Assembly: GCA_964565225.1 (NCBI GenBank)
Contig: CAZMEL010000001.1
Location: 1,424 to 65,423 of the forward strand
Length of the DNA: 64,000 bases
Source of the DNA: an uncultured Thermoanaerobaculia bacterium
GTDB taxonomy: Bacteria; Acidobacteriota; Thermoanaerobaculia; Multivoradales; J023
Direction of reading: 5' to 3'
Shown: piece after piece, positions 1-64,000 of the stretch
Numbering within the stretch: position 1 is the stretch's first letter
How the letters are laid out: each line of letters starts with the position of its first letter
Made by a program: the position numbers and the translations under genes
The notes under the pieces: model-generated
The model's input: only the letters and a program-made list of their open reading frames with translations
The model's database searches: none
What the model was told of the DNA's origin: nothing

Positions 1-8414: not shown

Positions 8415-9832
8415 TAGCTCCCCGGTAGGATGAGGATGACCCGCAGACCGCCCAGCGGCGAGCTGTCGAGTTTCATCTGACCGCCGTAGAGGTTCGTGAT
8501 GTCACGTACGATGGTCAGGCCCAGGCCCGATCCCGAGCGCTCCTGATCCAGGCGTACGCCTCGGCGGAGGGCGTTCTCTCTTTGGGCGGCATCGAGGCCC
8601 GGGCCGTCGTCGTCGATACAAAGTCGAATACATGAATCTTCTTCTTTGCGCTCGCGATCCCCTTCGTGCTCACAGGGGACCTGCTCTCCCTTGAGCTCGA
8701 TCCGACCTTCGGCAAACCGCCACGAATTGTCGATCAGATTGCCGAGTACCTCTTCCAAGTCGGCCACGTTTCCGCGGAACTGAAGCTCCTCCGGCACGTC
8801 ACTGACGAAAGCCACTTCCTTGTCCGCATGGAGACGCATGAGGGTGCGTGCCAGGCGGTCCACGGAGATTTTCACTTCGCAGTAGGTGTAGGACCGAGGA
8901 CCGATGGACGCCGCCCTCGAGCGGGCCAGGTGGGATTCCACATAACGCCGTAGGGTCTTGGTCTGTTGTTGGATGATCTCGGCGGTTTCATCGTAGCCGG
9001 CATACTGCAGGCGCTCGGCTTCGTTGGTCACCACCGCCAGGGGAGTCTTGAGGGAGTGGGCCAGATCCTCGGCGTCGGCCCGTGCCCGTGCCACCGTCCG
9101 CTCGCTGTGGGTGATGAGCTCGTTGAGCTCGTCCACCAGGGGCCGGACCTCGGCCGGGAAGCGGCCGGTGAGCAAATTGGATTGGCCCATACGCATGACG
9201 TGAAGCCGATCTTTGATTTCTTTCAAGGGTTGAAAGCCTCGCCTGACGCTCAGGTAACCGAGAACCATCGACAGAACGGCGGCGAGAATCAGAACGGGCT
9301 CCAGATACTTCAGCGCTCGCTCCTCGAACGCGTGGGCGGGGTCGAGAACCATCTCTTCTGCGGCCACGGTGAGATGGAAGCGCATGTCGTCGAATGGGAT
9401 GCTCTGGCGCAGGGCCGGCAGCTTGGGACCGTGGACCTCGCCTCCCGAGGAAAGCCGGGCGGAGGGTAGGTGATGAGAGTCTTTGGGCGCCTTCACGATC
9501 AGGAGGCTGCCGTTCAGAGAGGCGGAACGCAGAATGGGGGCCGGCACCGCGGATGGATGGTCGGAGTGGAGGTCGAGCTGCCAATAAAGCCCCGAGGTCG
9601 GGATCTGGAAGCGTGGATCCAAAATGTGGATGGCGATGCGAGGGCGGTCCTCCTTGAACGAGATAGCTTCGGAGACCTGTTGCATGTAGACCTCGAGGCT
9701 GCCCCGATGGCGGGCCTTCATATGGCTCTCGAAGAGCTTGAACGAAACGGAGAGCCCCACCAGCAAGAGACCCAAGCCCCAGAGGATCGAGCCCACGAAG
9801 AGATACCTACGCAAGGAGGTGGGTTGCTTCAT
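8411..9832 (-). CDS. Two-component sensor histidine kinase, 473 aa.
   Basis: Has an N-terminal TM helix, HisKA H-box SHELRTPL-like (AHSLKTPLAVV), and a HATPase_c G-box GSGLGLTIVRDI. Its start overlaps the stop of the response regulator (ATGA at 9829..9832). Confidence 0.85.
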   Translation of the reverse strand: MKQPTSLRRYLFVGSILWGLGLLLVGLSVSFKLFESHMKARHRGSLEVYMQQVSEAISFKEDRPRIAIHILDPRFQIPTSGLYWQLDLHSDHPSAVPAPILRSASLNGSLLIVKAPKDSHHLPSARLSSGGEVHGPKLPALRQSIPFDDMRFHLTVAAEEMVLDPAHAFEERALKYLEPVLILAAVLSMVLGYLSVRRGFQPLKEIKDRLHVMRMGQSNLLTGRFPAEVRPLVDELNELITHSERTVARARADAEDLAHSLKTPLAVVTNEAERLQYAGYDETAEIIQQQTKTLRRYVESHLARSRAASIGPRSYTYCEVKISVDRLARTLMRLHADKEVAFVSDVPEELQFRGNVADLEEVLGNLIDNSWRFAEGRIELKGEQVPCEHEGDRERKEEDSCIRLCIDDDGPGLDAAQRENALRRGVRLDQERSGSGLGLTIVRDITNLYGGQMKLDSSPLGGLRVILILPGSY

Positions 9833-10488
9833 AGATCTCCCAGGCGATAGCCCACACCGCGGACGGTGGTGATCAATTTGGTGCCCAGCTTGCGTCGCAG
9901 GCGGGCGACGAAAACCTCGATGGTGTTGGAATCCCGGTCGGCATCCTGGGAGTAGATGTGCTCGACCAGCTCCGTGCGGGAGATGGCCCGTTCCGGATGG
10001 TGCATCAAATAGGCGAGGAGTCGATACTCCAGGGCCGTGAGCTTGACCGCCAGGCCGTTCTTGGTGACTCTGGTGGTGCGGGTGTCCAGGAGGATGGAAC
10101 CGTGCCGCAGCTCGGAGCCGAGAATGCGTCGACTGCGGCGTAAGAGAGCCCGGACTCGGGCCAGAAGCTCCTCCATCCGGAATGGCTTGGTCAGATAGTC
10201 GTCGGCGCCTGCATCGATCCCTTCCACTTTCTCGTGCCAGCTATTTCGGGCGGTCAGGACCAAGATCGGCCGGTCCATGCGTTCAGCGCGCCAGCGCCTG
10301 AGCACGGTCAGGCCGTCGATCCTGGGTAGGCCGAGGTCGAGAATGACGATGTCGAAGGGCTGGTGGAGGCCCTGGTAGAGAGCTTCTTCCCCATCCGGAG
10401 CCACGGTTACCGCATACCCCGCTTCTTCCAAGGCGGTCCGGAGCTGCTCAGCAAGGCGGGGTTCATCTTCGGCGACGAGGATGTGCAT
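9829..10488 (-). CDS. OmpR-family response regulator with receiver plus winged-helix domains, 219 aa.
   Basis: MHILVAEDEPRLAEQLRTALEEAGY...DIVILDLGLP receiver. C-terminal trans_reg_C region LTALEYRLLAYLMHHPERAISRTELVEHIY...TIEVFVARLRRKL. Confidence 0.9.
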   Translation of the reverse strand: MHILVAEDEPRLAEQLRTALEEAGYAVTVAPDGEEALYQGLHQPFDIVILDLGLPRIDGLTVLRRWRAERMDRPILVLTARNSWHEKVEGIDAGADDYLTKPFRMEELLARVRALLRRSRRILGSELRHGSILLDTRTTRVTKNGLAVKLTALEYRLLAYLMHHPERAISRTELVEHIYSQDADRDSNTIEVFVARLRRKLGTKLITTVRGVGYRLGDL

Positions 10489-10563
10489 AGGAGGTCCCTT
10501 AGTTTGGACGACTGATACCCAAAGGGTACTCGACCAGCGGCCTCTAGTGAAGATGAATCGTTT

Positions 10564-10580
10564 CTGAACGAGCTGTTCAG
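10564..10580. promoter_or_regulatory. Inverted repeat CTGAAC-gagct-GTTCAG in the divergent region between the response-regulator gene and the MMPL gene. Candidate regulator binding site.
   Basis: Seen in the sequence. Arms are only 6 bp, so chance occurrence is possible. Confidence 0.2.
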
Positions 10581-10652
10581 GGTGTATTCAGGTGGACTTG
10601 CGTACAGTTTGCCCTGTCCATTAAGAATGAAAAGACGAATAGGTGCACTCCT

Positions 10653-13085
10653 GTGACGAAAGAGACTTCGACACGAAAAAAGCCGGACGCGGGACTGTCG
10701 GGTAGATTTTCCCGCTGGATCGTTGGCCATCCCGGCCTGGCTTTGATCTTGGCCTTGGCGATTGCCGTTCCTGCCGCCGTCGGACTTCCACGGATTACCT
10801 CCGACTTCACCCATCGGGGATTCTTCCGCGCTGAAGATCCCCTGCTGCTGGCCGTGGACCAGTTCGAGCGCCGCTTCGGCAACGACGATTCGGTGGTGCT
10901 CTTGATCCACAGCCCTTCCGGCATTTTCGATCGTGAATCGGTCGAGCTCCTGCACGAGCTGACCGAACGGATGTGGCGGGTACCCGAGGTGATCCGGGTG
11001 CAATCCCTGAGCAACTTCCGTTGGGTCCATGCCACGGGCGACGAAATCGAGATCGAGCCCTTGCTGCCCGAGCCCTTGGCGCCCGGAGATCAGCCCCTCA
11101 CCCCGGAGTTCCTGGCCCAACGTCGGCAAGTGGCCCTGGAGCACGAGCAGCTTCCCGGTTGGTTGGTGAGCGAGGACGGAAAGACCACGGCGATCTTCGC
11201 CTATATCCGGCCCGGCATCGACACCACTCCGGACATGCCACTGATCACCTCCACGGTGGAGGAGATCGCGGCCGAGGTGCACGGACGAGGTGGTGACCAC
11301 CAGCTCTACGTCACCGGTCGAGCGGCGGTGAATGCCACCTTCAAGCGCAGCATGCAGGCGGATATGCAGTCCCTGGTGCCCTTGGTCTTCTTGCTCACCC
11401 TGGTCTTCCTCGGCCTGGCCTTCCGCCGGGTGGGCGGAGTGCTGCAGCCCTTGATCGTCATTCTTTTCTCGGTGCTGGCGGCCATGGGCCTGATGGGTTG
11501 GCTCGATCTGAAGATGACCAATACCACCTCCATCCTGCCGCAGATTCTCATGGCCATCGTCGTGGCGGATTCGGTGCACGTGCTGAGCACCTTCTACGAG
11601 CGCCTCCGAGCCGGGGCCGAGCGTCGGCAGGCGGCAATCGACGCGCTGACCAAGAATGTGAGACCCACTCTACTGACCACCATCAGCACGGCCGTGGGTT
11701 TCTTCTCCTACGCGCCCTCGGCCATCTTGGCGGTGGCCAGTCTGGGAATCGCCGCCGGCCTCGGCACCATCTTGGCCTGGCTCTTCACCTATCTGGTCTT
11801 GGGGCCCATGCTAGCTGTGCTGCCCGTACGTCGCCCCAGAACCCGGGCGGACCGGGCCGAAGACGAAGGTGATGCCGGCGAGCCCGCGATGCCTCGCCGC
11901 CGGGCTTTTGTCACTTTCTTGGATCGTCGCTGCGTGCCCCTGGTGATCGCTGGCTTCGTGTTGGTGGTCGTGTCCTTCGTGCTCAGCCTGGGTAATACGG
12001 TGAATTCCGATCCCTTCGGGTATTTCAAGAAGGGCACCCCCGTGCGCACGGCCAACGATTTTGCCGAGGAGCATCTGGGCGGGGTCAACGGGGTCGAGAT
12101 CGTGATCGAAAGCGGCAGTCCGGAAGGGGTGAAGGACCCCGAGTTCCTGCGCCGGGTAGCGGCTTTCCAGGCCTGGGTGGACGAGCAGCCGGGGGTGAAC
12201 AAGACCGTTTCCCTGATCGACATCCTGCGCCAGACCCACCGCGCCCTGCACGGTGGCGGTGACGAGCACTATCGCCTGGCCGACACTCGGGAAGAGGTGG
12301 CCCAGGAGATTTTTCTCTACACCATGAGCCTGCCCCAGGGCATGGACATCAACGACCGCCTGACCGTGGAGAACGATGCCTTGCGCATGTCGGTGCTGTG
12401 GACCGTCCGCCGCTCCGAGGACTTCGTGCGGGAAGCGGCGCGACTACAGGCCAAAGCCAAGGAAATGGGCCTCGACACCGTCACCACCGGAAAGATGATG
12501 CTCTACCAGAGCATGAACGGCTATGTGGTGGATTCCTTCCTCACTTCCATCTCCATTGCCATGGTGCTGATCAGCCTGCTCTTGGTGGTGGCCCTGCGCT
12601 CGGTGTGGCTCGGCGCCTTGGCCCTGGTGGCCAACGTGGCGCCGCTCGTGGTGGGCGGCGCCTTGATTCGCCTCATGGGTCAACCCCTCGACGTGGGCAC
12701 AGTGATCGTGGCCAGCGTCTGTCTGGGCATCGCGGTGGACGACACCATCCACTTCTTGGCGGACTTCGAGCGCTGGCGGGCCAGGGGGTTGAAGGTGCGG
12801 GAAGCCACCCTGCAGGTCTTCTACCACACGGTGCCGGCCCTGCTGACCACGACGGTGATACTCGTCGCTTCCTTCGGCATCTTCGCCCTGGCCGACTTCA
12901 CGCCCAATCGCAACTTCGGAGTCTTGACCGCGGGCGTTCTCGGCACCGCCTTGATCATGGACATCACCCTGCTCCCGGCCATGCTCCTGGCCTTCGATCG
13001 GCGAGGTGAATCGAAAAAAGAAGCAGCCCGCACCGAGACGGATTTGGTGACCGGTGAGCCGGTCACGGAAGGGTCCCTATCGTGA
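10653..13085 (+). CDS. MMPL / RND-superfamily inner-membrane transporter (HpnN-like lipid exporter), 810 aa.
   Basis: Two 6-TM blocks, each followed by a large periplasmic loop, with a sterol-sensing-domain-like TM pattern. The track start is a GTG. Confidence 0.85.
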   Translation: MTKETSTRKKPDAGLSGRFSRWIVGHPGLALILALAIAVPAAVGLPRITSDFTHRGFFRAEDPLLLAVDQFERRFGNDDSVVLLIHSPSGIFDRESVELLHELTERMWRVPEVIRVQSLSNFRWVHATGDEIEIEPLLPEPLAPGDQPLTPEFLAQRRQVALEHEQLPGWLVSEDGKTTAIFAYIRPGIDTTPDMPLITSTVEEIAAEVHGRGGDHQLYVTGRAAVNATFKRSMQADMQSLVPLVFLLTLVFLGLAFRRVGGVLQPLIVILFSVLAAMGLMGWLDLKMTNTTSILPQILMAIVVADSVHVLSTFYERLRAGAERRQAAIDALTKNVRPTLLTTISTAVGFFSYAPSAILAVASLGIAAGLGTILAWLFTYLVLGPMLAVLPVRRPRTRADRAEDEGDAGEPAMPRRRAFVTFLDRRCVPLVIAGFVLVVVSFVLSLGNTVNSDPFGYFKKGTPVRTANDFAEEHLGGVNGVEIVIESGSPEGVKDPEFLRRVAAFQAWVDEQPGVNKTVSLIDILRQTHRALHGGGDEHYRLADTREEVAQEIFLYTMSLPQGMDINDRLTVENDALRMSVLWTVRRSEDFVREAARLQAKAKEMGLDTVTTGKMMLYQSMNGYVVDSFLTSISIAMVLISLLLVVALRSVWLGALALVANVAPLVVGGALIRLMGQPLDVGTVIVASVCLGIAVDDTIHFLADFERWRARGLKVREATLQVFYHTVPALLTTTVILVASFGIFALADFTPNRNFGVLTAGVLGTALIMDITLLPAMLLAFDRRGESKKEAARTETDLVTGEPVTEGSLS

Positions 13086-13810
13086 GCGTACAGACTCCTC
13101 ACAACGGCTCGCCGTCGGCCGGTCCCCGCTCGGGAGCCGCGTCCGTGGCCTGGCTGCGGCGCCAGTTCATGCATCCCACGGGGTGGGGCGGCCGCCTGGC
13201 CGGTTGGGTGATGGCGCGCAAGAACGCGGCGATCAATCGGAAGGCGGTGGAGGTCTTGAATCCCGGTCCCGGAGCTCGGGTTCTGGAAATCGGTTTCGGA
13301 CCCGGGGTGGCCATCGCGGAGCTCGTGAAGCGAGCGGCCCGGGTGGCCGGTATCGACCATTCCGAAACCATGGTGGAGGCCGCGGCCTGGCGCAATCGCG
13401 ACGCCATCCGCGCCGGTCGCTTGGAGCTGGTCCACGGCTCCGCGGACGAGCTGCCCTGGGAGGCCGGAGCGTTTACCCACGCCCTGATGGTGAATTGTCT
13501 CTATGCCTGGTCCGACCAGGCCGCCGAGATCCTGAAAGAGATTCAGCGGGTGCTCGACGACGACGACGGTCGGGTCTTGATCGGTGTGCGCATGACCACA
13601 GGAGAGGATGGTATGCGTTCTCCCGGGGCCGGGGCCGAAGCCATCGCCGGTATCGAGGTCGGATTGCGGCAGATCGGCTACGAAGAGGTGGAAGTCACCC
13701 GCCACGCCGTGGGGAGCCGTGAGATGTCGGCGATTTGCGCTTGGCGACGGGCGCGAGCCGGAGCCGGTGGGGAGAAGAGCCACATTGAAACCACAATCGA
13801 GTCGAGATGA
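13082..13810 (+). CDS. Class I SAM-dependent methyltransferase, 242 aa.
   Basis: Motif I VLEIGFGPG and a downstream acidic-loop pattern. A GTG at 13082 overlaps the MMPL stop (GTGA). Confidence 0.75.
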   Translation: MSVQTPHNGSPSAGPRSGAASVAWLRRQFMHPTGWGGRLAGWVMARKNAAINRKAVEVLNPGPGARVLEIGFGPGVAIAELVKRAARVAGIDHSETMVEAAAWRNRDAIRAGRLELVHGSADELPWEAGAFTHALMVNCLYAWSDQAAEILKEIQRVLDDDDGRVLIGVRMTTGEDGMRSPGAGAEAIAGIEVGLRQIGYEEVEVTRHAVGSREMSAICAWRRARAGAGGEKSHIETTIESR

Positions 13811-14730
13811 CGTTTTCTGTCGAGCCTAAATCCATGACCATACGGAGCCGAAGGGCCATGTTTATTCAGCCTTGTAATTCTCAGCCTCGAAATCGAACCC
13901 CCCGAGGTCGGCGATCCCGGACCGGACTCTCGATCTCGGCGGCCCTGCTCACCGCCCTTGCCCTGGTGCCGGTCACCGGTGCGGATACCCCGGGCATGGA
14001 AGTCGGAGCGGTCAAGGGTGATGCCGAGGCCCGCGGTCTGGCGGTGGCCGAGCAGATGCGCGAGATGCGCCGGGGTTTCGGCGGTGAGTCGTCCGCAATG
14101 GAGCTGGTGTTGATCAACGCTGCCGGTGACGAGGTGACGCGGCGTATGGCTTCCCGCACCCTGGAAATGGAAGACGACGGTGATCGCTCCCGGATCACGT
14201 TCAAGTGGCCGGCGGATGTGGAGGGCACGGAGCTGCTCACCTGGAGCCATCGCCAGGGGGCCGACGACCAATGGCTCTATCTGCCGGCGATCCAGCGCGT
14301 GAAGCGCATCAGCTCGCGCAACAAATCCGGCTCATTCATGGGCAGCGAGTTTTCCTACGAGGATTTGGGCAGCCAGGAGGTGGAGCAATTCACCTACCGC
14401 TATTTGCGGGAAGAGAAGCTCGGCGGCCGCGACACGGTGGTCATCGAGCGCTACCCGGAAGACAAGCTCAGCGGCTATGCCAAGCAAGTGGTGTGGTACG
14501 ACATGGAATACGGTCGGCCGGTGCAGATCCACTACTTCGATCGTAAGGAAGAGCTTCTGAAGATCTCTACCTTTGGCGATTTTCGCAAGCTCGGGCAGTG
14601 GTGGCGCGAGCATCGGATCGAAATGTCCAACGTCCAGACCCACAAGAGATCGGTGATCACTTGGCAGAGCCGCACCTTGGAAGAGGAGCACACGATCTTG
14701 GATTTCGAACGAACCGCTTTGGGTGATTGA
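13807..14730 (+). CDS. Periplasmic LolA-like outer-membrane lipoprotein-sorting / lipid-carrier protein. The start is uncertain.
   Basis: ATG 13807 overlaps the MTase TGA (ATGA), but the first ~20 codons are AT3-rich and look non-coding. An alternative start at ATG 13858 gives a signal peptide ...RTGLSISAALLTALALVPVTGA. The mature part resembles the LolA-like family typically paired with MMPL exporters. Confidence 0.65.
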   Translation: MTFSVEPKSMTIRSRRAMFIQPCNSQPRNRTPRGRRSRTGLSISAALLTALALVPVTGADTPGMEVGAVKGDAEARGLAVAEQMREMRRGFGGESSAMELVLINAAGDEVTRRMASRTLEMEDDGDRSRITFKWPADVEGTELLTWSHRQGADDQWLYLPAIQRVKRISSRNKSGSFMGSEFSYEDLGSQEVEQFTYRYLREEKLGGRDTVVIERYPEDKLSGYAKQVVWYDMEYGRPVQIHYFDRKEELLKISTFGDFRKLGQWWREHRIEMSNVQTHKRSVITWQSRTLEEEHTILDFERTALGD

Positions 14731-14755
14731 TTCCCTGAATCGAGCATAAACCGAC

Positions 14756-16078
14756 ATGAGCCTGTGTGATCAAGAACCGTGCCGCCCGGCAGGGCGGCGA
14801 TGGGGAATCCTCGCCTCTATCGCCCTACTGGGCGCTCAGGGAGCCGGATTCGCCTGCGGCGAGGAAGGGGCGACGCCCTTCTGGTCCGTCAAGGGAGAAA
14901 CGGCGCTCGAAGCCCGTGCTTTCAACGGCGACGGAGATTCCCGAACCGAAGATGTCGGTCTGGCCCTCACCGGTCGATTGGAGGCCAAGGGCTCGCGGGG
15001 TCCGTGGCGGAGCCAAGTGCGACTCTTCGGTCGTGCGGACGCCATGGACTCGGATCGGCGCCTCGCGGTGGTGGAGGAGGCGTGGGTGGAGCACCGTCGG
15101 GGACGTTGGCAGTTCCGTGCCGGCGTCGAGCTCTTCAACTGGTCGGCCACCGAGGCCTTCCACCCCGCGGACGTGGTCAACAGCCGAAATCTGGACAGCG
15201 ACTTGGAGAGCCTCGAGAAATTGGGTGAGCCCATCATCGGTACCATCGTGCGGATTCCGGCGGGTGAGGTCTCGGCCTTCTACCTGCCCGTGCGAGTGGA
15301 TCCCGAGTTCCCGTCCGCGAAGTCTCGCCTCAGCTTTGCGCCGGCCGGTTGGGAGGTGGAGGAGCCTCTGTGGATCGGCTGGGACGGTGAGGCGGACGAC
15401 GGCGATTTCGGCGATCAGTGGTTGGTGCGGGTGCTCCAGAGCCGCGGCCCGGCGGATTTCGACTTCCACGTTCTGCGTCACTTCGATCGAAGCCAGCCGG
15501 TTGTGCTGGTGGACCCGGAGCGGCAGAGTGTCCAGCCCGTCTTCCTGCCCGTGACTCAGATCGGCGGCACCGTCCAAGCGGTGCTCGGCTCCTGGGTGGG
15601 CAAGTTGGAGTGGTCTCATCGCACTTTCGAGTCCGGGTCATTGGCCCTGCCGGGATCGGGCACGGTGACAGTGGATCAGCCGGACCACCAGCAGGTGGCC
15701 ATGGGGGTGGAATACGGCACCAATACAGACGCGGGGGCCACGGGTACCTGGTTTCTGGAAGCCCAAGGGGTGCTCGGTGTGGACGAGGACGAACGAGCGA
15801 GTCTTTCCACTTTTCAGCGGGATGTCCTGGTAGGCTATCGGCACGATTGGAACGACATTCCCGGTCGACGCCTGACCGCCACCCTGATCGGCGACGCGGA
15901 GCGCGGCGACGAATGGCTCTTGAGCCTGGCCTACTTCCAACGCCTGGGAGGCGGCTGGGGTCTGGACGCCAATCTGCGCTTGATCGATGCCGAGCCGGAT
16001 GTGCCGTCGGATCCCGTAGGTCTCGAGCGTCTGGACGGTGATCATCAATTGCGTTTCGTGTTCCGCAGATATTTCTAG
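14756..16078 (+). CDS. Putative outer-membrane beta-barrel protein (DUF1302-like), 440 aa.
   Basis: Signal peptide WGILASIALLGAQGAGFA. Aromatic-rich with alternating-hydrophobic segments. C-terminus ...LRFVFRRYF ends in Phe, the OMP C-terminal signature. Its position after the MMPL and LolA-like genes fits a three-tier export conduit. Confidence 0.5.
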   Translation: MSLCDQEPCRPAGRRWGILASIALLGAQGAGFACGEEGATPFWSVKGETALEARAFNGDGDSRTEDVGLALTGRLEAKGSRGPWRSQVRLFGRADAMDSDRRLAVVEEAWVEHRRGRWQFRAGVELFNWSATEAFHPADVVNSRNLDSDLESLEKLGEPIIGTIVRIPAGEVSAFYLPVRVDPEFPSAKSRLSFAPAGWEVEEPLWIGWDGEADDGDFGDQWLVRVLQSRGPADFDFHVLRHFDRSQPVVLVDPERQSVQPVFLPVTQIGGTVQAVLGSWVGKLEWSHRTFESGSLALPGSGTVTVDQPDHQQVAMGVEYGTNTDAGATGTWFLEAQGVLGVDEDERASLSTFQRDVLVGYRHDWNDIPGRRLTATLIGDAERGDEWLLSLAYFQRLGGGWGLDANLRLIDAEPDVPSDPVGLERLDGDHQLRFVFRRYF

Positions 16079-16285
16079 ACCGATGTTCTTCAGGGAACAG
16101 ATATCCGGATCCGTGAACTTCGATTTGTCTGAAACAAATATAGCAAATCAGCAAACTTTTGAATATTGGATGTGCAATTGGTTTTCATTTTAAGGCTTTG
16201 AGCTTGCACTAGATCACTGGAATCTGAGAGAGGGCCCCCGAAAAACGGAGGCTCGAATCAGGCGGCAAAGGTAAGCGAGGCTCCC
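16079..16285 (+). promoter_or_regulatory. AT-rich promoter / leader region of the PKS-NRPS operon. Contains the direct repeat AGCAAA-tc-AGCAAA (16142..16155) and a TTGAAT box (16159..16164).
   Basis: A marked AT-rich island in an otherwise GC-rich sequence, immediately upstream of the first megasynthase gene. No confident -10 box was identified. Confidence 0.3.
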
Positions 16286-19200
16286 ATGAGTCCCCAAGCG
16301 TCTCCAGCTACGAATGAAGAGCCCTGGGCTGATCTGGACGAGCTCCAGAATTGGCTGATCGGTAATCTCGCGTCCCGCTTGGGCGTCGACCGCTCGAGAT
16401 TGGATCCGAGTGAGCGTTTCCATCGCTTCGGTTTGGATTCCGCTCGGGCAGGCGGTTTGGTTGCGGATCTGTCCGCCTACTTGGGACGCGCTCTGCCGCC
16501 GACCCTGGTGTGGGACTACCCGACGGTGGAGAAGCTCTGCGCCTTCCTGGTGCTCGGCGGGACAGAGCCCGAAGCGGGGCCGTCAGCGCCGCGGAGCCCC
16601 GTCGGCGCCACCATGGACATCGCGGTGGTGGGGTTGGCGTGTCGTTTTCCCTCGGCCGAGGACCCCGAGTCCTACTGGCGCCTGCTCGAGAACGGCGTGG
16701 ACGCCATCCGCGAGGTGCCGGGTGATCGCTGGGATCTGGAATCTCTCTACGATCCGGACTCCAAAGCCGCCGGCAAGATGTCCACTCGGTGGGGCGGATT
16801 CCTGGAGCGGGTGGACGCCTTCGATCCTCAATTCTTCGGCATCTCCCCCCGCGAGGCGCTCCAGATGGATCCCCAACAACGCCTCTTCCTGGAGCTGGCC
16901 TGGGAGGCCCTGGAGAACGCGGGCATCGCGGCCGATGGTCTGCGGGGAAGCCGCACCGGGGTTTTTGCAGGGGTGATGTGGAACGACTACGCCAAATTGC
17001 TCGGCGCCGGGCTGGACACTTTGAGCGAGCATTCCGCCACCGGCCAGGACACCAGCATCGTGCCGGCCCGGGTGTCCTACGTGCTCGGATTGGAAGGGCC
17101 GAGCCTGGCCATCAACACCGCCTGCTCGTCGTCCCTGGTGGCCGTCCACACCGCTTGCCAGAGCCTGCTGCGGGGCGATGCGGACATGGCCCTGGCCGGC
17201 GGCGTCCACCTGGTGGTGTCCCCCCATTCCACGGTGTCGATGACCAAATTCGGCGCCATGGCTCCGGACGGTCGCTCCAAGGCCTTCGACCACCGAGCCA
17301 ACGGCTACGTGCGCGGCGAGGGCGGTGGACTGGTGGTGCTCAAGCCTCTGCGCGACGCGGTGCGGGACGGGGAGCGAATCTGGGCCGTGGTGCGTGGCGG
17401 CGCGATCAACAACGACGGTTTCAGCAATGGCCTGACCGCGCCCAACCCCAAGGCCCAGGAAGCCATGCTGCGGGACGCCTACGACGGCTCCGGCATCGGG
17501 CGGAGCTCCGTTCATTATGTCGAGACCCACGGCACCGGCACTCTGCTCGGGGATCCCATCGAGGCCGGCGCCCTGGGCTCGGTGCTGGGCAGGGATCGCG
17601 ATTCTGAAGACTTCTTGCGCATCGGCTCGGTGAAGACCAATTTCGGTCACACCGAGGCCGCGGCCGGCGCCGCCGGCCTGATCAAGGTTCTGCTCTCCAT
17701 GGGGCGGCGGCAGCTTCCTCCGAGCCTGCACTTCGAGCGTCCGAATCCACATATTCCCTTCGACGCCATCGGCCTCAAGGTACAGACGGAGCTCGAGCCA
17801 TGGCCGCGACGGGCGGAGAAGGCCCTCGCCGGGGTCAGCTCCTTCGGTTTCGGCGGCACCAACTGCCATCTGGTGCTCGAAGCACCCGCGAGAGCTCGAC
17901 CTCTGCTGTTACCCCTCGCCGCGGCAGATCGTGCCAGCTTGGCGGCAGAGGCCCGGCGGGTGCGCGCCTTGCTCGATGGTTCGGACGAGCCCTTGGATGG
18001 ATTGATTCGATCGTTGCGCCTCCGCGCCCGTGGTCCGTATCGCACTGCGGTGGTGGTGCAAGACCGGCAGAGGGCCGTAGAGGATCTTGGCGGCCTCGTG
18101 GAATTCTTGACCTCGGAACCGGGTAGCGAGCGCCTGGGCCTGCCGGGGGTCGTGGAGCCGGGATTTGTCGACGTCGAGGGCAAAGGGCCGGTCTTCGTGG
18201 CCTCGGGGCAGGGTAGTGAGCATGCCGGAATGTGCAAGGAGCTGCTCCTCACGGAGCCCGTCTTCCGCGCCATGATGCAGCGCTGTGACGAGATCTATCG
18301 CCCCTTGGGCGGCTGGTCCCTGATCGAGGAGCTGCTGGAAGAGGAACCGAGATTTGCCGACACCGGCCGCAACCAACCCATGCTCTTCGCCATGCAGGTG
18401 GCTCTGGCCGAGCTGTGGCGGTCCTGGGGCGTGGAGCCGGCCGTGGTGGTGGGGCATAGCGCCGGTGAGCTGGCGTCCGCTTTCTTGTCCGGCTCGTTGG
18501 ATCTGCACCAAGCCCTGGAGGTAGCCCATCACCGGGGCCGCCTGACTCAACAGACCGCCGGCCTGGGCAAGATGGCCGTGCTCGACATGTCCGCGGACGA
18601 AGCACGTGAGGCCCTCGTCGGCCGGGAGGAGCTGCTCTCAGTGGCCGTGGACAACAGCCCAGGCACCTGTGTGGTCGCCGGGGATCCCGAGGCGTTGGCG
18701 CAGTGGACGGCCGAGCTGGCACGGGACCGGGGCCTCGAAGCCAACTACGTGAAGGTGGACTACGCCTCCCACTGTCCACAGATGGATTCCGTGCTCGACG
18801 AGCTGGAAGCGTCCGTGGCCCATGTCGTGCCGAAACCCCCCGAGTTGAAGGTGATCTCGACGGTAACCGCGGAGCCGATCGAGGATGCCGGTTTCGACGC
18901 TCGATACTGGCGCCTGAACTTGCGCCGGCCCGTGCGCTACGCCGACACTCTGAAGGCCCTCGTGACGTCGGGGCACAGCTGCTTCGTGGAGCTATCGGGC
19001 CATCCGGTGCTGGCCAAGCCCACGGCGCAAGCGGTGGCGGCTCACGGCGATCTCGAGCGGGCCGTCGTCGTGCCGTCCATGCGCCGGGATTGTGACGAGC
19101 AGGCGCTCCTGATGGAATCTCTCGGTCGCCTGTGGGTGAGTGGTCGCACCCTGCGATGGGACGCAGTCCATGGACCGGGGGAGGTGGCTTCGCCGGCCGA

Positions 19201-22200
19201 GCTCGCCCACTGGCCCGAGGTCGACCATCCGGAGCCGGTCTCCGACCCGGCCCCGCAATCGGAATCGGTCCCGGGCTCCGTCTTGGTGCTGCCCATTTCT
19301 GCCCGCAACGCCGAGGCGCTGGGTCAACTGGCCCGCCGCTACGCCGACGCTCTCGAAGCTGCTCCCCCGGCGTCCGTGGTGGACTGGGCCCACACCGCCG
19401 GAGTGCGGCGCAGTCACATGGAGGAACGGGCGGCCATCGTCTTCCGCCACGTGGCCGAGCTGCGCAGCGGCTTGAAGGCGGTGGCCGACAGCGCCGACCT
19501 GCCCGCTGTCGTGGCACGGGGACGCAAGCGCAATCGCGTGAAGGACGTGCCGGTCTTCGTCTTCTCCGGCCAGGGCAGCCAATGGCCGCGCATGACCCTG
19601 GATTTGTTGGCCGGTGAAACGGCTTTTGCCCGCGAGCTGCGCCGGGTAGACGCCGCCTGGCAGCCCGTGGCCGGCTGGTCGCTGATCGAAGAGCTGGAGC
19701 GTCCCGAGGGCGAGTCTCGCCTGGGAAACACCGAGGTGGCCCAGGGCACGATCTTCGCGGTGCAACTGGCCCTCGCCGCTCTGTGGCGGTCATGGGGCGT
19801 GGAGCCCGCCGCGGTGGTGGGGCACAGCATCGGTGAGGCGGCCGCCGCTCGAGTGGCCGGCATCCTCAGCCTGGAAGACGCCGTCACCCTCGTGTATCAC
19901 CGTGGACGAGCGATGGCCGCAAGCACCGGACGCGGCGGACGCATGGCCCAGGTGGAGCTTCCCTTGGCGGACGTGGAGCTCTATCTGGAAGAGGAGCCCA
20001 CGGTATCGCTGGCGGCGGTCAATGGCCCGAGCTCGGTAGTGATCGCGGGCGACGGCGAAGTCTTGGACGGAGTGGTGGATCGCCTAGATGCGGACGGCGT
20101 GACGGTGCGTCCTCTGCGGGTGGATTACGCCTTCCACAGCCACCACATGGATGCGGCGTTGCCCGAGCTGGAGCTGGCTCTGGCCGGCCTGGAGCCTCTG
20201 CCGGGCGAGATTCCCATGGTGTCCACCGTGACTGCCGAGCCCGTGGACGGCACCGCTCTGGACGCGGCCTATTGGTGTCGCAACGTGCGTTCCACGGTGC
20301 GCTTCTCCGAAGCGGTGGCCCGGTTGGCCGCGGACGGTGCCGATATCTTCGTGGAGGTGTCGCCCCATCCGGTGCTCGCCGCGAGCCTGGAGCAGATCCT
20401 CGAAGCTGCGGCCGCAACCGATGCCGGCCAGGAGGATCGGGTCTCGGCAGATCGGGCACTGGTGGTCTCGGGTCCTCGGCGCCCATGCGACCGTGCCAGC
20501 ACGGGCTCCCCGATGGACGGTCCGAGCCAGATGGCCGTGTCCCTGGCCCGGCTCTATGTCGCGGGCCTGGAGCCCCACTGGCCCGAGGTCAACCCCGCCG
20601 GTCGTGGCCATGTCGACCTGCCCACGTATCCGTGGCAGCGTCGGCGCTATTGGCTACCCGACGAGCTGCCGGCCGGTCGCTCCCGGCGCCTCGACCATCC
20701 CTGGCTCGGCGAGCATCTCACCGTGGCCACGGTGGAGCCGCGGCAGATCTGGCAGCGCCCGTTGGATCTGCCCTATCTGGCCGATCACCAGCTACGGCAA
20801 TCCGCCGTCTTTCCGGCCGCAGGCTATTTGTCGGCGGCCTGGAGCGCGGCCGAGGCGTCCGGCTGGACGGCGCTGGAGATCCACGACGTGTCCTTCACCC
20901 GCGCCCTCTCGTTGCCGGATGTGTCGCCGGGGTCCGAGGGCCTGCGCGCGGTGGTTCCTTCGCTGCAAACCATCTTGGAGGTGGAAGGTGCGTCCGCCGC
21001 CCGCTTTCGATGCGCTGCCGTAGAAGAAGCACCGGGGGACGAAAGTCCGGAGCCCGCCTTGCACGCGAGGGGACGCCTGCGGCGGAATCCGGCTCCTTCG
21101 CAGGTGGGTTCGGATCCCCGGCGGATGGTGGAGCTCGGCAGTCCGTCGAGCGGTGCAGAGCACTATGCGCGCATGGCTTCCCGCGGCCTGATCTACGGTC
21201 CGAGCTTTCGAGCGGTGGACGAGCTGTGGCTTGCGGATGGTAGAGCGGTGGGGCGCTTGACACCGACCCTCGAAGACACCGCCTACGCCTGCCATCCCAC
21301 TCTGCTCGACGGTCTCTTGCAGTTGTTGGAAGCGGCCCTTTCCGACGAGATCTCGCCCCCCGGCACCCTCTACCTGCCCGCCGCGGTGGAGCGTCTGCGG
21401 GCCTGGGAACAGGTACGCGGCGAGGTCTTCTGGGGTACCGCCGTGTTGCGGCCCGGCGCTGAACCGGGAGCCCGGCGGGTGGTAGGAGATCTGCAGCTCT
21501 TCGACGCCGACTACCGTCTGTTGTTGGAGATGCAGGGCGCGGCTTTCGAGCGGGTGGGTGAGGGTGTGGAGCCCGCTGCCGAAGGAAGTGGAGCCGATCT
21601 GGGCGTGCCCCTGTGGCAGACCCGCTGGGCTGTGGACGAGGCTGCGGTCTACGGCCCGTTGCCCGAGACCGAGGCCTTGCCGCCAGCCGCTCCCGACTCC
21701 TGGGTGGTGCTCACCGACAGCAAAGGGGTGGGTGAGAAGTTGATCGCGAGCCTACGGGCCGCCGGCCGGCGAGTCCTGGAGGTGGCGGCCGGCGATGCCT
21801 TCCTGCGCAGTCGTGAGCATCTGATGGTGGCTCCGCGGCGTCGGGAGCATCTCTTCTGGATGCTCGAAGAGGCGAGCCGCGGCGTGGACGGCCCCCTGGG
21901 CGTCGTCCACCTCTGGTCCCTGGACGCGGATCCTGGACCGGACGCTATGAGCGAGGATCTGAGCGCGGCCTACGACCTGGGCGTGATCTCGGCCCTGCAT
22001 TTGACTCGGGCCCTGGCCTCGGGGCGGGCGCCCGAGGTTCCCGGTGGACCGTTCTGGGTCACGGCCGGCGCCACGAGCCTCGGCAAGGGTCGACGGGATC
22101 CGGGCGGGGCCGGAGCCCTTTGGGGGCTGGCCCAGACCTGGGTGTTGGAGGAGCCGCGCCCCGGTTGTCGCTTGGTGGACTTGGACCTTGCGAATGCAGC

Positions 22201-24661
22201 GGGAACGGCCGATGCACGAGCAGCGGCCGACGCCCTGCTGCGGGAGATCGTGGGAGCCTTCACGGACTCGGCTACGGCTGCGCCGGCCTTGAGCCGAGCC
22301 GCGTGGAGCGAAGGTCGCCGCTTCACGCCCGAGCTGGCACCGGCCGTGCTGCGAGCCGGTGAGCCGGTGCTCGAAGCCCCCGGGGATCGGGCCTTCCGAC
22401 TGGGGCTGCGGCGGCCGGGCTCCCTGGACCACCTGCGATTCGAAGAAGTGGCGGAGCCGACGCCGGGTCCTGGCCAAGTGGTCATCGACGTGAAGGCCGC
22501 CGGCCTCAACTTCCGAGATGTGCTCAAGGCGCTGGACATGTACCCCGGCCTCGACGGTCCGCCCATGTTGGGTGACGAATGTGCCGGTGTCATCTCCGCT
22601 GTGGGAGAGGGGGTCACGGATCTGGCCCGGGGCGATTCGGTCATGGCCTTGGCGGATCATGCCCTGGCTGGTCGAGTCGTGGCCGAAGCGGACCTGGTCT
22701 TGCCCAAACCCGAATCCCTGAGCTTCGAGCAGGCCGCGGGGCAATTGCTCACCTACCTCACCGCCCACTACGCCTTCGACCATGTGGCCCGCTTGCAGCG
22801 CGGGGAGAAAGTCTTGATTCACGCCGCGGCCGGTGGTGTGGGCCTGGCGGCGGTGAACCTGGCACGTCGGTTGGACGCCGAGATCTTCGGGACCGCCGGC
22901 TCCGAGCACAAGCGCGACTACCTGCGCAGCGTGGGTGTGGCCCACGCCCTGGACTCCCGCTCCCTCAGCTTCGTGGACGGGATCCGCGAAGCTACCGGCG
23001 GCGAGGGCGTGGACGTGGTTCTCAACTCCCTGGCCGGGGAAGCCGTGCCCGCAAGCCTTTCGGTGTTGGGCAAATATGGTCGCTTCCTGGAGATCGGTAA
23101 GCGAGACATCTACGCCGATCGTCCTCTGGGCCTGGAGCCTTTCCAGCGCAATCTGACCTACGCGGCCATCGACGTGGATCCGGTGTTCCGGGAGCGTCCG
23201 GCCCTGGCCCGTCGACTGCTGGCAGAGGTGGTGGCCATGCTCGCCGGAGGTGAGGTGGCACCCCTACCCGTGGAAGTTTTTCCGGCGGCACAGGTGGTGG
23301 ATGCCTTCCACCACATGGCGCAAGCCAAGCACGTGGGCAAGATCGTGATCGCCACCACCGACCGGCAAACGCCGATCATGGTGCCGCGTGCCCGTCGCTC
23401 CACGCGCTCGGGCACCTGGCTGATCACCGGCGGCTTCGGCGGCCTCGGCCTGGCCGTTGCTTCCCGCCTGGCCGACCGCGGGGCCCAACGTCTGGCCCTT
23501 GCCGGTCGTCGCGGTGCCCCGGACGAAGTCCGTCCCGATCTCGACGCCCTGCGCGCTCGCGGTGTCCGAGTGGAGGAGATCCGGATGGATGTGACCCGGG
23601 CCGACGAGGTGGACGAGGTAGTGCGTGCTCTGGCCGCTGGCGACGAGCCCTTGCGGGGCGTGATCCACGCTGCCGGCGTGCTCGACGACGGAGTGCTCTC
23701 CCAGCTGGATCGTTCGCGTTTCTTCGGGCCGGCGGCGGTGAAGATGGCTGGCGCCTGGAATCTGCACCGGGCCACTCGGGACCTGTCCCTGGATGCCTTC
23801 GTTCTGTTCTCGTCCGTCACCTCGGTTCTGGGCTCCCCGGGTCAGGCCAACTACGCCGCCGCGAATGCCGGGCTCGACAGCCTGGCCTCTTATCGCCGGG
23901 CCGCCGGCCTGCCTGCCGTGTCTGTGCAATGGGGACCGTGGAACGAGGTTGGCATGGCCCAGCGCTCGGTGCTGCGTGGTGAGCGCCTGGCCCAGAACGG
24001 CCTCGCCGGTATGGATCCCGCCGACGCATTGGACGCCCTGGAGAGGGTTCTCGACGGCGACGCAGAGCGGATCATGGCCGCCCACTTCGACGCCTCCGCC
24101 TGGCTGCGTGCACATCCGTCCGCTGCAGGTCCGTTCCTGCGGTCCATGGCGAACGGTACCGACGTCTCGGCAGTAGAGGCGGCAGGGCCGGTGGAGCGCT
24201 TGCGTGATGCTGCGCCAGAGGAGCGTCCGGCCATCCTCCTCGATCATCTGCGATCCAGAGTGGTGGAGGTGCTGCGCCTGGGAGACCTGTCGGTCGATGC
24301 GTCCACCCCTTTGCGCGCTCTGGGTCTCGACTCCTTGATGGGGGTGGAGCTGCGCAATCGGCTGGAAGCGGACCTCCAGGTTCGCCTCTCTGCCGGCCTG
24401 GTGTGGAACTACCCTACCTTGGAGCTGATGGTGCCCCACCTGCTGTCGCGCCTGGAGGCGGCGGGTGAGCTCACCGCCGAGAAGGGCACCGCAGAATCCA
24501 CCGGGGCGACGAGCGAGCGAACCGAGCTGCCTCGGGTCTCGAAGCCGGCGGCGGAGTCGTTTCCCGACCCGGGCCATGCCATTGCCGAAGCCGTAGAAGC
24601 CATGTCCGAGGAAGACGCCGAGGCCCGCCTGTTGGCGGAGCTCGAAGCCCTCGAGCTGTGA
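16286..24661 (+). CDS. Type I PKS with loading and first extension module: ACP(L)-KS-AT(L)-AT-DH-ER-KR-ACP, 2791 aa.
   Basis: N-terminal carrier [11 protein letters not shown] (Ser52). KS with [22 protein letters not shown]. Two consecutive linker+AT units, GHSAGE near 18452 with YASH, and GHSIGE near 19820 with YAFH. DH HPWLGEHxxxxP near 20700. [16 protein letters not shown] near 22820. [14 protein letters not shown] near 23420. [14 protein letters not shown] near 24330. C-terminal docking helix. Confidence 0.95.
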
Positions 24662-24686
24662 GATCTGGGTGGGGAAGGAGAGAGCC

Positions 24687-27600
24687 ATGAGCACAGATCG
24701 AGGAAACGGCAAGGATTCGGCGGCCAAACGGGCGCTGATCGCGGTACAGACCCTGCGCACCAAATTGGATGCCGTGCAGCGGGCCCAGAAAGAGCCCATC
24801 GCGGTGGTGGGCATGGGTTGTCGTTTTCCGGGCGGTGCCGAGAGCTTGGATGCCTACTGGCAATTGCTTCGGGACGGTGTGGACGGCATCGTGGAGATTC
24901 CGCCCGACCGTTGGGACGTCGACGACTACTACCACACCGACGAGGCCAAGGCGGGCAAGATGAATACCCGCTGGGGCGGATTCCTGCGCTCGTCGATCCG
25001 GGAGTTCGACGCCGACTTCTTCGGCATCTCGCGCCTGGAAGCGGAGCATATGGATCCCCAACAACGGCTGCTCCTGGAGGTGGCCTGGGAGACCTTGGAG
25101 CATGCGGGTGAAGCGCCGGAAGGCGTGGCCGGCAGCCGTACCGGGGTCTTTGTGGGTGTGACCAGCCACAGCGACGAGTACTGGCAACGCTTCATCGATC
25201 CGGCACGGATCGGTGCCTTTTCGGGCACCGGCACCTCCCACAGCGTGATCTCGGGTCGCCTCTCCTACTTCTTCGACTTCCACGGCCCGAGTGTGGCCGT
25301 CGATACCGCCTGCTCCTCCTCGTTGGTGGCCGTGCACCAGGCGTGTATGAGCCTGCGGGCCGGGGAATGTGACGCCGCCCTGGCGGGGGGCGTCAACCTG
25401 ATCCTGGAGCCCCACTTCACCATCGCCATGTCGCGCATCGGTCTGATGGCGTCCGACGGTCGGTGCAAGACCTTCGACCACCGGGCCGACGGCTACGTGC
25501 GCGGCGAAGGTTGCGGTCTGGTGATGTTGCGTCGCCTGTCGGACGCCCTGGAGCGCGGGGATCGCATCCTGGCCACGATCCGCGGCTCCGCCGTGGTGCA
25601 GGACGGCAAGACCAACGGCCTGTCGGCTCCCAACGGCCTGTCCCAACAAAAGGTCTTGCGCGCCGCCCTGGAGCAAGCGGAGCTGTCCGCCGAGGATGTG
25701 GGCTACATCGAGGCCCACGGTACGGGCACGGCCCTGGGGGATCCCATCGAGATCGAGGCCCTCGACGCGGTCTACGGCGAAGGCTGTGGATCCGGTCGGC
25801 GATGTACCGTGGGCGCGGTCAAATCGAATGTAGGGCACCTGGAGGGAGCGGCCGGAATCGCCGGTTTGATCAAAGCGGTGCTCGTCCTGGACCGCGCCGT
25901 GATTCCCAAGAACCTGCACTTCGAAGAGCTCAATCCCCACATCGAGCTGGACCACAGCCCCCTCGATCTGGCCACGTCCACCGAGCCCTGGCCTCGCACC
26001 CGAGCCCCCCGTCACGTCGGCGTCAGCTCCTTCGGATGGTCGGGCACCAACGCCCACGTGGTGTTGGGAGAGGCCCCGGAGACGGCGCCGCGACCGGATG
26101 CCCGAGATCGTCCCGCGCTCCTCTGCCTGTCCGCGGCGAGCCCGGCGGCCCTCACCATCGCCGCCGAGCGCCTGGGCGACTTCTTGGCCGGGGAATCGGG
26201 CGAGGAATCGGCTGCTTCTGCACCCGAGCTTCGGGACGTGGCCCACACCCTCACCCGAGGCCGTGCCGTCTTTCCCCATCGCCTGGCTCTGGCCGCCGAA
26301 ACCCCGGCCGAGGCCGCGGCGGAGCTGCGTGCCTTCGTGGAGCACGGGCGACCCGGGCGCAGCTCGGCCGTCGGCCCTCGGGAGAGCGGAGCCACGGGGG
26401 AAGAGCCCGTGGTCTTCGTCTTCTCGGGTCAGGGCAGCCAGTGGGCCGGCATGGCCGCGGACCTCTACGAGCAGCAGCCGATCTTCCGCGAGGCCCTGGA
26501 TCGGGTGGACGCGGCCTTGGTGGCCGAGGGCGTGACCTCTCCCAAGGCCGCCATCGCAGAGGACGAGGCATCCGGCCGCATGCAGCGCACGGACGTGGCT
26601 CAACCGACGATTTTCGCGGTGCAGGTGGCCTTGGCCGAGCTCTACGCCTCCCTGGGGGTGAAGCCGGCTGCGGTGGTGGGCCACAGTGTGGGCGAGATCG
26701 CGGCCGCGCTGGTGGCCGGCGCCTTGGATCTGAAAGGCGCGGCGCGGGTGGTTCGCCATCGCTCGCGCCTGATGCAGAGCCGCACGGGTCTGGGACGCAT
26801 GGCCTTGGTGGCCGTCGGTGCCGACCGGGTGGCCGAGGTCTTGGCCGAGCTCGATACCTTTGCCGGCCGGGTGGTGGCCGCGGCCTTCAACGCGCCCGAC
26901 GCCACGGTGCTGGCCGGCGACGAAGAGGCCCTGGAGGCGGCCTTGGCCCGCTTTGCCGAGCTCGGCGTGGAGGCCAAGAGCCTTCGCGTGGACTACGCCT
27001 TCCACAGCCCGCAGATGGATCCTGTGCTCGACGAGCTGGAAACGTCCCTGGCCGGTCTGCAGAGCCGTGAGCCGGTGGTGCCCATGGTGTCCACGGTGAC
27101 CGCCGCGCCGGTGGCCGAGGGAGAGCTAGGAGCCGGCTACTGGCGCCGCAATGTGCGGCTGCCCGTTCGTTTCGCCGACGCCCTGGAACGCCTGCTGGCC
27201 GACGGCCGTCGCACCTTCTTGGAGGTGGGACCCCATCCGGTGCTGTCCATGGGTATGGGGGACCAGCTGCGCGAGCGGGGAGAGAAGGGTGTCGTCGCCG
27301 GGTCCCTACGCCGGGGTGAGCCCGGGCTGCGCAGTCTGTGGATCGGCTTGGCGGCCCTGTGGACCGCCGGTGTGCCCGTGGACCGGCACGCGGTGAACGG
27401 CACGGGCGGACGCACCGTGGATCTGCCCACCTACCCTTGGCAGCGCTCCACCCATTGGCTGGAGCGCCCGGCTCTCGGTTTCGGTGCATCCGCGTCGAGC
27501 ACGGCCGGCTTGTTGGCGCCTCCTGCCGACCATCCGCTCCTGGGCGTGCATGTGGAGGTGGCGGCGGATCGTCCTACCCACATTTTCGAGGCGCAGCTGC

Positions 27601-30600
27601 GACTGGACGACCTCCCTTGGCTGCGGGATCACCGGGTGCGCGGCACGGTGGTGATGCCCGGGGCGGCCCTGGCCGAGATGTTGGCCGCTTCCGCCCGTCG
27701 GGCTTTCGGTGAGTCGTGCCGACTGCGCGACATGCGCTTCGAGCACCCCTTGATTCTGGCCGAAGCCGGCCGTGCCGTGCAGGTGGCGTGGGTATCCGAG
27801 GTGAGCGGCCATGCCACGGGACGGATCATCAGCCGTCCGAGTGGTTCCGCCGCTGGTGCCAACGCGGTCGTCCACGCCCGCGCCGGGGTTTCCTTTGCCG
27901 GTGAGGTGCCGGCGCCCGAGCCCTCGGAGCGTCTCCGGACCGAGGGGATGGTAGAGCTGGAGGTGGATCGCCTCTACGGGGATCTCGAAGACCGGGGCTT
28001 GGCCTACGGGCCGGCCTTCCGGGGGGTCCGGAGCCTGTTTCGCGCCTCGGCGGAAGCCGACGAGGGACCGGTTCCGGTGTGTGCCGAGGTGAGCTTGCCG
28101 CCGTCCGTGACGGCCGATGCCGAAGGCCGCGGTGTCGAAGACGGTGGTGCCGAAGCGTATGGCGTTCACCCGGTGCTCCTGGATGCCGCCTTCCAGGCCG
28201 TCACCGCGGCCCTGCCCGAATCCGCGGGCACCCCCGTTCCCGTGGGCTGCCGCAGCTATCGAATCCACGCTCCGGCGGGGCCATCCACCGGTGTGATCGT
28301 CCGCCGCTCCGAGAAGGTGTCGTCCGTGGCGGCCGGTGAGGAGCCCCTGGACGTGATCTTGGTGGATGCCGAAGGCCGTCCGGTGGCCGAGCTTCTGGGT
28401 CTGGAGCTGGCTCGCCTGGCGGACGATGCGGTGGCGGATTCGAACTGGCATATGACGTTTGAGCCCGCACCCTTGCCCGAGCTCGAAGGCGAGGCCGAAA
28501 CGGCCCTGGAGGGAAGCTGGGTGATCGTGGCCGGTGCGGATACGAATACGGTGTCTGCCGGAGAGGCCGAAGCCCTGGCCCGGGATCTGCGCGCAGCGGG
28601 TGCCGAGGTGGATGTCCTGCCCGGGCTCGCCGATCGAGACACCCTGCACGGGGTTTCCGGGGTGGTGGACCTACGGGCTCTGGACTTGGTGTCGCTCGAT
28701 CCGGAAGCCTTCGATCCGGAAGCCCTGGACCGCGCTCTGGTGGACGCCCTGGAGCTGATCCGCCTGTGTACGGCCGAAGATGGCAACCGTCCGGCGCGTC
28801 GGTTGGGGGTGACTCTCGGGGCCGGGGCCAGGGGCGTCGTCCGACCCGCGTCGGCGCCGTTCTGGGGCTTGGACCGAGTGGCGCGCTCCGAGTATCCCGG
28901 GGTGGCCCTGCGCTCGGTGGATCTGGATCCCGAATCCACTCCGGAGCAGTGGCGGCAGCAGTTGGTGCGGGAATGCGCCGCAGTCGAGAGCGCCGACGAG
29001 GTGGTCTGGCGTGGCGGGGAGCGCTTCGTGCCGCGGTTGGCGCACGGTGTCGGCGCCGCCGAGCTCGGCGGCTCCATCCAGGCGCCTTCGCCGGCCGATC
29101 CGGCGGCAGATGAGCCTTTGCACGCCGACCGGGACACCTTCCGTCTGGAGGTGCACCGGCCCGGTACCGTGGACGGCGCGGTCTTCCGAGGCGTGCCGAC
29201 GGAGGAGCCCGGACCGGGGCAGGCGGCGGTGCAGATCGCCGCCTCGGCCCTCAACTTCAGCGACGTGCTCAAGGTGATGGGTACTTATCCGGGCCTGCCC
29301 GAGGGTCCCGTGCCCCTGGGTCTGGAAGCCGTGGGCCGGGTGACGGCGGTGGGGGAGGGCGTCGAGCATCTGACCCCGGGTCGGGATTGCCTGCTCCTGG
29401 CCCCCGGCGCCTTGGCGTCTCGGATCGTGGTGGACGCCCGCCTGGCCGTGCCCATGCCCACCGGCTTCTCGGTGGAAGAGGCCGCCGGCTTGCCCGTGGC
29501 CTATGCCACCGCCTGGTACGGCCTCTGTGATCTGGCCCGCCTGCAAGCCGGGGAGCGGGTGTTGATCCACTCCGCGTCGGGCGGCGTGGGCCTGGCGGCG
29601 GTCCGCCTGGCCCAGTCCCTGGGTGCCGAGGTGATCGCGACGGCCGGCACGGAGGAGAAACGGGAGCTCTTGCGCTCCCGAGGTGTGGAGCACGTCTTCG
29701 ATTCCCGCTCCCTGGACTTCGTGGACGGCGTTCGTGCCCTCGACGGCGTTCCCGGGGTGGACGTGGTGCTGAATTCCCTGGTGGGAGAAGCCCTTACGGC
29801 GAGCCTGGAGCTGCTGCGGTCCTCGGGGCGCTTCGTGGAGATCGGCAAGCGAGACATTTATGACGCTGGCCGTCTGAATCTTGGTTTATTCCAAATGAAC
29901 CTTTCGTTCTTCGCCGTGGATTTGGATGCATTCTTGCGTTCCCATCCCGAGCGCATCGGCCGGATCTGGGCCGGCCTCGAGCCCCTTTTCGGAACCGGCA
30001 CCGTTATGCCTCTGCCCACCATGGCCTATGACTTGGGAACGGTGGACGAAGCCCTGCGGGAAATGGCTCGCGGTCGGCATATCGGCAAATTCATCATTCG
30101 TGTGTCCGGCCAGGAGGCTCGTGGCTCGCGCCCGGCCGAGGTGCGATCCGAGAACGCCGGCCCGCGTGACGCCGAACGCCTGCGTGGCACCTGGCTGGTG
30201 ACCGGTGGCCTCGGAGCCCTGGGGTTGGAAGTGGCCGGACGCCTGGCCGAGCTCGGGGCCGAGCGCCTGGTGCTGGCCGGGCGACGGGGAAGGGACGCCG
30301 TCCGAGGTTCCGTTGCCGCGATCCTCGACGACCTGTGTGCCAGCGGTGTGGATGTGGATGTGACCGCCCTGGACGTGGCGGACGAGTCGGCGGTGAGCAC
30401 CCTGGTGGGCCGCCTGGTAAACGCGGACGTGCCCTTGCGCGGCATCGTCCACGCTGCCGGGGTGTTGGAGGACGGCCTGCTCACCGGTCTGGACGCCGAT
30501 GCCGTGCGCCGAGTCACGGCGCCGAAGATTCGAGGTACCTGGAATCTACACCGAGCCACGGTGGAGCACGGGGCGAGCTTGCACAACTTCGTCCTCTTCT

Positions 30601-31388
30601 CGTCCGCGGCGGCCCTCTTGGGATCTCCCGGCCAGGGCAATTACGCGGCGGCCAACGCCTTTCTACCGGCCGTGGCCCTCCACCGGCGAGCCGCCGGGCT
30701 GCCGGCCGTGTCCCTGGATTGGGGCCCTTGGGCCGAGGTGGGCATGGCGGCCGATGAAGCACGGGGGGGCCTCTTGGCCCGACGCGGCTTGCGCGGCCTG
30801 CGCACGAGCGAAGCCCTGGACGCCCTATCGTCCCATCTGCTCTGTCCCGGAGCTCCGTCCGCGGCGGTTCTCGCCTTGGATCCCGAGGCCTGGGCCGCGA
30901 GCTATCCAGCAGCCGGACGGGGTCTGCTGGCCGGATGGGTCGCCAGCGGCGAGGCCGCCGGGGACTCGGCAGCCAACCGCGGACCGATCACCGGCGAGAC
31001 GCCGGAAGAGCGCCGGCACGAGCTCCTGGACTATTTGTGCGTGCAGGTCTCCCGAGTCATGGGCACCGACGGTGTGGAGGTAAATCCCTCTGCGCCCCTG
31101 GGGGATTACGGCCTCGGCTCCCTGCAATCCACGGAGCTGCGCAATGCCCTGGAAGGGGATTTGGGGGTCTCCTTGCCCTCCACCCTGATCTGGCGTTTCC
31201 CCACGGTGGCGGATCTGGCAGCGGAGGTGGCCGAGCAAATGGGCCTGGACATTGCCGGGGAATCGCCGCCGGAGACGGTGCCGAGCGCGGAGACCTCGGG
31301 CGAAGACTCGATCGAAGTATCCGAAACCGAAGACCTGGGGGACCTGCTCGACCAAGAGCTGGTGAGCCTCGAGACCCTGATGGGTTGA
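24687..31388 (+). CDS. Type I PKS module KS-AT-DH-ER-KR-ACP (fully reducing), about 2233 aa.
   Basis: ATG 24687 is preceded by AAGGAGAGAG; the track GTG at 24669 is a short extension. [24 protein letters not shown] HPLLGVHxxxx[45 protein letters not shown]. Confidence 0.95.
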   Translation: MSTDRGNGKDSAAKRALIAVQTLRTKLDAVQRAQKEPIAVVGMGCRFPGGAESLDAYWQLLRDGVDGIVEIPPDRWDVDDYYHTDEAKAGKMNTRWGGFLRSSIREFDADFFGISRLEAEHMDPQQRLLLEVAWETLEHAGEAPEGVAGSRTGVFVGVTSHSDEYWQRFIDPARIGAFSGTGTSHSVISGRLSYFFDFHGPSVAVDTACSSSLVAVHQACMSLRAGECDAALAGGVNLILEPHFTIAMSRIGLMASDGRCKTFDHRADGYVRGEGCGLVMLRRLSDALERGDRILATIRGSAVVQDGKTNGLSAPNGLSQQKVLRAALEQAELSAEDVGYIEAHGTGTALGDPIEIEALDAVYGEGCGSGRRCTVGAVKSNVGHLEGAAGIAGLIKAVLVLDRAVIPKNLHFEELNPHIELDHSPLDLATSTEPWPRTRAPRHVGVSSFGWSGTNAHVVLGEAPETAPRPDARDRPALLCLSAASPAALTIAAERLGDFLAGESGEESAASAPELRDVAHTLTRGRAVFPHRLALAAETPAEAAAELRAFVEHGRPGRSSAVGPRESGATGEEPVVFVFSGQGSQWAGMAADLYEQQPIFREALDRVDAALVAEGVTSPKAAIAEDEASGRMQRTDVAQPTIFAVQVALAELYASLGVKPAAVVGHSVGEIAAALVAGALDLKGAARVVRHRSRLMQSRTGLGRMALVAVGADRVAEVLAELDTFAGRVVAAAFNAPDATVLAGDEEALEAALARFAELGVEAKSLRVDYAFHSPQMDPVLDELETSLAGLQSREPVVPMVSTVTAAPVAEGELGAGYWRRNVRLPVRFADALERLLADGRRTFLEVGPHPVLSMGMGDQLRERGEKGVVAGSLRRGEPGLRSLWIGLAALWTAGVPVDRHAVNGTGGRTVDLPTYPWQRSTHWLERPALGFGASASSTAGLLAPPADHPLLGVHVEVAADRPTHIFEAQLRLDDLPWLRDHRVRGTVVMPGAALAEMLAASARRAFGESCRLRDMRFEHPLILAEAGRAVQVAWVSEVSGHATGRIISRPSGSAAGANAVVHARAGVSFAGEVPAPEPSERLRTEGMVELEVDRLYGDLEDRGLAYGPAFRGVRSLFRASAEADEGPVPVCAEVSLPPSVTADAEGRGVEDGGAEAYGVHPVLLDAAFQAVTAALPESAGTPVPVGCRSYRIHAPAGPSTGVIVRRSEKVSSVAAGEEPLDVILVDAEGRPVAELLGLELARLADDAVADSNWHMTFEPAPLPELEGEAETALEGSWVIVAGADTNTVSAGEAEALARDLRAAGAEVDVLPGLADRDTLHGVSGVVDLRALDLVSLDPEAFDPEALDRALVDALELIRLCTAEDGNRPARRLGVTLGAGARGVVRPASAPFWGLDRVARSEYPGVALRSVDLDPESTPEQWRQQLVRECAAVESADEVVWRGGERFVPRLAHGVGAAELGGSIQAPSPADPAADEPLHADRDTFRLEVHRPGTVDGAVFRGVPTEEPGPGQAAVQIAASALNFSDVLKVMGTYPGLPEGPVPLGLEAVGRVTAVGEGVEHLTPGRDCLLLAPGALASRIVVDARLAVPMPTGFSVEEAAGLPVAYATAWYGLCDLARLQAGERVLIHSASGGVGLAAVRLAQSLGAEVIATAGTEEKRELLRSRGVEHVFDSRSLDFVDGVRALDGVPGVDVVLNSLVGEALTASLELLRSSGRFVEIGKRDIYDAGRLNLGLFQMNLSFFAVDLDAFLRSHPERIGRIWAGLEPLFGTGTVMPLPTMAYDLGTVDEALREMARGRHIGKFIIRVSGQEARGSRPAEVRSENAGPRDAERLRGTWLVTGGLGALGLEVAGRLAELGAERLVLAGRRGRDAVRGSVAAILDDLCASGVDVDVTALDVADESAVSTLVGRLVNADVPLRGIVHAAGVLEDGLLTGLDADAVRRVTAPKIRGTWNLHRATVEHGASLHNFVLFSSAAALLGSPGQGNYAAANAFLPAVALHRRAAGLPAVSLDWGPWAEVGMAADEARGGLLARRGLRGLRTSEALDALSSHLLCPGAPSAAVLALDPEAWAASYPAAGRGLLAGWVASGEAAGDSAANRGPITGETPEERRHELLDYLCVQVSRVMGTDGVEVNPSAPLGDYGLGSLQSTELRNALEGDLGVSLPSTLIWRFPTVADLAAEVAEQMGLDIAGESPPETVPSAETSGEDSIEVSETEDLGDLLDQELVSLETLMG

Positions 31389-31416
31389 AACCGAGACATA
31401 GACCGGAATTTCCAGA

Positions 31417-34400
31417 ATGAGCACTTCTTCTCCAGCGGGCCGCGACCCACAGATGATCAAAGCCCTCCAAGCCCTGCGCAAAGCCCGTGGCCGGCTCGAA
31501 GAGCTGGACGCCGAGCGGCGGGAGCCCATTGCCGTTGTGGGCATGGCCTGCCGGGCGCCCGGAGCCGAAAACACCGCAGAGCTGTGGCGCATGTTGGCCG
31601 TCGGCGAGACCGGCATCACCGAGGTACCGGCCAATCGTTGGGACGTGGATGCCTTCTACGACCCGGCCGGCACCGCGGGCAAGCTGAGCACCCGCCGGGG
31701 CGGCTTCTGCGACCAGGACTGGGATGAGATGGACGCCGCCTTCTTCGGCATCGCGCCGCGGGAAGCGGAGCAGGTGGACGCCCGCCAGCGCCTCTTTCTG
31801 GAGGTGGCCCAGGAGGCCCTGGACGACGCCGGGGTGATCGTGCCCGATCTGGCCGGCGGCAACACGGGAATCTTCCTCGGGGTGTCGTCCTCGGACCAGG
31901 AGTGGTTGGAGCTGACGTCTCCGAGCACCGTGGACGAGTACACGGGCACCGGCACCTCCACCAGCGTGGCGGCCGGTCGTCTGGCCTATCTCTACGACCT
32001 GCGTGGACCGGCGGTGGCCGTGGACACGGCTTGCTCGTCGTCTCTGGTGGCCACCCACCTGGCGTGCCGCAGCCTGCGCACCGGCGAGTCGGAGATCGCC
32101 GTGGTGGGTGGCGTCTACACCATGACCAGCCCCCTCTTCGCCATCGCCCTGGATCGCCTCGGCCTGTTGTCCGCGGACGGCCGATGCCGCACCTTCGATG
32201 CCGCGGCCGCCGGTACCGTGGCCGCCGAGGGCTGCGGGGTGGTGATCCTCAAACGCCTGCGAGACGCCCGCTCCGCCGGGGATCGGGTCCTGGCCGTGAT
32301 CCGCGGCTCGGCGATCAACCAGGACGGTCGCTCCGCCGGTCTCACCGCCCCCGCCTATGCTTCCCAGGTGGCGGTGATCCGCAAGGCTCTGGACGAAGCG
32401 GGTCTGGAGCCGTCGGCGGTGCAGCACGTGGAAGCCCACGGCACGGGCACGCCCCTGGGGGATCCCGTGGAAGTGGAGGCACTGGCCACCGTCTACGGCA
32501 AGGCCGGGGAGGTCCCCTGTCTCCTGGGGTCGGTGAAGAGCAATCTGGGGCACACCATGACCGCGGCCGGCGTGCTCGGCCTGATCAAGGTGGTGCTCTC
32601 CCTGCGCCACGGGGCGGTGCCCCCGGTAGCCGGCTTCGAGACGCCGAGCCCGCACCTGGACTTGAACGGCACCCGCCTCGAAGTGGCCGATCGCCTGAGC
32701 CCTTGGCCGGCCGCGGAGGGTCCGCGGGTCGCGGCGTTGAGCTCTTTCGGCTGGTCGGGCACCAACGCCCACGTGATCTTGGGCGACGCTCCCGACGGCG
32801 AAACCGAGGCATCCGAGGCCGCGGCCGGCGAGAGGGATCATCTGCTGGTGCTCTCCGCCCGCTCCCCTCGTGCCCTGGACGATCTGCTGCGCTCATACGC
32901 GGATTTCATCGGGAAGCCCGAGGCGCCGAGCCTGCGGGATGTCTGCCACACCGCCGGCCTGCGGCGCACGGCGCGGGAGTATCGGGCCGCGGTGGTGGCC
33001 CGGGACGCCGGCACTGCGGCCGAGCGCCTGCGGTCCCTGGCCGACGCCGGAGACGAGGGCACCACGGGCGAAGGCCTGGTGCGACCGCCGGTGGAAGGGC
33101 CCCAGGCCCGCGGCCCGGTTTTTGTCTTCGCCGGCCAGGGCTCCCAATGGATCGGCATGGGCCGCGACCTGCTGAGCGGTGACGATGCCTTCGGCGAGCC
33201 CTTCCGCCTTGCCTTGGAGGAGTTCGATCGCCATTTCGAGCCCCTGGCCGGCTTCTCGGTTCGCGCCGAGCTGATGGCGGACGAAACGTCGTCCCGCCTG
33301 CACGAGACCGCCGTGGTCCAGCCCGTGCTCTGCGCCCTGCAGCTTGCCCAAGTGGCCCTGTGGTCTCGACTGGGGGTGCAGCCGGCCGCGGTAGTGGGGC
33401 ACAGCGTGGGGGAGATCGCCGCCGCGGTCACCGCCGGCATTCTCGACACGGCCGCCGCCGCTCGCCTGGCCTATCACCGAGGGCGGTTGATGCAAGAGGC
33501 GCCGTCCGACGGTCGTATGGTGGCCGTGCGTGCCGGCCGCGAGAAACTGGAGCAGCGTCTGCGCACCGCGGGCCTGGAGGACCGTGTGTCCGTGGCCGCG
33601 GCCAACTCGCCGCGCTCCGCTGTCCTGTCCGGCCCCGAGAAGGATGTGGAAGCCCTGGTCTCCGATCTGGAGGCCGAAGGTGTGGACATCCAACGTCTGC
33701 CCGTACGCTACGCCTTCCACAGTCCGCAGATGGATTCCTTCGGTGAGAAGCTGCGAGCGGAGCTGGCGGGCTTGGCGCCCCGGGCCGGGGATCTACCTCT
33801 CTACTCCACGGTGACCGGCGGTCTCGCGGCCGACGAGCCCTTGGATGCCGGATATTGGGGGCGGGGCATTCGCGCCGGGGTGCGTTTCGCCGACGCGGTG
33901 GCCGCCCTGGCGGACGACGGCTACGACACCTTCGTGGAGATCGGGCCCCATCGAGTTCTGGCCGGGGATCTGCGCCAGATCCTGGAGGACCGCGGGGTCA
34001 TCGGCACCATCCTGGCCTCGGGCCGGCGAGACAGGCCCTTCCACCCCGTGTTCCTGGAGGCGGCCGGCGGTCTCTTCGCCCGTGGCCTGCCCGTGGACCT
34101 GGCTGCCTGCGGCCTCGATGCCGGCCGCAGGGTGGACCTGCCGGCCTATCCTTGGCAGCGTCGCAAGTTGAAGCGTCGGCGTTCGGCTTCGGCCGGAGAT
34201 CCTCTGGCCGTTCCCGCCGGCTCTCTGCTCGGTGTACGGCAGGATTCGGGCGACGGACGCAAGGCGTGGAGCCGCCGGTTGAGCGTGGCGTCCGTTCCGT
34301 GGCTCGACGACCACCGGGTGGAAGGGGCGGTGGTGGTGCCGGGCACCGCCTGGGTAGAGATGGCTCTGGCCGCTCTGGCGGACCTGGCCGTCGACCGGGA

Positions 34401-37400
34401 CGGCGAGCCGGTGCGGGATCTGGAGAGCTTCGAGATCCACGGACCCCTGGTCCTGGCCGACGGCGGCGGCGCGGAGGGCGACGCCGAGGTGCAGGTGGTG
34501 TGGACGCCGGAAGACGGTACCCGTGCCGCTCGTCTGGAGATTTTCAGCCGCCCGTCCAAGGACACGCCTTGGACCTTGCACGCCACGGCCCTGCCCCGCG
34601 CCGGCTCCGAGCCCCTGCCCGAGCCCGAGGCAGGTCTGCGGGATCGGGCGGACGCGGACACGGTCTTCGATGCCGAGGAATACTACGGCCTGCTGGCCCG
34701 TTGGGGCCTGCATTACGGTCCTTCCTTTCAAGGGATTCGGCGGGTAGCCCGCCATGGCGACAGCGCGGTGGTGGAGCTCGAGATCCCGTCGGGACCGGCG
34801 GAGCAGTGGAGTGCCTATCGGCTCCATCCCGCGGTTCTGGACGCGGCCTTCCAAGGGGCCGGTGTGCTGGTGGACGAGGGTCCCGATGGCCGACCCTGGG
34901 TGCCCGTGAAGCTCGGACGTCTGTGCCTCGCCCCGGCGGCCACGGCCCTGCCTCGGTGGGCCCGGCTGGATCCCAGCCCCGGAGCATCGGAGCCGGGACG
35001 CCGTGGCTTCCATCTACGTCTGCTCACCGAAGAAGGCCGCACCGTGGTGTCGGTGGAAAACCTGGTGCTGCACCGCCTGGCGGAGGCCGAGGAGACCCGT
35101 CCGCGAGATGAGCGCTTCCGGCTCGTGGCCGAGGAGTCGGCGTTGGAGCTTTCGGGCATCGAGGAGCCAACCGTCCGACGGCTGGTGATCGACGGGGGAG
35201 GCGACGGCTTTGCCGCCGCCGTGGCCACGGCCCTGAATGCGGACCTCGGTCGGCCCGAGGAGCCGGCGATCAACGGCAAGGACGAGGTGGTCTTCGTGGC
35301 CGGCTCCGACGACTCCGACGACCTTGCCGCCTTCACCGAGAAACAATGCAAGGCCTTGGCGTCCGTGGTGCGGGCGATTGCCGGTGCCCGGCCGACGGCC
35401 GGTGCATCGACGCCCCGTTTGCTCGTGCTCACCCGCGGTACCGCGGATCCTTCCGCCGCAGCAGTCCTGGGTCTGGCCCGTACCGTGGGCCGGGAGCATC
35501 CGGAGCTGAAATGCCTGCGGGTGGACGTGGCCGTCGATCTGTCGACGGAGGACGCGGCCCGGATCCTGGCCGGCGAATCCGCCCTGACCGAAGGGGAGGA
35601 AGAGAGCCGGTGGAGCCGCGATGAGGTGTCCGGTGAGCTCGAACGCCGGGTGATGCGCCTGCGATCGGCGGAGGACGAGGATCGACCCCGGGCCCTACGA
35701 CAAGGCGAGGCGTGCCGCCTGGAAAGTGATCGTCCCGGGGTGATCGACGCCCTGCGTCTCACCGCCCTGGGCCGCCAGACCCCGGCCGCCGACGAGGTGG
35801 AGCTAGAGGTCGTGGCCGCCGGCCTCAACTTCAGCGACGTGATGAAGGCCATGGGCATCTACCCCGGCCTGCCGGACGGTCCTCTGCCCCTGGGCATCGA
35901 GTGCGCCGGCCGCGTGACCGCGGTGGGCAGCGGAGTAGAGGGTCTGGCCACGGGGGACGAGGTGATCGCTTTCGGTTTCTTCACCCTGGCTTCGCGGGTC
36001 ATCCTGCCGGCTTCGTTGGTGGTGGCCAAACCGGGCAATCTCACCCTCCCCGAAGCCGCCTGCGTGCCCGTGGCCTTCGGTACAGCCCACTATGCCCTCG
36101 ATCGTCTGGGGGCCATGGCGGCCGGCGAAAAGGTGCTGATCCACTCCGCGTCCGGTGGTGTGGGTCAAGCCGCGGTGCAGCTGGCCCGCGCGGCCGGTGC
36201 CGAGATCTTCGCCACCGCCGGCACGGAGGCCAAGCGCCAGTTCTTGCGCGAGCAGGGGATCGAGCACGTGATGGACTCCCGGTCGTTGGATTTCGTCCGT
36301 CAGATCCATGAGATCACCGACGGTCGCGGCTTGGACCTGGTGCTCAACTCCCTGGCCGGGGAGGCCCTGGCCGCCGGTCTCGACTGCCTGGCCGAGGGTG
36401 GGCGGTTTCTGGAGCTGGGCAAGCGAGACATCTACGGAGACAGCGCTCTGGGCATGGCGCCGTTCCGGCGCAACCTGTCGTTTTTCGCCATCGACCTGGA
36501 TCAGATGTGCCGGCGCAAACCCGAGCGGGTGGGAGCCCTGCTCCACGAGCTGGTGCCCCGCTTCGAGAGCAAAGAGCTGGTGCCGCCCACCTTCGAGCTG
36601 ATCCCGGTCGCCGACGTGCAAGAGCCTTTCCGCACCATGTCCCGTGGCCGTCATCTGGGAAAGCTGGTGATCGACTTCGAGAAAGCCGAGGGTCTACCGG
36701 CGGCCCCGCCGTCGGAGCTGCGCTGCGATGCCGTCGGCGTCTGGATTCTCACCGGCGGTCTCGGTGGCCTGGGCCTGCGGGTGGCCGATTTCCTGGTGCA
36801 GCGTGGGGCCAAACGCCTGATCCTGGTGGGCCGTTCGGGCCTCGGCCCGGTGGACGGAGGCCGGCCGCCCCGAGACGACGCTCACCGGGCGGTGGAGGCG
36901 TGGCGCGAGCGCGGAGTGCGAGTGGCCGTGGCGCGAGCGGATGTGGCGCGGTGGGACGAGCTCCGAACGGCCTTGGCCGATGCCCTGGAACGTGTGGACG
37001 GCAAAGAGATTCGCGGCGTGGTTCACGCCGCCGGGGTGCTGCGGGACCGCCTGCTCATGGACCAGACCGACGACGATTGGGCCCGTGTCCTGGCCCCCAA
37101 GGTGGCCGGCGCCGTGAACCTCGCCCGCTTCCTGGAGGAGCGCGGGCAGCAGCCGGAATACTTCGTCTCGTTCTCGTCCATCTCCGCCGTCCTCGGGACG
37201 CCCGGGCAGAGCAATTACGCGGCGGCCAACGCCTTCCTCGACGCCTTCACCTACCGCCTGCGGGCCCGCGGGATCCGCGCCGCGAGCATCGGCTGGGGAC
37301 CCTGGGGCGAGGTGGGCATGGCCGCCGGTCTGAGCTCTGAGCAACGAGCGGCCATGGGCGGAGTACGCCCCCTGCCGCCGACCGACGCCCTGGCTCAGCT

Positions 37401-37878
37401 GGAGTATCTGATGGTGCGCGACGAGCCCGAGACCGTGGTGTCGCGGGTGGTGGGTGGTCGCTGGCCCGCCTTTGCCCACGGCTCGCCTTTGCTCGACCTG
37501 CCGTCCGCAGCGATGGACCGGGCCCCCGAGGACACGGACATGCCCTTGGTGGATCGCCTGCGCGGTTGGCTCGCAGATGCCCTGCAATGTGCCGCCGCCG
37601 AGGTGGACCTGAACCGTTCCTTGGTGAGCCTGGGTCTGGACTCTCTGATGGCCGTGGAGCTGAAGAACCGCGTGTTGGCTTCCACGGGCGTGGACATTCC
37701 TCTGTCCAAGCTGCTGTTGGCCCCGAGCGCAACGGCCCTGGCCGAGCAGATCCGGGAGAAGGCCGGCATTACGGCTCCCGTTCACGAATCCGTCTCTGAT
37801 GCACATTCCGAAATCGAACCCCGAACCCAACCCGAGGCTTCACCTTCGACCGAAGCCTGGGAGGAGCTGACCCTATGA
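31417..37878 (+). CDS. Type I PKS module KS-AT-DH-ER-KR-ACP (fully reducing), 2153 aa.
   Basis: [89 protein letters not shown]. Its stop overlaps the ATG of the next gene (ATGA at 37875..37878). Confidence 0.95.
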
Positions 37879-40800
37879 AGACCCTGTCCAGCGCCGCCAG
37901 GATCCTCGACGATCTGGCCTCGCGCGGCGTCCAAATGTGGCCCGAGGGAGAGCACTTGCGTCTCCGCTCGCCGGCGGGAGTGCTCGATGCCGAGGACCGT
38001 GACCGCCTGCGGGAGCACAAGGAAGACATCTTGCGTGAGCTACGCCGACGCAGCGCGACCCATCCGTTCCGCCTGGAGGTGGAGCCGGACCTGGCGGCAC
38101 GTAACGAGCCCTTCCCCCTGACCGACATTCAACAGGCCTATTGGATCGGCCGCCAGGAAGCCTTCGATCTCGGGGACGTGGCCATCCACTATTACACCGA
38201 GGTGGACTGCCGGAACCTGGACTTGCCGCGCCTCGAGCGGGCGTGGAATCGCGTGGTGCGACGCCACGACATGTTGCGGGCCGTGGTCCATGCCGTGGGT
38301 GAGCAGCAGATCCTGGCCGAGGTGCCGGACTACGAGATTCCGGTCGTGGATCTCCGGAACCTGGACGAGACGGCGCGGACCGAGGCCCTGCAAGCCTGCC
38401 GCGACGAGATGTCCCACCGGGTGCCCGACGCCGCGAGCTGGCCCTGCTTCGCCCTGCGTGCGCATCGCCTGGAGGAGGATTCGGTGCGCCTGCACGTGAG
38501 CCTGGACCTGCTGCACGTGGACGGCGCCAGCATCCTGATCCTCTTCGAGGATTGGATTCGCCTCTACGGCGACGAAGAGGCCGAGCTCGAGCCCTTGGAG
38601 CTGTCCTATCGGGATTATGTGCAGGCCGAGCATCGGCTGGCCGAATCTCCCGAGATGGAAAAGGGCCTGGCCTGGTGGCGAGACAAGGTGCGGCAGCTGC
38701 CGCCGGCACCGGACCTGCCCTTGGCCGTGGCGCCGAGCCGCCTGGAGCACACCCGCTTCGTGCGCAGGGTGCTCGAAGTCTCCCCCGACGTCTTCGCCCG
38801 TCTCAAGGAACGCGCCACGGAGATCGGCCTGACGCCCACGGCCTTCTTCCTCACGGCTTTTTCAGAAACCCTGCGGGCCTACGCCAAGGCCGCGGACTTC
38901 ACCCTCAATGTCACCCTTTTCAACCGCCTGCCCGTGCACCCGCAGGTGAACCGGCTGGTGGGTGATTTCACCAGCATGGTGCTCTTGGCCGACCGCGCTC
39001 GGGCCGGCGAGGCCCTGGAGGACCACGCCCGGCGCTTGCAGGTGGACCTGTGGGAGGCCCTCGAGCATCGCTGGGTGTCGGGGGTGAAGGTGTTGGGGGA
39101 GCTCAATCGCATTCAGAAGAGCTCGGCCGGCGGTGTGATGCCCATTGTTTTCACCAGCCTCTTGGACCTCAATACCCAGGGCTTCGCCGCCGACGTGCTG
39201 GCGCCCTTGGGAAAAGAGATCTACACCATCACGCAAACACCCCAGGTCTATCTGGACCACCAGGTGCGGGAGACCCCGGACGGCGGGGTGGTGCTGTCCT
39301 GGGACGTCGTGGAAGATCTCTTCGCCGACGGCATGGTGGAAGAGATGCTGGCCGCCTACCACCGCCTGCTGCATCGCCTGGTGGACGAGCCCGAGCTGTG
39401 GCGGGGCCCGGTCCCCGGGGTAGTGTCTCGAGGGGAGATGGAGCGTCGGCGTCGGCTCAACGACACCGCCGCGCCGATTCCCGAGACCACCCTCTACCAC
39501 TTGTTCCGGGGACGGGCGGCGGCGGATCCCGAGGCACCGGCCGTGCTCACCGCAGACCACACCCTGACCTACGGCGAGCTGGATCGTTCGAGCCGTCATC
39601 TGGGGCTGCGCCTACGGCAAGCCGGCGCCGAGCCCGACCGGCTGGTGGCGGTGAGCATGGAGAAGGGATGGCAGCAGGTGTTGGCCTCGGTGGCCGTGCA
39701 CGCGGCCGGTAGCGCCTACCTGCCGGTGGATCCGGCCCTACCGCGGGAGCGGCGGGATTACCTGCTGCGCAACGGTGAGGTCTGTGCCGTTCTCACCTCG
39801 GGCTCTGCTGCGGACGGTGGCGGTCCCTGGCCCGACGGAGTGGAGGTGATCGCCGTCGACCGTTTCTTGGCCGGCTCGGCCGTGGCCGAAGAGCCGCCGG
39901 AGCTGGAGCCGGTCCAAGGGCCGCGCCATCTTTCTCATGTGATCTACACCTCCGGATCCACCGGCATGCCCAAGGGAGTGATGGTGGAGCACCGCAGCGT
40001 GGTCAACCGCATGCTCGATATCGTCGAGCGCTTCCAGATCGGACCCGGAGACAAGGCCCTGGGCCTCACGGCTCTGCACCACGACCTTTCGGTCTTCGAC
40101 ATCTTTGGCGTGCTCACCGCCGGGGCCGCCGTAGTACTGCCGGACGAGGAGGGCCGGCGGGATCCCGGGGTTTGGCTGGAGCTGATGGCCGAGCACGGCG
40201 TGACCCTGTGGAATTCGGTCCCGGCCTTCCTGGAAATGCTTCTGGAGTATGTAGAGGACGGCGCCGCCGAAGAGGTGCCGGATGGCCTGCGGTGGATCAT
40301 TCTGGCCGGGGATTGGATTCCCGTGAGCCTGCCGGACCGAGCCCGCGCCCTGTGGCCCGAGCTCACCTTCATCGCCTCCGGCGGGCCCACGGAAACTTGT
40401 ATCTGGGATATCTGGAATCCCGTGGGTGAGGTGGATCCGGAATGGCCCAGCATCCCCTACGGCAAGCCCCTCAAGAACGCGGTCTACCACGTGCTCGACC
40501 ACAATCTGGAGCATCGTCCCACCGGCGTGGCGGGGGAGATGTACATCGGCGGTGCCGGCTTGGCCCGCGGATATTGGAAGGATCCGGAGCGCACGGCGGA
40601 GAAGTTCATCGTCCATCCGAAGACGGGGGAGCGCCTCTATCGCAGTGGCGATTGGGGACGCTACCTGCCGGACGGCAACCTGGAATTCATGGGTCGCCAG
40701 GATCACCAGGTGAAGATCCAGGGCCAGCGCATCGAGTTGGGAGAGATCGAAGCCGCCTTGACCTCCCATCCGGAGGTTCGGGCCGCGGTGGCGTCCGTGC

Positions 40801-42224
40801 AGTCGACGGATCGGGGCATGCGCCTGGTGGCTCGGGTCGTCCCCCGCACTCCCCTGGCCGGCAAGGAGGCCCTGCCCGGCAAGGAGACGGCCACGAGTCC
40901 CGACGCGGCCTCTGGTGACGGTCTTCGGAGCAGCTCCACGGATGAATACGCGGCCGGCGGAGTTTCGGTGGTGGATCCCCTGGAGCGAGTGCAATTCAAG
41001 CTCTCCTACCGGGCCCTGCGTCGTCCGGACGCCGAGGACACGGTAGTGGACCTGCCGGCGCGGGATCTGACCGCGGTGGCCGAGGCCTTTGCCCGTACCC
41101 GCAGCCGTCGGCAATGGGCCCCGGGCCTGGATCTGAGCGCCCTGGGTCGTTTCCTCACCGAGCTTTCCTTCGTCGAGGAAGAGAGCAGCCTGCACAAATA
41201 TCGCTACGGCTCCGGCGGCGGCCTCTACCCCGTGCAGCTCTACCTGGCGGTGGCGCCGGAGAGCTCACCGTCCGGCGGGGTGAGCGGCTTGGACGCCGGG
41301 CTCTACTACTACCACCCGGGGGCCCATCGCCTGCAACGAGTAGGGGACTTGCCGTCGGAGGGTGCTGCGTCCCTACATTTTGCCGCCAATCGGGAAATGG
41401 CGGAGCAAGCGGCTCTGCAGATCTTCCTGGTGGGTGAGCTGGACGCGGTGGAGCCCATGTACGGCGCCCTGGCACGGGACTTCTGCCTCTTGGAGGCGGG
41501 CATGATGTGTCAGGTGATGCGCGAGATCGCCGACACCTCGGGGGTTGCGGTTTGCCAGGTGGGTGACGTGCGAACGGACGCCCTGGCAGAGGCCCTCGGG
41601 CTGTCGGACCGACGTCTCTTCTTACACGGCCTGCTGGCCGGCGCCACGGCTGCGGACGAGCCCTCGGCCTCCGCTTCGGATGAAGGGGCCGCCGCGAGCC
41701 TCAGCCCGGACGTCCTACGCACCCGGCTGATGGAGCACCTGAGGGCCAAGCTGCCCGAGCACATGGTGCCTTCGGCCCTGGCGTTCTTGGATGAGCTGCC
41801 TCTGACCGCCAACGGCAAGGTGGATCGCGGCCGCTTGACCGAGGTGGCGGTGGACGAGGTCGAGGCCGTGCACGTACCGCCGGCCAACGAGCTGGAAGCC
41901 ACCCTGGCCGCCCTGTGGTGCGAGGCTCTGGGCCTACCCGAGATCAGTGTCGACGCGAATTTCTTCGATTTGGGCGCCAACTCCTTGTTGGCGGGCAAGG
42001 TGTTTCGCCAGTTGTGCCGCCAACTGGGAACGAGCTTCCCCTTGATCACGATCTTCCGCAAGCCCACGGTGCGCTCCCTGGCGGAGCACTTGGGGCAAGA
42101 GGATCCCCACCAGGATGGTCCGGATCTCGACCCCGCACGCCAGCGGGCCGAAAAACGTTTGGATCGACGCCGAAATCGCCGTCGCCGTCGGTCCGCGGAC
42201 GAAAAGGAGGGCCATTCTGAGTAG
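37875..42224 (+). CDS. NRPS module: TubC-type N-terminal docking domain, heterocyclization (Cy) domain, A domain with an embedded FMN oxidase (Ox) domain, and PCP. 1449 aa.
   Basis: Docking [33 protein letters not shown]. Cy N-terminus FPLTDIQQAYWIGR and motif DLLHVDGAS (DxxxxDxxS) near 38505. A core SGSTG(M)PKG, A4 HHDLSVFDIFG, LAGDWIPVSLP, and A8 GRQDHQVKIQGQRIELGEIE near 40700. A roughly 350-aa insertion follows before A10 LPLTANGKVDR near 41810; it contains RTRSRRQW and YRYGSGGGLYPVQLY (nitroreductase-like Ox). PCP FFDLGANSLLAG. Basic C-terminal tail. Confidence 0.95.
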   Translation: MKTLSSAARILDDLASRGVQMWPEGEHLRLRSPAGVLDAEDRDRLREHKEDILRELRRRSATHPFRLEVEPDLAARNEPFPLTDIQQAYWIGRQEAFDLGDVAIHYYTEVDCRNLDLPRLERAWNRVVRRHDMLRAVVHAVGEQQILAEVPDYEIPVVDLRNLDETARTEALQACRDEMSHRVPDAASWPCFALRAHRLEEDSVRLHVSLDLLHVDGASILILFEDWIRLYGDEEAELEPLELSYRDYVQAEHRLAESPEMEKGLAWWRDKVRQLPPAPDLPLAVAPSRLEHTRFVRRVLEVSPDVFARLKERATEIGLTPTAFFLTAFSETLRAYAKAADFTLNVTLFNRLPVHPQVNRLVGDFTSMVLLADRARAGEALEDHARRLQVDLWEALEHRWVSGVKVLGELNRIQKSSAGGVMPIVFTSLLDLNTQGFAADVLAPLGKEIYTITQTPQVYLDHQVRETPDGGVVLSWDVVEDLFADGMVEEMLAAYHRLLHRLVDEPELWRGPVPGVVSRGEMERRRRLNDTAAPIPETTLYHLFRGRAAADPEAPAVLTADHTLTYGELDRSSRHLGLRLRQAGAEPDRLVAVSMEKGWQQVLASVAVHAAGSAYLPVDPALPRERRDYLLRNGEVCAVLTSGSAADGGGPWPDGVEVIAVDRFLAGSAVAEEPPELEPVQGPRHLSHVIYTSGSTGMPKGVMVEHRSVVNRMLDIVERFQIGPGDKALGLTALHHDLSVFDIFGVLTAGAAVVLPDEEGRRDPGVWLELMAEHGVTLWNSVPAFLEMLLEYVEDGAAEEVPDGLRWIILAGDWIPVSLPDRARALWPELTFIASGGPTETCIWDIWNPVGEVDPEWPSIPYGKPLKNAVYHVLDHNLEHRPTGVAGEMYIGGAGLARGYWKDPERTAEKFIVHPKTGERLYRSGDWGRYLPDGNLEFMGRQDHQVKIQGQRIELGEIEAALTSHPEVRAAVASVQSTDRGMRLVARVVPRTPLAGKEALPGKETATSPDAASGDGLRSSSTDEYAAGGVSVVDPLERVQFKLSYRALRRPDAEDTVVDLPARDLTAVAEAFARTRSRRQWAPGLDLSALGRFLTELSFVEEESSLHKYRYGSGGGLYPVQLYLAVAPESSPSGGVSGLDAGLYYYHPGAHRLQRVGDLPSEGAASLHFAANREMAEQAALQIFLVGELDAVEPMYGALARDFCLLEAGMMCQVMREIADTSGVAVCQVGDVRTDALAEALGLSDRRLFLHGLLAGATAADEPSASASDEGAAASLSPDVLRTRLMEHLRAKLPEHMVPSALAFLDELPLTANGKVDRGRLTEVAVDEVEAVHVPPANELEATLAALWCEALGLPEISVDANFFDLGANSLLAGKVFRQLCRQLGTSFPLITIFRKPTVRSLAEHLGQEDPHQDGPDLDPARQRAEKRLDRRRNRRRRRSADEKEGHSE

Positions 42225-42360
42225 ACAACCCTTCACGGGCCGCCGTGCTGTGTGAGCACCGGGCTCCGGAGTCGAGCTTCGGATGCAATTCGGAGCCCAG
42301 CTCTTTGGATCGATGCGACGAATTCCTGTCCTTCTTGGTAACTCGCAGGAGATTTTCGAT

Positions 42361-45300
42361 ATGACTGCTCAAACCCCTACTGATCAGAACTCCACTGATC
42401 GAAATGTCTCAGTGGATGATCTTCATCCGGACAGCATCGCCATCGTGGGCATGGCGTGTCGCTTTCCCGGTGCCGCCGATGTGGAGGCGTTCTGGCGCCT
42501 TCTGGTGGAAGGCCGGGAGGCGATCACGTTCTTTTCCGACGACGAGCTGAAAGAAGCCGGGGTGGATCCCGTCCATTTCGAGCGCGACAACTACGTCAAG
42601 GCCGGCGCCACGCTGGACGATGTGGAGAGCTTCGACGCAGGCTATTTCGACTATCCGGCGCGAGAAGCCGTGACCCTGGACCCCCAGCAGAGAATCTTCC
42701 TGGAGGTCGCCCAAACCGCTCTGGAGTCGTCCTGCCACGCCCCGGAGACCTTCGATGGTCTGATCGGTGTTTTCGCTGGCGGCGCCCAGAACAGCTACTA
42801 TGCGCGCAATCTGGCGGCCGACCCCATGCTGCTCACCACCCCCGAGGGCTTCCAGGCCCACCTGGGGAACGACAAGGATTATCTGGCCACCCGCGTGGCC
42901 TACAAGCTCAACCTCTCCGGGCCGGCGGTGACCGTGCAAACCGCTTGCTCGACCTCCTTGGCCGCCGTTCACCTGGCGGCCCAGTCTCTGCTGGCTGGTG
43001 AATGTGATCTGGCCCTGGCCGGCGGCGTGTCGGTCAAGGTGCCCCATCGGGTGGGTTACTTTCACCAGGACGGTATGCCGTTCTCGGCCGACGGCCATTG
43101 CCGTCCTTTCGATGCCACGGCCTCGGGCACCATCTTCGGCAGCGGTGCCGGCGCCGTGGTGCTCAGGCGCCTGGAAGATGCTTTGCGCGATGGTGATCCC
43201 ATCGATGCCGTGCTGCGCGGCTCGGCGATGAACAACGACGGCTCCTTGAAGATCGGCTTCACCGCGCCGAGCATCGATGGCCAGAGCAAGGTGATCGCCG
43301 AGGCCCTGGCCGTGGCGCGCGTGGATCCGCGAACCATCGGCCACGTGGAAGCCCACGGCACGGCCACCCCCTTGGGAGATCCCATCGAGGTGGACGCCCT
43401 CATCCGCTCTTTCGACGTGGACGAGAAAGGTTTTTGTGCCCTTGGCTCGGTAAAGAGCAACGTGGGCCACCTGGAAACCGCGGCCGGTGTGGCGGGCTTG
43501 ATCAAGTCCGTGCTCATGCTGAGCCGGCGGGTCTTGGTGCCGAGCCTGCACTTCGAGAGCCCGAATCCGGAGATTCCATTCGACGAGAGCCCGTTCTTCG
43601 TGTCTCGGGAGACCCGTCCCTGGGACCGCGATGGCGCACCGCGTCGGGCCGGCGTCTCGTCCTTCGGCATCGGCGGCACCAACGTGCACACAGTGCTCGA
43701 AGAGGCGCCGGCAGTGGCCGAAGATCCCGCTGCTGAGGCCGGACCCCAGGTGCTCACGCTGTCGGCCAAGACTCCTACGGCTCTGGACGCCCTGACCGCG
43801 GCCCTGGCGGAGCAGCTGGCTGCGGACGAAGAGCTCGATCTGGCGGCAGTAGCCCAGACCACCCGTGTCGGCCGGCGCTCCCTGCCGTGTCGCCGCATCC
43901 TGGTGGCCGAGAACAAGGCCGAGGCCGTGGACGCCCTGAAGAACCTCGATCCCAAGCGGGTCTTCACCTTCCAGGCGCCCAGGAGTGGCCGATCGGCGGC
44001 CTTCCTCTTCCCGGGCGGTGGCTCCCAATATGTGGACATGGGGCGGCAGCTCTATGCCCGCGAGCCGGTCTTTCGCCAGACATTGGACCACTGCTTCGAG
44101 CTGTTACGTCCGCTGATGGACGTGGATCCCCACCAGGTTCTCTACCCGTCCGCCGATCATCGGGACCAGGCGGTGGCTCAGCTCAAAGAGACGCCCATCG
44201 CCCTGCCGATCCTGTTCTCGGCAGAATACGCCCTGGCCCGGCTGCTGATCTCTTGGGGCATCGAGCCCGCTGCCATGATCGGCCATTCGAACGGTGAGTT
44301 CGTGGCCGCCACCCTGGCCGGCGTCTTCACTCTGGAGCAGGCCCTCGACGTGGTGGCCCGCCGCGCCGCGCTGATGACCCGTCTGCCCAAGGGTTCCATG
44401 CTCTCCCTCCCCCTGCCGGTGGAGGAGGTGCGGGAGATGGTGGGTGACGACTACTCCATCGCCGCGGTGAACAGCCCCGTCTCCTGCGTGGTGTCGGGCA
44501 CGGTGGAGCAGATCGACGCCCTGGAAGAGAAGCTGGCAAGCCGCGAGCTCGACACCCGCCGGCTGCACATCGCCGTAGGTGCTCACTCCAAGATGGCCGA
44601 TGGCATCGTCGACGATCTGGTGGCGATCGTGGCCGAGCACGACCTGAACGAGCCCACCATTCCCTTCGTGTCCAATGTCACCGGGGATTGGATCCAGCCC
44701 GGAGAGGCAACGGATCCGGCCTATTGGGGCCGCCACCTGCGCCACACCGTGCGTTTCCAAGAGGCGATCGGTCGCCTGATGGAAGACCCGACGCGGATCT
44801 TGATCGAGGTGGGTCCCGGGCAGGCGTTGGGCTCTCTGGCGCGCCAGAACCTGACCACCGGCGAGAATCGCACCCTTCTGGCCACCACTCGCCAGCGCCA
44901 CGACGAGGAGGTTTCCGACTCCGTCCTGCTGGCCGAGAACGTGGCCAAGGTGTGGTTGGTGGGCGGTGCCGTGGACTGGCGCGCAGTCTACGAAGAGCAA
45001 GGTCCGCGGCGTGCCCGCGTGGTCACCTATCCCTTCGAGCGTCGGCGTTATTGGATCGAGGCCCAGAAGAGCGACGCCGGATCCGGCGACCTGGCCGCGC
45101 GCATGCAGACCTGGATGGAGGCCGAGGGCAAAGTCCTGGACCAAGAGAAGTCCGGAGACGACCGCGCCGGCCTGCTGGTGGCCTATGTGGCCCCGCGCGA
45201 CGACATGGAGGAGCGAGTGGCCGACGTCTGGCGCCAATTCTTCGGTATCGACCAGGTGGGCGTGCACGACAACTTCTTCGAGCTGGGAGGCACCTCCCTG

Positions 45301-45525
45301 CTGGCCACTCAATTGGTCAACAGCCTGCAGAAAACTTTCAAGGTGGAGCTCGATGTACCCACCTTTATGCGCTCCGCCACCGTGGCCGAGCTGTCCGAGA
45401 CCTTGGTCCGTCTGCAAGACGAGGAAGAGACGGCCCAAGCCACGGCGGTGCTCGATCGCTTGGAGCAGATGAGTGAAGACGAGATCGCGGCTCTTCTGGC
45501 ACAGACCGAGATGGCCGAAGCTTGA
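42361..45525 (+). CDS. Type I PKS minimal module KS-AT-ACP (no reductive domains), 1054 aa. The AT has atypical motifs.
   Basis: Start taken at ATG 42361 (AGGAG 9 nt upstream). The track ATG at 42283 adds 26 AT3-rich codons that look non-coding. KS TACSTSL, HGTATPLGDPIE, NVGHLETAAG. AT FLFPGGGSQY, GHSNGE, VGAHS. ACP FFELGGTSLLATQL. Confidence 0.9.
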   Translation: MTAQTPTDQNSTDRNVSVDDLHPDSIAIVGMACRFPGAADVEAFWRLLVEGREAITFFSDDELKEAGVDPVHFERDNYVKAGATLDDVESFDAGYFDYPAREAVTLDPQQRIFLEVAQTALESSCHAPETFDGLIGVFAGGAQNSYYARNLAADPMLLTTPEGFQAHLGNDKDYLATRVAYKLNLSGPAVTVQTACSTSLAAVHLAAQSLLAGECDLALAGGVSVKVPHRVGYFHQDGMPFSADGHCRPFDATASGTIFGSGAGAVVLRRLEDALRDGDPIDAVLRGSAMNNDGSLKIGFTAPSIDGQSKVIAEALAVARVDPRTIGHVEAHGTATPLGDPIEVDALIRSFDVDEKGFCALGSVKSNVGHLETAAGVAGLIKSVLMLSRRVLVPSLHFESPNPEIPFDESPFFVSRETRPWDRDGAPRRAGVSSFGIGGTNVHTVLEEAPAVAEDPAAEAGPQVLTLSAKTPTALDALTAALAEQLAADEELDLAAVAQTTRVGRRSLPCRRILVAENKAEAVDALKNLDPKRVFTFQAPRSGRSAAFLFPGGGSQYVDMGRQLYAREPVFRQTLDHCFELLRPLMDVDPHQVLYPSADHRDQAVAQLKETPIALPILFSAEYALARLLISWGIEPAAMIGHSNGEFVAATLAGVFTLEQALDVVARRAALMTRLPKGSMLSLPLPVEEVREMVGDDYSIAAVNSPVSCVVSGTVEQIDALEEKLASRELDTRRLHIAVGAHSKMADGIVDDLVAIVAEHDLNEPTIPFVSNVTGDWIQPGEATDPAYWGRHLRHTVRFQEAIGRLMEDPTRILIEVGPGQALGSLARQNLTTGENRTLLATTRQRHDEEVSDSVLLAENVAKVWLVGGAVDWRAVYEEQGPRRARVVTYPFERRRYWIEAQKSDAGSGDLAARMQTWMEAEGKVLDQEKSGDDRAGLLVAYVAPRDDMEERVADVWRQFFGIDQVGVHDNFFELGGTSLLATQLVNSLQKTFKVELDVPTFMRSATVAELSETLVRLQDEEETAQATAVLDRLEQMSEDEIAALLAQTEMAEA

Positions 45526-45627
45526 TCGCTCGCTCGATCCGAAGACAGACCGAAAACCTTTCGCACGATTCGATGAACCCTTATCCATCCCAGTCGGAGC
45601 TGATGGACCGAAACCGAGGAACAGATC

Positions 45628-48600
45628 ATGACGAAAATTGCCGATAAGCTCAGGAATCTCTCCCCCGAAAAGCGCGCTCTCTTCGAGCGTTTGATGGCCG
45701 AAGAAAAGGCCAAGAAAGAGGCCGCTCTGGAAGCCTCGAAATTGGACATCCCCAACTTTCCGTCCGAGCCCGAGAAGCGCTACGAGCCCTTCCCGCTCAC
45801 CGACATCCAACAGGCGCAATGGTTCGGTCGCTCGGGTCTTTTCGAGCTCACCTCCGCGGCCCACGTCTACGTGGAATTCGACAGCGAGGGTCTGGACCTG
45901 GACCGTCTGGAGGAGGTGTGGAACGAGATCGTGAAGGAGAACGATCAGTTGCGCATGAAGGTGCTCGGCGACCTGCGCCAGGTGGTGCTCGAAGAGGTGC
46001 CGTACTACGAATTCAAGCGCATCGACCTCACCGGCAAGTCCGAGAAAGAGGTGGAAGAGAGCCTCGCCGAAACCCGCGCCGACATGGGCCATCAAATCCT
46101 GCCCGCCGATCAGTTCCCTATCTGGGAGGTACGGGCCTCGGTGATCGACGGCGGCCGCCTGCGCCTGCACGTGAGCTTCGATCTGATCGTGGGTGATGCC
46201 TGGAGCTTCCGGGTGCTCATGGATCACTGGGCCCAGCGCTACCACCACGGTGACGAGGCCAAGCGGGAGCCCGTGGACTACTCCTTCCGGGATTACGTGC
46301 ACGCCCTGGAAGCCTTGGAGGAAACCGAGGTCTTCCAGCGGGACCTGGCCTATTGGAAAGAGCAATTGGCCGTGTTGCCCAACCCGCCGGAGCTGCCCAT
46401 GGCCAAACAGCCGAGCGAGCTGGACGAGCATCGCTCCCTTCACTTCACCGATACCGTGGCCGCGAACGTGTGGTCCGAGCTCAAGGGTCGGATCAAAGAT
46501 CACCGATTGACCGCGTCGAACTTCTTCCTCGCCGCCTGGTCCGAGGTGGTCACGGTGTGGACCAAATCCCCCGAGTTCGCCCTCAACGTCACGGTCTTCA
46601 ACCGTCTGCCCGTGCACGAGGACGTGAACGCCGTGCTGGTGGGAGAGTTCAACTCCTTCTGCCTCTTCGGGGTCGACAACTCCGGCAAGCGTCCGTTCCA
46701 CGAGCGTGCCCTGGAGAAGCAGGAGAAGCTGTGGCGCCACATCGACCATCGTACGGTCAGCGGTGTCCGTCAGATGCGCGAGCTGGCACATATTCGCGGC
46801 ACCCAGAGCGGTGGCGCCCTGATGCCTGCGGTCTTCACCTCCACCCTGGCCCACCACGACAGCGAAGGCTGGTCGCCCTCGGTATTCCCGGGCGAATGGG
46901 TCTACGAGGTTTCGCAGACGCCCCAGGTGTGGATGGAGCATCACATCTGGGAGGACGAAGGCAAGCTCGTCCTGCACGTGGACGTGGTCGACGGTGTCTT
47001 TCCCGAGGGCATGTTCGCCGAGGTCTTCGCCGCCTACGTGCAGCTCCTCCACGAGCTGGCTCGAGATCCCGAGGCGTGGAATCGCACCGATGCCCGCCAC
47101 CTGGTGCCGGCCGAGCAGCTGCAGCTGCGGGCCGAGGTGAACAACACCGCCGCCGCCATCTCGGACGAGCTGATGCACGGCCTGATGCGCAAGCAAGCGG
47201 CGGAGCGGGGCGATACCACGGCCGTGATCTCGGCCCGCGGCAACCTCACCTACGCGGAGCTGGACTCGCGCTCCAATCGGGTGGGCCGCTTCCTGCGGGA
47301 GGCCGGCGCCGAGCCCAACGAGCTGGTGGCCGTGGTCATGGAGAAGGGCTGGGAGCAGGCCGTGGCCGCCTACGGCATCCAGAAGTCGGGCGCCGCCTAC
47401 CTCCCCATCGAGCCGGACGTGCCGACGGACCGTCTGCATCACCTGCTGAGCGTGGGTGAGTGCAAATTGGCCCTCACCCAGAGCGAGCTGGTCGCCGAGC
47501 TTTCGTGGCCCGAGGGCGTGCAGGTCTTCGCCGTGGACGGCGACGCCTTCGACGGCGTCTCCGACGAGGCCCTGGAAGATGTCCAGGGCCCGGACGATAT
47601 CGCCTACGTGATCTTCACCTCCGGCTCCACCGGGACCCCCAAGGGTGTGGTGATCTCCCACCGCGGTGCGGTGAACACCATCCTCGACATCAACGAGCGT
47701 TTCCAGGTGGACGCCGAGGATCGGGGCCTGGCCTTGGCGGCCATGGGCTTCGACCTGTCGGTCTACGACCTCTTCGGCACCCTGGCGGCGGGCGGCTCGG
47801 TGGTGATCCCGTCCAAGCAGGATCCGGATCCCTCGGAGTGGGTGCAGCTGATCGCCGAGCACGGCGTCACCCTGTGGAATTCCGTGCCGGCGCTCATGGA
47901 GATGTTGGTCACCCACGCGGAGGGCACCAAGACCGAGCTGCCTTCCTCCCTGCGTCTGGCCCTGCTCTCCGGCGATTGGATTCCTGTGAGCTTGCCCGGA
48001 CGCCTCTCCGCGGTGCGCGAAGGGATCGAGGTGATCAGCCTGGGTGGCGCCACCGAGGCTTCCATCTGGTCGATCCTGCATCCGATCGTGGCGGTGGATC
48101 CGGAGTGGAAGAGCATCCCCTACGGCAAGCCGATGAAGAATCAGACCTTCCACGTGCTGAACGGCGATCTGAAGCCGTGCCCCACCTGGACCACGGGCGA
48201 TCTCTACATCGGTGGCGTGGGTGTGGCCCTGGGCTATTGGCGGGACGACGAGAAGACCGCGGCGTCCTTCTTGGAGCATCCCGAGACCGGCGAGCGGCTC
48301 TACCGCACCGGCGATCTGGGCCGCTACCTGCCCAACGGTGAGATCGAGTTCCTCGGCCGTGAGGACAACCAGGTGAAGGTGCGGGGCTTCCGCATCGAGC
48401 TGGGTGAGATCGAGGAGAACCTCAACAAGGTAGACGGCATCGCGGCGTCCGTGGTGGCGGCCCTCGGGGCGAGCGACAACCGTCGCCTGGTGGCCTATGT
48501 CGTGCCCGCGGACGGCACCGAGCTGGACACCGAGGCCGTGCAAAAGGCCCTGGGCGCCAAGCTGCCGGAGTACATGCTGCCCCAGAGCTACGTCGCCATG

Positions 48601-48987
48601 GAGGCCCTGCCCCTGACCGCCAACGGCAAGGTGGATCGCAAGAATCTGCCGGCTCCCGAGGATGTGGGCAAGGAGAACGTCTACGTGGCGCCGCGCAACG
48701 AGGCCGAGGAGAAGCTAGCCCAGCTGTGGCAAGAAGTGCTGGACGTGGAAAAGGTGGGTGTTTACGACGACTTCTTCGAGCTGGGTGGCAACTCCCTCCT
48801 GGCCAATCAGCTCCTCTTCCGGGTCCACGACGCCTTCGGCATCGAGCTGCCCCTCTCCAAGCTCTTCGAAGCCACCACCATCGACAAGGTGGCTGTGCTC
48901 TTGGAAGAGACCTTGATCGCCCAGATGGAGGGTATGAGTGAGGAGGAGATCCAACGCCTGCTGGAAGAGGAGGCGGTAGGTGTCTGA
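45628..48987 (+). CDS. NRPS module Cy-A-PCP, Cys-type A domain, 1119 aa.
   Basis: Cy FPLTDIQQAQWFGR and SFDLIVGDAWS near 46180. A domain FDLSVYDLFGTLAAG, TLWNSVPALMEM, LLSGDWIPVSLP, GGATEASIWSILH; by eye this fits the Cys code DLYNLSLIWK. No Ox insertion. PCP FFELGGNSLLANQL. Confidence 0.95.
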   Translation: MTKIADKLRNLSPEKRALFERLMAEEKAKKEAALEASKLDIPNFPSEPEKRYEPFPLTDIQQAQWFGRSGLFELTSAAHVYVEFDSEGLDLDRLEEVWNEIVKENDQLRMKVLGDLRQVVLEEVPYYEFKRIDLTGKSEKEVEESLAETRADMGHQILPADQFPIWEVRASVIDGGRLRLHVSFDLIVGDAWSFRVLMDHWAQRYHHGDEAKREPVDYSFRDYVHALEALEETEVFQRDLAYWKEQLAVLPNPPELPMAKQPSELDEHRSLHFTDTVAANVWSELKGRIKDHRLTASNFFLAAWSEVVTVWTKSPEFALNVTVFNRLPVHEDVNAVLVGEFNSFCLFGVDNSGKRPFHERALEKQEKLWRHIDHRTVSGVRQMRELAHIRGTQSGGALMPAVFTSTLAHHDSEGWSPSVFPGEWVYEVSQTPQVWMEHHIWEDEGKLVLHVDVVDGVFPEGMFAEVFAAYVQLLHELARDPEAWNRTDARHLVPAEQLQLRAEVNNTAAAISDELMHGLMRKQAAERGDTTAVISARGNLTYAELDSRSNRVGRFLREAGAEPNELVAVVMEKGWEQAVAAYGIQKSGAAYLPIEPDVPTDRLHHLLSVGECKLALTQSELVAELSWPEGVQVFAVDGDAFDGVSDEALEDVQGPDDIAYVIFTSGSTGTPKGVVISHRGAVNTILDINERFQVDAEDRGLALAAMGFDLSVYDLFGTLAAGGSVVIPSKQDPDPSEWVQLIAEHGVTLWNSVPALMEMLVTHAEGTKTELPSSLRLALLSGDWIPVSLPGRLSAVREGIEVISLGGATEASIWSILHPIVAVDPEWKSIPYGKPMKNQTFHVLNGDLKPCPTWTTGDLYIGGVGVALGYWRDDEKTAASFLEHPETGERLYRTGDLGRYLPNGEIEFLGREDNQVKVRGFRIELGEIEENLNKVDGIAASVVAALGASDNRRLVAYVVPADGTELDTEAVQKALGAKLPEYMLPQSYVAMEALPLTANGKVDRKNLPAPEDVGKENVYVAPRNEAEEKLAQLWQEVLDVEKVGVYDDFFELGGNSLLANQLLFRVHDAFGIELPLSKLFEATTIDKVAVLLEETLIAQMEGMSEEEIQRLLEEEAVGV

Positions 48988-50467
48988 GCTCGCCACCCGC
49001 CGCAGTCGTCTGACAGCGGCTCAGCGTGCGTTGCTCGCAAAGCGACTGCGGGGTCAGGAGAGCAAGGCGGCAGGACAATCGCCCGCCGCCTTGCCCACCC
49101 TCGAGCCCGATTCCGCGGCCGCTCTGGAGCCATTCCCGCTGCTGGACGCCCAAGCCCTTCTGTGGCGCGGACGCAACGGCGAGCGAGAGCTGGGCGGCGT
49201 GTCACCCCACGTGTACCTGGAGGCGGAGCGGTCGGAGCTGGATCTGGCGCGTTTCGAAAGCACGTTCCAAGCCCTGGTTCGGCGCCACCCCATGTTGCGG
49301 GCCGTGGTCCGCGACGGTCGCCAGGTGGTGCTGGGCGAGGTGCCGGACTACACGGTGAAAGTGTTCGACTTGCGTGAGGAAACGCCGGTGGAGCAGGAAC
49401 GCCGTCTGTCCGTGATCCGCGAGCGCATGTCCCACAGCGAACGATGTCCGGACTCGTGGCCGCTCTTCGAGGTGCGGGTCACACGTTTGGCCGCCGACCG
49501 CTTCCGTATCCATGCGGATTTCGACCTTCTGCCCATGGATCTGCCGAGCCTGGAGTTCCTCTGCCTGGAATGGCGCAAGCTCTACGAAGGGCAGGGTCTT
49601 CCCGATGTGCCATTCGCTTTCCGCGACTATGCGATCACCTGCGAACGCTTCAAATCGGCGGAGCTCTATCGCCGGTCCCTGAAGCATTGGCAGGAGCGCT
49701 TGCCGCAGCTACCGCCGGCCCCGGATCTTCCCTTGGCGCGGGATCCCCGGAGCATCACCCGGCCGCGCTTCGTTCGTTGGGCCGCAGAAATGCCGGCGGC
49801 GGAGTGGGGGCGGATCAAGGAGTGTGCCGCGGCCGAGGGTTTGACTCCGTCCGTGGTGCTCATGGCCGCGTTCGGCGATGTCTTGGCCGTGGCGGGAGCG
49901 GGTCGCCGCTTCACCCTCGGTTCCACCCTCTTCAATCGTTTGCCGGTGCATCCGCGGGTGATGGAGGTTCTGGGGCAGTACACATCCACCAGCTTGACCG
50001 AGGTGGACGTGGATGCGCATGGCACCTTCCTCGACCGTTGTCGACACCTCCAAGAGCAGCTCTGGAAGGATCTGGAGCACGGCTATGTGGATGCCTCCGC
50101 CCTGCTTGCCGAGCAACGACGGAAGGCCGGCGAGGACAGACCGGTGACGCCGGTGATTTTCACCAGCGCCCTGGCTCACTTCGAGGAAGCCGGAGACGTG
50201 CCTCCCACCCGCTGGCTCGGCGAGCCTTGTCACGCCGTGGCAGAGCGGGCCGAAACCTGGATGGAGCATTTGGTGCTGGAGAACGCCGGCACCCTGGAGT
50301 ATTCCTGGGACGTGGTGGAAGGGCTTTTCCCGGACCACCTGATCTCGAATCTCTTCGACCTTTACGGGCAGGCACTGGAGCGTCTCGCCGAGTCCGCCGA
50401 GGTGTGGACCCGGCGGGCGGACCCCATGGATCTGTGGCCTTCGGCCACGGTGCTCGCCTCTTGCTGA
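48980..50467 (+). CDS. Free-standing heterocyclization (Cy) domain protein, 495 aa, with no A or PCP domain.
   Basis: A GTG start overlaps the end of the preceding gene by 8 nt. Cy hallmarks PFPLLDAQALLWRGR and HADFDLLPMDLPS (DxxxxDxxS) near 49520. The length equals one C/Cy domain. Confidence 0.85.
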   Translation: MSELATRRSRLTAAQRALLAKRLRGQESKAAGQSPAALPTLEPDSAAALEPFPLLDAQALLWRGRNGERELGGVSPHVYLEAERSELDLARFESTFQALVRRHPMLRAVVRDGRQVVLGEVPDYTVKVFDLREETPVEQERRLSVIRERMSHSERCPDSWPLFEVRVTRLAADRFRIHADFDLLPMDLPSLEFLCLEWRKLYEGQGLPDVPFAFRDYAITCERFKSAELYRRSLKHWQERLPQLPPAPDLPLARDPRSITRPRFVRWAAEMPAAEWGRIKECAAAEGLTPSVVLMAAFGDVLAVAGAGRRFTLGSTLFNRLPVHPRVMEVLGQYTSTSLTEVDVDAHGTFLDRCRHLQEQLWKDLEHGYVDASALLAEQRRKAGEDRPVTPVIFTSALAHFEEAGDVPPTRWLGEPCHAVAERAETWMEHLVLENAGTLEYSWDVVEGLFPDHLISNLFDLYGQALERLAESAEVWTRRADPMDLWPSATVLASC

Positions 50468-50553
50468 GGTGGATGCATTCTTGAAGACGAACGGATTGCA
50501 TAGAACCTTTCGATACCGACCGATAGACAACGACCTACTACACGGAGAGTCCC

Positions 50554-53500
50554 ATGTCAGCCGTGATCACAGAAGAATTGAAAGATAGAAAACAAAAGTT
50601 GAGCTCCGCTCAGCTGGCCTTGTTGCAAAAGCGCCTACGGGGTGAGATGGAGCAGGTCAAGCCCATCGAGCCGGACGTCGAAAATCTTTTCGAGCCGTTC
50701 CCCATGACCGAGATGTGTGAGGCCCAATGGATGGGTCGCAACGAAGCCTACGAGCTGGGTGGGGTTTCGGCCCACGCCTACGCCGAGATGTTCGACGGCC
50801 CCATGGATATCGAGGCCTTCGAGCGCGCCTGGAACACCCTGGTGGACCACTACGAGATGTTTCGCGCCATCGTGGGTAAGGACGGTCAATACCGCATCCT
50901 GCCCCGCGACGAGGTGGAACCCTACAAGGTGGAGGTGGTGGACCTGCGCCAGAAGTCCCAAGAGGAGAAGGACGCCTACCTGGCCGAGGTGCGGGACGAG
51001 TGGCGCCGGGAGATCATGCCCGGCGACGAGTGGCCCCTGTTCAAGTTCCGCGCCTCGATCATCGAGGACGACCACATCCGCCTGCACGCCAGTCTGGATC
51101 TCTTGATCACCGACATCGGCAGCTTGCAGCGCATCGGTCGCCAGCTCACCAAGCTCTACGAAGATCCGAGCTACGACCTGGGCGAGCCCACGGAGCTGTC
51201 GTTCCGCGACTACAACATGGCGGTCACCGCCTTCCGCAAGCATCCGCTCTACGAGAAGTCGGAGCAGTATTGGCTGTCCCGCCTGGACACCCTACCGCCG
51301 GCCCCGGACATGCCCGTGGCGCGGGATCCCGAGAAGGTGGAGTACCCCTATTTCACCCACGACCGGCGGATCATCCCCGCAGATATCTGGCAGAAATTCC
51401 AGGAGCGGTCGCGCAAGTTTGGCCTGACGCCGGACGTCACCATGAACGCGGTCTATGCCGACATCGTGGCCACCTGGGCCAAGCGCCAGACCTTTACCCT
51501 GAATGTGCTGTCGTTCAAGCGCCTGCCCATCCATCGGGACGTCAACAAGTTGGCGGGCAACTTCGGCTCCACCATTCTCCTGGAGGTGAGCGATTGGGGT
51601 GGCCGCCCGTTCGTGGACCGGGCCAAGGGCCTGCACTCGCAATTGCTCAAGGACCTGGACCATTGGTTCTACTCCGGCGTCACCATGTTGCGTGAGCTGA
51701 ACCGCCACAAGGGCGGCGCCCGCGGCGCGTCCATGCCCGTGGTCTTCGCCTCCACCCTAAACTACTCGGTGGAGGGCACCCTGCTCGACTCCGAGAACTT
51801 CTGGGACAAGTACATGACCCAGCTCTACCTGCAAACGCCGCAGGTGTGGCTGGACCATCAGATCGCCGAGGACGACGGCGAGCTGCACCTGGAGTGGGAT
51901 CGAGTGGAAGAGCTCTTCCCCGAGGGCATGACCGCAGACATGCTCGACGCCTACGAAAATCTGGTCACCTACCTGGCGGAGAGCGATGATCCGTGGGTGG
52001 CTTCGAGTCGCCGTCACGTTCTGCCCGAGGCCCATCGGGCGGCCCACAGCGAGCTCAACTCGACCGATGGGGCGGTGTCCGACGAGCTGTTGCACACCCT
52101 TTTCGCCCGTCAAGCCGAGGAGCGGCCGGACCAAAAGGCCGTGGTCACCGATTCGCGCATCCTGAGCTACGCCGAGGTGGACGAGATGTCCAATCAGGTG
52201 GCCCATTGGCTCGTGGACCAAGGCGTGAAGCCCAATCGTTTCGTGGCCCTGGCCATGAAGAAGGGTTGGGAGCAGGTGGTGGCCGCCCTGGCGGTGCACA
52301 AGGCCGGGGCCGCTTACCTGCCGGTGGATCCGGACACGCCGACGGAGCGTTTGGCCTACTTGCTGGAGAACGCCGGTGCGACCCTGGTTCTCACCCAAGA
52401 GGACTTGGCGAGCGAGATCACCTGGCCCGAGGGTGTGGAGCATCTGGCCATGGACGGTGATCTGTCGTCCCTCTCCACAGATGCCCTCGACACCGTGCAG
52501 GGCCCGGACGACATCGCCTACATGATCTACACCTCGGGCTCCACCGGTCGTCCCAAGGGCGTGGTGATCGATCACCGCGGCGCGGTGAACACGATCCTCG
52601 ATATCAACGAGCGTTTCGGCATCGGTGCCGAGGACGCGGTGCTCGGCATCTCGGCCATGAGCTTCGACCTTTCGGTCTACGACCTCTTCGGCACCCTGGC
52701 CGCTGGCGCCACCCTGGTGCTGCCCAAGGAGCTGAAGACGCCGGATCCGGCCTACTGGGCGGAGCTGGTACAGCGCGAGAACGTCACCGTTTGGAACTCC
52801 GTGCCGGCCCTGATGGAGCTGGTGACCGAATATGTGGAGAGCCATTCCAAAGCGGCCGACACTCTCGGCTCCCTGCGTCTGGCCCTGCTGTCGGGCGATT
52901 GGATCCCGGTCTCTCTGCCCGATCGTCTGCGCGCCGTGGCCGAGAACGTAAAGGTGGTGAGCTTGGGCGGTGCCACCGAGGCGTCCATCTGGTCGATCCT
53001 GCACGAGGTCGACGCGGTGGATCCGGAGTGGTCGAGCATCCCCTACGGGCGTCCGATGAAGAACCAGCGCTTCTACGTGCTCGACGATTACCTCGATCCC
53101 AAGCCCTTCTGGGTGCCCGGCGACCTCTACATCGGCGGCATCGGGGTGGCGCGGGAGTACTGGGGCGACGAGGAGAAGACCCGGGCGTCGTTCATCATTC
53201 ACCCGGAATCCGGCGATCGCCTCTACAAGACCGGCGATCTGGGATTTCTGCATCCGGACGGGTACATCGTCTTCCTCGGTCGTGAGGATCTGCAGGTGAA
53301 GGTGCGGGGTTTCCGTATCGAGCTGGGGGAAATCGAGGCCCAGATCGCGAGCCATCCGGCGGTGGAATCCGCCGTGGTGGTTGCCATGGGTGCCGACAGT
53401 GAGACCCGCCGCCTGGTGGCCTACGTGGTGGCCGTAGAAGGGGAGTCCGTCGATGCCGAGACCATCACGGCCTACGCCGCCGAGCGGCTGCCCGAGTACA

Positions 53501-53940
53501 TGTTGCCGGCCAATGTGCAGGTGATCGAGACCCTGCCCCTCACCCCCAACGGCAAGGTGGACCGGCGGTTCCTCGCCGATCCCCAATCCCTGGAGCAGTG
53601 GCAGAAGAGCAAGGTCTACGTGGCTCCGCGCACCGAGACCGAAACCGAGGTGGCGGCCATCTGGGCGTCCATGCTCGACCTGGAGCGAGTGGGTGTCGAA
53701 GACAACTTCTTCGAGCTCGGCGGCACCTCTCTGTTGGTGAACCAGATGGCGGCGCGAATCTACGACGCTTTCGGCATCGAGCTGTCCATGGGCATCGTTT
53801 TCGAGAGCCCCACGGTGACCGCCATGGCCGAGGCCATCGACGCCGCCCTGGAGAACCCGGACCTGCAGCAGGCGGACGACTCCATGGCTGTGGAGGATCT
53901 GGAGGCGGAAGCCGCCCTCGATCCCAGCCTCGGCGTCTAG
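50554..53940 (+). CDS. NRPS module Cy-A-PCP, Cys-type A domain, 1128 aa.
   Basis: Cy FPMTEMCEAQWMGR and HASLDLLITDIGS near 51100. A domain FDLSVYDLFGTLAAG, TVWNSVPALMEL, LLSGDWIPVSLP, GGATEASIWSILH. PCP FFELGGTSLLVNQM. Long nearly identical nucleotide stretches are shared with gene 45628..48987. Confidence 0.95.
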   Translation: MSAVITEELKDRKQKLSSAQLALLQKRLRGEMEQVKPIEPDVENLFEPFPMTEMCEAQWMGRNEAYELGGVSAHAYAEMFDGPMDIEAFERAWNTLVDHYEMFRAIVGKDGQYRILPRDEVEPYKVEVVDLRQKSQEEKDAYLAEVRDEWRREIMPGDEWPLFKFRASIIEDDHIRLHASLDLLITDIGSLQRIGRQLTKLYEDPSYDLGEPTELSFRDYNMAVTAFRKHPLYEKSEQYWLSRLDTLPPAPDMPVARDPEKVEYPYFTHDRRIIPADIWQKFQERSRKFGLTPDVTMNAVYADIVATWAKRQTFTLNVLSFKRLPIHRDVNKLAGNFGSTILLEVSDWGGRPFVDRAKGLHSQLLKDLDHWFYSGVTMLRELNRHKGGARGASMPVVFASTLNYSVEGTLLDSENFWDKYMTQLYLQTPQVWLDHQIAEDDGELHLEWDRVEELFPEGMTADMLDAYENLVTYLAESDDPWVASSRRHVLPEAHRAAHSELNSTDGAVSDELLHTLFARQAEERPDQKAVVTDSRILSYAEVDEMSNQVAHWLVDQGVKPNRFVALAMKKGWEQVVAALAVHKAGAAYLPVDPDTPTERLAYLLENAGATLVLTQEDLASEITWPEGVEHLAMDGDLSSLSTDALDTVQGPDDIAYMIYTSGSTGRPKGVVIDHRGAVNTILDINERFGIGAEDAVLGISAMSFDLSVYDLFGTLAAGATLVLPKELKTPDPAYWAELVQRENVTVWNSVPALMELVTEYVESHSKAADTLGSLRLALLSGDWIPVSLPDRLRAVAENVKVVSLGGATEASIWSILHEVDAVDPEWSSIPYGRPMKNQRFYVLDDYLDPKPFWVPGDLYIGGIGVAREYWGDEEKTRASFIIHPESGDRLYKTGDLGFLHPDGYIVFLGREDLQVKVRGFRIELGEIEAQIASHPAVESAVVVAMGADSETRRLVAYVVAVEGESVDAETITAYAAERLPEYMLPANVQVIETLPLTPNGKVDRRFLADPQSLEQWQKSKVYVAPRTETETEVAAIWASMLDLERVGVEDNFFELGGTSLLVNQMAARIYDAFGIELSMGIVFESPTVTAMAEAIDAALENPDLQQADDSMAVEDLEAEAALDPSLGV

Positions 53941-54051
53941 AACGTCGCCACCCACATGAGCCCGGGGGCGCCTTCTAGCGGCTCCGGGCTCCTTTCCCCG
54001 TTCGTCCCCCGGGACGCTCTTGGGGAAGCCTCGTCCCAAGGAGACGAAAAC

Positions 54052-55239
54052 ATGGCCGAAAAGCCCGATTTCAAAAGCTTCGAGCTGAATCCGAATCCCC
54101 GAGCCGTGCTGCTCACCGGTGCCACCGGTTTCCTCGGCGCCTTCCTGCTCCGGCAGCTCTTGGACCTCACCGAGGCCAAGGTGTATTGCCTGGTGCGGGC
54201 CGCCACTTTCTGGGAAGCGGAAGAGCGGTTGATCCGCAATCTCAAGCACTTCAAGTGCTGGGACGAAAAAGACGCTCCGCGCATCCAGCCGGTGGTGGGG
54301 GATCTGTCCAGGCCCCTGCTCAACTTGTCGGAGCGGGATTTCAAGCGCCTGGCCGCCAAGGTGGACGCCCTCTACCACAACGGCGCCTTCGTCAATTTCA
54401 TTCACCCCTATGCGCGCCTCCGGGCGGCCAACGTCCAGGGTACCCAAGAGATGGTGCGCCTGGCGGTGACCGAGAAGGTGAAGCCTCTGCATTACACCTC
54501 CACCTTGCGCATTTTCGGCAACTGGGCCGGCGAGGGCGGCGTGGTGCGCGAGACCGACCGAGCCCAGCAGAGCCAGGTGATTTCCAGCGGCTATTCCCAG
54601 AGCAAGTGGGTGGCCGAGCGCATGGTGCACAATGCCGGCGAGGGAGGTGTGCCCTTCACCGTCTTTCGTCCGGGCATGGTCACCGGCGACACGGTGAACG
54701 GCATGGCCAACTTCGACGACATCGTGGGCCGCATGATCAAAGGCTGCATCCAGATGGGGCAGGCTCCCGAGAAGGACATGCTGCTGGACTTCACGCCTGC
54801 GGACTGGGCGACTCGGGCCATGGTCAAGCTGACTCTGGACCCGAGGGCCCTGGGAGGCACGTACCACCTGGTGACGCCCCATCCGATCTCGTGGAACGAG
54901 GTCGTGGAACACGTGCGGGCTCTGGGCTATTCCCTGGAGCGGGTGGCCTACGGCCCGTGGCTCGAAGATCTCAAGAAGGCGGCCCAGACCGGCACGCCCG
55001 AGAGCAACGCCTTGATTCCCCTGCTGTCGTATTTCGCCGAGGAGATGCCCGACGAGGTGGCCAACCGGCGCTTCGACTGCAGCGCCTTGCTCGGTCTTCT
55101 GGACGGTGAGGATGCGGAATGCCCGCGGGTGGATCTGCCGCTTCTCAAGACCTATTTCCAGGCCTACATCACCGAGGGCTTCCTCGAGCCGCCGCCGGTG
55201 GGCGAGCTGGCTCGCCGCTCCTTGGTGGGTGTGGCCTGA
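54052..55239 (+). CDS. Free-standing NRPS-type thioester reductase (R domain, SDR fold), about 395 aa.
   Basis: ATG 54052 is preceded by AAGGAGA; the track start at 53956 is an extension. NAD(P) fold LLTGATGFLGAFLL, catalytic YSQSK, and the long C-terminal substrate lobe typical of terminal R domains. Confidence 0.85.
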   Translation: MAEKPDFKSFELNPNPRAVLLTGATGFLGAFLLRQLLDLTEAKVYCLVRAATFWEAEERLIRNLKHFKCWDEKDAPRIQPVVGDLSRPLLNLSERDFKRLAAKVDALYHNGAFVNFIHPYARLRAANVQGTQEMVRLAVTEKVKPLHYTSTLRIFGNWAGEGGVVRETDRAQQSQVISSGYSQSKWVAERMVHNAGEGGVPFTVFRPGMVTGDTVNGMANFDDIVGRMIKGCIQMGQAPEKDMLLDFTPADWATRAMVKLTLDPRALGGTYHLVTPHPISWNEVVEHVRALGYSLERVAYGPWLEDLKKAAQTGTPESNALIPLLSYFAEEMPDEVANRRFDCSALLGLLDGEDAECPRVDLPLLKTYFQAYITEGFLEPPPVGELARRSLVGVA

Positions 55240-55250
55240 GGGGGAATGTG

Positions 55251-56051
55251 ATGAACGCCACGGCCACGGCGAGACGACCCGCGATGGGCTCTTGCTTCAC
55301 CTGTGTGACTTCCAATCCACTGGCATTCCTGAGGGTTTTCTGTCTGCCCTTTGCCGGTGGATCGGCCACGGTTTTCCGCGAATGGCACCGCAAGCTCACA
55401 CCGGCCGTAGAGGTGGTGCCCGTGGAGATTCCGGGTCGCGGAACCCGCTTCAAAGAGCCGCCGATCTCGGACCTCGTGGAGCTGGTGAGTCTCCTGGCGG
55501 ATCAGATCGAAGACCATGTGGACTCCCTACCCTATGTGTTTTTCGGCTACAGCATGGGTGGGCACATCGCCTACGAGCTGACCCGGGAGCTGCGTCGGCG
55601 GGGCCGGTCCCTGCCGGTGCATCTCTTCGTGGCCGCGGCCATCGCGCCGCGGGGTCGCAAGCCCGAGCCGCCCTTGCATTCCATGAGCGACGAGGAGCTG
55701 ATCGCCGAGCTCGAGGCCTTCGACGGAACACCGCCCGGGGTGCTCGACAACCCCAACATCATGGGCACGCTGATGCCCGGAATCCGAGCCGATTTTGCCC
55801 TCAGCGAAACCTATTCCTACGTGTCGGAAGCACTCCTGGAGATGCCCTTGACCGTTTACGGCGGTGAGAGAGATCACGCGGTGCTGCGTTCGGATCTGGA
55901 GCTGTGGGAGAGAGAGACCCGCGGTCCGTTCCAGCTGGAGATGCTACCCGGAGGCCATTTCTTCCTCTTCGACTGTGAGAAGGAGCTGTTGCGCAAGCTG
56001 TCGGCAGCCTTTCACGGGGTGGCCAAGCGGGTGGCCCTCACCGGTGGGTGA
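55251..56051 (+). CDS. Type II (editing) thioesterase, alpha/beta hydrolase, 266 aa.
   Basis: Start taken at ATG 55251; the track start at 55119 overlaps the R gene. FCLPFAGGSA oxyanion region, GYSMGG nucleophile elbow, and a C-terminal GGHFF block with the catalytic His. Confidence 0.85.
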   Translation: MNATATARRPAMGSCFTCVTSNPLAFLRVFCLPFAGGSATVFREWHRKLTPAVEVVPVEIPGRGTRFKEPPISDLVELVSLLADQIEDHVDSLPYVFFGYSMGGHIAYELTRELRRRGRSLPVHLFVAAAIAPRGRKPEPPLHSMSDEELIAELEAFDGTPPGVLDNPNIMGTLMPGIRADFALSETYSYVSEALLEMPLTVYGGERDHAVLRSDLELWERETRGPFQLEMLPGGHFFLFDCEKELLRKLSAAFHGVAKRVALTGG

Positions 56052-56186
56052 GCGGGACAGGTCGGGCGGAGGCAGGCCCCGCCCCTACTAGAGATTCGGA
56101 GCGGGCAACTACGAGCCCCGCCCCCTGACAAGGATTCAGTAGTCGAGAGAAAAGTGAAAGACCTAGTGAAATGAAAGGTTGTTGAT

Positions 56187-57401
56187 ATGTCGAGCTTGCT
56201 TGTCGCTGCGGCGAAAGCCCGCCGTGCTCAAAAACGTCCGGCGGCACCGCCCCTGACGATGCTGTTGGACGAAGAGCAGGATTTTCAGAAAGAAATCCGT
56301 CGCTTTGCCGAAAAAGAGATCAAGCCTCAGGTGTCCGACATGGACACCGCCGCGGAAATGCCTCGTGGTCTGATCGACCAGCTCTTCGAGCTCGGCGTGT
56401 TGGGATCCGAGGTGCCGGACGCTCTCGGCGGTGCCGGCGCCTCCTTCTTCTCCGGCATCCTGGCGATCGAAGAGCTGGCCAAGGTGGATCCGGCAGTAGC
56501 GGTCTTGGTCCACGTGCACAATGTCCTGGTTACCAAGACCCTGCTCAAATGGGGCTCGGACGACCTGAAGGCCCGTTACCTGCCCTTGCTCACCGACGGC
56601 ACGGTGGCCGCCTACAGCCTGTCGGAAGCGGAATCGGGCAGTGATGCCTTCGCCATGAAATCCACGGCCGTGCGACGCGGTGACTATTTCGTCCTCGACG
56701 GGCGCAAGCTGTGGTGCACCAGCGCCGCCGAAGCCGGTCTCTTCCTGATCTTCGTCAACGCCGCGCCGGAGAAGGGGGTTCGGGGCATCACGGGTTTCCT
56801 GGTGGAGCGAGACACTGAGGGCCTACAGATCGGCCGGCGGGAGGACAAGATGGGCATCCGCGCCAGCTCTACCTGCGAGCTGGTGCTCGACGGCGTCAAG
56901 GTGCCAGCGAAGCAAATGCTCGGCACCCTGGGTAGCGGTCAGGATGTGATCACCGACGGACTGGTGAAAGGCCGAATCGGCATCGCGGCCCAGATGGTCG
57001 GTCTGGCGCAGGGGGCCCTGGACGCCGCCGTTGCCTATGCTCATGAACGGCGCCAGTTCGGCCAACGGATCTCGTCCTTCCAGGGCGTCCACTTCCCTTT
57101 GTCCGAGATCGCCACCGAGATCGAGGCGGCGCGTCTCCTGGTATACAACGCCGCCCGTCTGTTGGAGACCGGGGCGCCCCATTTCAAGCTCTCGACCCCT
57201 ACGTCTATGGCCAAGCTCTTCGCCTCCAGAGTGGCGGAGCGGGCAGCGTCTCAAGCGGTAGAAACCCTGGGAGGCAATGGATTCAGCAAGGAATATCCGG
57301 TGGAGAAATTCTACCGCGACGCCAAGATCGGTCAGATCTACGAAGGCACGTCCAATATTCAGTTGCGCACCATCGCCACCGGTCTCTTCCAACGACTGTG
57401 A
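56187..57401 (+). CDS. Acyl-CoA dehydrogenase (short/branched-chain type), 404 aa.
   Basis: Typical ACAD blocks YSLSEAESGSDAFAMKSTA, the GIRASSTCEL region, and C-terminal YEGTSNIQLRTIA with the catalytic Glu context. A possible internal start lies at MLLDEEQDF. Confidence 0.9.
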   Translation: MSSLLVAAAKARRAQKRPAAPPLTMLLDEEQDFQKEIRRFAEKEIKPQVSDMDTAAEMPRGLIDQLFELGVLGSEVPDALGGAGASFFSGILAIEELAKVDPAVAVLVHVHNVLVTKTLLKWGSDDLKARYLPLLTDGTVAAYSLSEAESGSDAFAMKSTAVRRGDYFVLDGRKLWCTSAAEAGLFLIFVNAAPEKGVRGITGFLVERDTEGLQIGRREDKMGIRASSTCELVLDGVKVPAKQMLGTLGSGQDVITDGLVKGRIGIAAQMVGLAQGALDAAVAYAHERRQFGQRISSFQGVHFPLSEIATEIEAARLLVYNAARLLETGAPHFKLSTPTSMAKLFASRVAERAASQAVETLGGNGFSKEYPVEKFYRDAKIGQIYEGTSNIQLRTIATGLFQRL

Positions 57402-57520
57402 GCCCTGTTTTCTATGGAACCCGATTTCGTGAGTCGATCCCCTCATGCTTGCGGTTCTCCTTTCGATTCTTTTTTGGATCCCGGAGCTTGAGCCTAGTGC
57501 TAGACCCGAAACCAATGAGT

Positions 57521-57536
57521 GGGGGCTCGAGCCCCC
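57521..57536. repeat. Perfect 16-bp GC palindrome GGGGGCTCGAGCCCCC in the ACAD / FG-GAP intergenic region. Hairpin-forming; a possible factor-dependent terminator or recognition site.
   Basis: Seen in the sequence; there is no downstream T-tract. Confidence 0.3.
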
Positions 57537-57556
57537 CACCCCTAGAAGGAGAAGAA

Positions 57557-59611
57557 ATGACTCGTCGATTGACCTGTGCCTTCATTCTGTTGGCTCTCAC
57601 CTGGTCCGTGCCGGCTCTGGCCCAGCAGGCGGCAGTGACCTTCACCGACCAGGCCGCCGAACTCCTGGACGTGCCGTTTAGCCGTGCCGCCTCGGATACC
57701 GATGCCCTTTGGACCGAGATCAAAGAAGACGATCCCTACACCGTCGAGGACATCGTCATGACTCCGGCCAAGAGCCGTGGTGCGCCGGGTGTGGCCATCT
57801 TCGACTATGACAACGACGGTGACCTGGACTTCTACGTGCCCAACGGTCCGCGTCGTAACGCCGCTCTCTACCAGAACCAACTGGCCGACACCGGTACCTT
57901 TGGCTTCGTAGACGTGGCCGTACAAGCCGGCGTCGCCGCCTTCGAGCAAGACGGCAGCGGCGTGTGCTTTGGCGATCTGGACAACGACGGGGACGACGAT
58001 CTGCTGGTGCTGGCCATGCACAGCGAGCGCATCCTCTTCGAGAATCGTGGTGACGGTACCTTTGCCGACATCACCGCCGCGTCCCAGCTCGCCGCCGGTG
58101 CGCGTTATGACTCCACCTCCTGCTCCATCGGTGACATCAACGGTGACGGCTTGCTCGACATCGCCATTGTCAACCTTTTCGACACCACCAGCTCCCTGGC
58201 CATGTTCGTGGAGCCCTTCGCGGCCAATCACCCGAACGAGCTCTTTCTCAACAAGGGCGACAACGTCTTCGAGGATGTGTCCGAATCCTCGGGCTTCCGG
58301 GATCTGGATCTGACCTTCGGCGCTCCGAAACGGGCTCCTACCATGACCTGGGCCGTGGCCCTGGTGGACGTGGACCTGGACGGGGATCTCGACATCCTCC
58401 AGGGTGACGACCAAGGCATCGTGCCCGAGGGCGTGGTGGGCGGCATCGACCGCGGCTACATCCAGCTCTTCGAGAACGACGGCACCGGCCACTTCAAGAA
58501 CTCCACCTATGAGACTCGTCTCAACAAGGTGAGCGGTTGGATGGGCTTTGCCTTCGCCGACTTCGACCACAACGGTGAGCTCGACTTCATGGCCACCAGC
58601 TTCGGCAATCACGCTCGTGCGTGGGCCCGTGGCGGCCCCTTCGATACCTTTCTCGAAGGTCGTGACAGCCGTTGGTTCCTGCGCATGAAAGACGGTACCT
58701 ACTTTGATCCGTCCTATCCGAACAACCTGAACACGCCCTTCGGTTGGGGCGTGGTGGCCATCGACTACGACAACGATACGGACACCGATCTGGTCTGGCA
58801 GGGCGGCATGGACGGTGGGCCTTTCGTCATGACCACCCCGGCCACAGTGCTCGTCAACGATGGCACCGCGAGCTTCACTCGCGATGCCGCGGCCTTCCCC
58901 CACAACGAGGACTACATCCGCCGTGCCATCAACGGTGTGGCTGCTGGTGACTTGAACGGCGACGGCTTCATGGACATGGTCGCCGCCTCGGGTTTCGATA
59001 CTCCGGAGCCGACGCCCTTGACCCCGAACTTCCAGTTGGGTGGTCCGTTCGACCAGGATGCCTACGCCGTGGCCACCTTCGATCTGATCGATCCGGTGAA
59101 TACGGTGTTCACCTGGAACGGGATGGTGTTCCCGGACGGCACCGTATCCGTGGACATGAATAGCGGCGGCAACGGCAACGGCTGGATCAAGGTGAAGACC
59201 CTCGGCACCGTGGGTGTGACCGAGGACGCGCGCACCAATCGCAATGGCATCGGCGCCGTGTTGTCGGTCACCCCCGAAGGTGCCGCCACCGCCATGAAGC
59301 CGATCGTGGGTGGTTCCAGCTACGCCTCGCAGAATGAGCTTACTGCTCACTTCGGCATGGGGCAGGCCGACGACGCAGTGGTGGAGGTGCTGTGGCCCGG
59401 TGGTGTGAAGAATCGTTTCTACGGCGAGGCCGGCGACACCGTGCTCGCCGTGGAGATTCCATGCTCTTTCGACTCGACCATGGGTCGCATGGCGTACAAC
59501 ACCTGCGTCACCGGCGCCTTGGGCGACATTTTCGCTGCCGGTCTGATCAATGGCTCCCAACGGGGCGAGCTGATCAGCGAGGCCCTGCGGGCTTACGACG
59601 AAGCCCACTGA
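57557..59611 (+). CDS. Secreted FG-GAP/VCBS-repeat protein with a C-terminal ASPIC/UnbV domain (CRTAC1-like), about 684 aa.
   Basis: Start at ATG 57557, preceded by AAGGAGAAG, with signal peptide MTRRLTCAFILLALTWSVPALAQQ. The track start at 57398 is an extension. Repeated DxDGDGxxD and FGDLDNDGDDD Ca-binding FG-GAP motifs. C-terminal WPGGVKNRFYG ASPIC-like block. Confidence 0.8.
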   Translation: MTRRLTCAFILLALTWSVPALAQQAAVTFTDQAAELLDVPFSRAASDTDALWTEIKEDDPYTVEDIVMTPAKSRGAPGVAIFDYDNDGDLDFYVPNGPRRNAALYQNQLADTGTFGFVDVAVQAGVAAFEQDGSGVCFGDLDNDGDDDLLVLAMHSERILFENRGDGTFADITAASQLAAGARYDSTSCSIGDINGDGLLDIAIVNLFDTTSSLAMFVEPFAANHPNELFLNKGDNVFEDVSESSGFRDLDLTFGAPKRAPTMTWAVALVDVDLDGDLDILQGDDQGIVPEGVVGGIDRGYIQLFENDGTGHFKNSTYETRLNKVSGWMGFAFADFDHNGELDFMATSFGNHARAWARGGPFDTFLEGRDSRWFLRMKDGTYFDPSYPNNLNTPFGWGVVAIDYDNDTDTDLVWQGGMDGGPFVMTTPATVLVNDGTASFTRDAAAFPHNEDYIRRAINGVAAGDLNGDGFMDMVAASGFDTPEPTPLTPNFQLGGPFDQDAYAVATFDLIDPVNTVFTWNGMVFPDGTVSVDMNSGGNGNGWIKVKTLGTVGVTEDARTNRNGIGAVLSVTPEGAATAMKPIVGGSSYASQNELTAHFGMGQADDAVVEVLWPGGVKNRFYGEAGDTVLAVEIPCSFDSTMGRMAYNTCVTGALGDIFAAGLINGSQRGELISEALRAYDEAH

Positions 59612-59624
59612 TCCCATCGACGGA

Positions 59625-59650
59625 GGGCCGGCTCGCCGGCCCGCCGTTTT
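59625..59650 (+). terminator. Rho-independent terminator after the FG-GAP gene: GGGCCGG-ctcg-CCGGCCC followed by GCCGTTTT.
   Basis: Perfect 7-bp GC stem with a 4-nt loop and a T-tract, 14 nt after the stop codon. Confidence 0.55.
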
Positions 59651-59732
59651 CCGAGCCCCAACGATCGTTTTCGGAAATCGAAGGTTAAGACTGGGCTTCG
59701 TTTACGAAGCCCTTACACAAAGGAATCTCGAG

Positions 59733-61769
59733 ATGAGTACCTATAAAACTTCCTTGCGGAGCGTCTTCGGCTCCGAGCGGGGAAACCTCTTCCACTGCGT
59801 CTGTCTCCTTGCCCTCGGCCTCGTCACCTTGCCGGTCTTTGCCACGCCGGTGGTGGAGACCTTGGGTCCGTCGTCGCCCCTGCGTGGCGCCAACGGCCTG
59901 GCCTTCGACGGGCAGGATCGCCTGCTGGTGGCCAGCGTCATCGGCCGCAGCATCACCATGCTCAACCGTGAGACCGGCGCGGTTCTGGACGTGATCGACG
60001 ACTCCCAGGGCGTGGAAACCCCCGACGATGTGGCCGTGGCTCCCGACGGCTCCATCTACTGGTCCGCCCTGCTGGTGGGCCGGGTGGGTCGCCTCTCCCC
60101 GGACGGCACCGTGGTGCAGCAAGAGGTGGACCACAGCCTGAATTCCATCGCCGTGTCGAGCACGGGGCGGGTCTTCGCCTCCCAGTGTGGCTTCCTCGGC
60201 GGCTCCAACATCTATGAGCTGGATCCGGCATTGCAGAATCCGCCGCGCCTGATCACCTCGGCTGTGGGTGTGGAGTGTGGTGTCAACGGCATGGCCGTGG
60301 ACTCCGAAGACCATATCTACGGCCCCCGCTTCTTCAACGATGACATTGTCCGCATCAACCCGGATACCGGTGCTTTCGACGTGGTGGCCAACGGCTTCGA
60401 CGCCCCGTCCGCCGTGCGCCTCGGAACGGACGGCATGCTCTACGTCACGGACTTCATTGTCGGCGACGTCTTTCGGGTGAATCCGGCGGATGGTACCAAG
60501 ACCCTTCTCGCCGACCTGAGCTCGGGGCTCGACAGCCTGGCCGTGGACTCCCAGAACCGGGTCTTCGTTTCCAACAACGTGACCAGCGAGATCCTCGAGG
60601 TTCTTCCCGACGGTGGCACGCGCGTGGTGTTGGCGAGTGGTTTGGCCGCTCCGGGTGGCTTGGCCCTCCGTCCCCGCGACGACGGTGGTGAGTCTCTCTA
60701 CGTGGCCGACTTCACCTCCATCGTGGAGCTGGACAAGGCCGCTGGAACCGTCCGCAGCGTGGCGGATTCTACCTTCCGTGCGGACCTCGACGATCCGGCG
60801 ACCCTCTTCTATGATGGTGAGAAATTCGTTCTCTCCGCTTGGAGCGCCAATACCGTGCAGGTGTGGGACGCGGACTCCGGTGCCGTAGAGATGACGGTTC
60901 ACGACTTCAACCTGCCCTTGAACGCCATTCGCTTCATGGGTGATTTGGTCGTGTCCGAGCTGGGAACCGGCAGTGTGGTGCGCGGAGCGGACATCGGGGG
61001 GCGCCAGACCTTGATGAGCGGCCTGGTGATTCCCACCGGCCTCGCCGCCAAGGACGGCAACCTCTACGTGGCCGACCAGTTCCAAGGCTCGGTGTGGCAG
61101 ATCGCCGAGAACGGCCAGATCATGGACCCCCCGCGCATCGTCGCTCTGAGCCTGGCCGGACCCGAGGGGTTGACCTTCGACAACGACGGCAAGCTGCTGG
61201 TGGTAGAAGCCGCCGGCGGTCGTGTGTCGCGTATCGACACCGAAACTCGTGAGATCGAGACCGTGGTGAACGGATTGAACCTCGGGGTGCAAGCCAGCAG
61301 CGAGGTGTCGGTGCCGTCGGTCTTCTTCAGCGACATCGTGGTAGACGAGAACGGTGTGATCTACGTTTCCGGCGATGTGGACAGCACCATCTATCGCATC
61401 ATCGAAGACGGCGTGCTGGAGGGCGATTGCACGCCAGGCCCGTCGACCCTGTGTTTTCAGAACGGTCGCTTCCGTATGCAGCTAGAGTGGAGGCAAGGTG
61501 CTCAGAGTGGCTTGGCCAATGTCCACGATCGCAACGACCAATCGGCAATTCTCTACTTCTTCGACGCGGAGAACTGGGAAGCCGTGGTGAAGGTGCTCGA
61601 CGGTTGTAACTTCAACGGCAACTATTGGGTCTTCAGCGCTATCGCCTCCGACCTGGAGTTGACTCTGACCGTTACCGACACGGCCACGGGTGCCGAGCGG
61701 GTCTACACCAACCCGGCAGGCAACGCCGCTGACACGATCAACGATACCGGGGCCTTTGCTTGCCAATGA
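59733..61769 (+). CDS. Secreted beta-propeller protein (SMP-30/gluconolactonase/NHL-like repeats) with a C-terminal Cys-containing beta domain, 678 aa.
   Basis: Signal peptide LFHCVCLLALGLVTLPVFA. Repeated blades with GLAFD / PDG..Y / LYVAD-type motifs throughout. Confidence 0.7.
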   Translation: MSTYKTSLRSVFGSERGNLFHCVCLLALGLVTLPVFATPVVETLGPSSPLRGANGLAFDGQDRLLVASVIGRSITMLNRETGAVLDVIDDSQGVETPDDVAVAPDGSIYWSALLVGRVGRLSPDGTVVQQEVDHSLNSIAVSSTGRVFASQCGFLGGSNIYELDPALQNPPRLITSAVGVECGVNGMAVDSEDHIYGPRFFNDDIVRINPDTGAFDVVANGFDAPSAVRLGTDGMLYVTDFIVGDVFRVNPADGTKTLLADLSSGLDSLAVDSQNRVFVSNNVTSEILEVLPDGGTRVVLASGLAAPGGLALRPRDDGGESLYVADFTSIVELDKAAGTVRSVADSTFRADLDDPATLFYDGEKFVLSAWSANTVQVWDADSGAVEMTVHDFNLPLNAIRFMGDLVVSELGTGSVVRGADIGGRQTLMSGLVIPTGLAAKDGNLYVADQFQGSVWQIAENGQIMDPPRIVALSLAGPEGLTFDNDGKLLVVEAAGGRVSRIDTETREIETVVNGLNLGVQASSEVSVPSVFFSDIVVDENGVIYVSGDVDSTIYRIIEDGVLEGDCTPGPSTLCFQNGRFRMQLEWRQGAQSGLANVHDRNDQSAILYFFDAENWEAVVKVLDGCNFNGNYWVFSAIASDLELTLTVTDTATGAERVYTNPAGNAADTINDTGAFACQ

Positions 61770-61802
61770 TCCCTGCTTGACTGGATCGGCCCGTCAGGGC
61801 CG

Positions 61803-61841
61803 AAGGCGCCCCGGTTGCACGGAGACCGGGGCGCCTTTTCC
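61803..61841 (+). terminator. Rho-independent terminator: 11-bp stem GGCGCCCCGGT / ACCGGGGCGCC, 9-nt loop, then TTTTCC.
   Basis: Verified base by base. Lies 34 nt after the stop of the beta-propeller gene. A small extra hairpin GGCCC-gtca-GGGCC sits just upstream at 61787..61799. Confidence 0.65.
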
Positions 61842-62076
61842 GGTGGAACGGAAACACCCGCTTCAGAGTAGCTGCCCCGCGGCTCGCTGATCCGGTAGGG
61901 CGCACGAAGATCCTCGATCTCGTCTTCGAGGGCCTCCACCTTCGCCACCAAGCTGTGCACCAAACGGGTGATCTCCTCCTCATCGAGATCGGGCAGTGTC
62001 TACGCCTAGCGGAGCGCCGACTCTTCCGAGCTCGAGGTCGTCATCTGACTAGCTATGGGATTGATATTCTTCGGGA

Positions 62077-63099
62077 ATGCTCATCGACTATCGAAGCGAC
62101 ACCGTCACCAAACCCACTCCCGCGATGCTGGAGCGAATGTTCCGAGCCGAGGTCGGCGACGCTATTTTTGGCGACGATCCAACGGTCCTCGAGCTCGAAC
62201 GCACCGCCGCCGATCTCTTCGGCACGCCTGGCGCTCTCTTCTGCCCTTCCGGCACGATGACCAACCAGATCGCGATCCGGGTCCATACCCGGCCCGGCGA
62301 CCAGCTGATCTGCGATCGGACCGCCCACGTCTACCTCTACGAGGGAGGCGGAGCGGCCCTGCACTCCGGGGTCACCTGCAAGTTGCTCGAGGGTGACGCC
62401 GGGCGCTTCACCTCGGGCCAGGTCGAGGCCGCCATCCAGGCCGACGATCCCCACCTTCCCTGGAGCCGGCTCGTCTGCTTCGAGAACACCAGCAACAAGG
62501 GGGGCGGCACGCTCTGGGATCTCGCCGAGATCCGGAAGATCCACGAGCTCTGCACCGCGAAGGGTCTGGCCCTCCATCTCGATGGCGCCCGCCTCTTCAA
62601 CGCCCTGGTCGCCACCGGCGAATCGCCCGCGACCTACGGGGAGATCTTCGACTCGATCTCGATCTGTCTCTCGAAAGGTCTGGGAGCACCGATCGGCTCC
62701 CTGCTGCTCGGCGACGAAGCCTTCCTCCACGCCGCCAACCGCATGCGCAAGGCCTTCGGTGGCGGCATGCGCCAGGCCGGTTACCTCGCGGCAGCCGGGC
62801 TCCATGCCCTGGAGCACCATGTCGACCGCCTCCGGGTCGATCACGACCACGCGTCCCGGCTGCGCGACGCGCTCACCGGCTCCGACCTGCCGGGCACCGC
62901 TCTACCTGGCGACACGAACCTGGTGATGTTCGATTTCGAGACTCCGGAGGCCCTCCAGGGCTTCATCGAAACGTTGCGGCTCCACGGCATCCTCGCGGCC
63001 CCGATGGGAGCCACCCTTCTTCGCCTGGTGACACACCTCGACATCTCCGAGGAGATGGTGGAGCGGACGATCGAGGTGATCGAGAGAGTGGCAACCTGA
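62077..63099 (+). CDS. ltaE: Low-specificity L-threonine aldolase (PLP-dependent), 340 aa.
   Basis: Colinear with E. coli LtaE: DLRSDTVT/DYRSDTVTKPTPAML, GDDVYGDDPTV, SLENT/CFENTSNKGGG, HLDGARLFNA, ICLSKGLGAPIGS (PLP-Lys), GGGMRQAG, LVTHLDIS. Confidence 0.85.
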   Translation: MLIDYRSDTVTKPTPAMLERMFRAEVGDAIFGDDPTVLELERTAADLFGTPGALFCPSGTMTNQIAIRVHTRPGDQLICDRTAHVYLYEGGGAALHSGVTCKLLEGDAGRFTSGQVEAAIQADDPHLPWSRLVCFENTSNKGGGTLWDLAEIRKIHELCTAKGLALHLDGARLFNALVATGESPATYGEIFDSISICLSKGLGAPIGSLLLGDEAFLHAANRMRKAFGGGMRQAGYLAAAGLHALEHHVDRLRVDHDHASRLRDALTGSDLPGTALPGDTNLVMFDFETPEALQGFIETLRLHGILAAPMGATLLRLVTHLDISEEMVERTIEVIERVAT

Positions 63100-63163
63100 T
63101 CGCGTCGCACGTCCTGCTCTGCAACGAGAATCGAGGGGGAAGAAGGGGCAGGTATTGCCGGCC

Positions 63164-64000
63164 TCAGCTACCGAGCAATTCCCCGAGAGGCGCCAGGGTC
63201 TCGATGCGATCGAAGGCGATCTTCAACGACATCAGGATCGGTACCGCCAGCAGGGCGCCGGCGATTCCCCAGAGCCAGCCCCAGAAGAAGAGGCCGAGAA
63301 AAACCGCCACCGGATTGAGGGACAGCCGTTTTCCCAGGATCATCGGAGTGATCACTCCGCCCTCGATCACGGTGAGAAAGAGATAGACCGCGGGCGGAGC
63401 CAGCTCTTGCAGGGGCTGGTCGAAAGCCAACAAAGAGACCCCGGTGAGAATGGTCACTCCGACCAGGGCCCCGAGGTAGGGCACGAAGTTGAGAACCGCG
63501 GCCATGACGCCCCAGAGGATGGGGTTGGGCATTCCCAGGAGATAGAGCGCCCCGCCCACCGCAAGGCCCAGACCGCAGTTGATGGCGCTCACGGTCAACA
63601 GGTGCACAGAGATGTCACGCTCGATATGGCGGGTAATCGCCACCACTCTCTTGCGGTCCGAGAGGTTGGGCAACATCCGGACCAGCTTGCGCAGCAGAAG
63701 ATCGTCGGCGGCGAGGAGAAAGAAGAGCAGAATGGTCATGGTGGCCGCTCCGGCGATGAAGCGTTGGCTACCGGAGAGAAAGGCCGAGACCGCCGACTCC
63801 TGGCGTACCTCGACCGGGTCCGGCGTCGATTCGCCGATCCGGGTCAGCTCCCCGACCTGCTCCGCCGCCCGTTCCATCTGCTCGACCGGCTCGCGGAACC
63901 GGCGCAGCTCTCGCTCGATTCGCGGTACGTTGCTCGGAGCCTCGGCGATCAGGTTTCGGGCGGGCTCGGCAATAGCGAAGAGAACGCCGATCAAACATCC
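63164..64000 (-). CDS. AI-2E family (PerM/YhhT-like) membrane transporter. The N-terminus probably lies beyond the window end.
   Basis: Multi-TM protein with the AI-2E pattern GLFFWGWLWGIAGALLAVPIL...KIAFD and the C-terminal soluble helix. Family members are about 350 aa, but only 276 aa are inside the window. Confidence 0.7.
   Translation of the reverse strand, partial: GCLIGVLFAIAEPARNLIAEAPSNVPRIERELRRFREPVEQMERAAEQVGELTRIGESTPDPVEVRQESAVSAFLSGSQRFIAGAATMTILLFFLLAADDLLLRKLVRMLPNLSDRKRVVAITRHIERDISVHLLTVSAINCGLGLAVGGALYLLGMPNPILWGVMAAVLNFVPYLGALVGVTILTGVSLLAFDQPLQELAPPAVYLFLTVIEGGVITPMILGKRLSLNPVAVFLGLFFWGWLWGIAGALLAVPILMSLKIAFDRIETLAPLGELLGS

Follow-up and report, generated by a model that had tools for sequence, protein, structure and literature searches.

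A trio of envelope transport genes as the probable export or localisation route of a neighbouring PKS/NRPS cluster in an uncultured Thermoanaerobaculia bacterium

Introduction

AmeABCD of Castellaniella defragrans confers tolerance to monoterpenes (PMC6394551). Cassettes in Pseudomonas, Shewanella and Kangiella encode DUF1302 and DUF1329 proteins, a COG4447 beta-propeller and an HAE3-RND pump. The DUF1302, DUF1329, BNR and RND genes are cofit (bioRxiv 10.1101/072470), and a DUF1302-DUF1329 complex was predicted by AF-Multimer with an ipTM of 0.84 (PMC13499233).

Here we analysed a 64,000-nt stretch of DNA (the window) from an uncultured Thermoanaerobaculia bacterium. Like AmeABCD and the DUF1302 cassettes, it encodes together an HAE3-like RND pump, a periplasmic protein of the LolA superfamily and a barrel of the outer membrane (the trio). 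The likeness extends to hydrophobic compounds as the probable substrates, and to a barrel and LolA-like pair that is the tightest part, with the pump sometimes encoded elsewhere. On the other hand, the barrel of the window did not reach the DUF1302 model, which was touched by only 8 of 60 relatives. Its carrier is PF17131, not DUF1329, its operon is without a COG4447/BNR propeller, and the setting of its clade is a PKS/NRPS cluster, whereas the cassettes lie in catabolic islands.

The aryl-polyene (APE)/flexirubin set includes ApeL (LolA-like) and ApeM (RND), which, as in the window, are found inside a lipid-type biosynthetic cluster and for which outer-membrane localisation of the lipid has been proposed. 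A preliminary description of the window had drawn this parallel, and it is a legitimate one (PMC8253772). However, the APE outer-membrane acceptor is ApeN, a LolB-like lipoprotein (DUF3261), in place of the 18-strand Occ/AlgE-like barrel of the window. ApeB, the methyltransferase of the APE set, belongs to the core genes of its cluster, whereas that of the window is lineage-specific, and the chemistry is a type II FAS-like polyene as opposed to a modular PKS/NRPS lipothiazole.

Among solved pumps, the hopanoid transporter HpnN (HAE3 RND) is the nearest in sequence. It moves lipid from the inner towards the outer membrane, as proposed for the pump of the window, but, unlike the trio, needs no dedicated periplasmic or outer-membrane partners (PMC6394551). 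In Thalassolituus oleivorans, TOL_3187, in which MMPL and a LolA-like domain are fused, and TOL_3188, a predicted porin, place the three functions side by side, as in the window. The fusion argues for physical interaction of pump and carrier, and the authors discussed uptake or the delivery of porin as a role (PMC6304351). Unlike the trio, these genes belong to a hydrocarbon degrader and are induced by long-chain alkanes; the likeness drawn here is one of function.

The Lpt (LptB2FGC-LptA-LptDE) and Lol systems share the logic of an inner-membrane extractor, a periplasmic hydrophobic carrier and an outer-membrane acceptor or barrel. Unlike the trio, they are essential housekeeping systems; their barrel families are unrelated to that of the window, and they are driven by ATP, whereas the trio is presumed to use the proton gradient via its RND pump. 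Mycobacterial MmpL exporters are encoded beside PKS genes, for example MmpL7 (PDIM synthesis) and MmpL8 (sulfolipid synthesis). They too are Pfam MMPL-family RND pumps with a genetic tie to polyketide-lipid synthesis, and they are required for the lipid to reach its place in the outer envelope. They differ in family (HAE2), in their mycomembrane context, and in having neither a LolA-like carrier nor a beta-barrel partner.

Results

Gene layout and junctions

The four open reading frames of the preliminary description were present on the plus strand at the positions it gave (Table 1). Antisense and alternative-frame open reading frames of the region gave no family matches, and the region gave no Rfam match.

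Table 1. Features of the window around the trio and the PKS/NRPS cluster
Feature	Position	Strand	Basis
OmpR-type response regulator	9829-10488	minus	Pfam; kinase partner likewise Pfam-identified
Divergent intergenic region, OmpR-type regulator/MMPL gene	10489..10652	.	sequence reading
MMPL/RND-superfamily inner-membrane transporter, 810 aa, HAE3/HpnN-like	10653..13085	+	Pfam MMPL
Class I SAM-dependent methyltransferase	13082..13810	+	Methyltransf_25
Periplasmic LolA-like (PF17131/TP_0789-like) hydrophobic-ligand carrier, 290 aa	13858..14730	+	PF17131
Occ/AlgE-like outer-membrane beta-barrel, 440 aa	14756..16078	+	distant DUF1302 relative
Conserved 32-nt block (AGGCTTTGAGCTTGCACTAGATCACTGGAATC) in 207-nt AT-rich barrel-PKS1 spacer	16193..16224	+	L087 comparison
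PKS/NRPS cluster	16286..56051	+	Pfam
FG-GAP/UnbV_ASPIC secreted beta-propeller protein	57398-59611	+	Pfam, signal peptide
SGL/NHL secreted beta-propeller protein	59733-61769	+	Pfam, signal peptide

The OmpR-type gene was divergent and 164 nt upstream of the MMPL gene. The intervening region is likely to be the promoter region of the four-gene unit; it contained a TGAAC-N5-GTTCA inverted repeat, and no consensus sigma-70 site was found in it. An OmpR-type two-component pair had been noted beside the transport genes; in relatives, the OmpR/histidine kinase pair was not conserved with the cluster.

Strict co-translation had been proposed from two overlaps, GTGA (13082-13085) and ATGA (13807-13810). 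Both exist at the level of letters. The GTGA overlap, between the MMPL stop and a methyltransferase start, was kept in a relative from a sister lineage with 83-87% nucleotide identity (L085), and the 21 codons behind it gave a dN/dS of 0.19 in this comparison. This made GTG 13082 plausible as the methyltransferase start, although the source gene callers chose GTG 13145. On the other hand, ATG 13807 was missing from L085, where the surrounding DNA contained indels, while ATG 13858, with GGAG upstream, was conserved there and is also the gene caller's start. The LolA-like gene therefore most likely begins, to judge from this comparison, at ATG 13858, 47 nt past the methyltransferase stop. As ATG 13807 is probably no genuine start, strict co-translation was an over-reading. 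The barrel gene followed after 25 nt, and the first PKS gene after a further 207 nt. The four genes thus read as an operon-like unit, but not as a conserved one, for only the trio recurred at other loci.

Components of the trio

HMM searches bore out the proposed identities of pump and carrier. The 810-aa protein matched Pfam MMPL (2e-26; 93 bits, cut-off 20.5), and also the Sterol-sensing and Patched SSD models. Its match to the NCBIfam HAE3 model TIGR00921 (5e-50) was under the curated cut-off, and that to the HpnN model TIGR03480 (8.5e-34) far under the family cut-off (117 against 752 bits). The best PDB relative by sequence was HpnN (5khn, 8e-9). Hydropathy was RND-like, the two periplasmic loops each measuring about 190 aa, and Asp residues were present in the TM4-like (VVADSVH) and TM10-like (AVDDTIH) segments. 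dN/dS against L085 was 0.10.

The longest LolA-like open reading frame (307 aa) matched LolA_like PF17131 (4e-53), with a marginal match to DUF1329 (24.3 bits, cut-off 23.1) and PDB matches to 3bk5 (1e-65), 9tp6 (3e-35) and 4z48 (5e-26). The type I signal peptide of this protein, LSISAALLTALALVPVTGA, lacks a lipobox, and among 65 homologues only 2 had a lipobox-like motif. Family-wide, the LolA-like and barrel proteins have type I signal peptides and are nearly free of lipoboxes.

The 440-aa protein, previously suggested to be an outer-membrane beta-barrel as opposed to a soluble periplasmic protein, is indeed one: an 18-strand, Occ/AlgE-like barrel of the outer membrane. No Pfam model of its own was found. 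The barrel portion begins near residue 43; at the C-terminus, R438 and F440 hardly vary across the family.

The methyltransferase

The longest open reading frame (242 aa) matched Methyltransf_25 (1e-15) and Methyltransf_11, as expected from the earlier assignment to SAM methyltransferases. No specific NCBIfam assignment (generic matches under threshold only) or PDB assignment (matches confined to the SAM-binding core) was obtained. Homologues are about 200-220 aa long and begin near MHPTGWGG, i.e. near ATG 13169, a third candidate start. The protein had no signal peptide, and should therefore be cytoplasmic. This left no basis for the suggestion that it methylates the product during export.

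The sole close homologue was that of L085 (P0120, 82% identity). The others were generic UbiE-like small methyltransferases of unrelated taxa, whose identity covered part of the length and did not exceed 56%. The gene was found in none of about 160 other trio loci beyond this sister lineage, and was absent at the orthologous cluster in a Thermoanaerobaculia MAG (L093). In L004, an IS200 transposase occupied exactly its position. Its dN/dS was 0.29, compared with 0.10-0.17 for the neighbouring genes. As predicted from these sequences, the methyltransferase is a cytoplasmic, lineage-specific addition under purifying selection, which lies outside the transport machine and may at most be a tailoring enzyme.

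The trio across genomes

Of 132 related loci, 127 had the LolA-like gene beside the barrel gene (73/75 GTDB, 54/57 JGI), and in 71 of 102 loci an MMPL gene came directly after the barrel gene (48/65 GTDB, 23/37 JGI). We interpreted this as a widespread envelope transport module that three genes, not four, appear to form.

PKS/NRPS genes were found within 10 kb of the trio in 4/80 GTDB and 0/77 JGI loci; about 150 of the 157 trio loci surveyed had none. Fourteen loci had their own upstream TetR gene. Together, these suggested that the ancestral role of the trio was not cluster-specific. The family was common in the predatory Bacteriovoracaceae and in Bdellovibrionales. The trio closest to that of the window (L004; MMPL 73%, LolA 74%, barrel 61%) had no biosynthetic cluster within 10 kb.

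Linkage to one cluster family

In a distance-based NJ tree of concatenated MMPL, barrel and LolA sequences (54 loci, 1353 columns), the window grouped with L004, L005, L088 and L093 in a single clade that was recovered in all 200 bootstraps. Clade members stood beside the same cluster family (a Cy-A-Ox thiazole module plus PKS/NRPS) in a Thermoanaerobaculia MAG, a Competibacteraceae MAG and two metagenome contigs.

The Thermoanaerobaculia MAG (L093 and L089) had the order NHL - FG-GAP - LolA - barrel - MMPL - 6 nt - PKS1, with identities to the cluster of the window of 44% (PKS1), 50% (Cy-A-Ox-PCP), 57% (PKS4) and 58% (NRPS2). In the Competibacteraceae MAG (L005), it was LolA - barrel - MMPL - 43 nt - FAAL-ACP - Cy-A-Ox-PCP - KS (Cy-A-Ox-PCP 48% over 1438 aa, KS 66%). 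L171 contained LolA (69%) - barrel (57%) - PKS1 N-terminus (62%), and the sister lineage (L085/L087) had the gene order of the window. Orthologous clusters adjoined the trio homologues in L093/L089, L005, L171 and L087. In L088, an NRPS C-terminus with an R domain was followed by GMC oxidoreductase - TE - GMC oxidoreductase - LolA - barrel - MMPL - short LolA-like - PPTase. L090, a related FAAL/Cy-A-Ox cluster, had an ABC exporter and an HlyD-like adaptor at the position of the trio.

The linkage spanned five or six independent lineages in at least two phyla, with host taxonomy known for only two clade members. It held over three different gene orders, with gaps of 6-46 nt in the relatives. 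The two propeller genes were co-conserved with trio and cluster, their L093 orthologues (57% and 51% identity) lying directly upstream of the LolA, barrel, MMPL and PKS1 genes. The earlier proposal of a dedicated export route gained comparative support, since the same cluster family adjoins the same trio clade in at least two phyla; as a family-wide rule, the linkage did not hold.

The PKS/NRPS cluster

The cluster begins with ACP-KS-AT-AT-DH-ER-KR-ACP and two KS-AT-DH-ER-KR-ACP modules. TubC_N-Cy-A-Ox-PCP, KS-AT-ACP, C-A-PCP, C and C-A-PCP follow, and a reductase (NAD_binding_4) and a thioesterase stand last. The NRPS module has an oxidase domain (Pfam Nitroreductase), so that the heterocycle should be a thiazole; the product had earlier been called a lipothiazoline. 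Pfam revealed no ABC, MFS or other exporter in the cluster, and no in-line methyltransferase domain was among the Pfam matches listed for its PKS/NRPS genes.

In the spacer before PKS1, the 32-nt block was identical in L087 while the rest had diverged. It occurs once in the window, and no terminator-like site was found in the spacer. The spacer with its conserved block suggested a separate promoter on the PKS1 side, and the block is a candidate promoter or operator of the PKS/NRPS genes.

Discussion

We propose that the trio is a three-component envelope module that most likely serves as the export or outer-membrane-localisation route of the cluster, to which the methyltransferase is a lineage-specific addition; we put the probability of this reading at roughly 0.6. 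The linked clusters are of the fatty-acyl-thiazole antibiotic type. A fatty-acyl chain would be made by reducing PKS modules or supplied via FAAL and joined to a Cys-derived thiazole, followed by PKS extension, a short peptide and reductive release. The MMPL/RND pump, presumably proton-driven, would then take the amphiphilic lipid out of the inner membrane and pass it to the soluble LolA-like carrier, which would dock on the barrel and deliver the lipid into or across the outer membrane. The sequences show the identities of the genes, the fold of the barrel, the conservation of the trio, its clade-level linkage to the cluster and the lack of the methyltransferase elsewhere, whereas direction, substrate, physical hand-off and co-regulation are what we infer. 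The outward direction would follow the usual behaviour of RND pumps, for characterised RND, MMPL and HpnN transporters move their substrates outward.

The trio could instead be a general module for envelope-lipid or hydrophobe efflux or homeostasis (housekeeping or solvent tolerance, AmeABCD-like) that neighbours the cluster by chance and shares no substrate with it. The rarity of PKS/NRPS genes at other loci, the 14 TetR genes, the abundance of the family in predators, the cluster-free L004 and the spacer with its conserved element are all consistent with this. Chance adjacency, however, would not be expected to track the phylogeny of the trio through independent lineages, phyla and gene orders, and we consider this reading unlikely. 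Equally unlikely is a trio that belongs to the cluster but provides self-protection, clearing a membrane-active or re-entering product without being an obligatory route of secretion or localisation. Tolerance to hydrophobic toxins is given by AmeABCD-type relatives (PMC6394551), and the ABC exporter of L090 is DrrA-like and, with its HlyD adaptor, of a kind often concerned with resistance; but a soluble carrier obligately paired with a barrel is more in keeping with a pathway of delivery than with simple efflux. Import of fatty acids, esters or alkanes, possibly as precursors, is very improbable given the outward action of characterised transporters, the three reducing PKS modules with which the cluster makes its own acyl chain, and the exporter-type system that replaces the trio in L090. 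What speaks for import is the defect of DUF1302/DUF1329 mutants of Pseudomonas putida on fatty esters and Tween 20 (bioRxiv 10.1101/2020.07.04.188060), together with the induction of the Thalassolituus fusion and its neighbouring porin by C28 alkane (PMC6304351).

A passenger methyltransferase gene, inserted where the intergenic space permitted it and with no role in cluster or transporter, is a serious possibility, if one we hold at somewhat short of even odds. Its absence from other trio loci and from the neighbourhood of the L093 cluster, the transposase at its position in L004, its generic homologues and lack of a specific assignment, and a dN/dS above that of its neighbours agree with this. 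Against it, the gene is in frame in the sister species, its junction with the MMPL stop is conserved, and it is under purifying selection. A stand-alone tailoring methyltransferase is also plausible, because no in-line domain was among the Pfam matches listed.

For the family, these comparisons suggest that one sub-clade of a widespread envelope module was inherited or transferred jointly with one biosynthetic cluster family. This is why we regard the trio as most likely the export or localisation route of the cluster.

Products of the four genes

Four co-directional ORFs occupied positions 10653-16078 of the window. The genes are listed below with the linked biosynthetic genes and the other features mentioned in the text.

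Features of the window and of the comparison loci
Feature	Location	Strand	Description
MMPL pump	10653..13085	+	first ORF, 810 aa; RND superfamily by Pfam
Methyltransferase (MT)	13082..13810	+	second ORF; small class I SAM methyltransferase
LolA-like carrier	13858..14730	+	third ORF; LolA_like/TP_0789-like, PF17131
Barrel	14756..16078	+	fourth ORF, 440 aa; no Pfam or NCBIfam match
PKS/NRPS cluster	16286..56051		PKS1 first
Cluster 1			ACP-KS-AT-AT-DH-ER-KR-ACP
Cluster 2			two fully reducing PKS modules
Cluster 3			stand-alone TubC_N-Cy-A-Ox-PCP module
Cluster 4			KS-AT-ACP
Cluster 5			C-A-PCP, C, C-A-PCP
Cluster 6			reductase, thioesterase, acyl-CoA dehydrogenase
Cluster 7			two secreted beta-propellers, FG-GAP/ASPIC and NHL/SGL
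First propeller	57398-59611		FG-GAP/UnbV_ASPIC
Second propeller	59733-61769		SGL/NHL
Repeats in divergent spacer	10545-10600		OmpR-type regulator/MMPL
32-nt block	16193-16224		barrel-PKS1 spacer
Sheath-like protein	2506-4080	-	Pfam Phage_sheath_1, Phage_sheath_1C
Spacer repeat	L087, 230-290		LolA-barrel spacer
Transposase	L004, 8671-9102		IS200-type Y1
Second trio	L004, 16164-20989		MMPL - LolA-like - true DUF1302
Synthase locus	L029, 14428-15627		FeeM-like, also in L025
Short LolA-like and PPTase	L088, 11170-12642		after MMPL
ABC exporter set	L090, 383-6395		upstream of loading module
Propeller orthologues	L093, 4812-9062		upstream of LolA-barrel-MMPL-PKS1

The first product matched the Pfam MMPL model (PF03176) in two stretches (2e-26; 93.2 bits, cut-off 20.5), and the Sterol-sensing and Patched SSD models also matched. 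Its hydropathy was RND-like, with TM1 at residues 27-45, a periplasmic loop of ~190 aa (46-238), a TM cluster (239-375), TM7 (428-446), a second periplasmic loop of ~180 aa (447-629) and another TM cluster (630-780). Aspartates were present in VVADSVH (about residue 302, TM4-like) and AVDDTIH (696-697, TM10-like), the TM assignments being by position, not structure. The hydropathy agrees with the 12-TM topology expected of RND proteins, in which large periplasmic loops follow TM1 and TM7 and proton coupling depends on acidic residues of TM4 and TM10.

By the curated cut-offs, the pump belongs to neither HAE3 nor HpnN. HAE3 (TIGR00921) was the top NCBIfam subfamily, followed by MMPL and HpnN, yet its 170 bits fell far under the curated cut-off of 351.9, and the MMPL and HpnN models likewise fell far short of theirs (for HpnN, TIGR03480, 117 against 752 bits; NF052374, 65 against 1100). 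The nearest solved structure by sequence in the PDB was HpnN 5khn (8e-9).

The carrier matched PF17131 over almost the whole profile (positions 3-182 of 184; 4e-53, 180 bits, cut-off 30), and the Vibrio structure 3bk5 in the PDB at 1e-65. A short match to DUF1329 (PF07044; residues 122-170 to profile positions 137-188 of 368) reached 24.3 bits (cut-off 23.1). The sequence begins with a predicted type I signal peptide, the h-region of which, LSISAALLTALALVPVTGA, contains no Cys; no lipobox follows. A lipobox-like motif was seen in just 2 of 65 carrier homologues, and almost all LolA-like and barrel homologues had type I signal peptides. The predicted signal peptide without a lipobox marks the carrier as a soluble periplasmic protein.

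The 440-aa fourth product gave no match in Pfam or NCBIfam searches. AlphaFold2, supplied with a 60-sequence alignment, returned a confident all-beta model (pLDDT 91, pTM 0.85), and at the C terminus R438 and F440 were nearly invariant across the family. Because of these two results, the beta-barrel proposed in the preliminary description stands. The protein has the features of 18-strand Occ/OprD and AlgE-like channels: a signal peptide, a closed antiparallel beta-barrel and a C-terminal aromatic residue (beta-signal).

The DUF1302 model (PF06980) did not match the window barrel at E<=1. It was weakly matched by 8 of 60 barrel relatives (best 1e-6), and hhalign against a true DUF1302 protein gave E 2e-4 with a probability of 47%. 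From these matches, the family would be a distant DUF1302 relative at most, with no model of its own. Word-indexed search found 119 homologues; when 1.84 billion representatives were scanned in full with a profile, 2870 passed E<=1e-3, of which 750 also passed E<=1e-30. A PDB search with the barrel profile gave nothing at E<=1, hence no solved structure in the family. This family of ~2900 representative clusters, with neither a Pfam model nor a solved structure, merits its own definition.

Natural LolA-barrel fusions were sought among long family members; these carry OmpA, DUF11 or unassigned extensions, none being LolA. One homologue, P0366 (629 aa), carries an N-terminal OmpA-family (peptidoglycan-binding) domain, consistent with an outer-membrane site.

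Gene junctions and candidate control sites

In the sister lineage (L085 and L087, from another metagenome sample, 83-87% nucleotide identity), the order MMPL - MT - LolA - barrel - PKS1 was retained. Of the two start/stop overlaps claimed in the preliminary description, the GTGA at 13082 is credible and the ATGA at 13807 is not. The former was present also in the sister lineage, and the 21 codons from there to the gene-caller start at 13145, where the source annotation begins the MT gene, contained no indel and had a dN/dS of 0.19. This suggested a possible MT start at 13082. Around the latter there were indels in the sister lineage and the ATG was lost; the annotated LolA-like start, ATG 13858 with GGAG before it, was conserved. 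The genes of the unit were tightly packed, with spacings of -4 to +83 nt (MMPL/MT), +47 nt (MT/LolA) and +25 nt (LolA/barrel). A short tandem-like repeat (GAGCTGATTTGTAGGTA...) fills the LolA-barrel spacer in L087 and is missing from the window.

The barrel-PKS1 spacer was 207 nt long and AT-rich, with no terminator-like site; the trio-to-cluster gaps in relatives were 6-46 nt. It contained a 32-nt block, AGGCTTTGAGCTTGCACTAGATCACTGGAATC, that occurred once in the window and was identical in L087 (~84% nucleotide identity), the spacer having otherwise diverged. The block is a candidate promoter or operator of the PKS genes, and suggests a separate promoter for them. A promoter and terminator scan gave no signal above expectation (one promoter-like site, 1.1 expected), and no terminator was called beyond the barrel gene. 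No riboswitch or sRNA was found with Rfam, and antisense ORFs of the region had no family matches.

The divergent OmpR-type regulator and MMPL genes are separated by a spacer with an inverted repeat, TGAAC-gagct-GTTCA, and TTCAGG repeats close to it, which may be a regulator binding site. The two-component pair was dropped from the unit because it was not conserved beside the trio or the cluster in relatives. Farther upstream, a phage-tail-sheath-like protein was encoded upstream of ABC importer genes; it could be part of a contractile injection system or of a prophage remnant.

The trio as a conserved unit

The neighbourhoods of the barrel, carrier and pump genes (the trio) were surveyed by tblastn at 80 loci of GTDB species representatives and 77 JGI metagenome loci. 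Flanks of up to 10 kb were used, and the adjacency fractions leave out loci whose flanks were too short for a call. The LolA-like gene was immediately upstream of the barrel gene in 73/75 GTDB and 54/57 JGI loci, and the MMPL gene immediately downstream of it in 48/65 and 23/37, LolA - barrel - MMPL being the commonest order. The hosts were Myxococcota, Bdellovibrionota, Acidobacteriota, Elusimicrobiota and a few Proteobacteria. PKS or NRPS genes were within 10 kb in 4 of the 80 GTDB loci and in none of the 77 JGI loci, none of which exceeded 45% identity. The conserved unit is the trio, a generic module family-wide.

The LolA-barrel pair occurred with no MMPL gene within 10 kb in 14 GTDB loci, mainly of Bacteriovoracaceae; the DUF1302/DUF1329 pair of Pseudomonas is likewise split from its pump (bioRxiv 10.1101/072470). 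The sole recurrent extra neighbour was a TetR regulator (14 loci). In L029 and L025, from Acanthopleuribacter and Holophagae, the order TetR-LolA-barrel-MMPL was followed by a fusion of an FeeM-like N-acyl amino acid synthase with a cyclic-nucleotide-binding domain, with KS and AT genes further downstream. Here, too, the trio has a lipid-producing neighbour.

Linkage of the trio to one PKS/NRPS cluster family

The reverse search was begun from the Cy-A-Ox module of the window cluster. On one contig of a Thermoanaerobaculia MAG (L093+L089) it found NHL (51% identity) - FG-GAP (57%) - LolA - barrel (46%) - MMPL - 6 nt - PKS1 (44%) - PKS, continuing with Cy-A-Ox-PCP (50%) - PKS4 (57%) - NRPS2 (58%) - C - NRPS3. 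Here the same cluster carries the trio and lacks the MT gene. In a Competibacteraceae MAG (L005) the order was LolA - barrel - MMPL - 43 nt - FAAL-ACP - Cy-A-Ox-PCP (48% over 1438 aa) - KS (66% to PKS4). Another locus, L171, contained LolA (69%) - barrel (57%) - PKS1 N terminus (62%). In L088, an NRPS C terminus with an R domain, a TE and GMC oxidoreductases preceded LolA - barrel - MMPL - short LolA-like - PPTase; the second LolA-like protein there has 177 aa, and the PPTase is a 4'-phosphopantetheinyl transferase.

Together with L085/L087, these loci join the trio to orthologous core biosynthetic genes. In a distance-based NJ tree of concatenated MMPL, barrel and LolA sequences (54 loci, 1353 columns), the window, L004, L005, L088 and L093 formed one clade in 200/200 bootstraps, two hosts of which belong to different phyla. 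The sole member with no cluster within 10 kb was L004, which lies in an IS-rich region. From these comparisons, the clade of the window's trio appears to be a component of one cluster family.

In the related FAAL - Cy-A-Ox - PKS cluster of L090, the slot that the trio holds in L005, upstream of the loading module, is taken by a double-NBD ABC protein, two ABC-2 permeases and an HlyD-like adaptor. The ABC exporter and adaptor would be a functional substitution for the trio.

No exporter was found within the window cluster itself. The product had been described as a lipothiazoline, which should be revised: the Cy-A-Ox module is expected to give a thiazole.

The methyltransferase

The MT protein matched Methyltransf_25 (1e-15; 58.5 bits, cut-off 27), with a motif I of the GxGxG type reading VLEIGFGPG and no signal peptide. 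NCBIfam gave only generic sub-threshold matches (best the DVU_1556 family, 58 against 155 bits), the PDB matches to RebM, MitM and CFA-synthase-like enzymes were confined to the SAM core, and neither search led to a substrate-specific family. Homologues were ~200-220 aa long, and their search revealed no orthologous group with a conserved context.

None of the trio loci surveyed (0/80 GTDB, 0/77 JGI, by tblastn) contained an MT homologue anywhere, and among cluster-linked loci the gene was kept only in L085. The MT gene is a lineage-specific insertion into the trio, and its dN/dS (0.29, against 0.10-0.17 for its neighbours) shows it to be live. GC3 showed no break for the MT gene or the trio (0.76-0.82, against 0.74-0.87 in the cluster), and thus no sign of recent foreign origin for either. 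The enzyme is cytoplasmic and at best a tailoring enzyme peculiar to the window lineage; to its being a passenger gene we would give a little less than an even chance.

In L004, the closest trio, a transposase occupied exactly the MT slot, the MMPL-LolA gap. That locus is filled with transposases, with a reverse transcriptase in addition, and has a second, paralogous trio ~5 kb off on the opposite strand.

Proposed mechanism and alternatives

The analysis shows the parts, the localisation signals and the genetic linkage of the trio. The most likely mechanism, with a probability of about 0.6, is export in three steps. The pump would draw an amphiphilic fatty-acyl-thiazolyl peptide out of the inner membrane and hand it to the soluble LolA-like carrier, which would bring it to the barrel, to be inserted into the outer membrane or to pass across it. 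The direction, the substrate and the hand-off are suggested by RND biology and by four analogues: the aryl-polyene (APE) set ApeL/M/N (PMC8253772), AmeABCD (PMC6394551), the predicted DUF1302-DUF1329 complex (PMC13499233) and an MMPL-LolA fusion protein of Thalassolituus (PMC6304351).

The trio might instead be a housekeeping efflux module that adjoins the cluster by chance. We consider this improbable; the tie between trio and cluster drawn in the preliminary description has gained comparative support from the linked loci and the fully supported clade. The trio might also serve self-protection, not secretion, which seemed about equally improbable. Import by the same three proteins is very improbable.

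Relation to known systems and significance

The trio resembles the DUF1302/DUF1329/RND cassettes in its working, but the DUF1302 model is unmatched and the DUF1329 match marginal. The AmeABCD-type cassette has a COG4447/BNR (Ycf48-like) periplasmic propeller, whereas the trio has none; BNR or Ycf48-like models matched neither the four proteins nor the scanned window ORFs. Two secreted propellers are encoded at the 3' end of the window cluster, and their orthologues (57% and 51%) in L093 lie directly upstream of LolA-barrel-MMPL-PKS1. By analogy, they may be counterparts of the COG4447 propeller. The trio works similarly to the APE set, yet is not a member of it: the outer-membrane acceptor there is a DUF3261 LolB-like lipoprotein, while the fourth gene here encodes a beta-barrel, and DUF3261 matched none of the four proteins. 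Among the papers searched, none describes the trio within a PKS/NRPS cluster.

Cassettes that join a DUF1302/DUF1329-type barrel to a LolA-like protein and an RND pump occur widely and have clear mutant phenotypes (bioRxiv 10.1101/072470; bioRxiv 10.1101/2020.07.04.188060; PMC13499233). The cluster-tied branch supplies a concrete candidate substrate for this 'dark' envelope system, and makes a simple test of it possible. By way of the trio, lipopeptide-like products are likely to be exported or localised across the Gram-negative outer membrane, a step usually ignored in heterologous expression of such clusters.

A broader joint reading is tentative, at clearly less than even odds. The pump, soluble carrier and Occ/AlgE-like barrel would form a machine, so far undescribed, by which diderms secrete lipidic natural products across the envelope, and in which the two co-conserved secreted propellers may replace COG4447. 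One clade would move horizontally between phyla within the lipothiazole PKS/NRPS cluster, and the window lineage would have added cytoplasmic O- or N-methylation that alters the cargo. If true, this would provide the first natural substrate for the DUF1302/DUF1329/RND-type systems as a whole.

What the first reader, a model, noticed from the sequence alone, without database searches (positions are those of the whole stretch)
16286..20300. Myxobacterial-style mixed loading/first module with tandem AT domains (ACP-KS-AT-AT)
The first PKS starts with a carrier domain ([11 protein letters not shown]), followed by a true KS (Cys in TACSSSL). Two complete KS-AT-linker plus AT units follow back to back.

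- AT1: GHSAGE near 18452, with a YASH motif near 18765.
- AT2: GHSIGE near 19820, with a YAFH motif near 20130.

This ACP-KS-AT(L)-AT arrangement, with one AT loading the starter and the other the extender, is known from soraphen, stigmatellin, aurafuron and myxothiazol-type myxobacterial PKSs. It supports a Myxococcota origin. It also suggests a non-acetate starter, with the adjacent acyl-CoA dehydrogenase possibly involved.
Basis: partly seen in the sequence, partly recalled or inferred. Interest (0 to 1): 0.5.

Follow-up and report, generated by a model that had tools for sequence, protein, structure and literature searches.

The report
Polyketide synthase start with two acyltransferases
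The first gene of a large antibiotic-type assembly line really does begin carrier–ketosynthase–acyltransferase–acyltransferase, a rare but already known way of choosing the starting building block, here found in an uncultured bacterium that cannot be shown to be a myxobacterium.

Summary
ORF 16286-24661 (2791 aa) reads ACP-KS-[linker-AT1]-[linker-AT2]-DH-ER-KR-ACP. Both ATs are full length (Pfam E 1e-76 and 2e-82) and keep the Ser-His dyad. The gene recurs with 5 SNPs in two other metagenome assemblies, so it is not an assembly artefact.

It is a new member of the known StiA/SorA/MtaB/JomP1 "mixed loading plus first module" type. KS1 belongs to the group of KSs that follow an N-terminal ACP (median 65% identity, against 50% to other KSs).

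AT2 carries the same YAFH/GHS(I/V)GE signature as the two downstream extender ATs and is followed by the only canonical post-AT linker. It is the malonyl extender AT. AT1 is most likely the starter loader.

AT1 is atypical for a loader. It keeps the carboxylate-binding Arg (R750) and a YASH motif, and has a unique E645/H646 pair. A propionate-type or branched starter is plausible but unproven.

- The architecture is not diagnostic of Myxococcota, and two flanking genes give no myxobacterial signal.
- The acyl-CoA dehydrogenase lies 31.5 kb downstream, with no specific link to the starter.

Interest is modest.

The parts
16286..24661 (+). PKS1, the first PKS gene: ACP_L-KS-LD1-AT1-LD2-AT2-DH-ER-KR-ACP1 (2791 aa)
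   Evidence: One continuous ORF with the Pfam domain set. Found at the same length in two other assemblies.
16079..16285 (+). AT-rich 207-nt intergenic region upstream of PKS1. No other loading domain (KSQ, GNAT, FAAL or AT) is encoded ahead of the ACP.
   Evidence: Sequence read. The ORF list shows that the upstream gene ends at 16078. No consensus promoter or terminator was found.
16331..16558 (+). N-terminal loading carrier domain ACP_L (aa 16-91); phosphopantetheine Ser52 at nt 16439
   Evidence: Pfam PP-binding E 6.2e-13 on aa 1-105 alone. GLDS motif.
16610..17743 (+). KS1 (aa 109-486), condensation-competent: Cys280, His415, His455
   Evidence: Pfam ketoacyl-synt E 8e-96 and Ketoacyl-synt_C E 8.5e-39. 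Motifs. Median 64.8% identity to 90 KSs that follow an N-terminal ACP, against 50.4% to 309 other KSs.
17744..18187 (+). LD1, the first KS-AT linker domain (aa 487-634)
   Evidence: BLASTP against the PKS2, PKS4 and PKS3 KS-AT linkers: E 1e-20, 1e-18 and 3e-17. Pfam KAsynt_C_assoc E 5e-14.
18188..19132 (+). AT1 (aa 635-949), the proposed starter-loading AT. Residues: Q642, E645/H646 (unique), GHSAGE Ser725, Arg750 retained, YASH His829. It ends in a truncated post-AT stub without LPTYPW.
   Evidence: Pfam Acyl_transf_1 E 1.2e-76. Full-length alignment to DEBS AT3. Residue table. Class-HMM difference of +6.9 bits towards first-AT models.
19133..19549 (+). LD2, a second copy of the KS-AT linker domain between AT1 and AT2 (aa 950-1088)
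   Evidence: Pfam CurL-like_PKS_C E 1.7e-15 and RhiE-like_linker E 3e-7. BLASTP against the PKS3 linker E 4e-15.
19550..20443 (+). AT2 (aa 1089-1386), the extender AT, predicted malonyl. Residues: GQGSQW, GHSIGE Ser1181, Arg1206, YAFH His1284.
   Evidence: Pfam E 1.6e-82. Alignment to DEBS AT3. Same signature as the PKS2 and PKS3 ATs, and 50% and 47.6% identical to them. Class-HMM difference of -20.4 bits.
20444..20695 (+). Canonical post-AT linker with LPTYPWQ (aa 1445). It is present only after AT2.
   Evidence: BLASTP against the PKS2 post-AT linker E 2e-11. Motif position.
20696..24451 (+). Full reducing loop and module-1 carrier: DH (HPWLG, aa 1471), ER ([10 protein letters not shown], aa 2177), KR (YAAAN, aa 2523), ACP1 (Ser2683)
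   Evidence: Pfam PKS_DH_N/PS-DH, ADH_N/ADH_zinc_N, KR and PP-binding. Motifs.

Best explanation
PKS1 is a fused loading module and first extension module of the StiA/SorA type.

**Proposed steps.**
1. AT1, the AT directly after the KS, transfers the starter acyl group from CoA to Ser52 of the N-terminal ACP_L.
2. ACP_L hands the starter to Cys280 of KS1.
3. AT2 loads malonyl onto the C-terminal ACP1.
4. KS1 condenses the two units.
5. DH, ER and KR reduce the product fully.
6. PKS2 and PKS3 add two more fully reduced malonyl units.
7. A Cy-A-Ox-PCP module then caps the saturated chain with a thiazole or oxazole.

**Shown.** Domain order, intact catalytic residues in ACP_L, KS1, AT1 and AT2, the two linker-AT units, and family relationship.

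**Inferred.** Which AT serves which ACP, and the substrates.

**My commitment on the starter.** A short non-acetate unit of the propionate or alpha-branched type. It would be loaded either directly as an acyl-CoA, or as methylmalonyl-CoA that KS1 decarboxylates on ACP_L. Confidence in the starter identity itself is only about 0.35.
For: - **Architecture and catalytic residues:**
- **AT2 looks like an extender AT.**
  - It shares YAFH plus GHS(I/V)GE with the PKS2 and PKS3 ATs and is the AT closest to them (50% and 47.6%, against 45% and 38% for AT1).
  - It alone is followed by the LPTYPWQ post-AT linker that leads into the DH.
- **Class models.**
  - Models were built from the 33 first ATs and the 33 second ATs of database tandem proteins. 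In a jackknife they separated the two classes in 65 of 66 cases.
  - AT1 scores +6.9 bits towards the first-AT class.
  - AT2, the PKS2 AT and the PKS3 AT score -20.4, -21.7 and -32.9.
- **The family relaxes carboxylate-site residues only in the first AT.**
  - Arg117-equivalent: kept in 22 of 33 first ATs and in 33 of 33 second ATs.
  - Gln11: kept in 14 of 33 first ATs and in 32 of 33 second ATs.
- **KS1 belongs with KSs primed from an N-terminal ACP**.
- **Single-AT relatives.** Alphaproteobacterial ACP-KS-AT-...-ACP-KS-ACP proteins keep only the AT next to the KS. That AT is of the first-AT type (GNGxQ/VAYH).
- **Literature.** In SorA the first AT confers benzoate priming when moved into DEBS (PMC5655351, citing Wilkinson 2001). 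The first-AT-loads-starter model is the accepted one for myxothiazol, myxalamid and soraphen (PMC6117699).
- **Non-acetate starter.** AT1 has Ser at position 200 (YASH) where the cluster's malonyl-type ATs have Phe. YASH versus HAFH is the established methylmalonyl versus malonyl marker (PMC6164871).
Against: - AT1 does not look like a classical monocarboxylate loader. It keeps Gln642 and Arg750. That arginine stabilises the free carboxylate of dicarboxylic substrates in extender ATs and in the ATs of KSQ-type loading modules (PMC5655351).
- StiA-type first ATs have Leu or Gln at that position instead.
- AT1 does not cluster with other first ATs in a neighbour-joining tree. Its best per-domain matches are an even mix of first and second ATs, at about 250 bits and at most 45.5% identity.
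- The +6.9-bit class signal is weak.
- AT1 has E645/H646 where 66 of 66 and 64 of 66 family ATs have Q and W. Changes in this GQGSQ motif were taken as a sign of inactivity for JomP1 AT2 (PMC6117699).
- No biochemical data exist for this protein.
Confidence: 0.68

Rival explanations
1. Carboxylated priming without a KSQ domain. AT1 is a genuine methylmalonyl-CoA-type AT that loads methylmalonyl onto ACP_L. KS1, which keeps its Cys, decarboxylates it to propionyl-ACP_L and then takes it as the primer. The division of labour is the same as in the best explanation, but the chemistry of initiation differs.
For: - AT1 carries the full dicarboxylate signature: Gln642, Ser725, Arg750 and YASH with His829.
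- That arginine stabilises the substrate's free carboxylate in extender ATs and in KSQ-type loading ATs (PMC5655351).
- A subset of database first ATs shares Arg plus YASH: P0081, P0089 and P0113.
- From my own knowledge rather than a test here: module KSs are known to decarboxylate methylmalonyl-ACP slowly.
Against: - No KSQ or other decarboxylase is present.
- GHSAGE, rather than GHSQGE, is unusual for methylmalonyl ATs, and so is E645/H646.
- A negative charge at 645 near the pocket could disfavour a dicarboxylate. This is an inference.
- Characterised members of the architecture use monocarboxylic starters (PMC6117699).
Confidence: 0.2
2. AT1 is a crippled or purely structural remnant. AT2 serves both carrier domains, or ACP_L is primed in trans. 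The starter would then be acetate from malonyl decarboxylation.
For: - The E645/H646 substitution sits in a motif that is otherwise invariant in 66 family ATs.
- A comparable GQGSQ change was taken as inactivating in JomP1 AT2 (PMC6117699).
- Single-AT ACP-KS-AT relatives exist.
Against: - The Ser-His dyad, Gln642 and Arg750 are all intact, and the Pfam match is full length at E 1e-76.
- The one SNP within AT1 (codon 792), seen between the window and the two other assemblies, is synonymous. Over the whole gene 4 of 5 SNPs are synonymous.
- In the single-AT relatives the retained AT is the one next to the KS, not an AT2-like domain.
Confidence: 0.08
3. The roles are reversed. AT1 (YASH) is the methylmalonyl extender AT for ACP1, and AT2 loads ACP_L.
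For: - AT1 has an extender-like active site.
- LD1-AT1 is covalently next to the KS, as in a canonical module.
Against: - AT2 has the same signature as the extender ATs of PKS2 and PKS3, and it scores as a second-AT or extender class domain.
- Only AT2 is followed by the canonical post-AT linker.
- The SorA precedent places the loader first (PMC5655351).
Confidence: 0.04

Closest known systems
StiA, the first protein of the stigmatellin PKS (Stigmatella aurantiaca; P0058)
   Same: - Same order, ACP-KS-AT-AT-...-ACP.
- 48% identity over 96% of the 1405-aa query.
- KS1 is 66% identical and ACP_L 55%.
   Different: - The first AT of StiA has GTGSQ, Leu at the Arg117 position and TPSH. The window's AT1 has GQGSEH, Arg750 and YASH.
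- The second AT of StiA is GHSMGE/VASH, against GHSIGE/YAFH here.
- StiA has no ER match in its precomputed Pfam list, whereas the window's module is fully reducing.
SorA loading/first module of the soraphen PKS (Sorangium cellulosum)
   Same: ACP-KS-AT-AT architecture, with the first AT acting as starter loader. This is shown by a swap into DEBS (PMC5655351, citing Wilkinson et al. 2001).
   Different: - SorA loads benzoyl-CoA.
- The window's module feeds a saturated alkyl chain, not a macrolide.
MtaB (myxothiazol) and the myxalamid loading module
   Same: - Two adjacent ATs, with the first proposed to load 3-methylbutyryl-CoA, or isobutyryl-/2-methylbutyryl-CoA (PMC6117699).
- From my memory of the myxothiazol cluster, not tested here: a reducing PKS start followed by a thiazole-forming NRPS.
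   Different: - Sequences were not compared here.
- The downstream assembly line differs: three Cy-A-PCP modules, a free-standing Cy protein, a KS-AT-ACP module and a separate thioester reductase.
JomP1, jomthonic acid PKS (Streptomyces caniferus)
   Same: ACP-KS-AT1-AT2-KR-ACP outside the myxobacteria (PMC6117699). Three Streptomyces proteins with this order are among the hits (P0113, P0115, P0117).
   Different: - In JomP1 it is AT2 that carries the aberrant GQGSQ motif and is proposed to be inactive.
- Here the deviation (GQGSEH) is in AT1.
Alphaproteobacterial ACP-KS-AT-...-ACP-KS-ACP proteins (for example Geminicoccus harenae L056, Falsiroseomonas stagni L036)
   Same: - They hold the most similar ACP_L-KS unit found: KS 62-69% and ACP_L 47-63% identical.
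- The N-terminal ACP is followed by a Cys-type KS and an AT of the first-AT type.
   Different: - They have only one AT, joined by a linker of about 60 aa. Later modules lack cis ATs.
- The window's AT1 is only 36-39% identical to their AT.

Membership tests
ACP-KS-AT-AT mixed loading/first module (StiA/SorA/MtaB/JomP1 type) | The protein starts with a carrier domain bearing the phosphopantetheine Ser, with no other loading domain ahead of it | tested here: met
   PP-binding E 6e-13 at aa 23-88, with Ser52 in GLDS. The ORF starts after a 207-nt non-coding gap.
ACP-KS-AT-AT mixed loading/first module (StiA/SorA/MtaB/JomP1 type) | A condensation-competent KS (Cys-His-His) directly after the N-terminal ACP | tested here: met
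   Cys280, His415 and His455. Pfam E 8e-96.
ACP-KS-AT-AT mixed loading/first module (StiA/SorA/MtaB/JomP1 type) | Two complete AT domains in tandem between the KS and the processing domains, each with the Ser-His dyad | tested here: met
   AT1 E 1.2e-76 and AT2 E 1.6e-82. Ser725/His829 and Ser1181/His1284. Full-length alignments to DEBS AT3.
ACP-KS-AT-AT mixed loading/first module (StiA/SorA/MtaB/JomP1 type) | The KS is related to the KSs of other ACP-first modules rather than to ordinary extension KSs | tested here: met
   Median 64.8% identity to 90 first KSs, 50.4% to 309 others, and 44-53% to the window's own KS2-4. Caveat: the comparison set was recruited by similarity to this protein.
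ACP-KS-AT-AT mixed loading/first module (StiA/SorA/MtaB/JomP1 type) | The first AT is of the loader type, with altered carboxylate-site residues or grouping with other first ATs | tested here: inconclusive
   - Arg750 and Gln642 are retained. The Arg is also retained in 22 of 33 family first ATs and the Gln in 14 of 33.
- The class-HMM difference is only +6.9 bits.
- AT1 does not cluster with first ATs in the neighbour-joining tree.
ACP-KS-AT-AT mixed loading/first module (StiA/SorA/MtaB/JomP1 type) | The first AT acylates ACP_L with the starter, and the second AT acylates the module ACP with the extender | not testable with these tools
   Needs transfer assays or mutants. Only the SorA precedent from the literature is available (PMC5655351).
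KSQ-type (type A) loading module | The KS active-site Cys is replaced by Gln, in the order KSQ-AT-ACP | tested here: not met
   The KS has Cys280 in TACSSS, and the order is ACP-KS-AT-AT.
AT-ACP (type B) loading didomain | An N-terminal AT followed by an ACP, placed ahead of KS1 | tested here: not met
   The ACP precedes the KS, and both ATs follow it.
Myxococcota origin of the locus | The flanking non-PKS genes and the PKS itself have their closest relatives in Myxococcota | tested here: not met
   - Threonine aldolase: the nearest named hits are Acidobacteriota (71% and 66%) and Verrucomicrobiales (69% and 67%).
- Histidine kinase: the nearest named hits are Betaproteobacteria at 33-38%.
- The best full-length PKS1 relatives are at most 50% identical (Sorangium) and span several phyla.
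- Only two flanking genes were tested, so the phylum remains undetermined.
Caerulomycin/karnamicin-type pyridine-forming line (considered as a role for the ACAD) | KS-AT-ACP, then Cy-A-PCP, then a shortened C-like Ct domain that recruits a trans ACAD-like flavoprotein, then a DCL-type C-A-PCP (Leu) and a type II TE | tested here: inconclusive
   - Gene content is similar: KS-AT-ACP, Cy-A-PCP, a lone C-type protein, C-A-PCP, TE and ACAD.
- But the lone domain is a 495-aa Cy-type protein with a DxxxxD motif. Its Pfam Condensation match covers profile positions 36-356 of 456.
- The last module is also Cy-type, not DCL.
- No CaeB1 or KnmD sequence was available to compare.
- The family description comes from PMC8149447 and PMC9838390.

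The most novel reading that the evidence does not exclude
AT1 may be a previously undescribed kind of loader. Either it primes ACP_L with a carboxylated unit that a normal Cys-KS decarboxylates, which would be KSQ-free decarboxylative initiation. Or its unique Glu645/His646 pair neutralises the retained Arg750, so that an extender-type active site has been converted to take a monocarboxylic starter. In both cases the ACP_L-KS unit would be a cassette that moves between phyla and picks up different ATs. Here it sits in a lineage with no close sequenced relatives and feeds an undescribed lipo-thiazole/azoline aldehyde.
Probability: 0.2. Interest if true: 0.45.

Novelty: new member of a known kind. 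Interest (0 to 1): 0.3.

Why it matters
The tandem-AT start is one of the few ways a cis-AT PKS chooses an unusual starter without a separate loading module, so each new example is useful for engineering starter choice. This one matters for three modest reasons:
- With the Streptomyces, Acidobacteriota and Spirochaetota hits, it shows that the arrangement is not a myxobacterial signature and should not be used for taxonomic calls.
- Its first AT combines loader position with an extender-like active site (Arg plus YASH) and a unique E/H substitution. That makes it a natural test case for what really determines starter versus extender selection.
- It heads an uncharacterised PKS/NRPS line with three fully reducing modules, four Cy domains and reductive release, in an uncultured organism.

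None of this overturns current understanding.

Tried and rejected
- **Assembly artefact or recent duplication: rejected.** AT1 and AT2 are 42.5% identical, and the gene is reproduced in two other assemblies.
- **Looking for the source genome or a near-identical protein: nothing found.** No hit exceeded 50% over the full length in the 5.8-billion-protein set or in the GTDB representatives. An exact look-up of PKS1 found nothing on record. Cluster look-ups gave no organism names.
- **Finding a closest AT1 relative by exhaustive HMMER search of 1.84 billion representatives.** The best identities were about 44%. The ranking was dominated by multi-AT giants. Per-domain re-scoring showed no specific AT1 group.
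- **Karnamicin/caerulomycin-type pyridine assembly line, which would have explained the ACAD as a CaeB1/KnmD-like trans flavoprotein.** Gene content is similar. However, all four C-type domains, including the last module and the lone one, are Cy-type with DxxxxD. I therefore do not file the cluster there.
- **ACAD as a specific isovaleryl-CoA or other named dehydrogenase.** It falls below every NCBIfam cut-off. Its best solved relative is human short/branched-chain ACAD (E 6e-121). No directional link to starter supply was found.
- **Aurafuron as a precedent.** It could not be verified in the held literature.
- **Structure prediction.** Not run. KS through AT2 is 1362 aa, over the 1200-aa limit, and model coordinates are not returned, so the Glu645-Arg750 distance could not have been measured.
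- **A-domain specificity codes.** Not extracted, because no reliable reference alignment was at hand.

Full report
**1. Observation**

The region lies in a single 2791-aa ORF, 16286-24661 on the + strand. Pfam gives the order PP-binding, KS (N and C), KS C-terminal extension, Acyl_transf_1 (two stretches), a CurL/RhiE-type KS-AT linker at aa 1001-1068 between them, then DH, ER, KR and a second PP-binding.

- GLDS, Ser52, nt 16439.
- TACSSS, Cys280, nt 17123.
- GHSAGE at nt 18452.
- YASH at nt 18761.
- GHSIGE at nt 19820.
- YAFH at nt 20126.

KS1 also has both catalytic histidines (His415, His455).

Scanned on their own, the pieces give:
- N-terminal ACP: E 6e-13.
- AT1: E 1.2e-76, covering 312 of 319 profile positions.
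- AT2: E 1.6e-82.

Each AT aligns end to end with the crystallised DEBS AT3 at E about 1e-69.

**2. Not chance, not an artefact**

The two ATs are only 42.5% identical to each other. That is no closer than either is to unrelated ATs. An assembly duplication is therefore excluded.

The same 8376-nt gene occurs in a 456-kb ENA scaffold from another sample and in a 42.6-kb Logan contig. There are 5 substitutions, 4 of them synonymous. The surrounding 21 kb is 99.95% identical.

**3. Anatomy of the tandem unit**

- **LD1.** Residues 487-634 are homologous over their length to the canonical KS-AT linker domains of PKS2, PKS3 and PKS4 (E 1e-20 to 3e-17).
- **After AT1.** A short stub resembles the start of a post-AT linker but lacks the LPTYPW motif.
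- **LD2.** Residues 950-1088 form a second linker-domain copy (E 4e-15 against PKS3; Pfam CurL-like_PKS_C E 1.7e-15).
- **After AT2.** Only AT2 is followed by a canonical post-AT linker (LPTYPWQ at aa 1445), which runs into the DH.

The description 'two linker+AT units back to back' is therefore right.

Upstream of the ACP is a 207-nt AT-rich non-coding gap, with no other loading domain.

**4. Which AT does what**

*AT2 looks like the extender AT.*
- It has GQGSQW, GHSIGE, Arg1206 and YAFH. This is the same signature as the ATs of the two following fully reducing modules (GHSVGE/YAFH).
- It is the AT closest to them: 50% and 47.6% identity, against 45% and 38% for AT1.
- Phe at position 200 is the malonyl marker of the HAFH/YASH rule (PMC6164871). 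AT2 is therefore predicted to load malonyl.

*Comparison set.* I collected 33 database proteins with a true ACP-KS-AT-AT order.

*The family relaxes carboxylate-site residues in the first AT only*:

| Residue | First ATs | Second ATs |
|---|---|---|
| Arg117-equivalent kept | 22 of 33 | 33 of 33 |
| Gln11 kept | 14 of 33 | 32 of 33 |

*Class models.* Profile HMMs of the two classes separated members in 65 of 66 jackknife trials. The window's scores were:

| Domain | Score difference (first-AT model minus second-AT model) |
|---|---|
| AT1 | +6.9 bits (first-AT side) |
| AT2 | -20.4 bits |
| PKS2 AT | -21.7 bits |
| PKS3 AT | -32.9 bits |

*KS1 belongs to the ACP-first group.*
- Median identity is 64.8% to 90 KSs that directly follow an N-terminal ACP.
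- It is 50.4% to 309 other KSs, many of them from the same proteins.
- It is 44-53% to the window's own KS2-4.
- The same holds protein by protein: StiA 66%, Sorangium 67-69%, Vicinamibacterales 66%, Streptomyces 64%, Geminicoccus 69%.

*Single-AT relatives.* A large group of alphaproteobacterial proteins has ACP-KS-AT-...-ACP-KS-ACP with one AT only. That AT sits next to the KS and is of the first-AT type (GNGxQ, VAYH).

*Literature.* The first AT of SorA confers benzoate priming when moved into DEBS (PMC5655351). The 'first AT loads the starter' model is the one used for myxothiazol, myxalamid and soraphen (PMC6117699).

Together these make 'AT1 loads ACP_L, AT2 loads ACP1 with malonyl' the best-supported mechanism. 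I put it at about 0.68.

**5. What AT1 loads is open**

- AT1 is not a textbook monocarboxylate loader. It keeps Gln642, Ser725, His829 and Arg750.
- That arginine stabilises the free carboxylate of dicarboxylic substrates in extender ATs and in KSQ-type loading ATs (PMC5655351). StiA and its myxobacterial relatives have Leu or Gln at that position.
- AT1 also has YASH, the methylmalonyl-type motif.
- GHSAGE is unusual. So is Glu645/His646, in a motif where 66 of 66 and 64 of 66 family ATs have Gln and Trp.
- AT1 has no specific relatives anywhere. The best identities in 1.84 billion representatives are about 44%. Its best single-domain matches are an even mixture of first and second ATs.

I therefore commit only to a short non-acetate starter of the propionate or alpha-branched kind. 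Two routes remain open:
- direct loading of an acyl-CoA;
- loading of methylmalonyl followed by KS-mediated decarboxylation (rival, 0.2).

An inactive AT1 (0.08) and reversed roles (0.04) are less likely but not excluded.

**6. Context**

Downstream genes are as follows:

| Coordinates | Gene product |
|---|---|
| 24669-31388 | PKS2, KS-AT-DH-ER-KR-ACP |
| 31417-37878 | PKS3, KS-AT-DH-ER-KR-ACP |
| 37875-42224 | NRPS with TubC-type docking domain, Cy-A-Ox-PCP |
| 42283-45525 | PKS4, KS-AT-ACP |
| 45628-48987 | NRPS, Cy-A-PCP |
| 48980-50467 | free-standing Cy protein |
| 50554-53940 | NRPS, Cy-A-PCP |
| 53956-55239 | thioester reductase |
| 55119-56051 | type II thioesterase |
| 56187-57401 | acyl-CoA dehydrogenase |

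All four C-type domains carry the DxxxxD heterocyclisation motif.

The predicted product is a saturated alkyl chain (starter plus three C2 units) on a thiazole or oxazole. It would then be extended by a beta-keto C2 unit and further azoline rings, and released reductively. This prediction is an inference from domain content.

**7. The acyl-CoA dehydrogenase**

- It is not adjacent to PKS1. It lies 31.5 kb beyond the end of PKS1, at the distal edge of the cluster.
- It falls below every NCBIfam cut-off.
- Its best solved relative is human short/branched-chain ACAD (E 6e-121). Such an enzyme would consume, not supply, branched acyl-CoAs.
- I considered a CaeB1/KnmD-like trans flavoprotein role (PMC8149447, PMC9838390). 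The Cy-type last module and the full-length lone Cy domain do not fit that system well.

**8. Origin**

The window comes from a metagenome.

- No reference genome has a close relative of PKS1. The best full-length match is 50%, in Sorangium sp. So ce1000.
- Among the reference-genome loci fetched, the true tandem-AT ones are mostly Myxococcota. Eight of nine are named as Sorangium, Pyxidicoccus or Myxococcota, Myxococcales or Polyangia MAGs.
- The protein set, however, also holds the architecture in Streptomyces, a Vicinamibacterales MAG and a Spirochaetota MAG. It has been published for Streptomyces JomP1 (PMC6117699).
- The nearest named relatives of the flanking threonine aldolase are Acidobacteriota and Verrucomicrobiales, at 66-71%.
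- Those of the flanking histidine kinase are Betaproteobacteria, at 33-38%.

The phylum is undetermined, and a Myxococcota origin is not supported.

**9. Verdict**

This is a correct observation of a known, uncommon PKS initiation architecture. It is a new member of a known kind, in an uncultured lineage. Its first AT is an interesting but unresolved hybrid of loader position and extender-like active site. Interest is 0.3.

Noticed in passing
window 44002-44907 (AT of PKS4, gene 42283-45525): The AT of the KS-AT-ACP module has an unusual active-site signature: GGGSQY instead of GQGSQW, GHSNGE, and VGAHS in place of HAFH/YASH, with the Arg retained. This suggests a non-standard extender unit or altered function.
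   Followed up: partly
window 37875-42224, 45628-48987, 48980-50467, 50554-53940: All four condensation-type domains are heterocyclisation (Cy) domains with DxxxxD motifs. One of them is a free-standing 495-aa Cy protein with no A or PCP domain. The first NRPS has a TubC-type docking domain and a nitroreductase-like Ox insertion.
   Followed up: partly
window 56187-57401: The acyl-CoA dehydrogenase sits at the far end of the cluster. It is 136 nt after the thioesterase gene, and its stop overlaps the start of the next gene (FG-GAP/ASPIC protein, 57398-59611). Its best solved relative is human short/branched-chain ACAD (E 6e-121). Its role in the pathway, if it has one, is unknown.
   Followed up: partly
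window 53956-55239 and 55119-56051: A free-standing thioester reductase (TIGR01746, E 4e-99) rather than a C-terminal R domain. The thioesterase ORF as listed overlaps it by about 120 nt, so its true start is probably further downstream.
   Followed up: no
window 10653-16078: A four-gene set lies directly upstream of PKS1: an MMPL/sterol-sensing-type transporter, a methyltransferase, a LolA-like/TP_0789-like protein and a 440-aa protein with no Pfam or NCBIfam match. It is possibly a lipid or lipopeptide export system for the product.
   Followed up: no
loci L019-L072 (for example L056 10001-12706, L036, L027): A widespread alphaproteobacterial PKS family (Geminicoccus, Falsiroseomonas, Roseomonas, Thalassobaculum and others) starts ACP-KS-AT, with a single AT of GNGxQ/VAYH type joined by a linker of about 60 aa. 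It continues with AT-less KS-ACP modules. Its first KS is 62-69% identical to the window's KS1.
   Followed up: partly
window 1-64000 (composition): G+C is 66-72% across the PKS genes (about 18-42 kb) but 61-65% in the flanks and in the NRPS part. I did not examine whether this reflects a foreign origin of the PKS genes or their amino-acid composition.
   Followed up: no
window 2506-4080 (- strand): A gene for a phage-tail-sheath-like protein (Phage_sheath_1C E 2e-11), suggesting a contractile injection system or prophage remnant near the cluster.
   Followed up: no
window 8411-9832 (- strand): Apart from its own entry, the PhoQ-like histidine kinase has no relative above 38% full-length identity among 5.8 billion proteins. 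This suggests an organism with no close sequenced relatives.
   Followed up: partly

Follow-up and report, generated by a model that had tools for sequence, protein, structure and literature searches.

Described Ox-containing modules and pyridine-forming systems

Insertion of an Ox domain into the A domain of an NRPS module, between core motifs A8 and A9, has been reported for EpoB, whereas in BlmIII the Ox domain is located after the PCP, outside the A domain (PMC8795117). In the oxidase BmdC, Arg149, Asn236 and Gly294 contact FMN, and Tyr260 is the proposed base (PMC8795117). Cyclodehydration by Cy domains is severely affected when members of their Asp-Thr(-Gln) set are mutated (PMC9547227).

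Ring closure to a pyridine is described for the karnamicin and caerulomycin lines, in which a heteroaryl-carbonyl, a malonyl unit and dehydrocysteine are combined. These lines include the EpoB-like KnmA3 (karnamicin; FAAL-ACP-Cy-A-Ox-PCP), the fused protein KnmA2/CaeA2 (KS-AT-ACP-Cy-A-PCP-Ct), the acyl-CoA dehydrogenase (ACAD) KnmD/CaeB1, which acts on Cys-S-PCP, and the type II thioesterase KnmA4/CaeA4; a further NRPS module follows.

We analyzed a 64,000-nucleotide stretch of DNA from an uncultured Thermoanaerobaculia bacterium (contig CAZMEL010000001.1; hereafter the window), in which all features given below are on the forward strand. Gene 37875..42224 (1449 aa) is a single EpoB-type NRPS module and a member of a well-known kind, composed of a beta-hairpin docking domain, Cy, A(Ox) and PCP (Pfam). 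The interrupted A(Ox) arrangement was common to 37 of the 120 homologs listed. Its Cy-A(Ox)-PCP order is also that of KnmA3, and an ACAD (56187-57401), a type II thioesterase (ORF 55119-56051) and a further module (NRPS3) have counterparts in the karnamicin and caerulomycin lines. In contrast to the fused KnmA2/CaeA2, the window has a separate PKS4, NRPS2 and lone Cy-like gene.

Insertion of an Ox domain between A8 and A9

The A domain core of the first Cys module, through A8 and the C-terminal subdomain's first beta-hairpin, occupies 39507..40847 (AMP-binding at aa 545-901, Pfam), with A8, GRQDHQVKIQGQRIELGEIE, at aa 940-959 (nt 40692-40751). The A10 motif LPLTANGKVDR (41796-41828; NGKVDR at aa 1313-1318) follows only after a gap of 348 aa, compared with 64-65 aa in the other two Cys modules. 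Since these 64-65 aa are normal A-subdomain sequence, the net insertion, consisting of a linker, the Ox domain and a second linker, is ~284 aa (40848..41699, by gap comparison and AF2). The A9 motif LPEHMVP (41751-41771, aa 1293-1299) is also located 3' of the insert, placing the insertion site between A8 and A9, the same as in EpoB. Moreover, AMP-binding_C matched only with its profile positions 41-76 (aa 1279-1315), indicating that the C-terminal subdomain is split, whereas both other Cys modules have uninterrupted A domains that matched AMP-binding_C over 1-76/76. An earlier note on this DNA had described an insertion of about 350 aa between A8 and A10 in the first Cys module only. The insertion, its absence from the other two modules and the positions of the quoted motifs were all confirmed, including that of A10, but the size had to be reduced and the site refined. 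Among the analogues proposed there (EpoB, MtaD and BlmIII), EpoB is the only confirmed positional one, and BlmIII does not fit.

The insert contains a predicted FMN-dependent Ox domain of the SagB/nitroreductase type (azoline dehydrogenase; 40974..41645, aa 1034-1257), with the motifs RTRSRRQW (aa 1074-1081) and KYRYGSGGGLYPVQ (aa 1108-1121). Profile scores were barely over their cutoffs, both for the insert alone against TIGR03605 (79.6 bits, cutoff 78.4, E 1.9e-22) and for Pfam Nitroreductase (aa 1113-1249; 26.9 bits, cutoff 23.5), so that the assignment leans on the agreement of several independent lines. By sequence, the insert matched the BmdC oxidase in PDB (E 1.8e-19); by predicted structure, it matched BmdC (E 1.1e-19), followed by the azoline oxidases ThcOx and McbC. 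In the AF2 model, low-confidence linkers (aa 999-1025 and 1263-1272) lie on either side of a core with pLDDT >90 over most of its length. Residues R1079, N1172, Y1196 and G1230 align to BmdC R149, N236, Y260 and G294, respectively, and these four residues, as well as the blocks KYxYxSxGGLYPVQ, GLYYYHP and PxYG, are intact and invariant in 23 homologs. The identification as a nitroreductase-like Ox domain, made earlier from motifs, was thus confirmed as a prediction by both profiles and fold. No second Ox domain was detected in the window by tblastn. In its relatives, the Ox fold occurs as an obligate dimer, and by analogy with BmdC and EpoB (PMC8795117) the module is probably dimeric, as is the PKS feeding it.

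Docking domain and upstream PKS genes

Three PKS genes (16286..37878; domains by Pfam) are located 5' of this module: PKS1 (16286-24661, ACP-KS-AT-AT-DH-ER-KR-ACP), PKS2 (24669-31388) and PKS3 (31417-37878), the latter two both with KS-AT-DH-ER-KR-ACP. The three are expected to deliver a saturated acyl chain. Direct reading of CTATGAAG showed that PKS3 stops at 37878 and that the NRPS gene starts within an ATGA start/stop overlap (37875..37878), as the earlier note had proposed; an identical 4-nt overlap occurs at this junction in two related clusters (L022 and L023).

The N-terminal beta-hairpin docking domain (37890..38060, aa 6-62) matched Pfam TubC_N at aa 10-56 with 46 bits (cutoff 26). 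Its AF2 model (pLDDT 81) is ordered alpha-beta-beta-alpha-alpha (H6-16, E20-24, E27-31, H39-47, H49-62), and the top 11 Foldseek matches in PDB were docking domains only (AerJ, EpoB, Kj12A/B/C, Bamb_5915 and TubC), consistent with the proposed TubC_N-type docking at a PKS-to-NRPS junction. The best PDB match of aa 1-517, spanning the docking and Cy domains, was EpoB (5T7Z, E 4.5e-120). A second docking domain was not found in the window by tblastn. The C-terminal tail of PKS3, WEELTL (37858..37875), is a candidate short linear motif (SLiM) for binding to this domain. Conserved tails (WEELTL, WEEFTL, WEECTL and FVELSI) terminate three different kinds of upstream protein in four clusters, and in a cluster with Cy-A(Ox)-PCP that lacks TubC_N the upstream tail is unrelated and the motif is missing. 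Based on this co-occurrence, the docking partner is likely the conserved WEExTL tail of the upstream carrier protein.

Predicted thiazole formation by the first Cys module

The Cy domain (38115..39395, aa 81-507; Pfam Condensation) has DLLHVD (DxxxxD), VFTS and LDHQ, and is the only Cy-type domain in the window with the full Thr/Asp/Gln catalytic set. The A domain has a Cys-like code, DLFNIASIWK, which retains the Cys-type frame DLxN....IWK but is off the canonical Cys code at 4 of 10 positions. DLYNIASIWK is the code in the closest single-module homologs (P0072, from L022, and P0089), and the L023 counterpart has the canonical DLYNLSLIWK. The PCP (41901..42092, aa 1343-1406; PP-binding, 56.6 bits) has its Ser in GANS.

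The following sequence of events best explains these features as a whole, with a probability of roughly 0.87. PKS3, ending in an ACP, would present the fully reduced acyl chain to the module, whose docking domain (aa 6-62) would capture the acidic-hydrophobic tail ...WEELTL. The A domain would load cysteine onto the PCP, and the Cy domain with its intact set would join the acyl chain to the cysteine amine and then cyclodehydrate, giving a PCP-bound 2-alkylthiazoline. The Ox domain, held on two flexible linkers within the A domain's C-terminal subdomain, would use FMN to take two hydrogens from the thiazoline, and the resulting 2-alkylthiazole-4-carbonyl-S-PCP would be handed to the KS of PKS4.

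It is highly improbable that the Ox insert is vestigial or serves some other purpose, be it that the domain is catalytically dead, that it also oxidises rings on downstream carrier proteins, or that the module makes an oxazole from Ser loaded by the A domain, even though the A code departs from the canonical one at four positions and the profile scores are near their cutoffs. A dead domain is difficult to reconcile with the confident model and with the invariance of the BmdC-type residues and conserved blocks, and Ser activation with the retained Cys-type frame and the canonical code of the L023 counterpart, typical Ser codes being quite unlike this frame. In bleomycin, a single Ox domain is thought to serve two rings, and by this analogy domain positions cannot prove that only the first ring is oxidised. 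Oxidation of thiazoline to thiazole at the first heterocycle, as originally suggested, is the best reading of the sequence.

Downstream genes and the possible final product

Downstream of the module, PKS4 (42283..45525; KS-AT-ACP without KR, Pfam), with 49% identity to the KS-AT-ACP region in P0472, a CaeA2-like protein, would pass a beta-keto thioester to the following module. NRPS2 (45628..48987) comprises an atypical Cy, an uninterrupted A domain with the canonical Cys code DLYNLSLIWK, and a PCP; its Cy has VFTS, but MEHH replaces Asp with Glu and Gln with His. A free-standing Cy-like protein (48980..50467, 495 aa), whose catalytic motifs are degenerate (MEHL), is also present in L022 and L023; it shows 40-47% identity between related clusters, compared with 54-57% for other Cy domains. 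This fourth Cy-like gene was not mentioned in the earlier note. NRPS3 (50554..53940), which is missing from L023, has a Cy-type domain with VFAS, in which the dyad Thr is missing, an A domain with the same code DLYNLSLIWK, and a PCP. A stand-alone thioester reductase (53956-55239, Pfam), the type II thioesterase, whose true start is uncertain, and the ACAD (Pfam) follow; an ACAD after the reductase also occurs in L023 and L024. The conserved grammar is therefore KS-AT-ACP, atypical Cy-A-PCP, lone Cy-like protein, ACAD and type II thioesterase.

The earlier note implied a product with one thiazole and two thiazolines, for which NRPS2 and NRPS3 would each condense and cyclodehydrate Cys, the lone Cy would assist as the second Cy does in tandem Cy-Cy modules, and the reductase would free an aldehyde or alcohol. 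The canonical Cys code of both A domains suits such a line, as does the presence of DxxxxD rather than HHxxxDG in all downstream condensation-type domains; the related cluster L029 does run from thiazole through KS-AT-ACP and a canonical Cy-A-PCP to a reductase. However, neither the lone Cy nor the ACAD is present in L029, and in each of the three downstream Cy-type domains in the window one residue of the Asp-Thr(-Gln) set that cyclodehydration depends on is missing. These substitutions are kept in whichever related clusters have the domain (NRPS2 and lone Cy in three clusters, NRPS3 in two), whereas among ~155 homolog Cy domains Glu for Asp was absent and a non-Thr residue was present in only 2 of 160. 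A handful of other multi-Cy synthetases do have Cy7 variants with Glu for Asp, so Glu may remain competent. Retention of the lone Cy in L023 despite the missing third Cys module, and the lack of any role for the conserved ACAD, also speak against two thiazolines, and together with the type II thioesterase and the Cy substitutions make this product doubtful.

A pyridine, formed by karnamicin/caerulomycin logic after the thiazole and released reductively as a 2-alkyl-4-(pyridin-2-yl)thiazole, is a tentative possibility. PKS4 would add malonate unreduced, the ACAD would desaturate Cys-S-PCP on NRPS2, the atypical Cy would make the C-C bond and close the ring, and the lone degenerate Cy-like protein would act as a recruiter, the role of the fused Ct in CaeA2. 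The parts of that grammar (EpoB-like module, KnmA2/CaeA2 domains, ACAD, type II thioesterase and further NRPS module) occur as separate genes in the window, L023 and L024, and L023 starts with FAAL-ACP. Proteins of CaeA2-like clusters served in the comparison as stand-ins for authentic CaeA2, CaeB1, KnmA2 and KnmD. Between the ACAD of the window and that of a CaeA2-like cluster of Kroppenstedtia pulmonis, a cluster that also ends in a reductase, identity is 55%, and the two ACADs have identical PDB match profiles. CaeA2-like Cy domains (LDHA) also miss the helper Gln, but keep the Asp, so that the Glu signature is unshared. The NRPS2-type Cy clade adjoins the CaeA2-like clade in a neighbor-joining tree without bootstrap support, a placement that may reflect taxonomy. 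Further differences are that there is no fused Ct, the lone protein resembling a true Cy (39-43% identity) and not the Ct of P0472; that a Cys-specific module with a Cy-type domain takes the place of a Leu-specific C-A-PCP as the extra module; and that Pfam showed neither an amidohydrolase nor a pyridine hydroxylase in the window.

By comparison with these lines, the downstream set appears to resemble karnamicin/caerulomycin logic more than a plain two-thiazoline line, although this is less certain than the thiazole module. The downstream modules seem unusual, and may produce a pyridine ring instead of two thiazolines.

Domain organization of the Ox-bearing module

The gene at 37875..42224 (+) encodes a 1449-aa protein, which is another EpoB-type Cy-A(Ox)-PCP protein with a β-hairpin docking domain. 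Pfam searches detected, in order, TubC_N (PF18563, aa 10-56, 46 bits, cutoff 26), Condensation (aa 81-507), AMP-binding (aa 545-901), Nitroreductase (PF00881, aa 1113-1249, 26.9 bits, cutoff 23.5), AMP-binding_C (aa 1279-1315) and PP-binding (aa 1343-1406). The AMP-binding_C match covered only profile positions 41-76, indicating that the A domain is split. The motifs quoted in the earlier note were all found where it had placed them: A8 at aa 940-959 (nt 40692-40751), RTRSRRQW at aa 1074-1081, KYRYGSGGGLYPVQ at aa 1108-1121 and A10 (NGKVDR) at aa 1313-1318. An insertion between A8 and A10 had been proposed; this holds and can be narrowed to A8/A9, since A9 (LPEHMVP, aa 1293-1299) is found C-terminal to the insert. 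The proposed size of about 350 aa was too large: 348 aa is the whole distance between A8 and A10, which is 64-65 aa in the other two Cys modules, and the net insertion is therefore ∼284 aa. Insertion boundaries were set from motif positions together with a structure model, as the boundary placement by MAFFT was wrong. The A domains of these other modules, NRPS2 and NRPS3, were uninterrupted, as the earlier note had said, and tblastn detected no further Ox or docking domain in the 64-kb window. Among the 120 best homologs of the Ox-bearing module, 37 had the interrupted A(Ox) arrangement, and by this sequence count the architecture is common. One scan of genome contigs gave no near match to the locus, the top one being at 38% in an Acidobacteriota MAG, and the identical protein was present only in metagenome assemblies.

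The first 517 residues (docking domain and Cy) had EpoB as the best match in PDB (5T7Z, E 4.5e-120), and this alignment began at residue 9, i.e., with the docking domain included. In the Cy domain, DLLHVD replaces the HHxxxDG motif, and the full Thr/Asp/Gln set is present (VFTS, LDHQ); mutation of these residues severely affects cyclodehydration (PMC9547227). The ten-residue code of the A domain (39507-40751) is DLFNIASIWK, four positions off the canonical Cys code. The closest single-module homologs, P0072 (from L022, a related cluster) and P0089, have DLYNIASIWK, so that a variant DL[YF]NIASIWK is common to the three proteins. Because the code is Cys-like and the counterpart in another related cluster, L023, has the canonical Cys code DLYNLSLIWK, cysteine is the likely substrate of this A domain.

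EpoB (EpoP) of Sorangium cellulosum has the same domain order (β-hairpin docking domain, Cy, A with Ox at A8/A9, PCP) and a similar size (∼1400 aa), and it too takes an acyl chain from the ACP of an upstream PKS. Pairwise alignment of the docking domain and Cy showed that the two proteins are clearly diverged. They also differ in the incoming acyl chain, which is acetyl in EpoB and in the window is predicted to be long and fully reduced (three DH-ER-KR modules), in the A-domain code variant and in cluster context, which is unrelated.

Azoline oxidase insert

The insert alone matched TIGR03605 (SagB-family peptide dehydrogenase) with 79.6 bits (curated cutoff 78.4, E 1.9e-22). By sequence, its closest solved relative was BmdC (E 1.8e-19), followed by ThcOx. 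An AF2 model of the A8-A10 region, built on an alignment of the query and 22 homologous A8-A10 segments, had a pLDDT of 81.7. The model runs from the first β-hairpin of the A subdomain through a stretch of disordered linker (aa 999-1025) into an α/β core predicted with confidence (aa ∼1034-1257), and from there through another linker (aa 1263-1272) to the helix bearing A9; the Ox domain thus occupies aa 1034-1257, flanked by A8 and A9. Foldseek searches against PDB returned BmdC first (E 1.1e-19), then ThcOx and McbC, all of which are azoline oxidases, and also 5WMM, the interrupted A domain of TioS. In the HMMER alignment, R1079, N1172, G1230 and Y1196 correspond to BmdC R149, N236, G294 and Y260, and these residues are invariant or near-invariant among 23 homologs. 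In BmdC, Arg149, Asn236 and Gly294 contact FMN and Tyr260 is the likely base (PMC8795117). By profile match, conserved residues and modelled fold, the insert qualifies as a member of the NRPS-embedded, EpoB-type azoline oxidase family and is predicted to be FMN-dependent.

The interruption by an Ox-type domain that the earlier note had reported is therefore borne out by the Pfam nitroreductase and TIGR03605 hits, the BmdC match and the half AMP-binding_C profile; the HMM searches it had suggested gave both Ox/nitroreductase and TubC_N above cutoffs, and structure prediction of the inserted region gave an azoline-oxidase fold with BmdC as the top match. Its comparison with EpoB, MtaD and BlmIII is right for the family and wrong for the position in BlmIII, in which Ox follows the PCP, while Ox of EpoB lies between A8 and A9 (PMC8795117). 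BmdC itself (PDB 7LY4-7LY7, bacillamide synthesis), the best match in both sequence and fold with the same FMN contacts and Tyr, is a stand-alone polypeptide that carries an additional RRE-like domain at its N-terminus and associates non-covalently with the A domain. In contrast, the oxidase core in the window sits within the A domain itself and lacks any RRE-like portion. The thiazoline substrate is PCP-bound and BmdC acts during assembly (PMC8795117).

We infer the following sequence of events for the module. The tail of the upstream PKS would dock on the N-terminal docking domain; Cy would acylate and cyclodehydrate Cys-S-PCP to a 2-alkylthiazoline; FMN bound to Ox would dehydrogenate this to the thiazole; and PKS4, encoded directly downstream (42283..45525), would take the thiazole product onward. 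Since relatives with the Ox fold are dimeric and EpoB Ox has been suggested to contribute to dimerisation (PMC8795117), a dimeric module that matches the dimeric PKS is plausible by analogy.

Docking domain and gene junctions

TubC_N is located at the extreme N-terminus and is connected to the start of Cy (∼aa 80) by a linker of ∼20 aa. A model built on an alignment of 17 N-termini contained a helix (6-16), two strands (20-24 and 27-31) and two further helices (39-47 and 49-62). All of the top 11 PDB fold matches were docking domains (AerJ, EpoB, Kj12A/B/C, Bamb_5915 and TubC), with Foldseek rmsd values of 0.8 Å for AerJ and ∼1.1 Å for EpoB. The TubC-type docking domain recognized in the earlier note is thus supported by both the PF18563 score of 46 bits and the fold. 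The ATGA overlap could also be read directly: 37878 is the last nucleotide of the upstream PKS ORF, and in CTATGAAG its stop truly overlaps the start of gene 37875..42224.

In the TubB-TubC, EpoA-EpoB, Kj12, Bamb_5915 and AerJ pairs, the docking domain likewise matches TubC_N and lies N-terminal, before Cy. The partner in such β-hairpin/SLiM pairs is a short C-terminal tail behind a carrier protein, and the candidate tail in the window, WEELTL* at the C-terminus of the upstream PKS, is of this kind. The upstream subunit in L022 is a KS-ACP protein with the tail WEEFTL*, and that in L023 is a FAAL-ACP protein with the tail WEECTL*; the tail in the metagenome contig L024 is FVELSI*. The WEExTL consensus was drawn from four related clusters only. 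In another compared locus, L025, Cy-A(Ox)-PCP occurs without TubC_N and the upstream tail is unrelated. β-hairpin docking domains are used at both NRPS-NRPS and PKS-NRPS junctions, and a salt-bridge model has been described for their tail binding (PMC9113145). The basic β2 strand (HLRLRS) and the acidic tail (WEELTL) in the window fit this model at the level of sequence. For the PKS-to-NRPS junction in the window, EpoA-EpoB is a closer precedent than TubC.

At its other end (42150-42224), the Ox-bearing NRPS has a strongly basic C-terminus, RLDRRRNRRRRRSADEKEGHSE. PKS4 begins 59 nt after this gene and has a 50-aa N-terminal extension before KS. The basic tail and this extension may represent another kind of docking pair.

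Cluster context and related clusters

Upstream of the Ox-bearing module, genes for an MMPL protein, a LolA-like protein and an unknown 440-aa protein precede the PKS genes. PKS1 (16286-24661) is an ACP-KS-AT-AT-DH-ER-KR-ACP protein by Pfam, with a YASH motif in the first AT and YAFH in the second, an order resembling that of mixed loading/first-extension modules, which are typical of PKSs from myxobacteria. PKS2 and PKS3 each have the Pfam order KS-AT-DH-ER-KR-ACP. Downstream are PKS4 (KS-AT-ACP, no KR), NRPS2 (45628..48987, Cy-A-PCP), a free-standing Cy-like protein of 495 aa (48980-50467, hereafter the lone Cy) and NRPS3 (50554..53940, Cy-A-PCP). These are followed by a stand-alone thioester reductase (ORF 53956-55239), a type II thioesterase (ORF 55119-56051) and an acyl-CoA dehydrogenase (ACAD, 56187-57401). 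The thioesterase ORF overlaps that of the reductase by 121 nt and, as its Pfam match begins only at residue 72, the true start probably lies further downstream. Beyond the ACAD (57398-63099) are genes for an FG-GAP/ASPIC repeat protein, an SGL/NHL repeat protein and a β-eliminating lyase (PF01212). At the opposite end of the window (2506-4080, minus strand), a 524-aa protein with phage tail-sheath domains is encoded, and neighbouring genes specify a histidine kinase and an ABC transporter. The tail-sheath protein, which has no apparent connection with the cluster, may belong to a contractile injection system or be left over from a prophage.

The core of the cluster (10653-57401) recurs in a Thermoanaerobaculia MAG (L022), a Candidatus Competibacteraceae MAG (L023) and L024. 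Shared elements are MMPL, LolA-like and unknown 440-aa proteins, an acyl source (PKS genes or FAAL-ACP), dock-Cy-A(Ox)-PCP, KS-AT-ACP, Cy-A-PCP, the lone Cy, the reductase and the ACAD; the ACAD gene comes after that of the reductase in the window and likewise in L023 and L024. L023 has FAAL-ACP in place of the PKS genes and lacks the third Cys module, yet it retains the lone Cy.

Downstream Cy domains and product prediction

The earlier note had predicted two thiazolines following the thiazole, i.e., that the downstream modules are plain thiazoline formers. Among the four Cy-type domains, only that of the Ox-bearing module has a complete catalytic set. NRPS2 Cy has VFTS but MEHH (Asp to Glu, Gln to His), the lone Cy has IFTS but MEHL, and NRPS3 Cy has VFAS (Thr to Ala) with LDHQ, so that in each of the three one member of the Asp-Thr(-Gln) set for cyclodehydration is missing. 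The substitutions are identical or equivalent in the L022 and L023 counterparts, wherever these clusters have the respective domain, and they are rare: the Asp position was never Glu among ∼155 Cy domains of homologs, and Thr was kept in 158 of 160. In homolog searches, the ExH signature was found only in NRPS2-type proteins; a query with NRPS2 Cy alone returned only short fragments, with ExH confined to the two closest matches. The lone Cy was 40-47% identical between related clusters, compared with 54-57% for other Cy domains, suggesting that it evolves faster. With intact catalytic residues restricted to the first module and the downstream substitutions both rare and conserved, two downstream thiazolines are doubtful, and the product prediction past the first ring is not secure.

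An alternative is suggested by the pyridine-forming lines of caerulomycin/collismycin (PMC8149447), karnamicin (PMC9838390) and oxazolismycin (PMC12308425). Their starter is a heteroaryl-carbonyl unit, which in karnamicin is a 2-alkylthiazole from the EpoB-like KnmA3, a FAAL-ACP-Cy-A-Ox-PCP protein (PMC9838390). A KS-AT-ACP module extends the starter without reduction; an atypical Cy-A(Cys)-PCP-Ct protein then acts with a trans flavoprotein of the acyl-CoA dehydrogenase type, which desaturates Cys-S-PCP; Cy makes a C-C bond and the pyridine ring closes; and the line continues with another NRPS module and a type II thioesterase (PMC8149447, PMC9838390, PMC12308425). We give a probability of about one in three that the window follows karnamicin/caerulomycin logic after the thiazole, and rate a plain two-thiazoline line as slightly less likely. 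The parts of such a line are present as separate genes: KR-less KS-AT-ACP directly upstream of Cy-A(Cys)-PCP (PKS4 and NRPS2), a C-like domain, an ACAD (also found in L023 and L024), a type II thioesterase and one further NRPS module. The 2-alkylthiazole made by the first karnamicin module (KnmA3, with KnmA2, KnmD, KnmA1 and KnmA4, in Lechevalieria rhizosphaerae) is like that predicted for the window, and L023, like KnmA3, opens with FAAL-ACP. The ACADs of the window and of L027, a CaeA2-like cluster in Kroppenstedtia pulmonis, share 55% identity and have the same PDB match profile. That cluster has the order FAAL-Cy-A-PCP, KS-AT-ACP-Cy-A-PCP-C and C-A-PCP-R, then an FAD monooxygenase, ACAD and type II thioesterase. 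A natural control for a thiazole-malonate-thiazoline-aldehyde route is provided by locus L029 (JGI 3300031740, Ga0307468_100000030), in which PCP-Cy-A(Ox)-PCP is followed by KS-AT-ACP-Cy-A-PCP-R with a canonical Cy; neither an ACAD nor a lone Cy was detected within 10 kb of it.

Several observations argue against the pyridine route or limit the case for it. The four published lines were likened to the window by their description, and sequences were compared through CaeA2-like proxies (P0472, P0483, P0495 and the L027 ACAD), which gave a weak sister-group signal in an NJ tree without support values; in this tree NRPS2 Cy lies beside the CaeA2-like clade. The CaeA2-like fused proteins retain Asp (LDHA) and do not share the Glu, which we therefore dropped as a pyridine signature. 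The lone Cy is unlike the Ct of CaeA2-like proteins; it had no BLAST match to the Ct of P0472 and was rejected as a Ct homolog. No fused, shortened Ct was found after the NRPS2 PCP, where the protein ends and the next gene encodes a full-length, degenerate Cy-like protein. No Leu-specific C-A-PCP module was found in the corresponding position, NRPS3 being Cy-type with a Cys code, and no amidohydrolase, hydroxylases or methyltransferase were found among the window ORFs scanned. Unlike the karnamicin-type lines, the window thus has separate genes rather than fused megaproteins, a free-standing Cy rather than a shortened Ct, Glu for Asp in Cy, a Cys-specific last module and release by a stand-alone reductase. 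A concatenated query (PKS4, NRPS2 and the lone Cy) recovered CaeA2-like fused proteins; an exhaustive representative search, whose ranking was dominated by multi-Cy giants, surfaced none.

The nearest PDB relatives of the ACAD are short/branched-chain and cyclohexanecarboxyl-CoA dehydrogenases, and it is distant from the prolyl-carrier-protein dehydrogenase (4IRN, E 1e-47). Given this profile, a direct role as a second azoline/pyrroline-type ring oxidase is not favoured. The protein may instead be a CaeB1-like desaturase of cysteinyl-PCP.

Our tentative, and rather unlikely, proposal for the whole cluster is that of a disassembled thiazolyl-pyridine (karnamicin-type) line, an uncharacterised family in uncultured bacteria of several phyla, with members including Thermoanaerobaculia and Candidatus Competibacteraceae MAGs. 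The Glu-containing Cy would carry out C-C bond formation and six-ring closure, the lone Cy would replace Ct as the recruiter of the ACAD-type cysteine desaturase, and MMPL and LolA-like proteins would export a lipid-like product.

Significance

At the level of the module, the finding of the earlier note is real and correctly interpreted, the analysis having established which domains are present, where the insertion lies, which catalytic residues are kept and which folds are predicted. The module is a textbook case, whose interrupted A domain and docking domain are recoverable from raw sequence; standard cluster-annotation software is expected to report its domains, and it adds nothing new on Ox or docking chemistry. 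The conserved WEExTL tail and the docking domain, its candidate partner, occur together whether the upstream subunit is a PKS module, KS-ACP or FAAL-ACP; across these three types they would be a clean natural example of a portable docking pair, which might be reused in engineering. Follow-up interest lies in the surrounding cluster, which is conserved across phyla in distant uncultured lineages and combines rare Cy substitutions with a lone Cy and an ACAD. If the pyridine reading is true, it would extend pyridine assembly-line chemistry beyond the Gram-positive producers described so far, and would show flavoprotein recruitment that does not need a fused Ct domain.

Follow-up and report, generated by a model that had tools for sequence, protein, structure and literature searches.

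We found that a 64,000-nucleotide stretch of DNA from an uncultured Thermoanaerobaculia bacterium (GCA_964565225.1 CAZMEL010000001.1:1424-65423; "the window" below) encodes a free-standing protein with the fold of a heterocyclization (Cy) domain, in which several residues conserved in other Cy domains are exchanged or lost. With a probability of about one half, we read this lone Cy as an auxiliary or recruiter subunit that is docked to the preceding cysteine module (module 2) in a thiazolyl-pyridine assembly line of the karnamicin/caerulomycin type, and not as an ordinary thiazoline former. The docking, the recruitment of a flavoprotein and the pyridine chemistry are all things that we infer.

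The lone Cy gene

It is confirmed that the reading frame is a real gene for a separate Cy-fold protein (Table 1). The sequence-only reading had described a discrete, Cy-only protein of 495 aa with a GTG start and a short overlap with the gene before it, lying between two Cy-A-PCP genes, and the reading frame, Pfam and structure matches bear this out. The module-2 gene ends in GTA GGT GTC TGA with its stop at 48985-48987, so the overlap is 8 nt, and both flanking genes encode Cy-A-PCP with DxxxxD motifs and Cys-type A-domain signatures. The N-terminus of the lone Cy aligns from residue 1 with homologues that start with ATG, and PFPLLDAQALLWRGR occupies residues 51-65.

Table 1. Features of the window, with positions counted from its first nucleotide.
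Feature	Position	Strand	Basis
Three type I PKS genes: loading and three fully reducing modules, making an alkyl chain	16286..37878	+	Pfam
Module 1: TubC-type docking domain, Cy, A with inserted Ox, PCP	37875..42224	+	Pfam, motifs
KS-AT-ACP without reductive domains	42283..45525	+	Pfam
Module 2: atypical Cy, A (Cys code), PCP	45628..48987	+	Pfam, Cys code
Module-2 C-terminal tail IAQMEGMSEEEIQRLLEEEAVGV, presumed docking tail	48916..48984	+	Conserved tail type
Shine-Dalgarno-like AGGAGG	48968..48973	+	Direct sequence reading; 6 nt before GTG
Lone Cy-fold protein gene, 495 aa	48980..50467	+	ORF and translation; GTG start
N-terminal helix LTAAQRALLAKRLRG, residues 11-25, presumed docking element	49010..49054	+	Clade-invariant residues
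DLLPMDLPS (DxxxxDxxS), residues 182-190	49523..49549	+	Translation, alignment
FTSALAHFEE, residues 394-403, clade-specific motif; dyad Thr395 kept	50159..50188	+	Alignment
Glu429, at the cyclodehydration Asp position (EpoB D449, HMWP2-Cy2 D1862)	50264..50266	+	Alignment
Module 3: Cy (GNFGS/FAS subfamily), A (Cys code), PCP	50554..53940	+	Pfam, Cys code
Stand-alone thioester reductase	53956..55239	+	TIGR01746, 332 bits; conserved in all clusters
Type II thioesterase	55119..56051	+	Pfam Thioesterase; true start probably later than 55119
Acyl-CoA-dehydrogenase-like flavoprotein (ACAD), presumed CaeB1/KnmD counterpart	56187..57401	+	Pfam; similarity

The overlap lies in a different frame from the upstream gene, which would suit a frameshift that has split an in-cis Cy from a neighbour, a possibility that the sequence-only reading had allowed for. 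We reject such an artefact and give it next to no credence. The protein is identical in two assemblies of the source, a strong Shine-Dalgarno sequence precedes the GTG, all database relatives are stand-alone, and the orthologues are separate genes whose junctions differ: in L006 the two genes overlap by 8 nt, and in L007 and L140 they lie 10 nt and 13 nt apart. In L001 module 2 and the lone Cy share a reading frame, with an in-frame stop codon and a 6-nt gap between them.

Distribution and selection

The lone Cy occurs as a separate gene of 478-497 aa directly after an A-PCP on seven contigs from at least four lineages. It was met not in actinomycetes but in one genome each of Competibacteraceae and Thermoanaerobaculia and in unassigned metagenome contigs. 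These stand-alone proteins form a rare monophyletic clade. In 5.8 billion proteins the clade amounts to only five 90%-identity clusters, in keeping with the earlier remark that discrete Cy proteins are uncommon; the score falls from 718 bits for the clade to 524 bits for the next Cy, and there was no fused form among the hits.

Constraint on the lone Cy is relaxed but purifying. Between the window and L006, omega is 0.41 for the lone Cy and 0.12 for the adjacent Cy; between L140 and L044 (dS about 0.2), it is 0.17, against 0.05-0.07 for the neighbouring Cy domains. The non-synonymous rate is 2.5-4x that of the neighbouring Cy domains and the fastest in the cluster, and the amino-acid identity of the lone Cy is 54%, where neighbouring genes have about 76-87%. 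This rate, together with the loss of conserved catalytic residues, would suit a protein left over from a lost module and now decaying without a function, but we consider that highly improbable. All six assemblies of good quality, which are from distant lineages, have an unbroken reading frame (the L088 copy is broken), omega is not about 1, the structure model is confident, and around 80 columns are invariant across the clade, clade-specific motifs included.

Fold and active site

Condensation is the sole Pfam match of the lone Cy (E 9.3e-28). Its best sequence matches among solved structures are all Cy domains and run over the full length, including EpoB Cy (residues 40-476 align, E 5.7e-79), BmdB-Cy2 (E 4e-70) and the Cy domains of HMWP2. 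The AlphaFold2 model (pLDDT 87, pTM 0.85) fits BmdB-Cy2 with an rmsd of 1.9 A, and Cy structures take the first 19 Foldseek ranks. The two-lobed fold is complete, and DxxxxDxxS stands in place of the HHxxxDG of C domains. We looked for the catalytic His of HHxxxDG in the lone Cy and it is absent, the motif being DLLPMD; for this reason the earlier suggestion that the protein might epimerise finds no support. The same absence led us to reject a VibH-type stand-alone C domain and, with solved structures closest to Cy and not E domains, an E domain. The one departure in architecture is that the lone Cy does not sit in cis, N-terminal to an acceptor A-PCP; it is free-standing in 7/7 occurrences.

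The departures in the active site are more extensive. Cy domains cyclodehydrate with a Thr-Asp dyad, T1830/D1862 in HMWP2-Cy2 (PMC9547227). The lone Cy has the Thr and a Glu for the Asp, and this position is Glu in all five aligned members of the clade and in the broken L088 copy, where 69 of 70 other Cy domains have Asp. No clade member varies at the dyad Thr or at the second Asp and Ser of DxxxxDxxS. Three of five members have lost the first Asp of that motif along with its Arg partner, with which it forms a salt bridge, and the Z1 Tyr is also missing in 3/5. The latch Thr, the Asn of TLNxT and the GDFTS Asp are missing in all five, and only one of five keeps the latch Gln. The tunnel residues conserved in Cy domains, Z1 Tyr and Z1 Arg among them, are variable or lost across the clade. 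In the window, Z1 Tyr is Leu, the latch TPQ is RAE, the helper Gln is Leu, the Asn of TLNxT is Gly and GDFTS is GQYTS; 57/64 highly conserved Cy positions are kept. The invariant Glu, Thr, second Asp and Ser, with omega well below 1, fit a retained catalytic role equally well.

The sequence-only reading had proposed that the lone Cy supplies cyclodehydration to a neighbouring module. This finds no support: the protein's own site is altered at the dyad Asp, the latch Gln and the TLNxT Asn, the module-3 Cy is not visibly defective, and the lone Cy is kept in three clusters that have no module 3.

Neighbouring modules and the flavoprotein

Module 1 is thiazole-forming and EpoB-like, with canonical Cy motifs, and has the Ox domain that modules 2 and 3 do not. 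KS-AT-ACP lies directly upstream of module 2 here and in L001, L044, L088 and L140, and the lone Cy always comes after a Cys module that succeeds a reduction-free KS-AT-ACP and a thiazole module (Cy-A-Ox-PCP). Module 3 is optional: it is present in the window, L006 and L044/L140, and absent in L001, L007 and L088. Since those three clusters retain the lone Cy, its constant partner is the upstream module 2. The KS-AT-ACP, the thiazole module and the ACAD did not figure in the sequence-only reading.

The Cy of module 2 is itself atypical, with the dyad Asp replaced by Glu, Z1 Tyr by Gln and GDFTS by GEFNS, the same in four orthologues. It is derived at no fewer than eight otherwise conserved positions, and DxxxxD, the TPQ of the latch and the TLNxT Asn are retained in it. 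The module-3 Cy belongs to a natural subfamily (GNFxS/AST type, 10-11 of 70 other Cy domains); its Thr-to-Ala change is a common natural variant (11/70), and it has no visible defect.

An acidic tail type is found at the C-terminus of both module 2 and the KS-AT-ACP protein and is conserved in orthologous clusters; the basic helix at the start of the lone Cy matches it, a further sign that module 2 is the partner. A17, L18, L19, R22, L23, R24 and G25 in the N-terminal helix of the lone Cy are invariant across the clade, and the segment is helical, with low confidence, in the AlphaFold2 model. In the window and L044/L140, module 3 starts with the same N-terminal helix motif, so the lone Cy could compete or pair with module 3.

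An ACAD is encoded nearby in all five clusters whose downstream region is readable. The window ACAD is 60-62% identical to those of L001 and L044/L140, 44% to that of L088, and 52-54% to those of actinomycete caerulomycin/karnamicin-like clusters from Micromonospora and Actinokineospora. It retains the YEGTSN catalytic motif, and PigA- and RedW-type models score 218-223 bits on it. We used the Micromonospora locus, whose KS-AT-ACP-Cy-A-PCP-Ct gene is collinear with CaeA2, and the karnamicin-like Actinokineospora locus as proxies for CaeA2, ColA2, KnmA2 and CaeB1. The type II thioesterase is 39% identical to the one beside the Micromonospora CaeA2-like gene. Among about 130 other Cy-containing loci, the only ones with an ACAD of 43% identity or more are lone-Cy or Ct-type clusters, and within the regions seen, clusters with the ACAD carry a lone Cy or, in L035 and L040, a fused Ct, and never both.

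The exchange of Z1 Tyr for Gln is common only to the module-2 Cy, the module-3 Cy and the Micromonospora CaeA2-like Cy. The last of these keeps Asp at the dyad position, so the Asp-to-Glu exchange of module 2 is no general mark of a pyridine-forming Cy. Against the Micromonospora Ct, the lone Cy matches only in short pieces with hmmsearch (E 4e-4) and at 28% probability with hhalign, and that Ct matches E/C-type domains, its best solved relatives being E domains. By sequence comparison, then, the lone Cy does not appear to be homologous to the actinomycete Ct beyond the superfamily, and the equivalence that we propose therefore depends on position and co-occurrence. At the level of gene order, the Ct position (immediately behind the PCP of the Cys module that KS-AT-ACP precedes) is occupied by the lone Cy in the window, L001, L044, L088 and L140, and the ACAD and type II thioesterase co-occur with it as they do with Ct.

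Proposed assembly

By analogy, the full set of thiazole module, KS-AT-ACP, Cy-A(Cys)-PCP, C-superfamily unit, ACAD and type II thioesterase points to pyridine formation of the caerulomycin/karnamicin type. The PKS genes would make an alkyl chain, which module 1 would turn into a 2-alkylthiazole-4-carbonyl thioester, and KS-AT-ACP would add one malonyl unit and leave a beta-keto thioester. Module 2 would load cysteine. As with CaeA2/CaeB1 (caerulomycin, collismycin) and KnmA2/KnmD (karnamicin), the ACAD would dehydrogenate Cys-S-PCP, and the atypical module-2 Cy would then join the dehydrogenated Cys to the beta-keto thioester by a C-C bond and close the pyridine. The lone Cy would fill the place of Ct non-covalently: its basic N-terminal helix (LSxxxRALLxKRLRG) may dock on the acidic tail of module 2 and so bring it beside the PCP, where it would recruit the flavoprotein or hold it in place and might also aid ring closure. 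In the window, module 3 would add another cysteine as a thiazoline, and the free-standing reductase would release the product as an aldehyde or alcohol.

Alternative explanations

It is possible, and we say so tentatively, that the lone Cy is catalytic in trans and shares ring-forming chemistry with an in-cis Cy in the manner of VibF Cy1/Cy2, so that one unit bonds the cysteine and the other closes and dehydrates the ring, pyridine or thiazoline, for module 2 or 3. Its invariant residues, always with an acidic one at the dyad Asp, the conserved Cy positions that it keeps and the purifying selection on it agree with this. The module-2 Cy has the same Asp-to-Glu exchange, so a matched pair could exist, and in an unrelated tandem Cy-Cy in cis (L086, Kutzneria) the first Cy also has Glu, along with GPFIS. 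Dyad variants go with altered chemistry in TlnC (preprint 10.1101/2024.12.18.629141). However, the losses in the latch, in TLNxT, at Z1 and in the Arg-Asp salt bridge argue against it, as does the raised non-synonymous rate beside adjacent catalytic Cy domains, and partnership with module 3 is impossible in the three clusters that have none. Somewhat more doubtful to us is that the lone Cy is an active Thr-Glu-dyad enzyme that works in trans with the Glu-bearing module-2 Cy, one unit making the C-C bond to dehydrocysteine and the other carrying out N-cyclodehydration to the pyridine. If true, this would be a two-component "pyridine synthase" derived by evolution from thiazoline-forming Cy domains, independent of the actinomycete solution of Cy plus Ct, and the product would be a thiazole-pyridine-thiazoline tridentate scaffold.

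The lone Cy could also have the same auxiliary role in other chemistry. Modules 2 and 3 would then form ordinary thiazolines, the ACAD would oxidise a thiazoline or cysteinyl intermediate on the PCP (to a thiazole, for instance), the lone Cy would only recruit or scaffold, and no pyridine would be made. The absence of Ox from modules 2 and 3, the motifs that the module-2 Cy retains, and the fact that ACAD relatives (those behind the PigA-/RedW-type models) oxidise carrier-bound substrates are in its favor, but we think it rather unlikely: the CaeA2-like set is complete from the heteroaryl donor to the ACAD and thioesterase, the ACAD is close to its counterparts in karnamicin/caerulomycin-like clusters, the Cy of module 2 has diverged strongly, and we know of no precedent for thiazoline oxidation by an ACAD. 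We judge it very unlikely that the lone Cy is an ordinary condensing Cy that adds a further unit, whether cysteine reloaded on the module-2 PCP or a soluble amino-thiol or amine acceptor as for VibH. It has a complete Cy fold and is placed after a PCP, and in three clusters only a reductase comes next; but it has no acceptor carrier protein of its own, the residues on its acceptor side (Z1 Tyr, Arg, latch Gln) vary, and constraint on it is relaxed.

Comparison with known systems

In the auxiliary-subunit reading that we prefer, the closest parallel is Ct of CaeA2 and ColA2, a catalytically dead C-like domain fused after the PCP that recruits the flavoprotein CaeB1/ColB1 and is needed for Cys-S-PCP to be dehydrogenated; CaeA2 is KS-AT-ACP-Cy-A-PCP-Ct in the assembly line that builds the 2,2'-bipyridine of caerulomycin and collismycin (PMC8149447). 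In both systems a C-superfamily unit in which the canonical catalytic set is missing comes immediately behind the PCP of a Cys module, which itself follows KS-AT-ACP and a heteroaryl-carbonyl donor, with an ACAD-like flavoprotein and a type II thioesterase alongside. The lone Cy differs in being a separate gene (KS-AT-ACP and Cy-A-PCP are also separate proteins here), in having a full-length Cy-type fold with DxxxxDxxS where Ct is shortened and C/E-like, with no specific sequence homology between them, and in its hosts, Ct being actinomycete.

Karnamicin (KnmA3, KnmA2, KnmD, KnmA4; PMC9838390) and oxazolismycin (PMC12308425) share with the window the order of alkyl chain, Cy-A-Ox-PCP thiazole/oxazole module, KS-AT-ACP, and Cys module with ACAD and thioesterase, and from this order we predict a 2-alkylthiazol-4-yl pyridine core. 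The FAAL-ACP loading of the related cluster L088 resembles KnmA3. Unlike these two systems, the window makes its alkyl chain with three PKS proteins, has no Leu-adding C-A-PCP and no amidohydrolase, has a Cy-A(Cys)-PCP module that is optional and a thioester reductase that is free-standing, and does not have the Ct function fused. Beside the window cluster we saw no pyridine hydroxylases or methyltransferases.

The authors of the caerulomycin work likened Ct to the X domain of glycopeptide NRPSs (PDB 4tx2, 4tx3; PMC8149447). X has a C fold, is no longer catalytic and brings trans-acting oxidative enzymes to a substrate on the PCP, and the lone Cy may be alike in this. X is among the distant fold matches of the lone Cy (TM about 0.66, against about 0.8 for Cy domains), a likeness at the superfamily level only, and it differs in being fused and in recruiting P450s.

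Tandem Cy domains provide a further comparison, as in those systems there are more Cy units than acceptor modules and one unit may have lost part of its dual activity. The Cy1-Cy2 of VibF is a tandem with division of labour, and AngN is a free-standing Cy-Cy protein whose Cy domains have no A or PCP in the same polypeptide. The sequence-only reading had cited VibF and HMWP2 as tandem cases; this holds for VibF, and the two Cy domains of HMWP2 lie in two successive modules. The lone Cy differs from the VibF and AngN pairs in its Glu for the dyad Asp, in its PKS-NRPS context with an ACAD and in being a single Cy, kept where no second in-cis Cy follows. Two Cy units per acceptor PCP, as in VibF, might be reached where it adjoins the module-3 Cy (the window, L006, L044/L140); in L001, L007 and L088 no Cy-A-PCP follows. 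A VibF-type pairing with the module-2 Cy is possible. No complementary defects are visible in the neighbouring Cy domains, and because the lone Cy and the module-2 Cy share the Asp-to-Glu exchange, their changes are not complementary.

The TlnC Cy of thiolactomycin (preprint 10.1101/2024.12.18.629141) also combines an altered Thr-Asp dyad with non-canonical cysteine chemistry. In TlnC it is the Thr that is replaced (Asn-Asp), and the domain acts in cis in sulfur transfer, whereas the lone Cy has exchanged Asp for Glu and is free-standing.

A discrete Cy protein between two cysteine modules

The sequence-only reading had described a 495-aa protein consisting of a heterocyclization (Cy) domain only, with a GTG start that overlaps the preceding gene by 8 nt. 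This was borne out by the ORF, by Pfam and by matches to solved structures. The position of the upstream stop codon (TGA) gives the 8-nt overlap, and homologues with an ATG start align to the N-terminus of this lone Cy from its first residues. Pfam found a Condensation domain alone (E 9.3e-28), and Cy domains of known structure matched across the whole length (EpoB 5.7e-79, BmdB-Cy2 4e-70), with further matches to the HMWP2 Cy domains, FmoA3 and PchE. The AlphaFold2 model has the entire two-lobed fold (mean pLDDT 87.3, pTM 0.85), and its first 19 Foldseek matches were all Cy structures (rmsd 1.9 Å to BmdB-Cy2). Residues 1–35 were modelled as helical at low confidence. Both motifs named for the protein are in the translation, and Pfam confirmed its position between two Cy-A-PCP genes, whose A domains both carry a Cys signature (FDLSVYD / WNSVP / LLSGDW / SLGGATEASIWS). 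A scan of 45400–50700 for promoters and terminators gave nothing beyond chance level, which is compatible with a single operon.

Genes and sites in the window
Feature	Position	Strand	Remarks
Phage-tail-sheath-like protein	2506–4080	−	
MMPL transporter	10653–13085		
LolA-like lipoprotein carrier	13807–14730		
Three PKS proteins	16286–37878		loading plus three DH-ER-KR modules
First PKS	16286–24661		
Module 1 (TubC-dock, Cy, A(Ox), PCP)	37875–42224		EpoB-like thiazole module; Cy motifs canonical
KS-AT-ACP	42283–45525		without reductive domains
Module 2 (Cy-A(Cys)-PCP)	45628–48987		
Module-2 Cy	45628–47172		
AGGAGG	48968–48973	+	6 nt 5' of the lone-Cy GTG
Module-2 TGA	48985–48987		
Lone Cy	48980–50467	+	GTG start, 495 aa
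Module 3 (Cy-A(Cys)-PCP)	50554–53940		
Module-3 Cy	50554–52050		
Thioester reductase	53956–55239		free-standing
Type II thioesterase (TE)	55119–56051		longest ORF
Acyl-CoA-dehydrogenase-like flavoprotein (ACAD)	56187–57401		YEGTSN catalytic motif present
FG-GAP/ASPIC-UnbV protein	57398–59611		
SGL/NHL (ScyE-like) beta-propeller protein	59733–61769		

A frameshift that hides a fusion to a neighbour had been named as the finding that would undo the claim of a discrete Cy. It did not materialise, as two source assemblies (a 456-kb ENA scaffold and a Logan contig) give an identical protein and the orthologues are separate genes with differing junctions to module 2: an 8-nt overlap in L006, an in-frame stop and then a 6-nt gap in L001, a 10-nt gap in L007 and a 13-nt gap in L140. 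A search of 5.8 billion proteins placed the lone Cy in a clade of five 90%-identity clusters, each of 478–497 aa, which agrees with the suggested rarity of a discrete Cy, and none of the five holds a fused form. The bit score was 718 for this clade versus 524 for the next Cy domain. We consider the chance of an artefact negligible. A profile search of representative proteins was uninformative on fusions because multi-Cy megasynthetases swamped the ranking; its only single-domain matches were P0002 and P0007. Our literature search for discrete Cy proteins returned noise only.

Related clusters

We found the lone Cy seven times: in the window, on a 3-kb contig from a close relative (L006), in a Competibacteraceae MAG (L001/L008), on a JGI contig (L007), in a Thermoanaerobaculia MAG (L044), in a near-identical strain of the latter from an ENA metagenome (L140), and on a frameshift-ridden ENA contig (L088), where it is recognisable yet broken like all the other genes. 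In every case it lies immediately 3' of the A-PCP of a Cys module, and the KS-AT-ACP protein and the Cy-A-Ox-PCP module are upstream wherever that region is visible. Module 3 follows in the window, L006 and L044/L140. In L001, L007 and L088 it is missing and the reductase comes directly after the lone Cy, which speaks against the earlier suggestion of a cyclodehydration supplier where module 3 is concerned. All five clusters with a readable downstream region have the ACAD, the reductase and a TE. Since the lone Cy persists without module 3 and the ACAD is there in 5/5, its constant partners are module 2 and the ACAD.

Scanning JGI metagenomes with the clade alignment gave 51 loci, all with canonical Cy domains, no new clade members and no ACAD; a second search pattern in that scan was not specific to the clade. 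In the GTDB genome scan, one of 80 loci was a direct clade match (Competibacteraceae), and L044 was recovered through its module-2 Cy. The TE and ACAD of L044 and L140 are 100% identical (dS = 0) and adjacent genes have a dS of ~0.17–0.25, a pattern that points to recent recombination or to an assembly or binning chimera.

The lone Cy is under purifying selection, yet constraint on this gene is weaker than on any other in the cluster. Between L140 and L044, where dS is ~0.2 and unsaturated, omega was 0.174 for the lone Cy, 0.148 for module 1, 0.075 for KS-AT-ACP, 0.069 for the module-3 Cy, 0.068 for the reductase and 0.049 for the module-2 Cy. For the window and L006, with dS near saturation, omega was 0.41 for the lone Cy (dN 0.44), 0.12 for the adjacent module-3 Cy (dN 0.10) and 0.21 for the module-2 PCP tail. 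The lone Cy of this pair has 54% amino-acid identity and its neighbours 82% and 87% in BLAST segments (76% and 87% in global alignments).

Active-site residues

We transferred active-site positions via EpoB and BmdB to the named residues, which are the dyad T1830/D1862, the latch T1856-P-Q1858, a helper Gln, Y1505, and R1509, the partner of the first Asp of DxxxxD (PMC9547227). Five members of the lone clade were compared with 70 other Cy domains from the fetched loci. Of the dyad that the sequence-only reading had proposed to check, all five keep the Thr and have Glu for the Asp; the latch Thr, the TLNxT Asn and the GDFTS Asp are also gone from all five.

Active-site positions in the two sets
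Position	Other Cy domains	Lone clade
Dyad Asp	Asp 69/70	Glu 5/5; Glu also in the L088 fragment
Dyad Thr	Thr 55/70	Thr 5/5
Latch Thr	Thr 61/70	lost 5/5
Latch Gln	Gln 64/70	lost 4/5
Helper Gln	Gln 57/70	lost 4/5
Asn of TLNxT	Asn 62/70	lost 5/5
Asp of GDFTS	Asp 53/70	Gln or Pro 5/5
Z1 Tyr	Tyr 57/70	kept 2/5
Arg and first Asp of DxxxxD	Arg 66/70, Asp 65/70	co-lost in the same 3/5

The fold-defining residues are preserved: of the 64 columns with 90% or more conservation among the other Cy domains, the window's lone Cy retains 57, no fewer than the cluster's in-cis Cy domains do. Motifs peculiar to the clade are FTSALAHFEE, QLWKDLEH, LPSLEFL and ENAGxLE. The clade is monophyletic in an NJ tree and the module-2 Cy clade is not its sister, so an origin as a duplicate of the module-2 Cy is unsupported.

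The module-2 Cy has itself diverged. In all four orthologues the dyad Asp is Glu; further changes are Z1 Tyr to Gln, GDFTS to GEFNS, RHxML to (E/N)NxQL (ENDQL in the window) and DLEH to H(I/L)(D/E)H. This domain is strongly derived, yet an identity of 53–58% is maintained among the orthologous clusters, a sign of altered chemistry rather than decay. The Z1 change to Gln was seen elsewhere only in the module-3 Cy and in a Micromonospora CaeA2-like Cy. The latter keeps the dyad Asp, so we ruled out Asp-to-Glu as a signature of pyridine-forming Cy domains. Among the 70 other domains the sole Asp-to-Glu is in a Kutzneria sp. MAG (L086:9368–16957), in the first Cy of a cis tandem Cy-Cy-A-PCP-Ox-KS of leinamycin-like layout; this first Cy also has GPFIS for GDFTS, and the second is canonical. 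Its occurrence there suggests a tendency of "extra" Cy units towards this change.

The module-3 Cy has GNFGS for GDFTS and FAS for FTS. We had considered its Thr-to-Ala as the mark of a defective cyclodehydratase in need of the lone Cy. This was ruled out, as a subfamily with GNFxS, and with (A)ST at the FTS position, accounts for 10–11 of the 70 other Cy domains (including those of L063, L077 and L078), and judging by these variants we do not regard the module-3 Cy as defective. Members of that subfamily do not all carry the dyad Thr, even when they look ordinary.

Likeness to pyridine-forming assembly lines

In caerulomycin and collismycin biosynthesis, a KS-AT-ACP extends a heteroaryl-carbonyl starter, the trans-acting ACAD-like flavoprotein CaeB1 dehydrogenates Cys-S-PCP, and an atypical Cy both makes the C-C bond at the cysteine C-beta and closes the pyridine (PMC8149447). 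A C-like domain without the catalytic His, Ct, is fused after the PCP and is essential because it binds CaeB1 (Kd ~0.5 µM); the dehydrocysteinyl (−2 Da) or pyruvoyl-type species forms on the PCP only when Ct is there (PMC8149447). The karnamicin (PMC9838390) and oxazolismycin (PMC12308425) lines share this core, placed behind a Cy-A-Ox-PCP azole module, include a type II TE, and lead to thiazolyl- or oxazolyl-pyridines. Each of the elements just named is present in the window in identical order, with the difference that three separate proteins correspond to the multidomain CaeA2 and the lone Cy takes the place of Ct. In the searchable literature we found no description of a caerulomycin-type system outside actinomycetes or without a fused Ct.

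We compared the actinomycete systems through proxy loci. Those of Micromonospora (L035, L040) are ordered FAAL-ACP-Cy-A-PCP, KS-AT-ACP-Cy-A-PCP-Ct, ACAD, TE, and their CaeA2-like protein has its motif Asp at 1168 and PCP Ser at 2032 (D1165 and S2036 in CaeA2). The karnamicin-like locus of an Actinokineospora sp. MAG (L087) is ordered A-PCP-R, FAD mono-oxygenase, ACAD, TE, second FAD mono-oxygenase, FAAL-ACP-Cy-A-Ox-PCP; with an NRPS that ends in A-PCP-R, reductive release also occurs in an actinomycete relative. Four other loci (L029, L063, L077, L078) looked CaeA2-like, with KS-AT-ACP-Cy-A-PCP and ~280 extra C-terminal residues, and were rejected when the extra residues turned out to be thioesterases (GWSMGG).

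The window ACAD has 60–62% identity to those of L001 and L044/L140, 52–54% to those of the Micromonospora and Actinokineospora proxies and 44% to the L088 ACAD. In about 130 further Cy loci (10-kb flanks) there were only three ACAD matches, at 33–35%. Each cluster with the ACAD carries a fused Ct or else a lone Cy, an alternation that fits functional equivalence and is no proof of it. The Micromonospora Ct (436 aa) has SELVVDAGS replacing HHxxxDG and resembles E/C domains. Its similarity to the lone Cy is at superfamily level only (hmmsearch E 4e-4, in fragments; hhalign probability 28%), and thus the lone Cy is not a Ct orthologue; if it does the job of Ct, it would have been recruited independently from a Cy domain.

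Proposed role and alternatives

After its PCP, module 2 ends in a tail of the form (I/L)xQ(M/I)Exx(S/T)(D/E)EExxxLL, and a tail of this type also closes the KS-AT-ACP protein. LSxxxxALLxKRLRG is found at the start of the lone Cy and of module 3, and a related LSxExRALxExL at that of module 2. Where module 3 is missing, no protein but the lone Cy has the LSxxxxALLxKRLRG helix available to the module-2 tail. From these termini, we infer that the lone Cy may dock onto the tail beside the PCP, and the docked protein would be the non-covalent counterpart of a PCP-Ct fusion.

We give about an even chance (0.5) to the lone Cy being an auxiliary subunit docked to a pyridine-forming Cys module, which would recruit or position the ACAD and perhaps aid ring closure. 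That it keeps a catalytic role in ring closure, in trans, is in our judgement rather unlikely. For this speak the Glu, Thr, second Asp and Ser that never vary in the lone clade, the matching Asp-to-Glu of the module-2 Cy, the Glu in the first Cy of the Kutzneria tandem, and the TlnC preprint, where dyad variants can signal new Cy chemistry; on the other side stand the lost latch and TLNxT residues and the low constraint on the gene. Quite unlikely is an unchanged auxiliary role with ordinary thiazoline chemistry and the ACAD as an oxidase, which has to be weighed against the order of elements shared with the pyridine lines. We find an extra condensation step very improbable beside the poor conservation of the Z1 Tyr, the Arg and the latch Gln. 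A functionless relic, set beside purifying selection and the preserved fold, gets hardly any weight from us.

If the auxiliary-subunit reading is right, caerulomycin/karnamicin-type pyridine formation would also occur outside actinomycetes, in Competibacteraceae, Thermoanaerobaculia and related uncultured bacteria. The recruitment of a flavoprotein to a carrier would have been solved independently with a different member of the condensation superfamily: in place of a fused and truncated C/E-like Ct, a Cy-derived protein that is full-length and free-standing. As a separate soluble protein, the auxiliary unit could be deleted, titrated or mutated with the synthetase untouched, which would make it practical to study how catalysis is lost or re-tuned in a Cy and how oxidases that act in trans get recruited. 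Automated annotation would score the lone Cy as an additional heterocyclization step and mispredict the product. The predicted product, so far undescribed, is an alkyl-thiazolyl-pyridine with a reduced terminus and optionally a thiazoline, on a scaffold akin to ACE-inhibiting and metal-binding natural products.

Other genes in the window

The longest TE ORF overlaps the 3' end of the reductase gene by ~120 nt (55119–55239), so the actual TE start is probably downstream of 55119. The first PKS, with one KS, two AT and two ACP matches plus DH-ER-KR, is a mixed loading and first-extension module of a type known from myxobacterial synthases. The FG-GAP/ASPIC-UnbV gene has a 4-nt overlap with the ACAD stop codon and is followed by the SGL/NHL gene; for neither protein did we find homologues in the related clusters. 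The MMPL and LolA-like genes are directly upstream of the PKS genes, and the flanks of L088 hold an MMPL gene and a TE with a fused LolA-like domain; from these flanks, they are probably an export system for a lipophilic product. The phage-tail-sheath-like gene belongs to a contractile injection system or a prophage remnant and is unrelated to the cluster.
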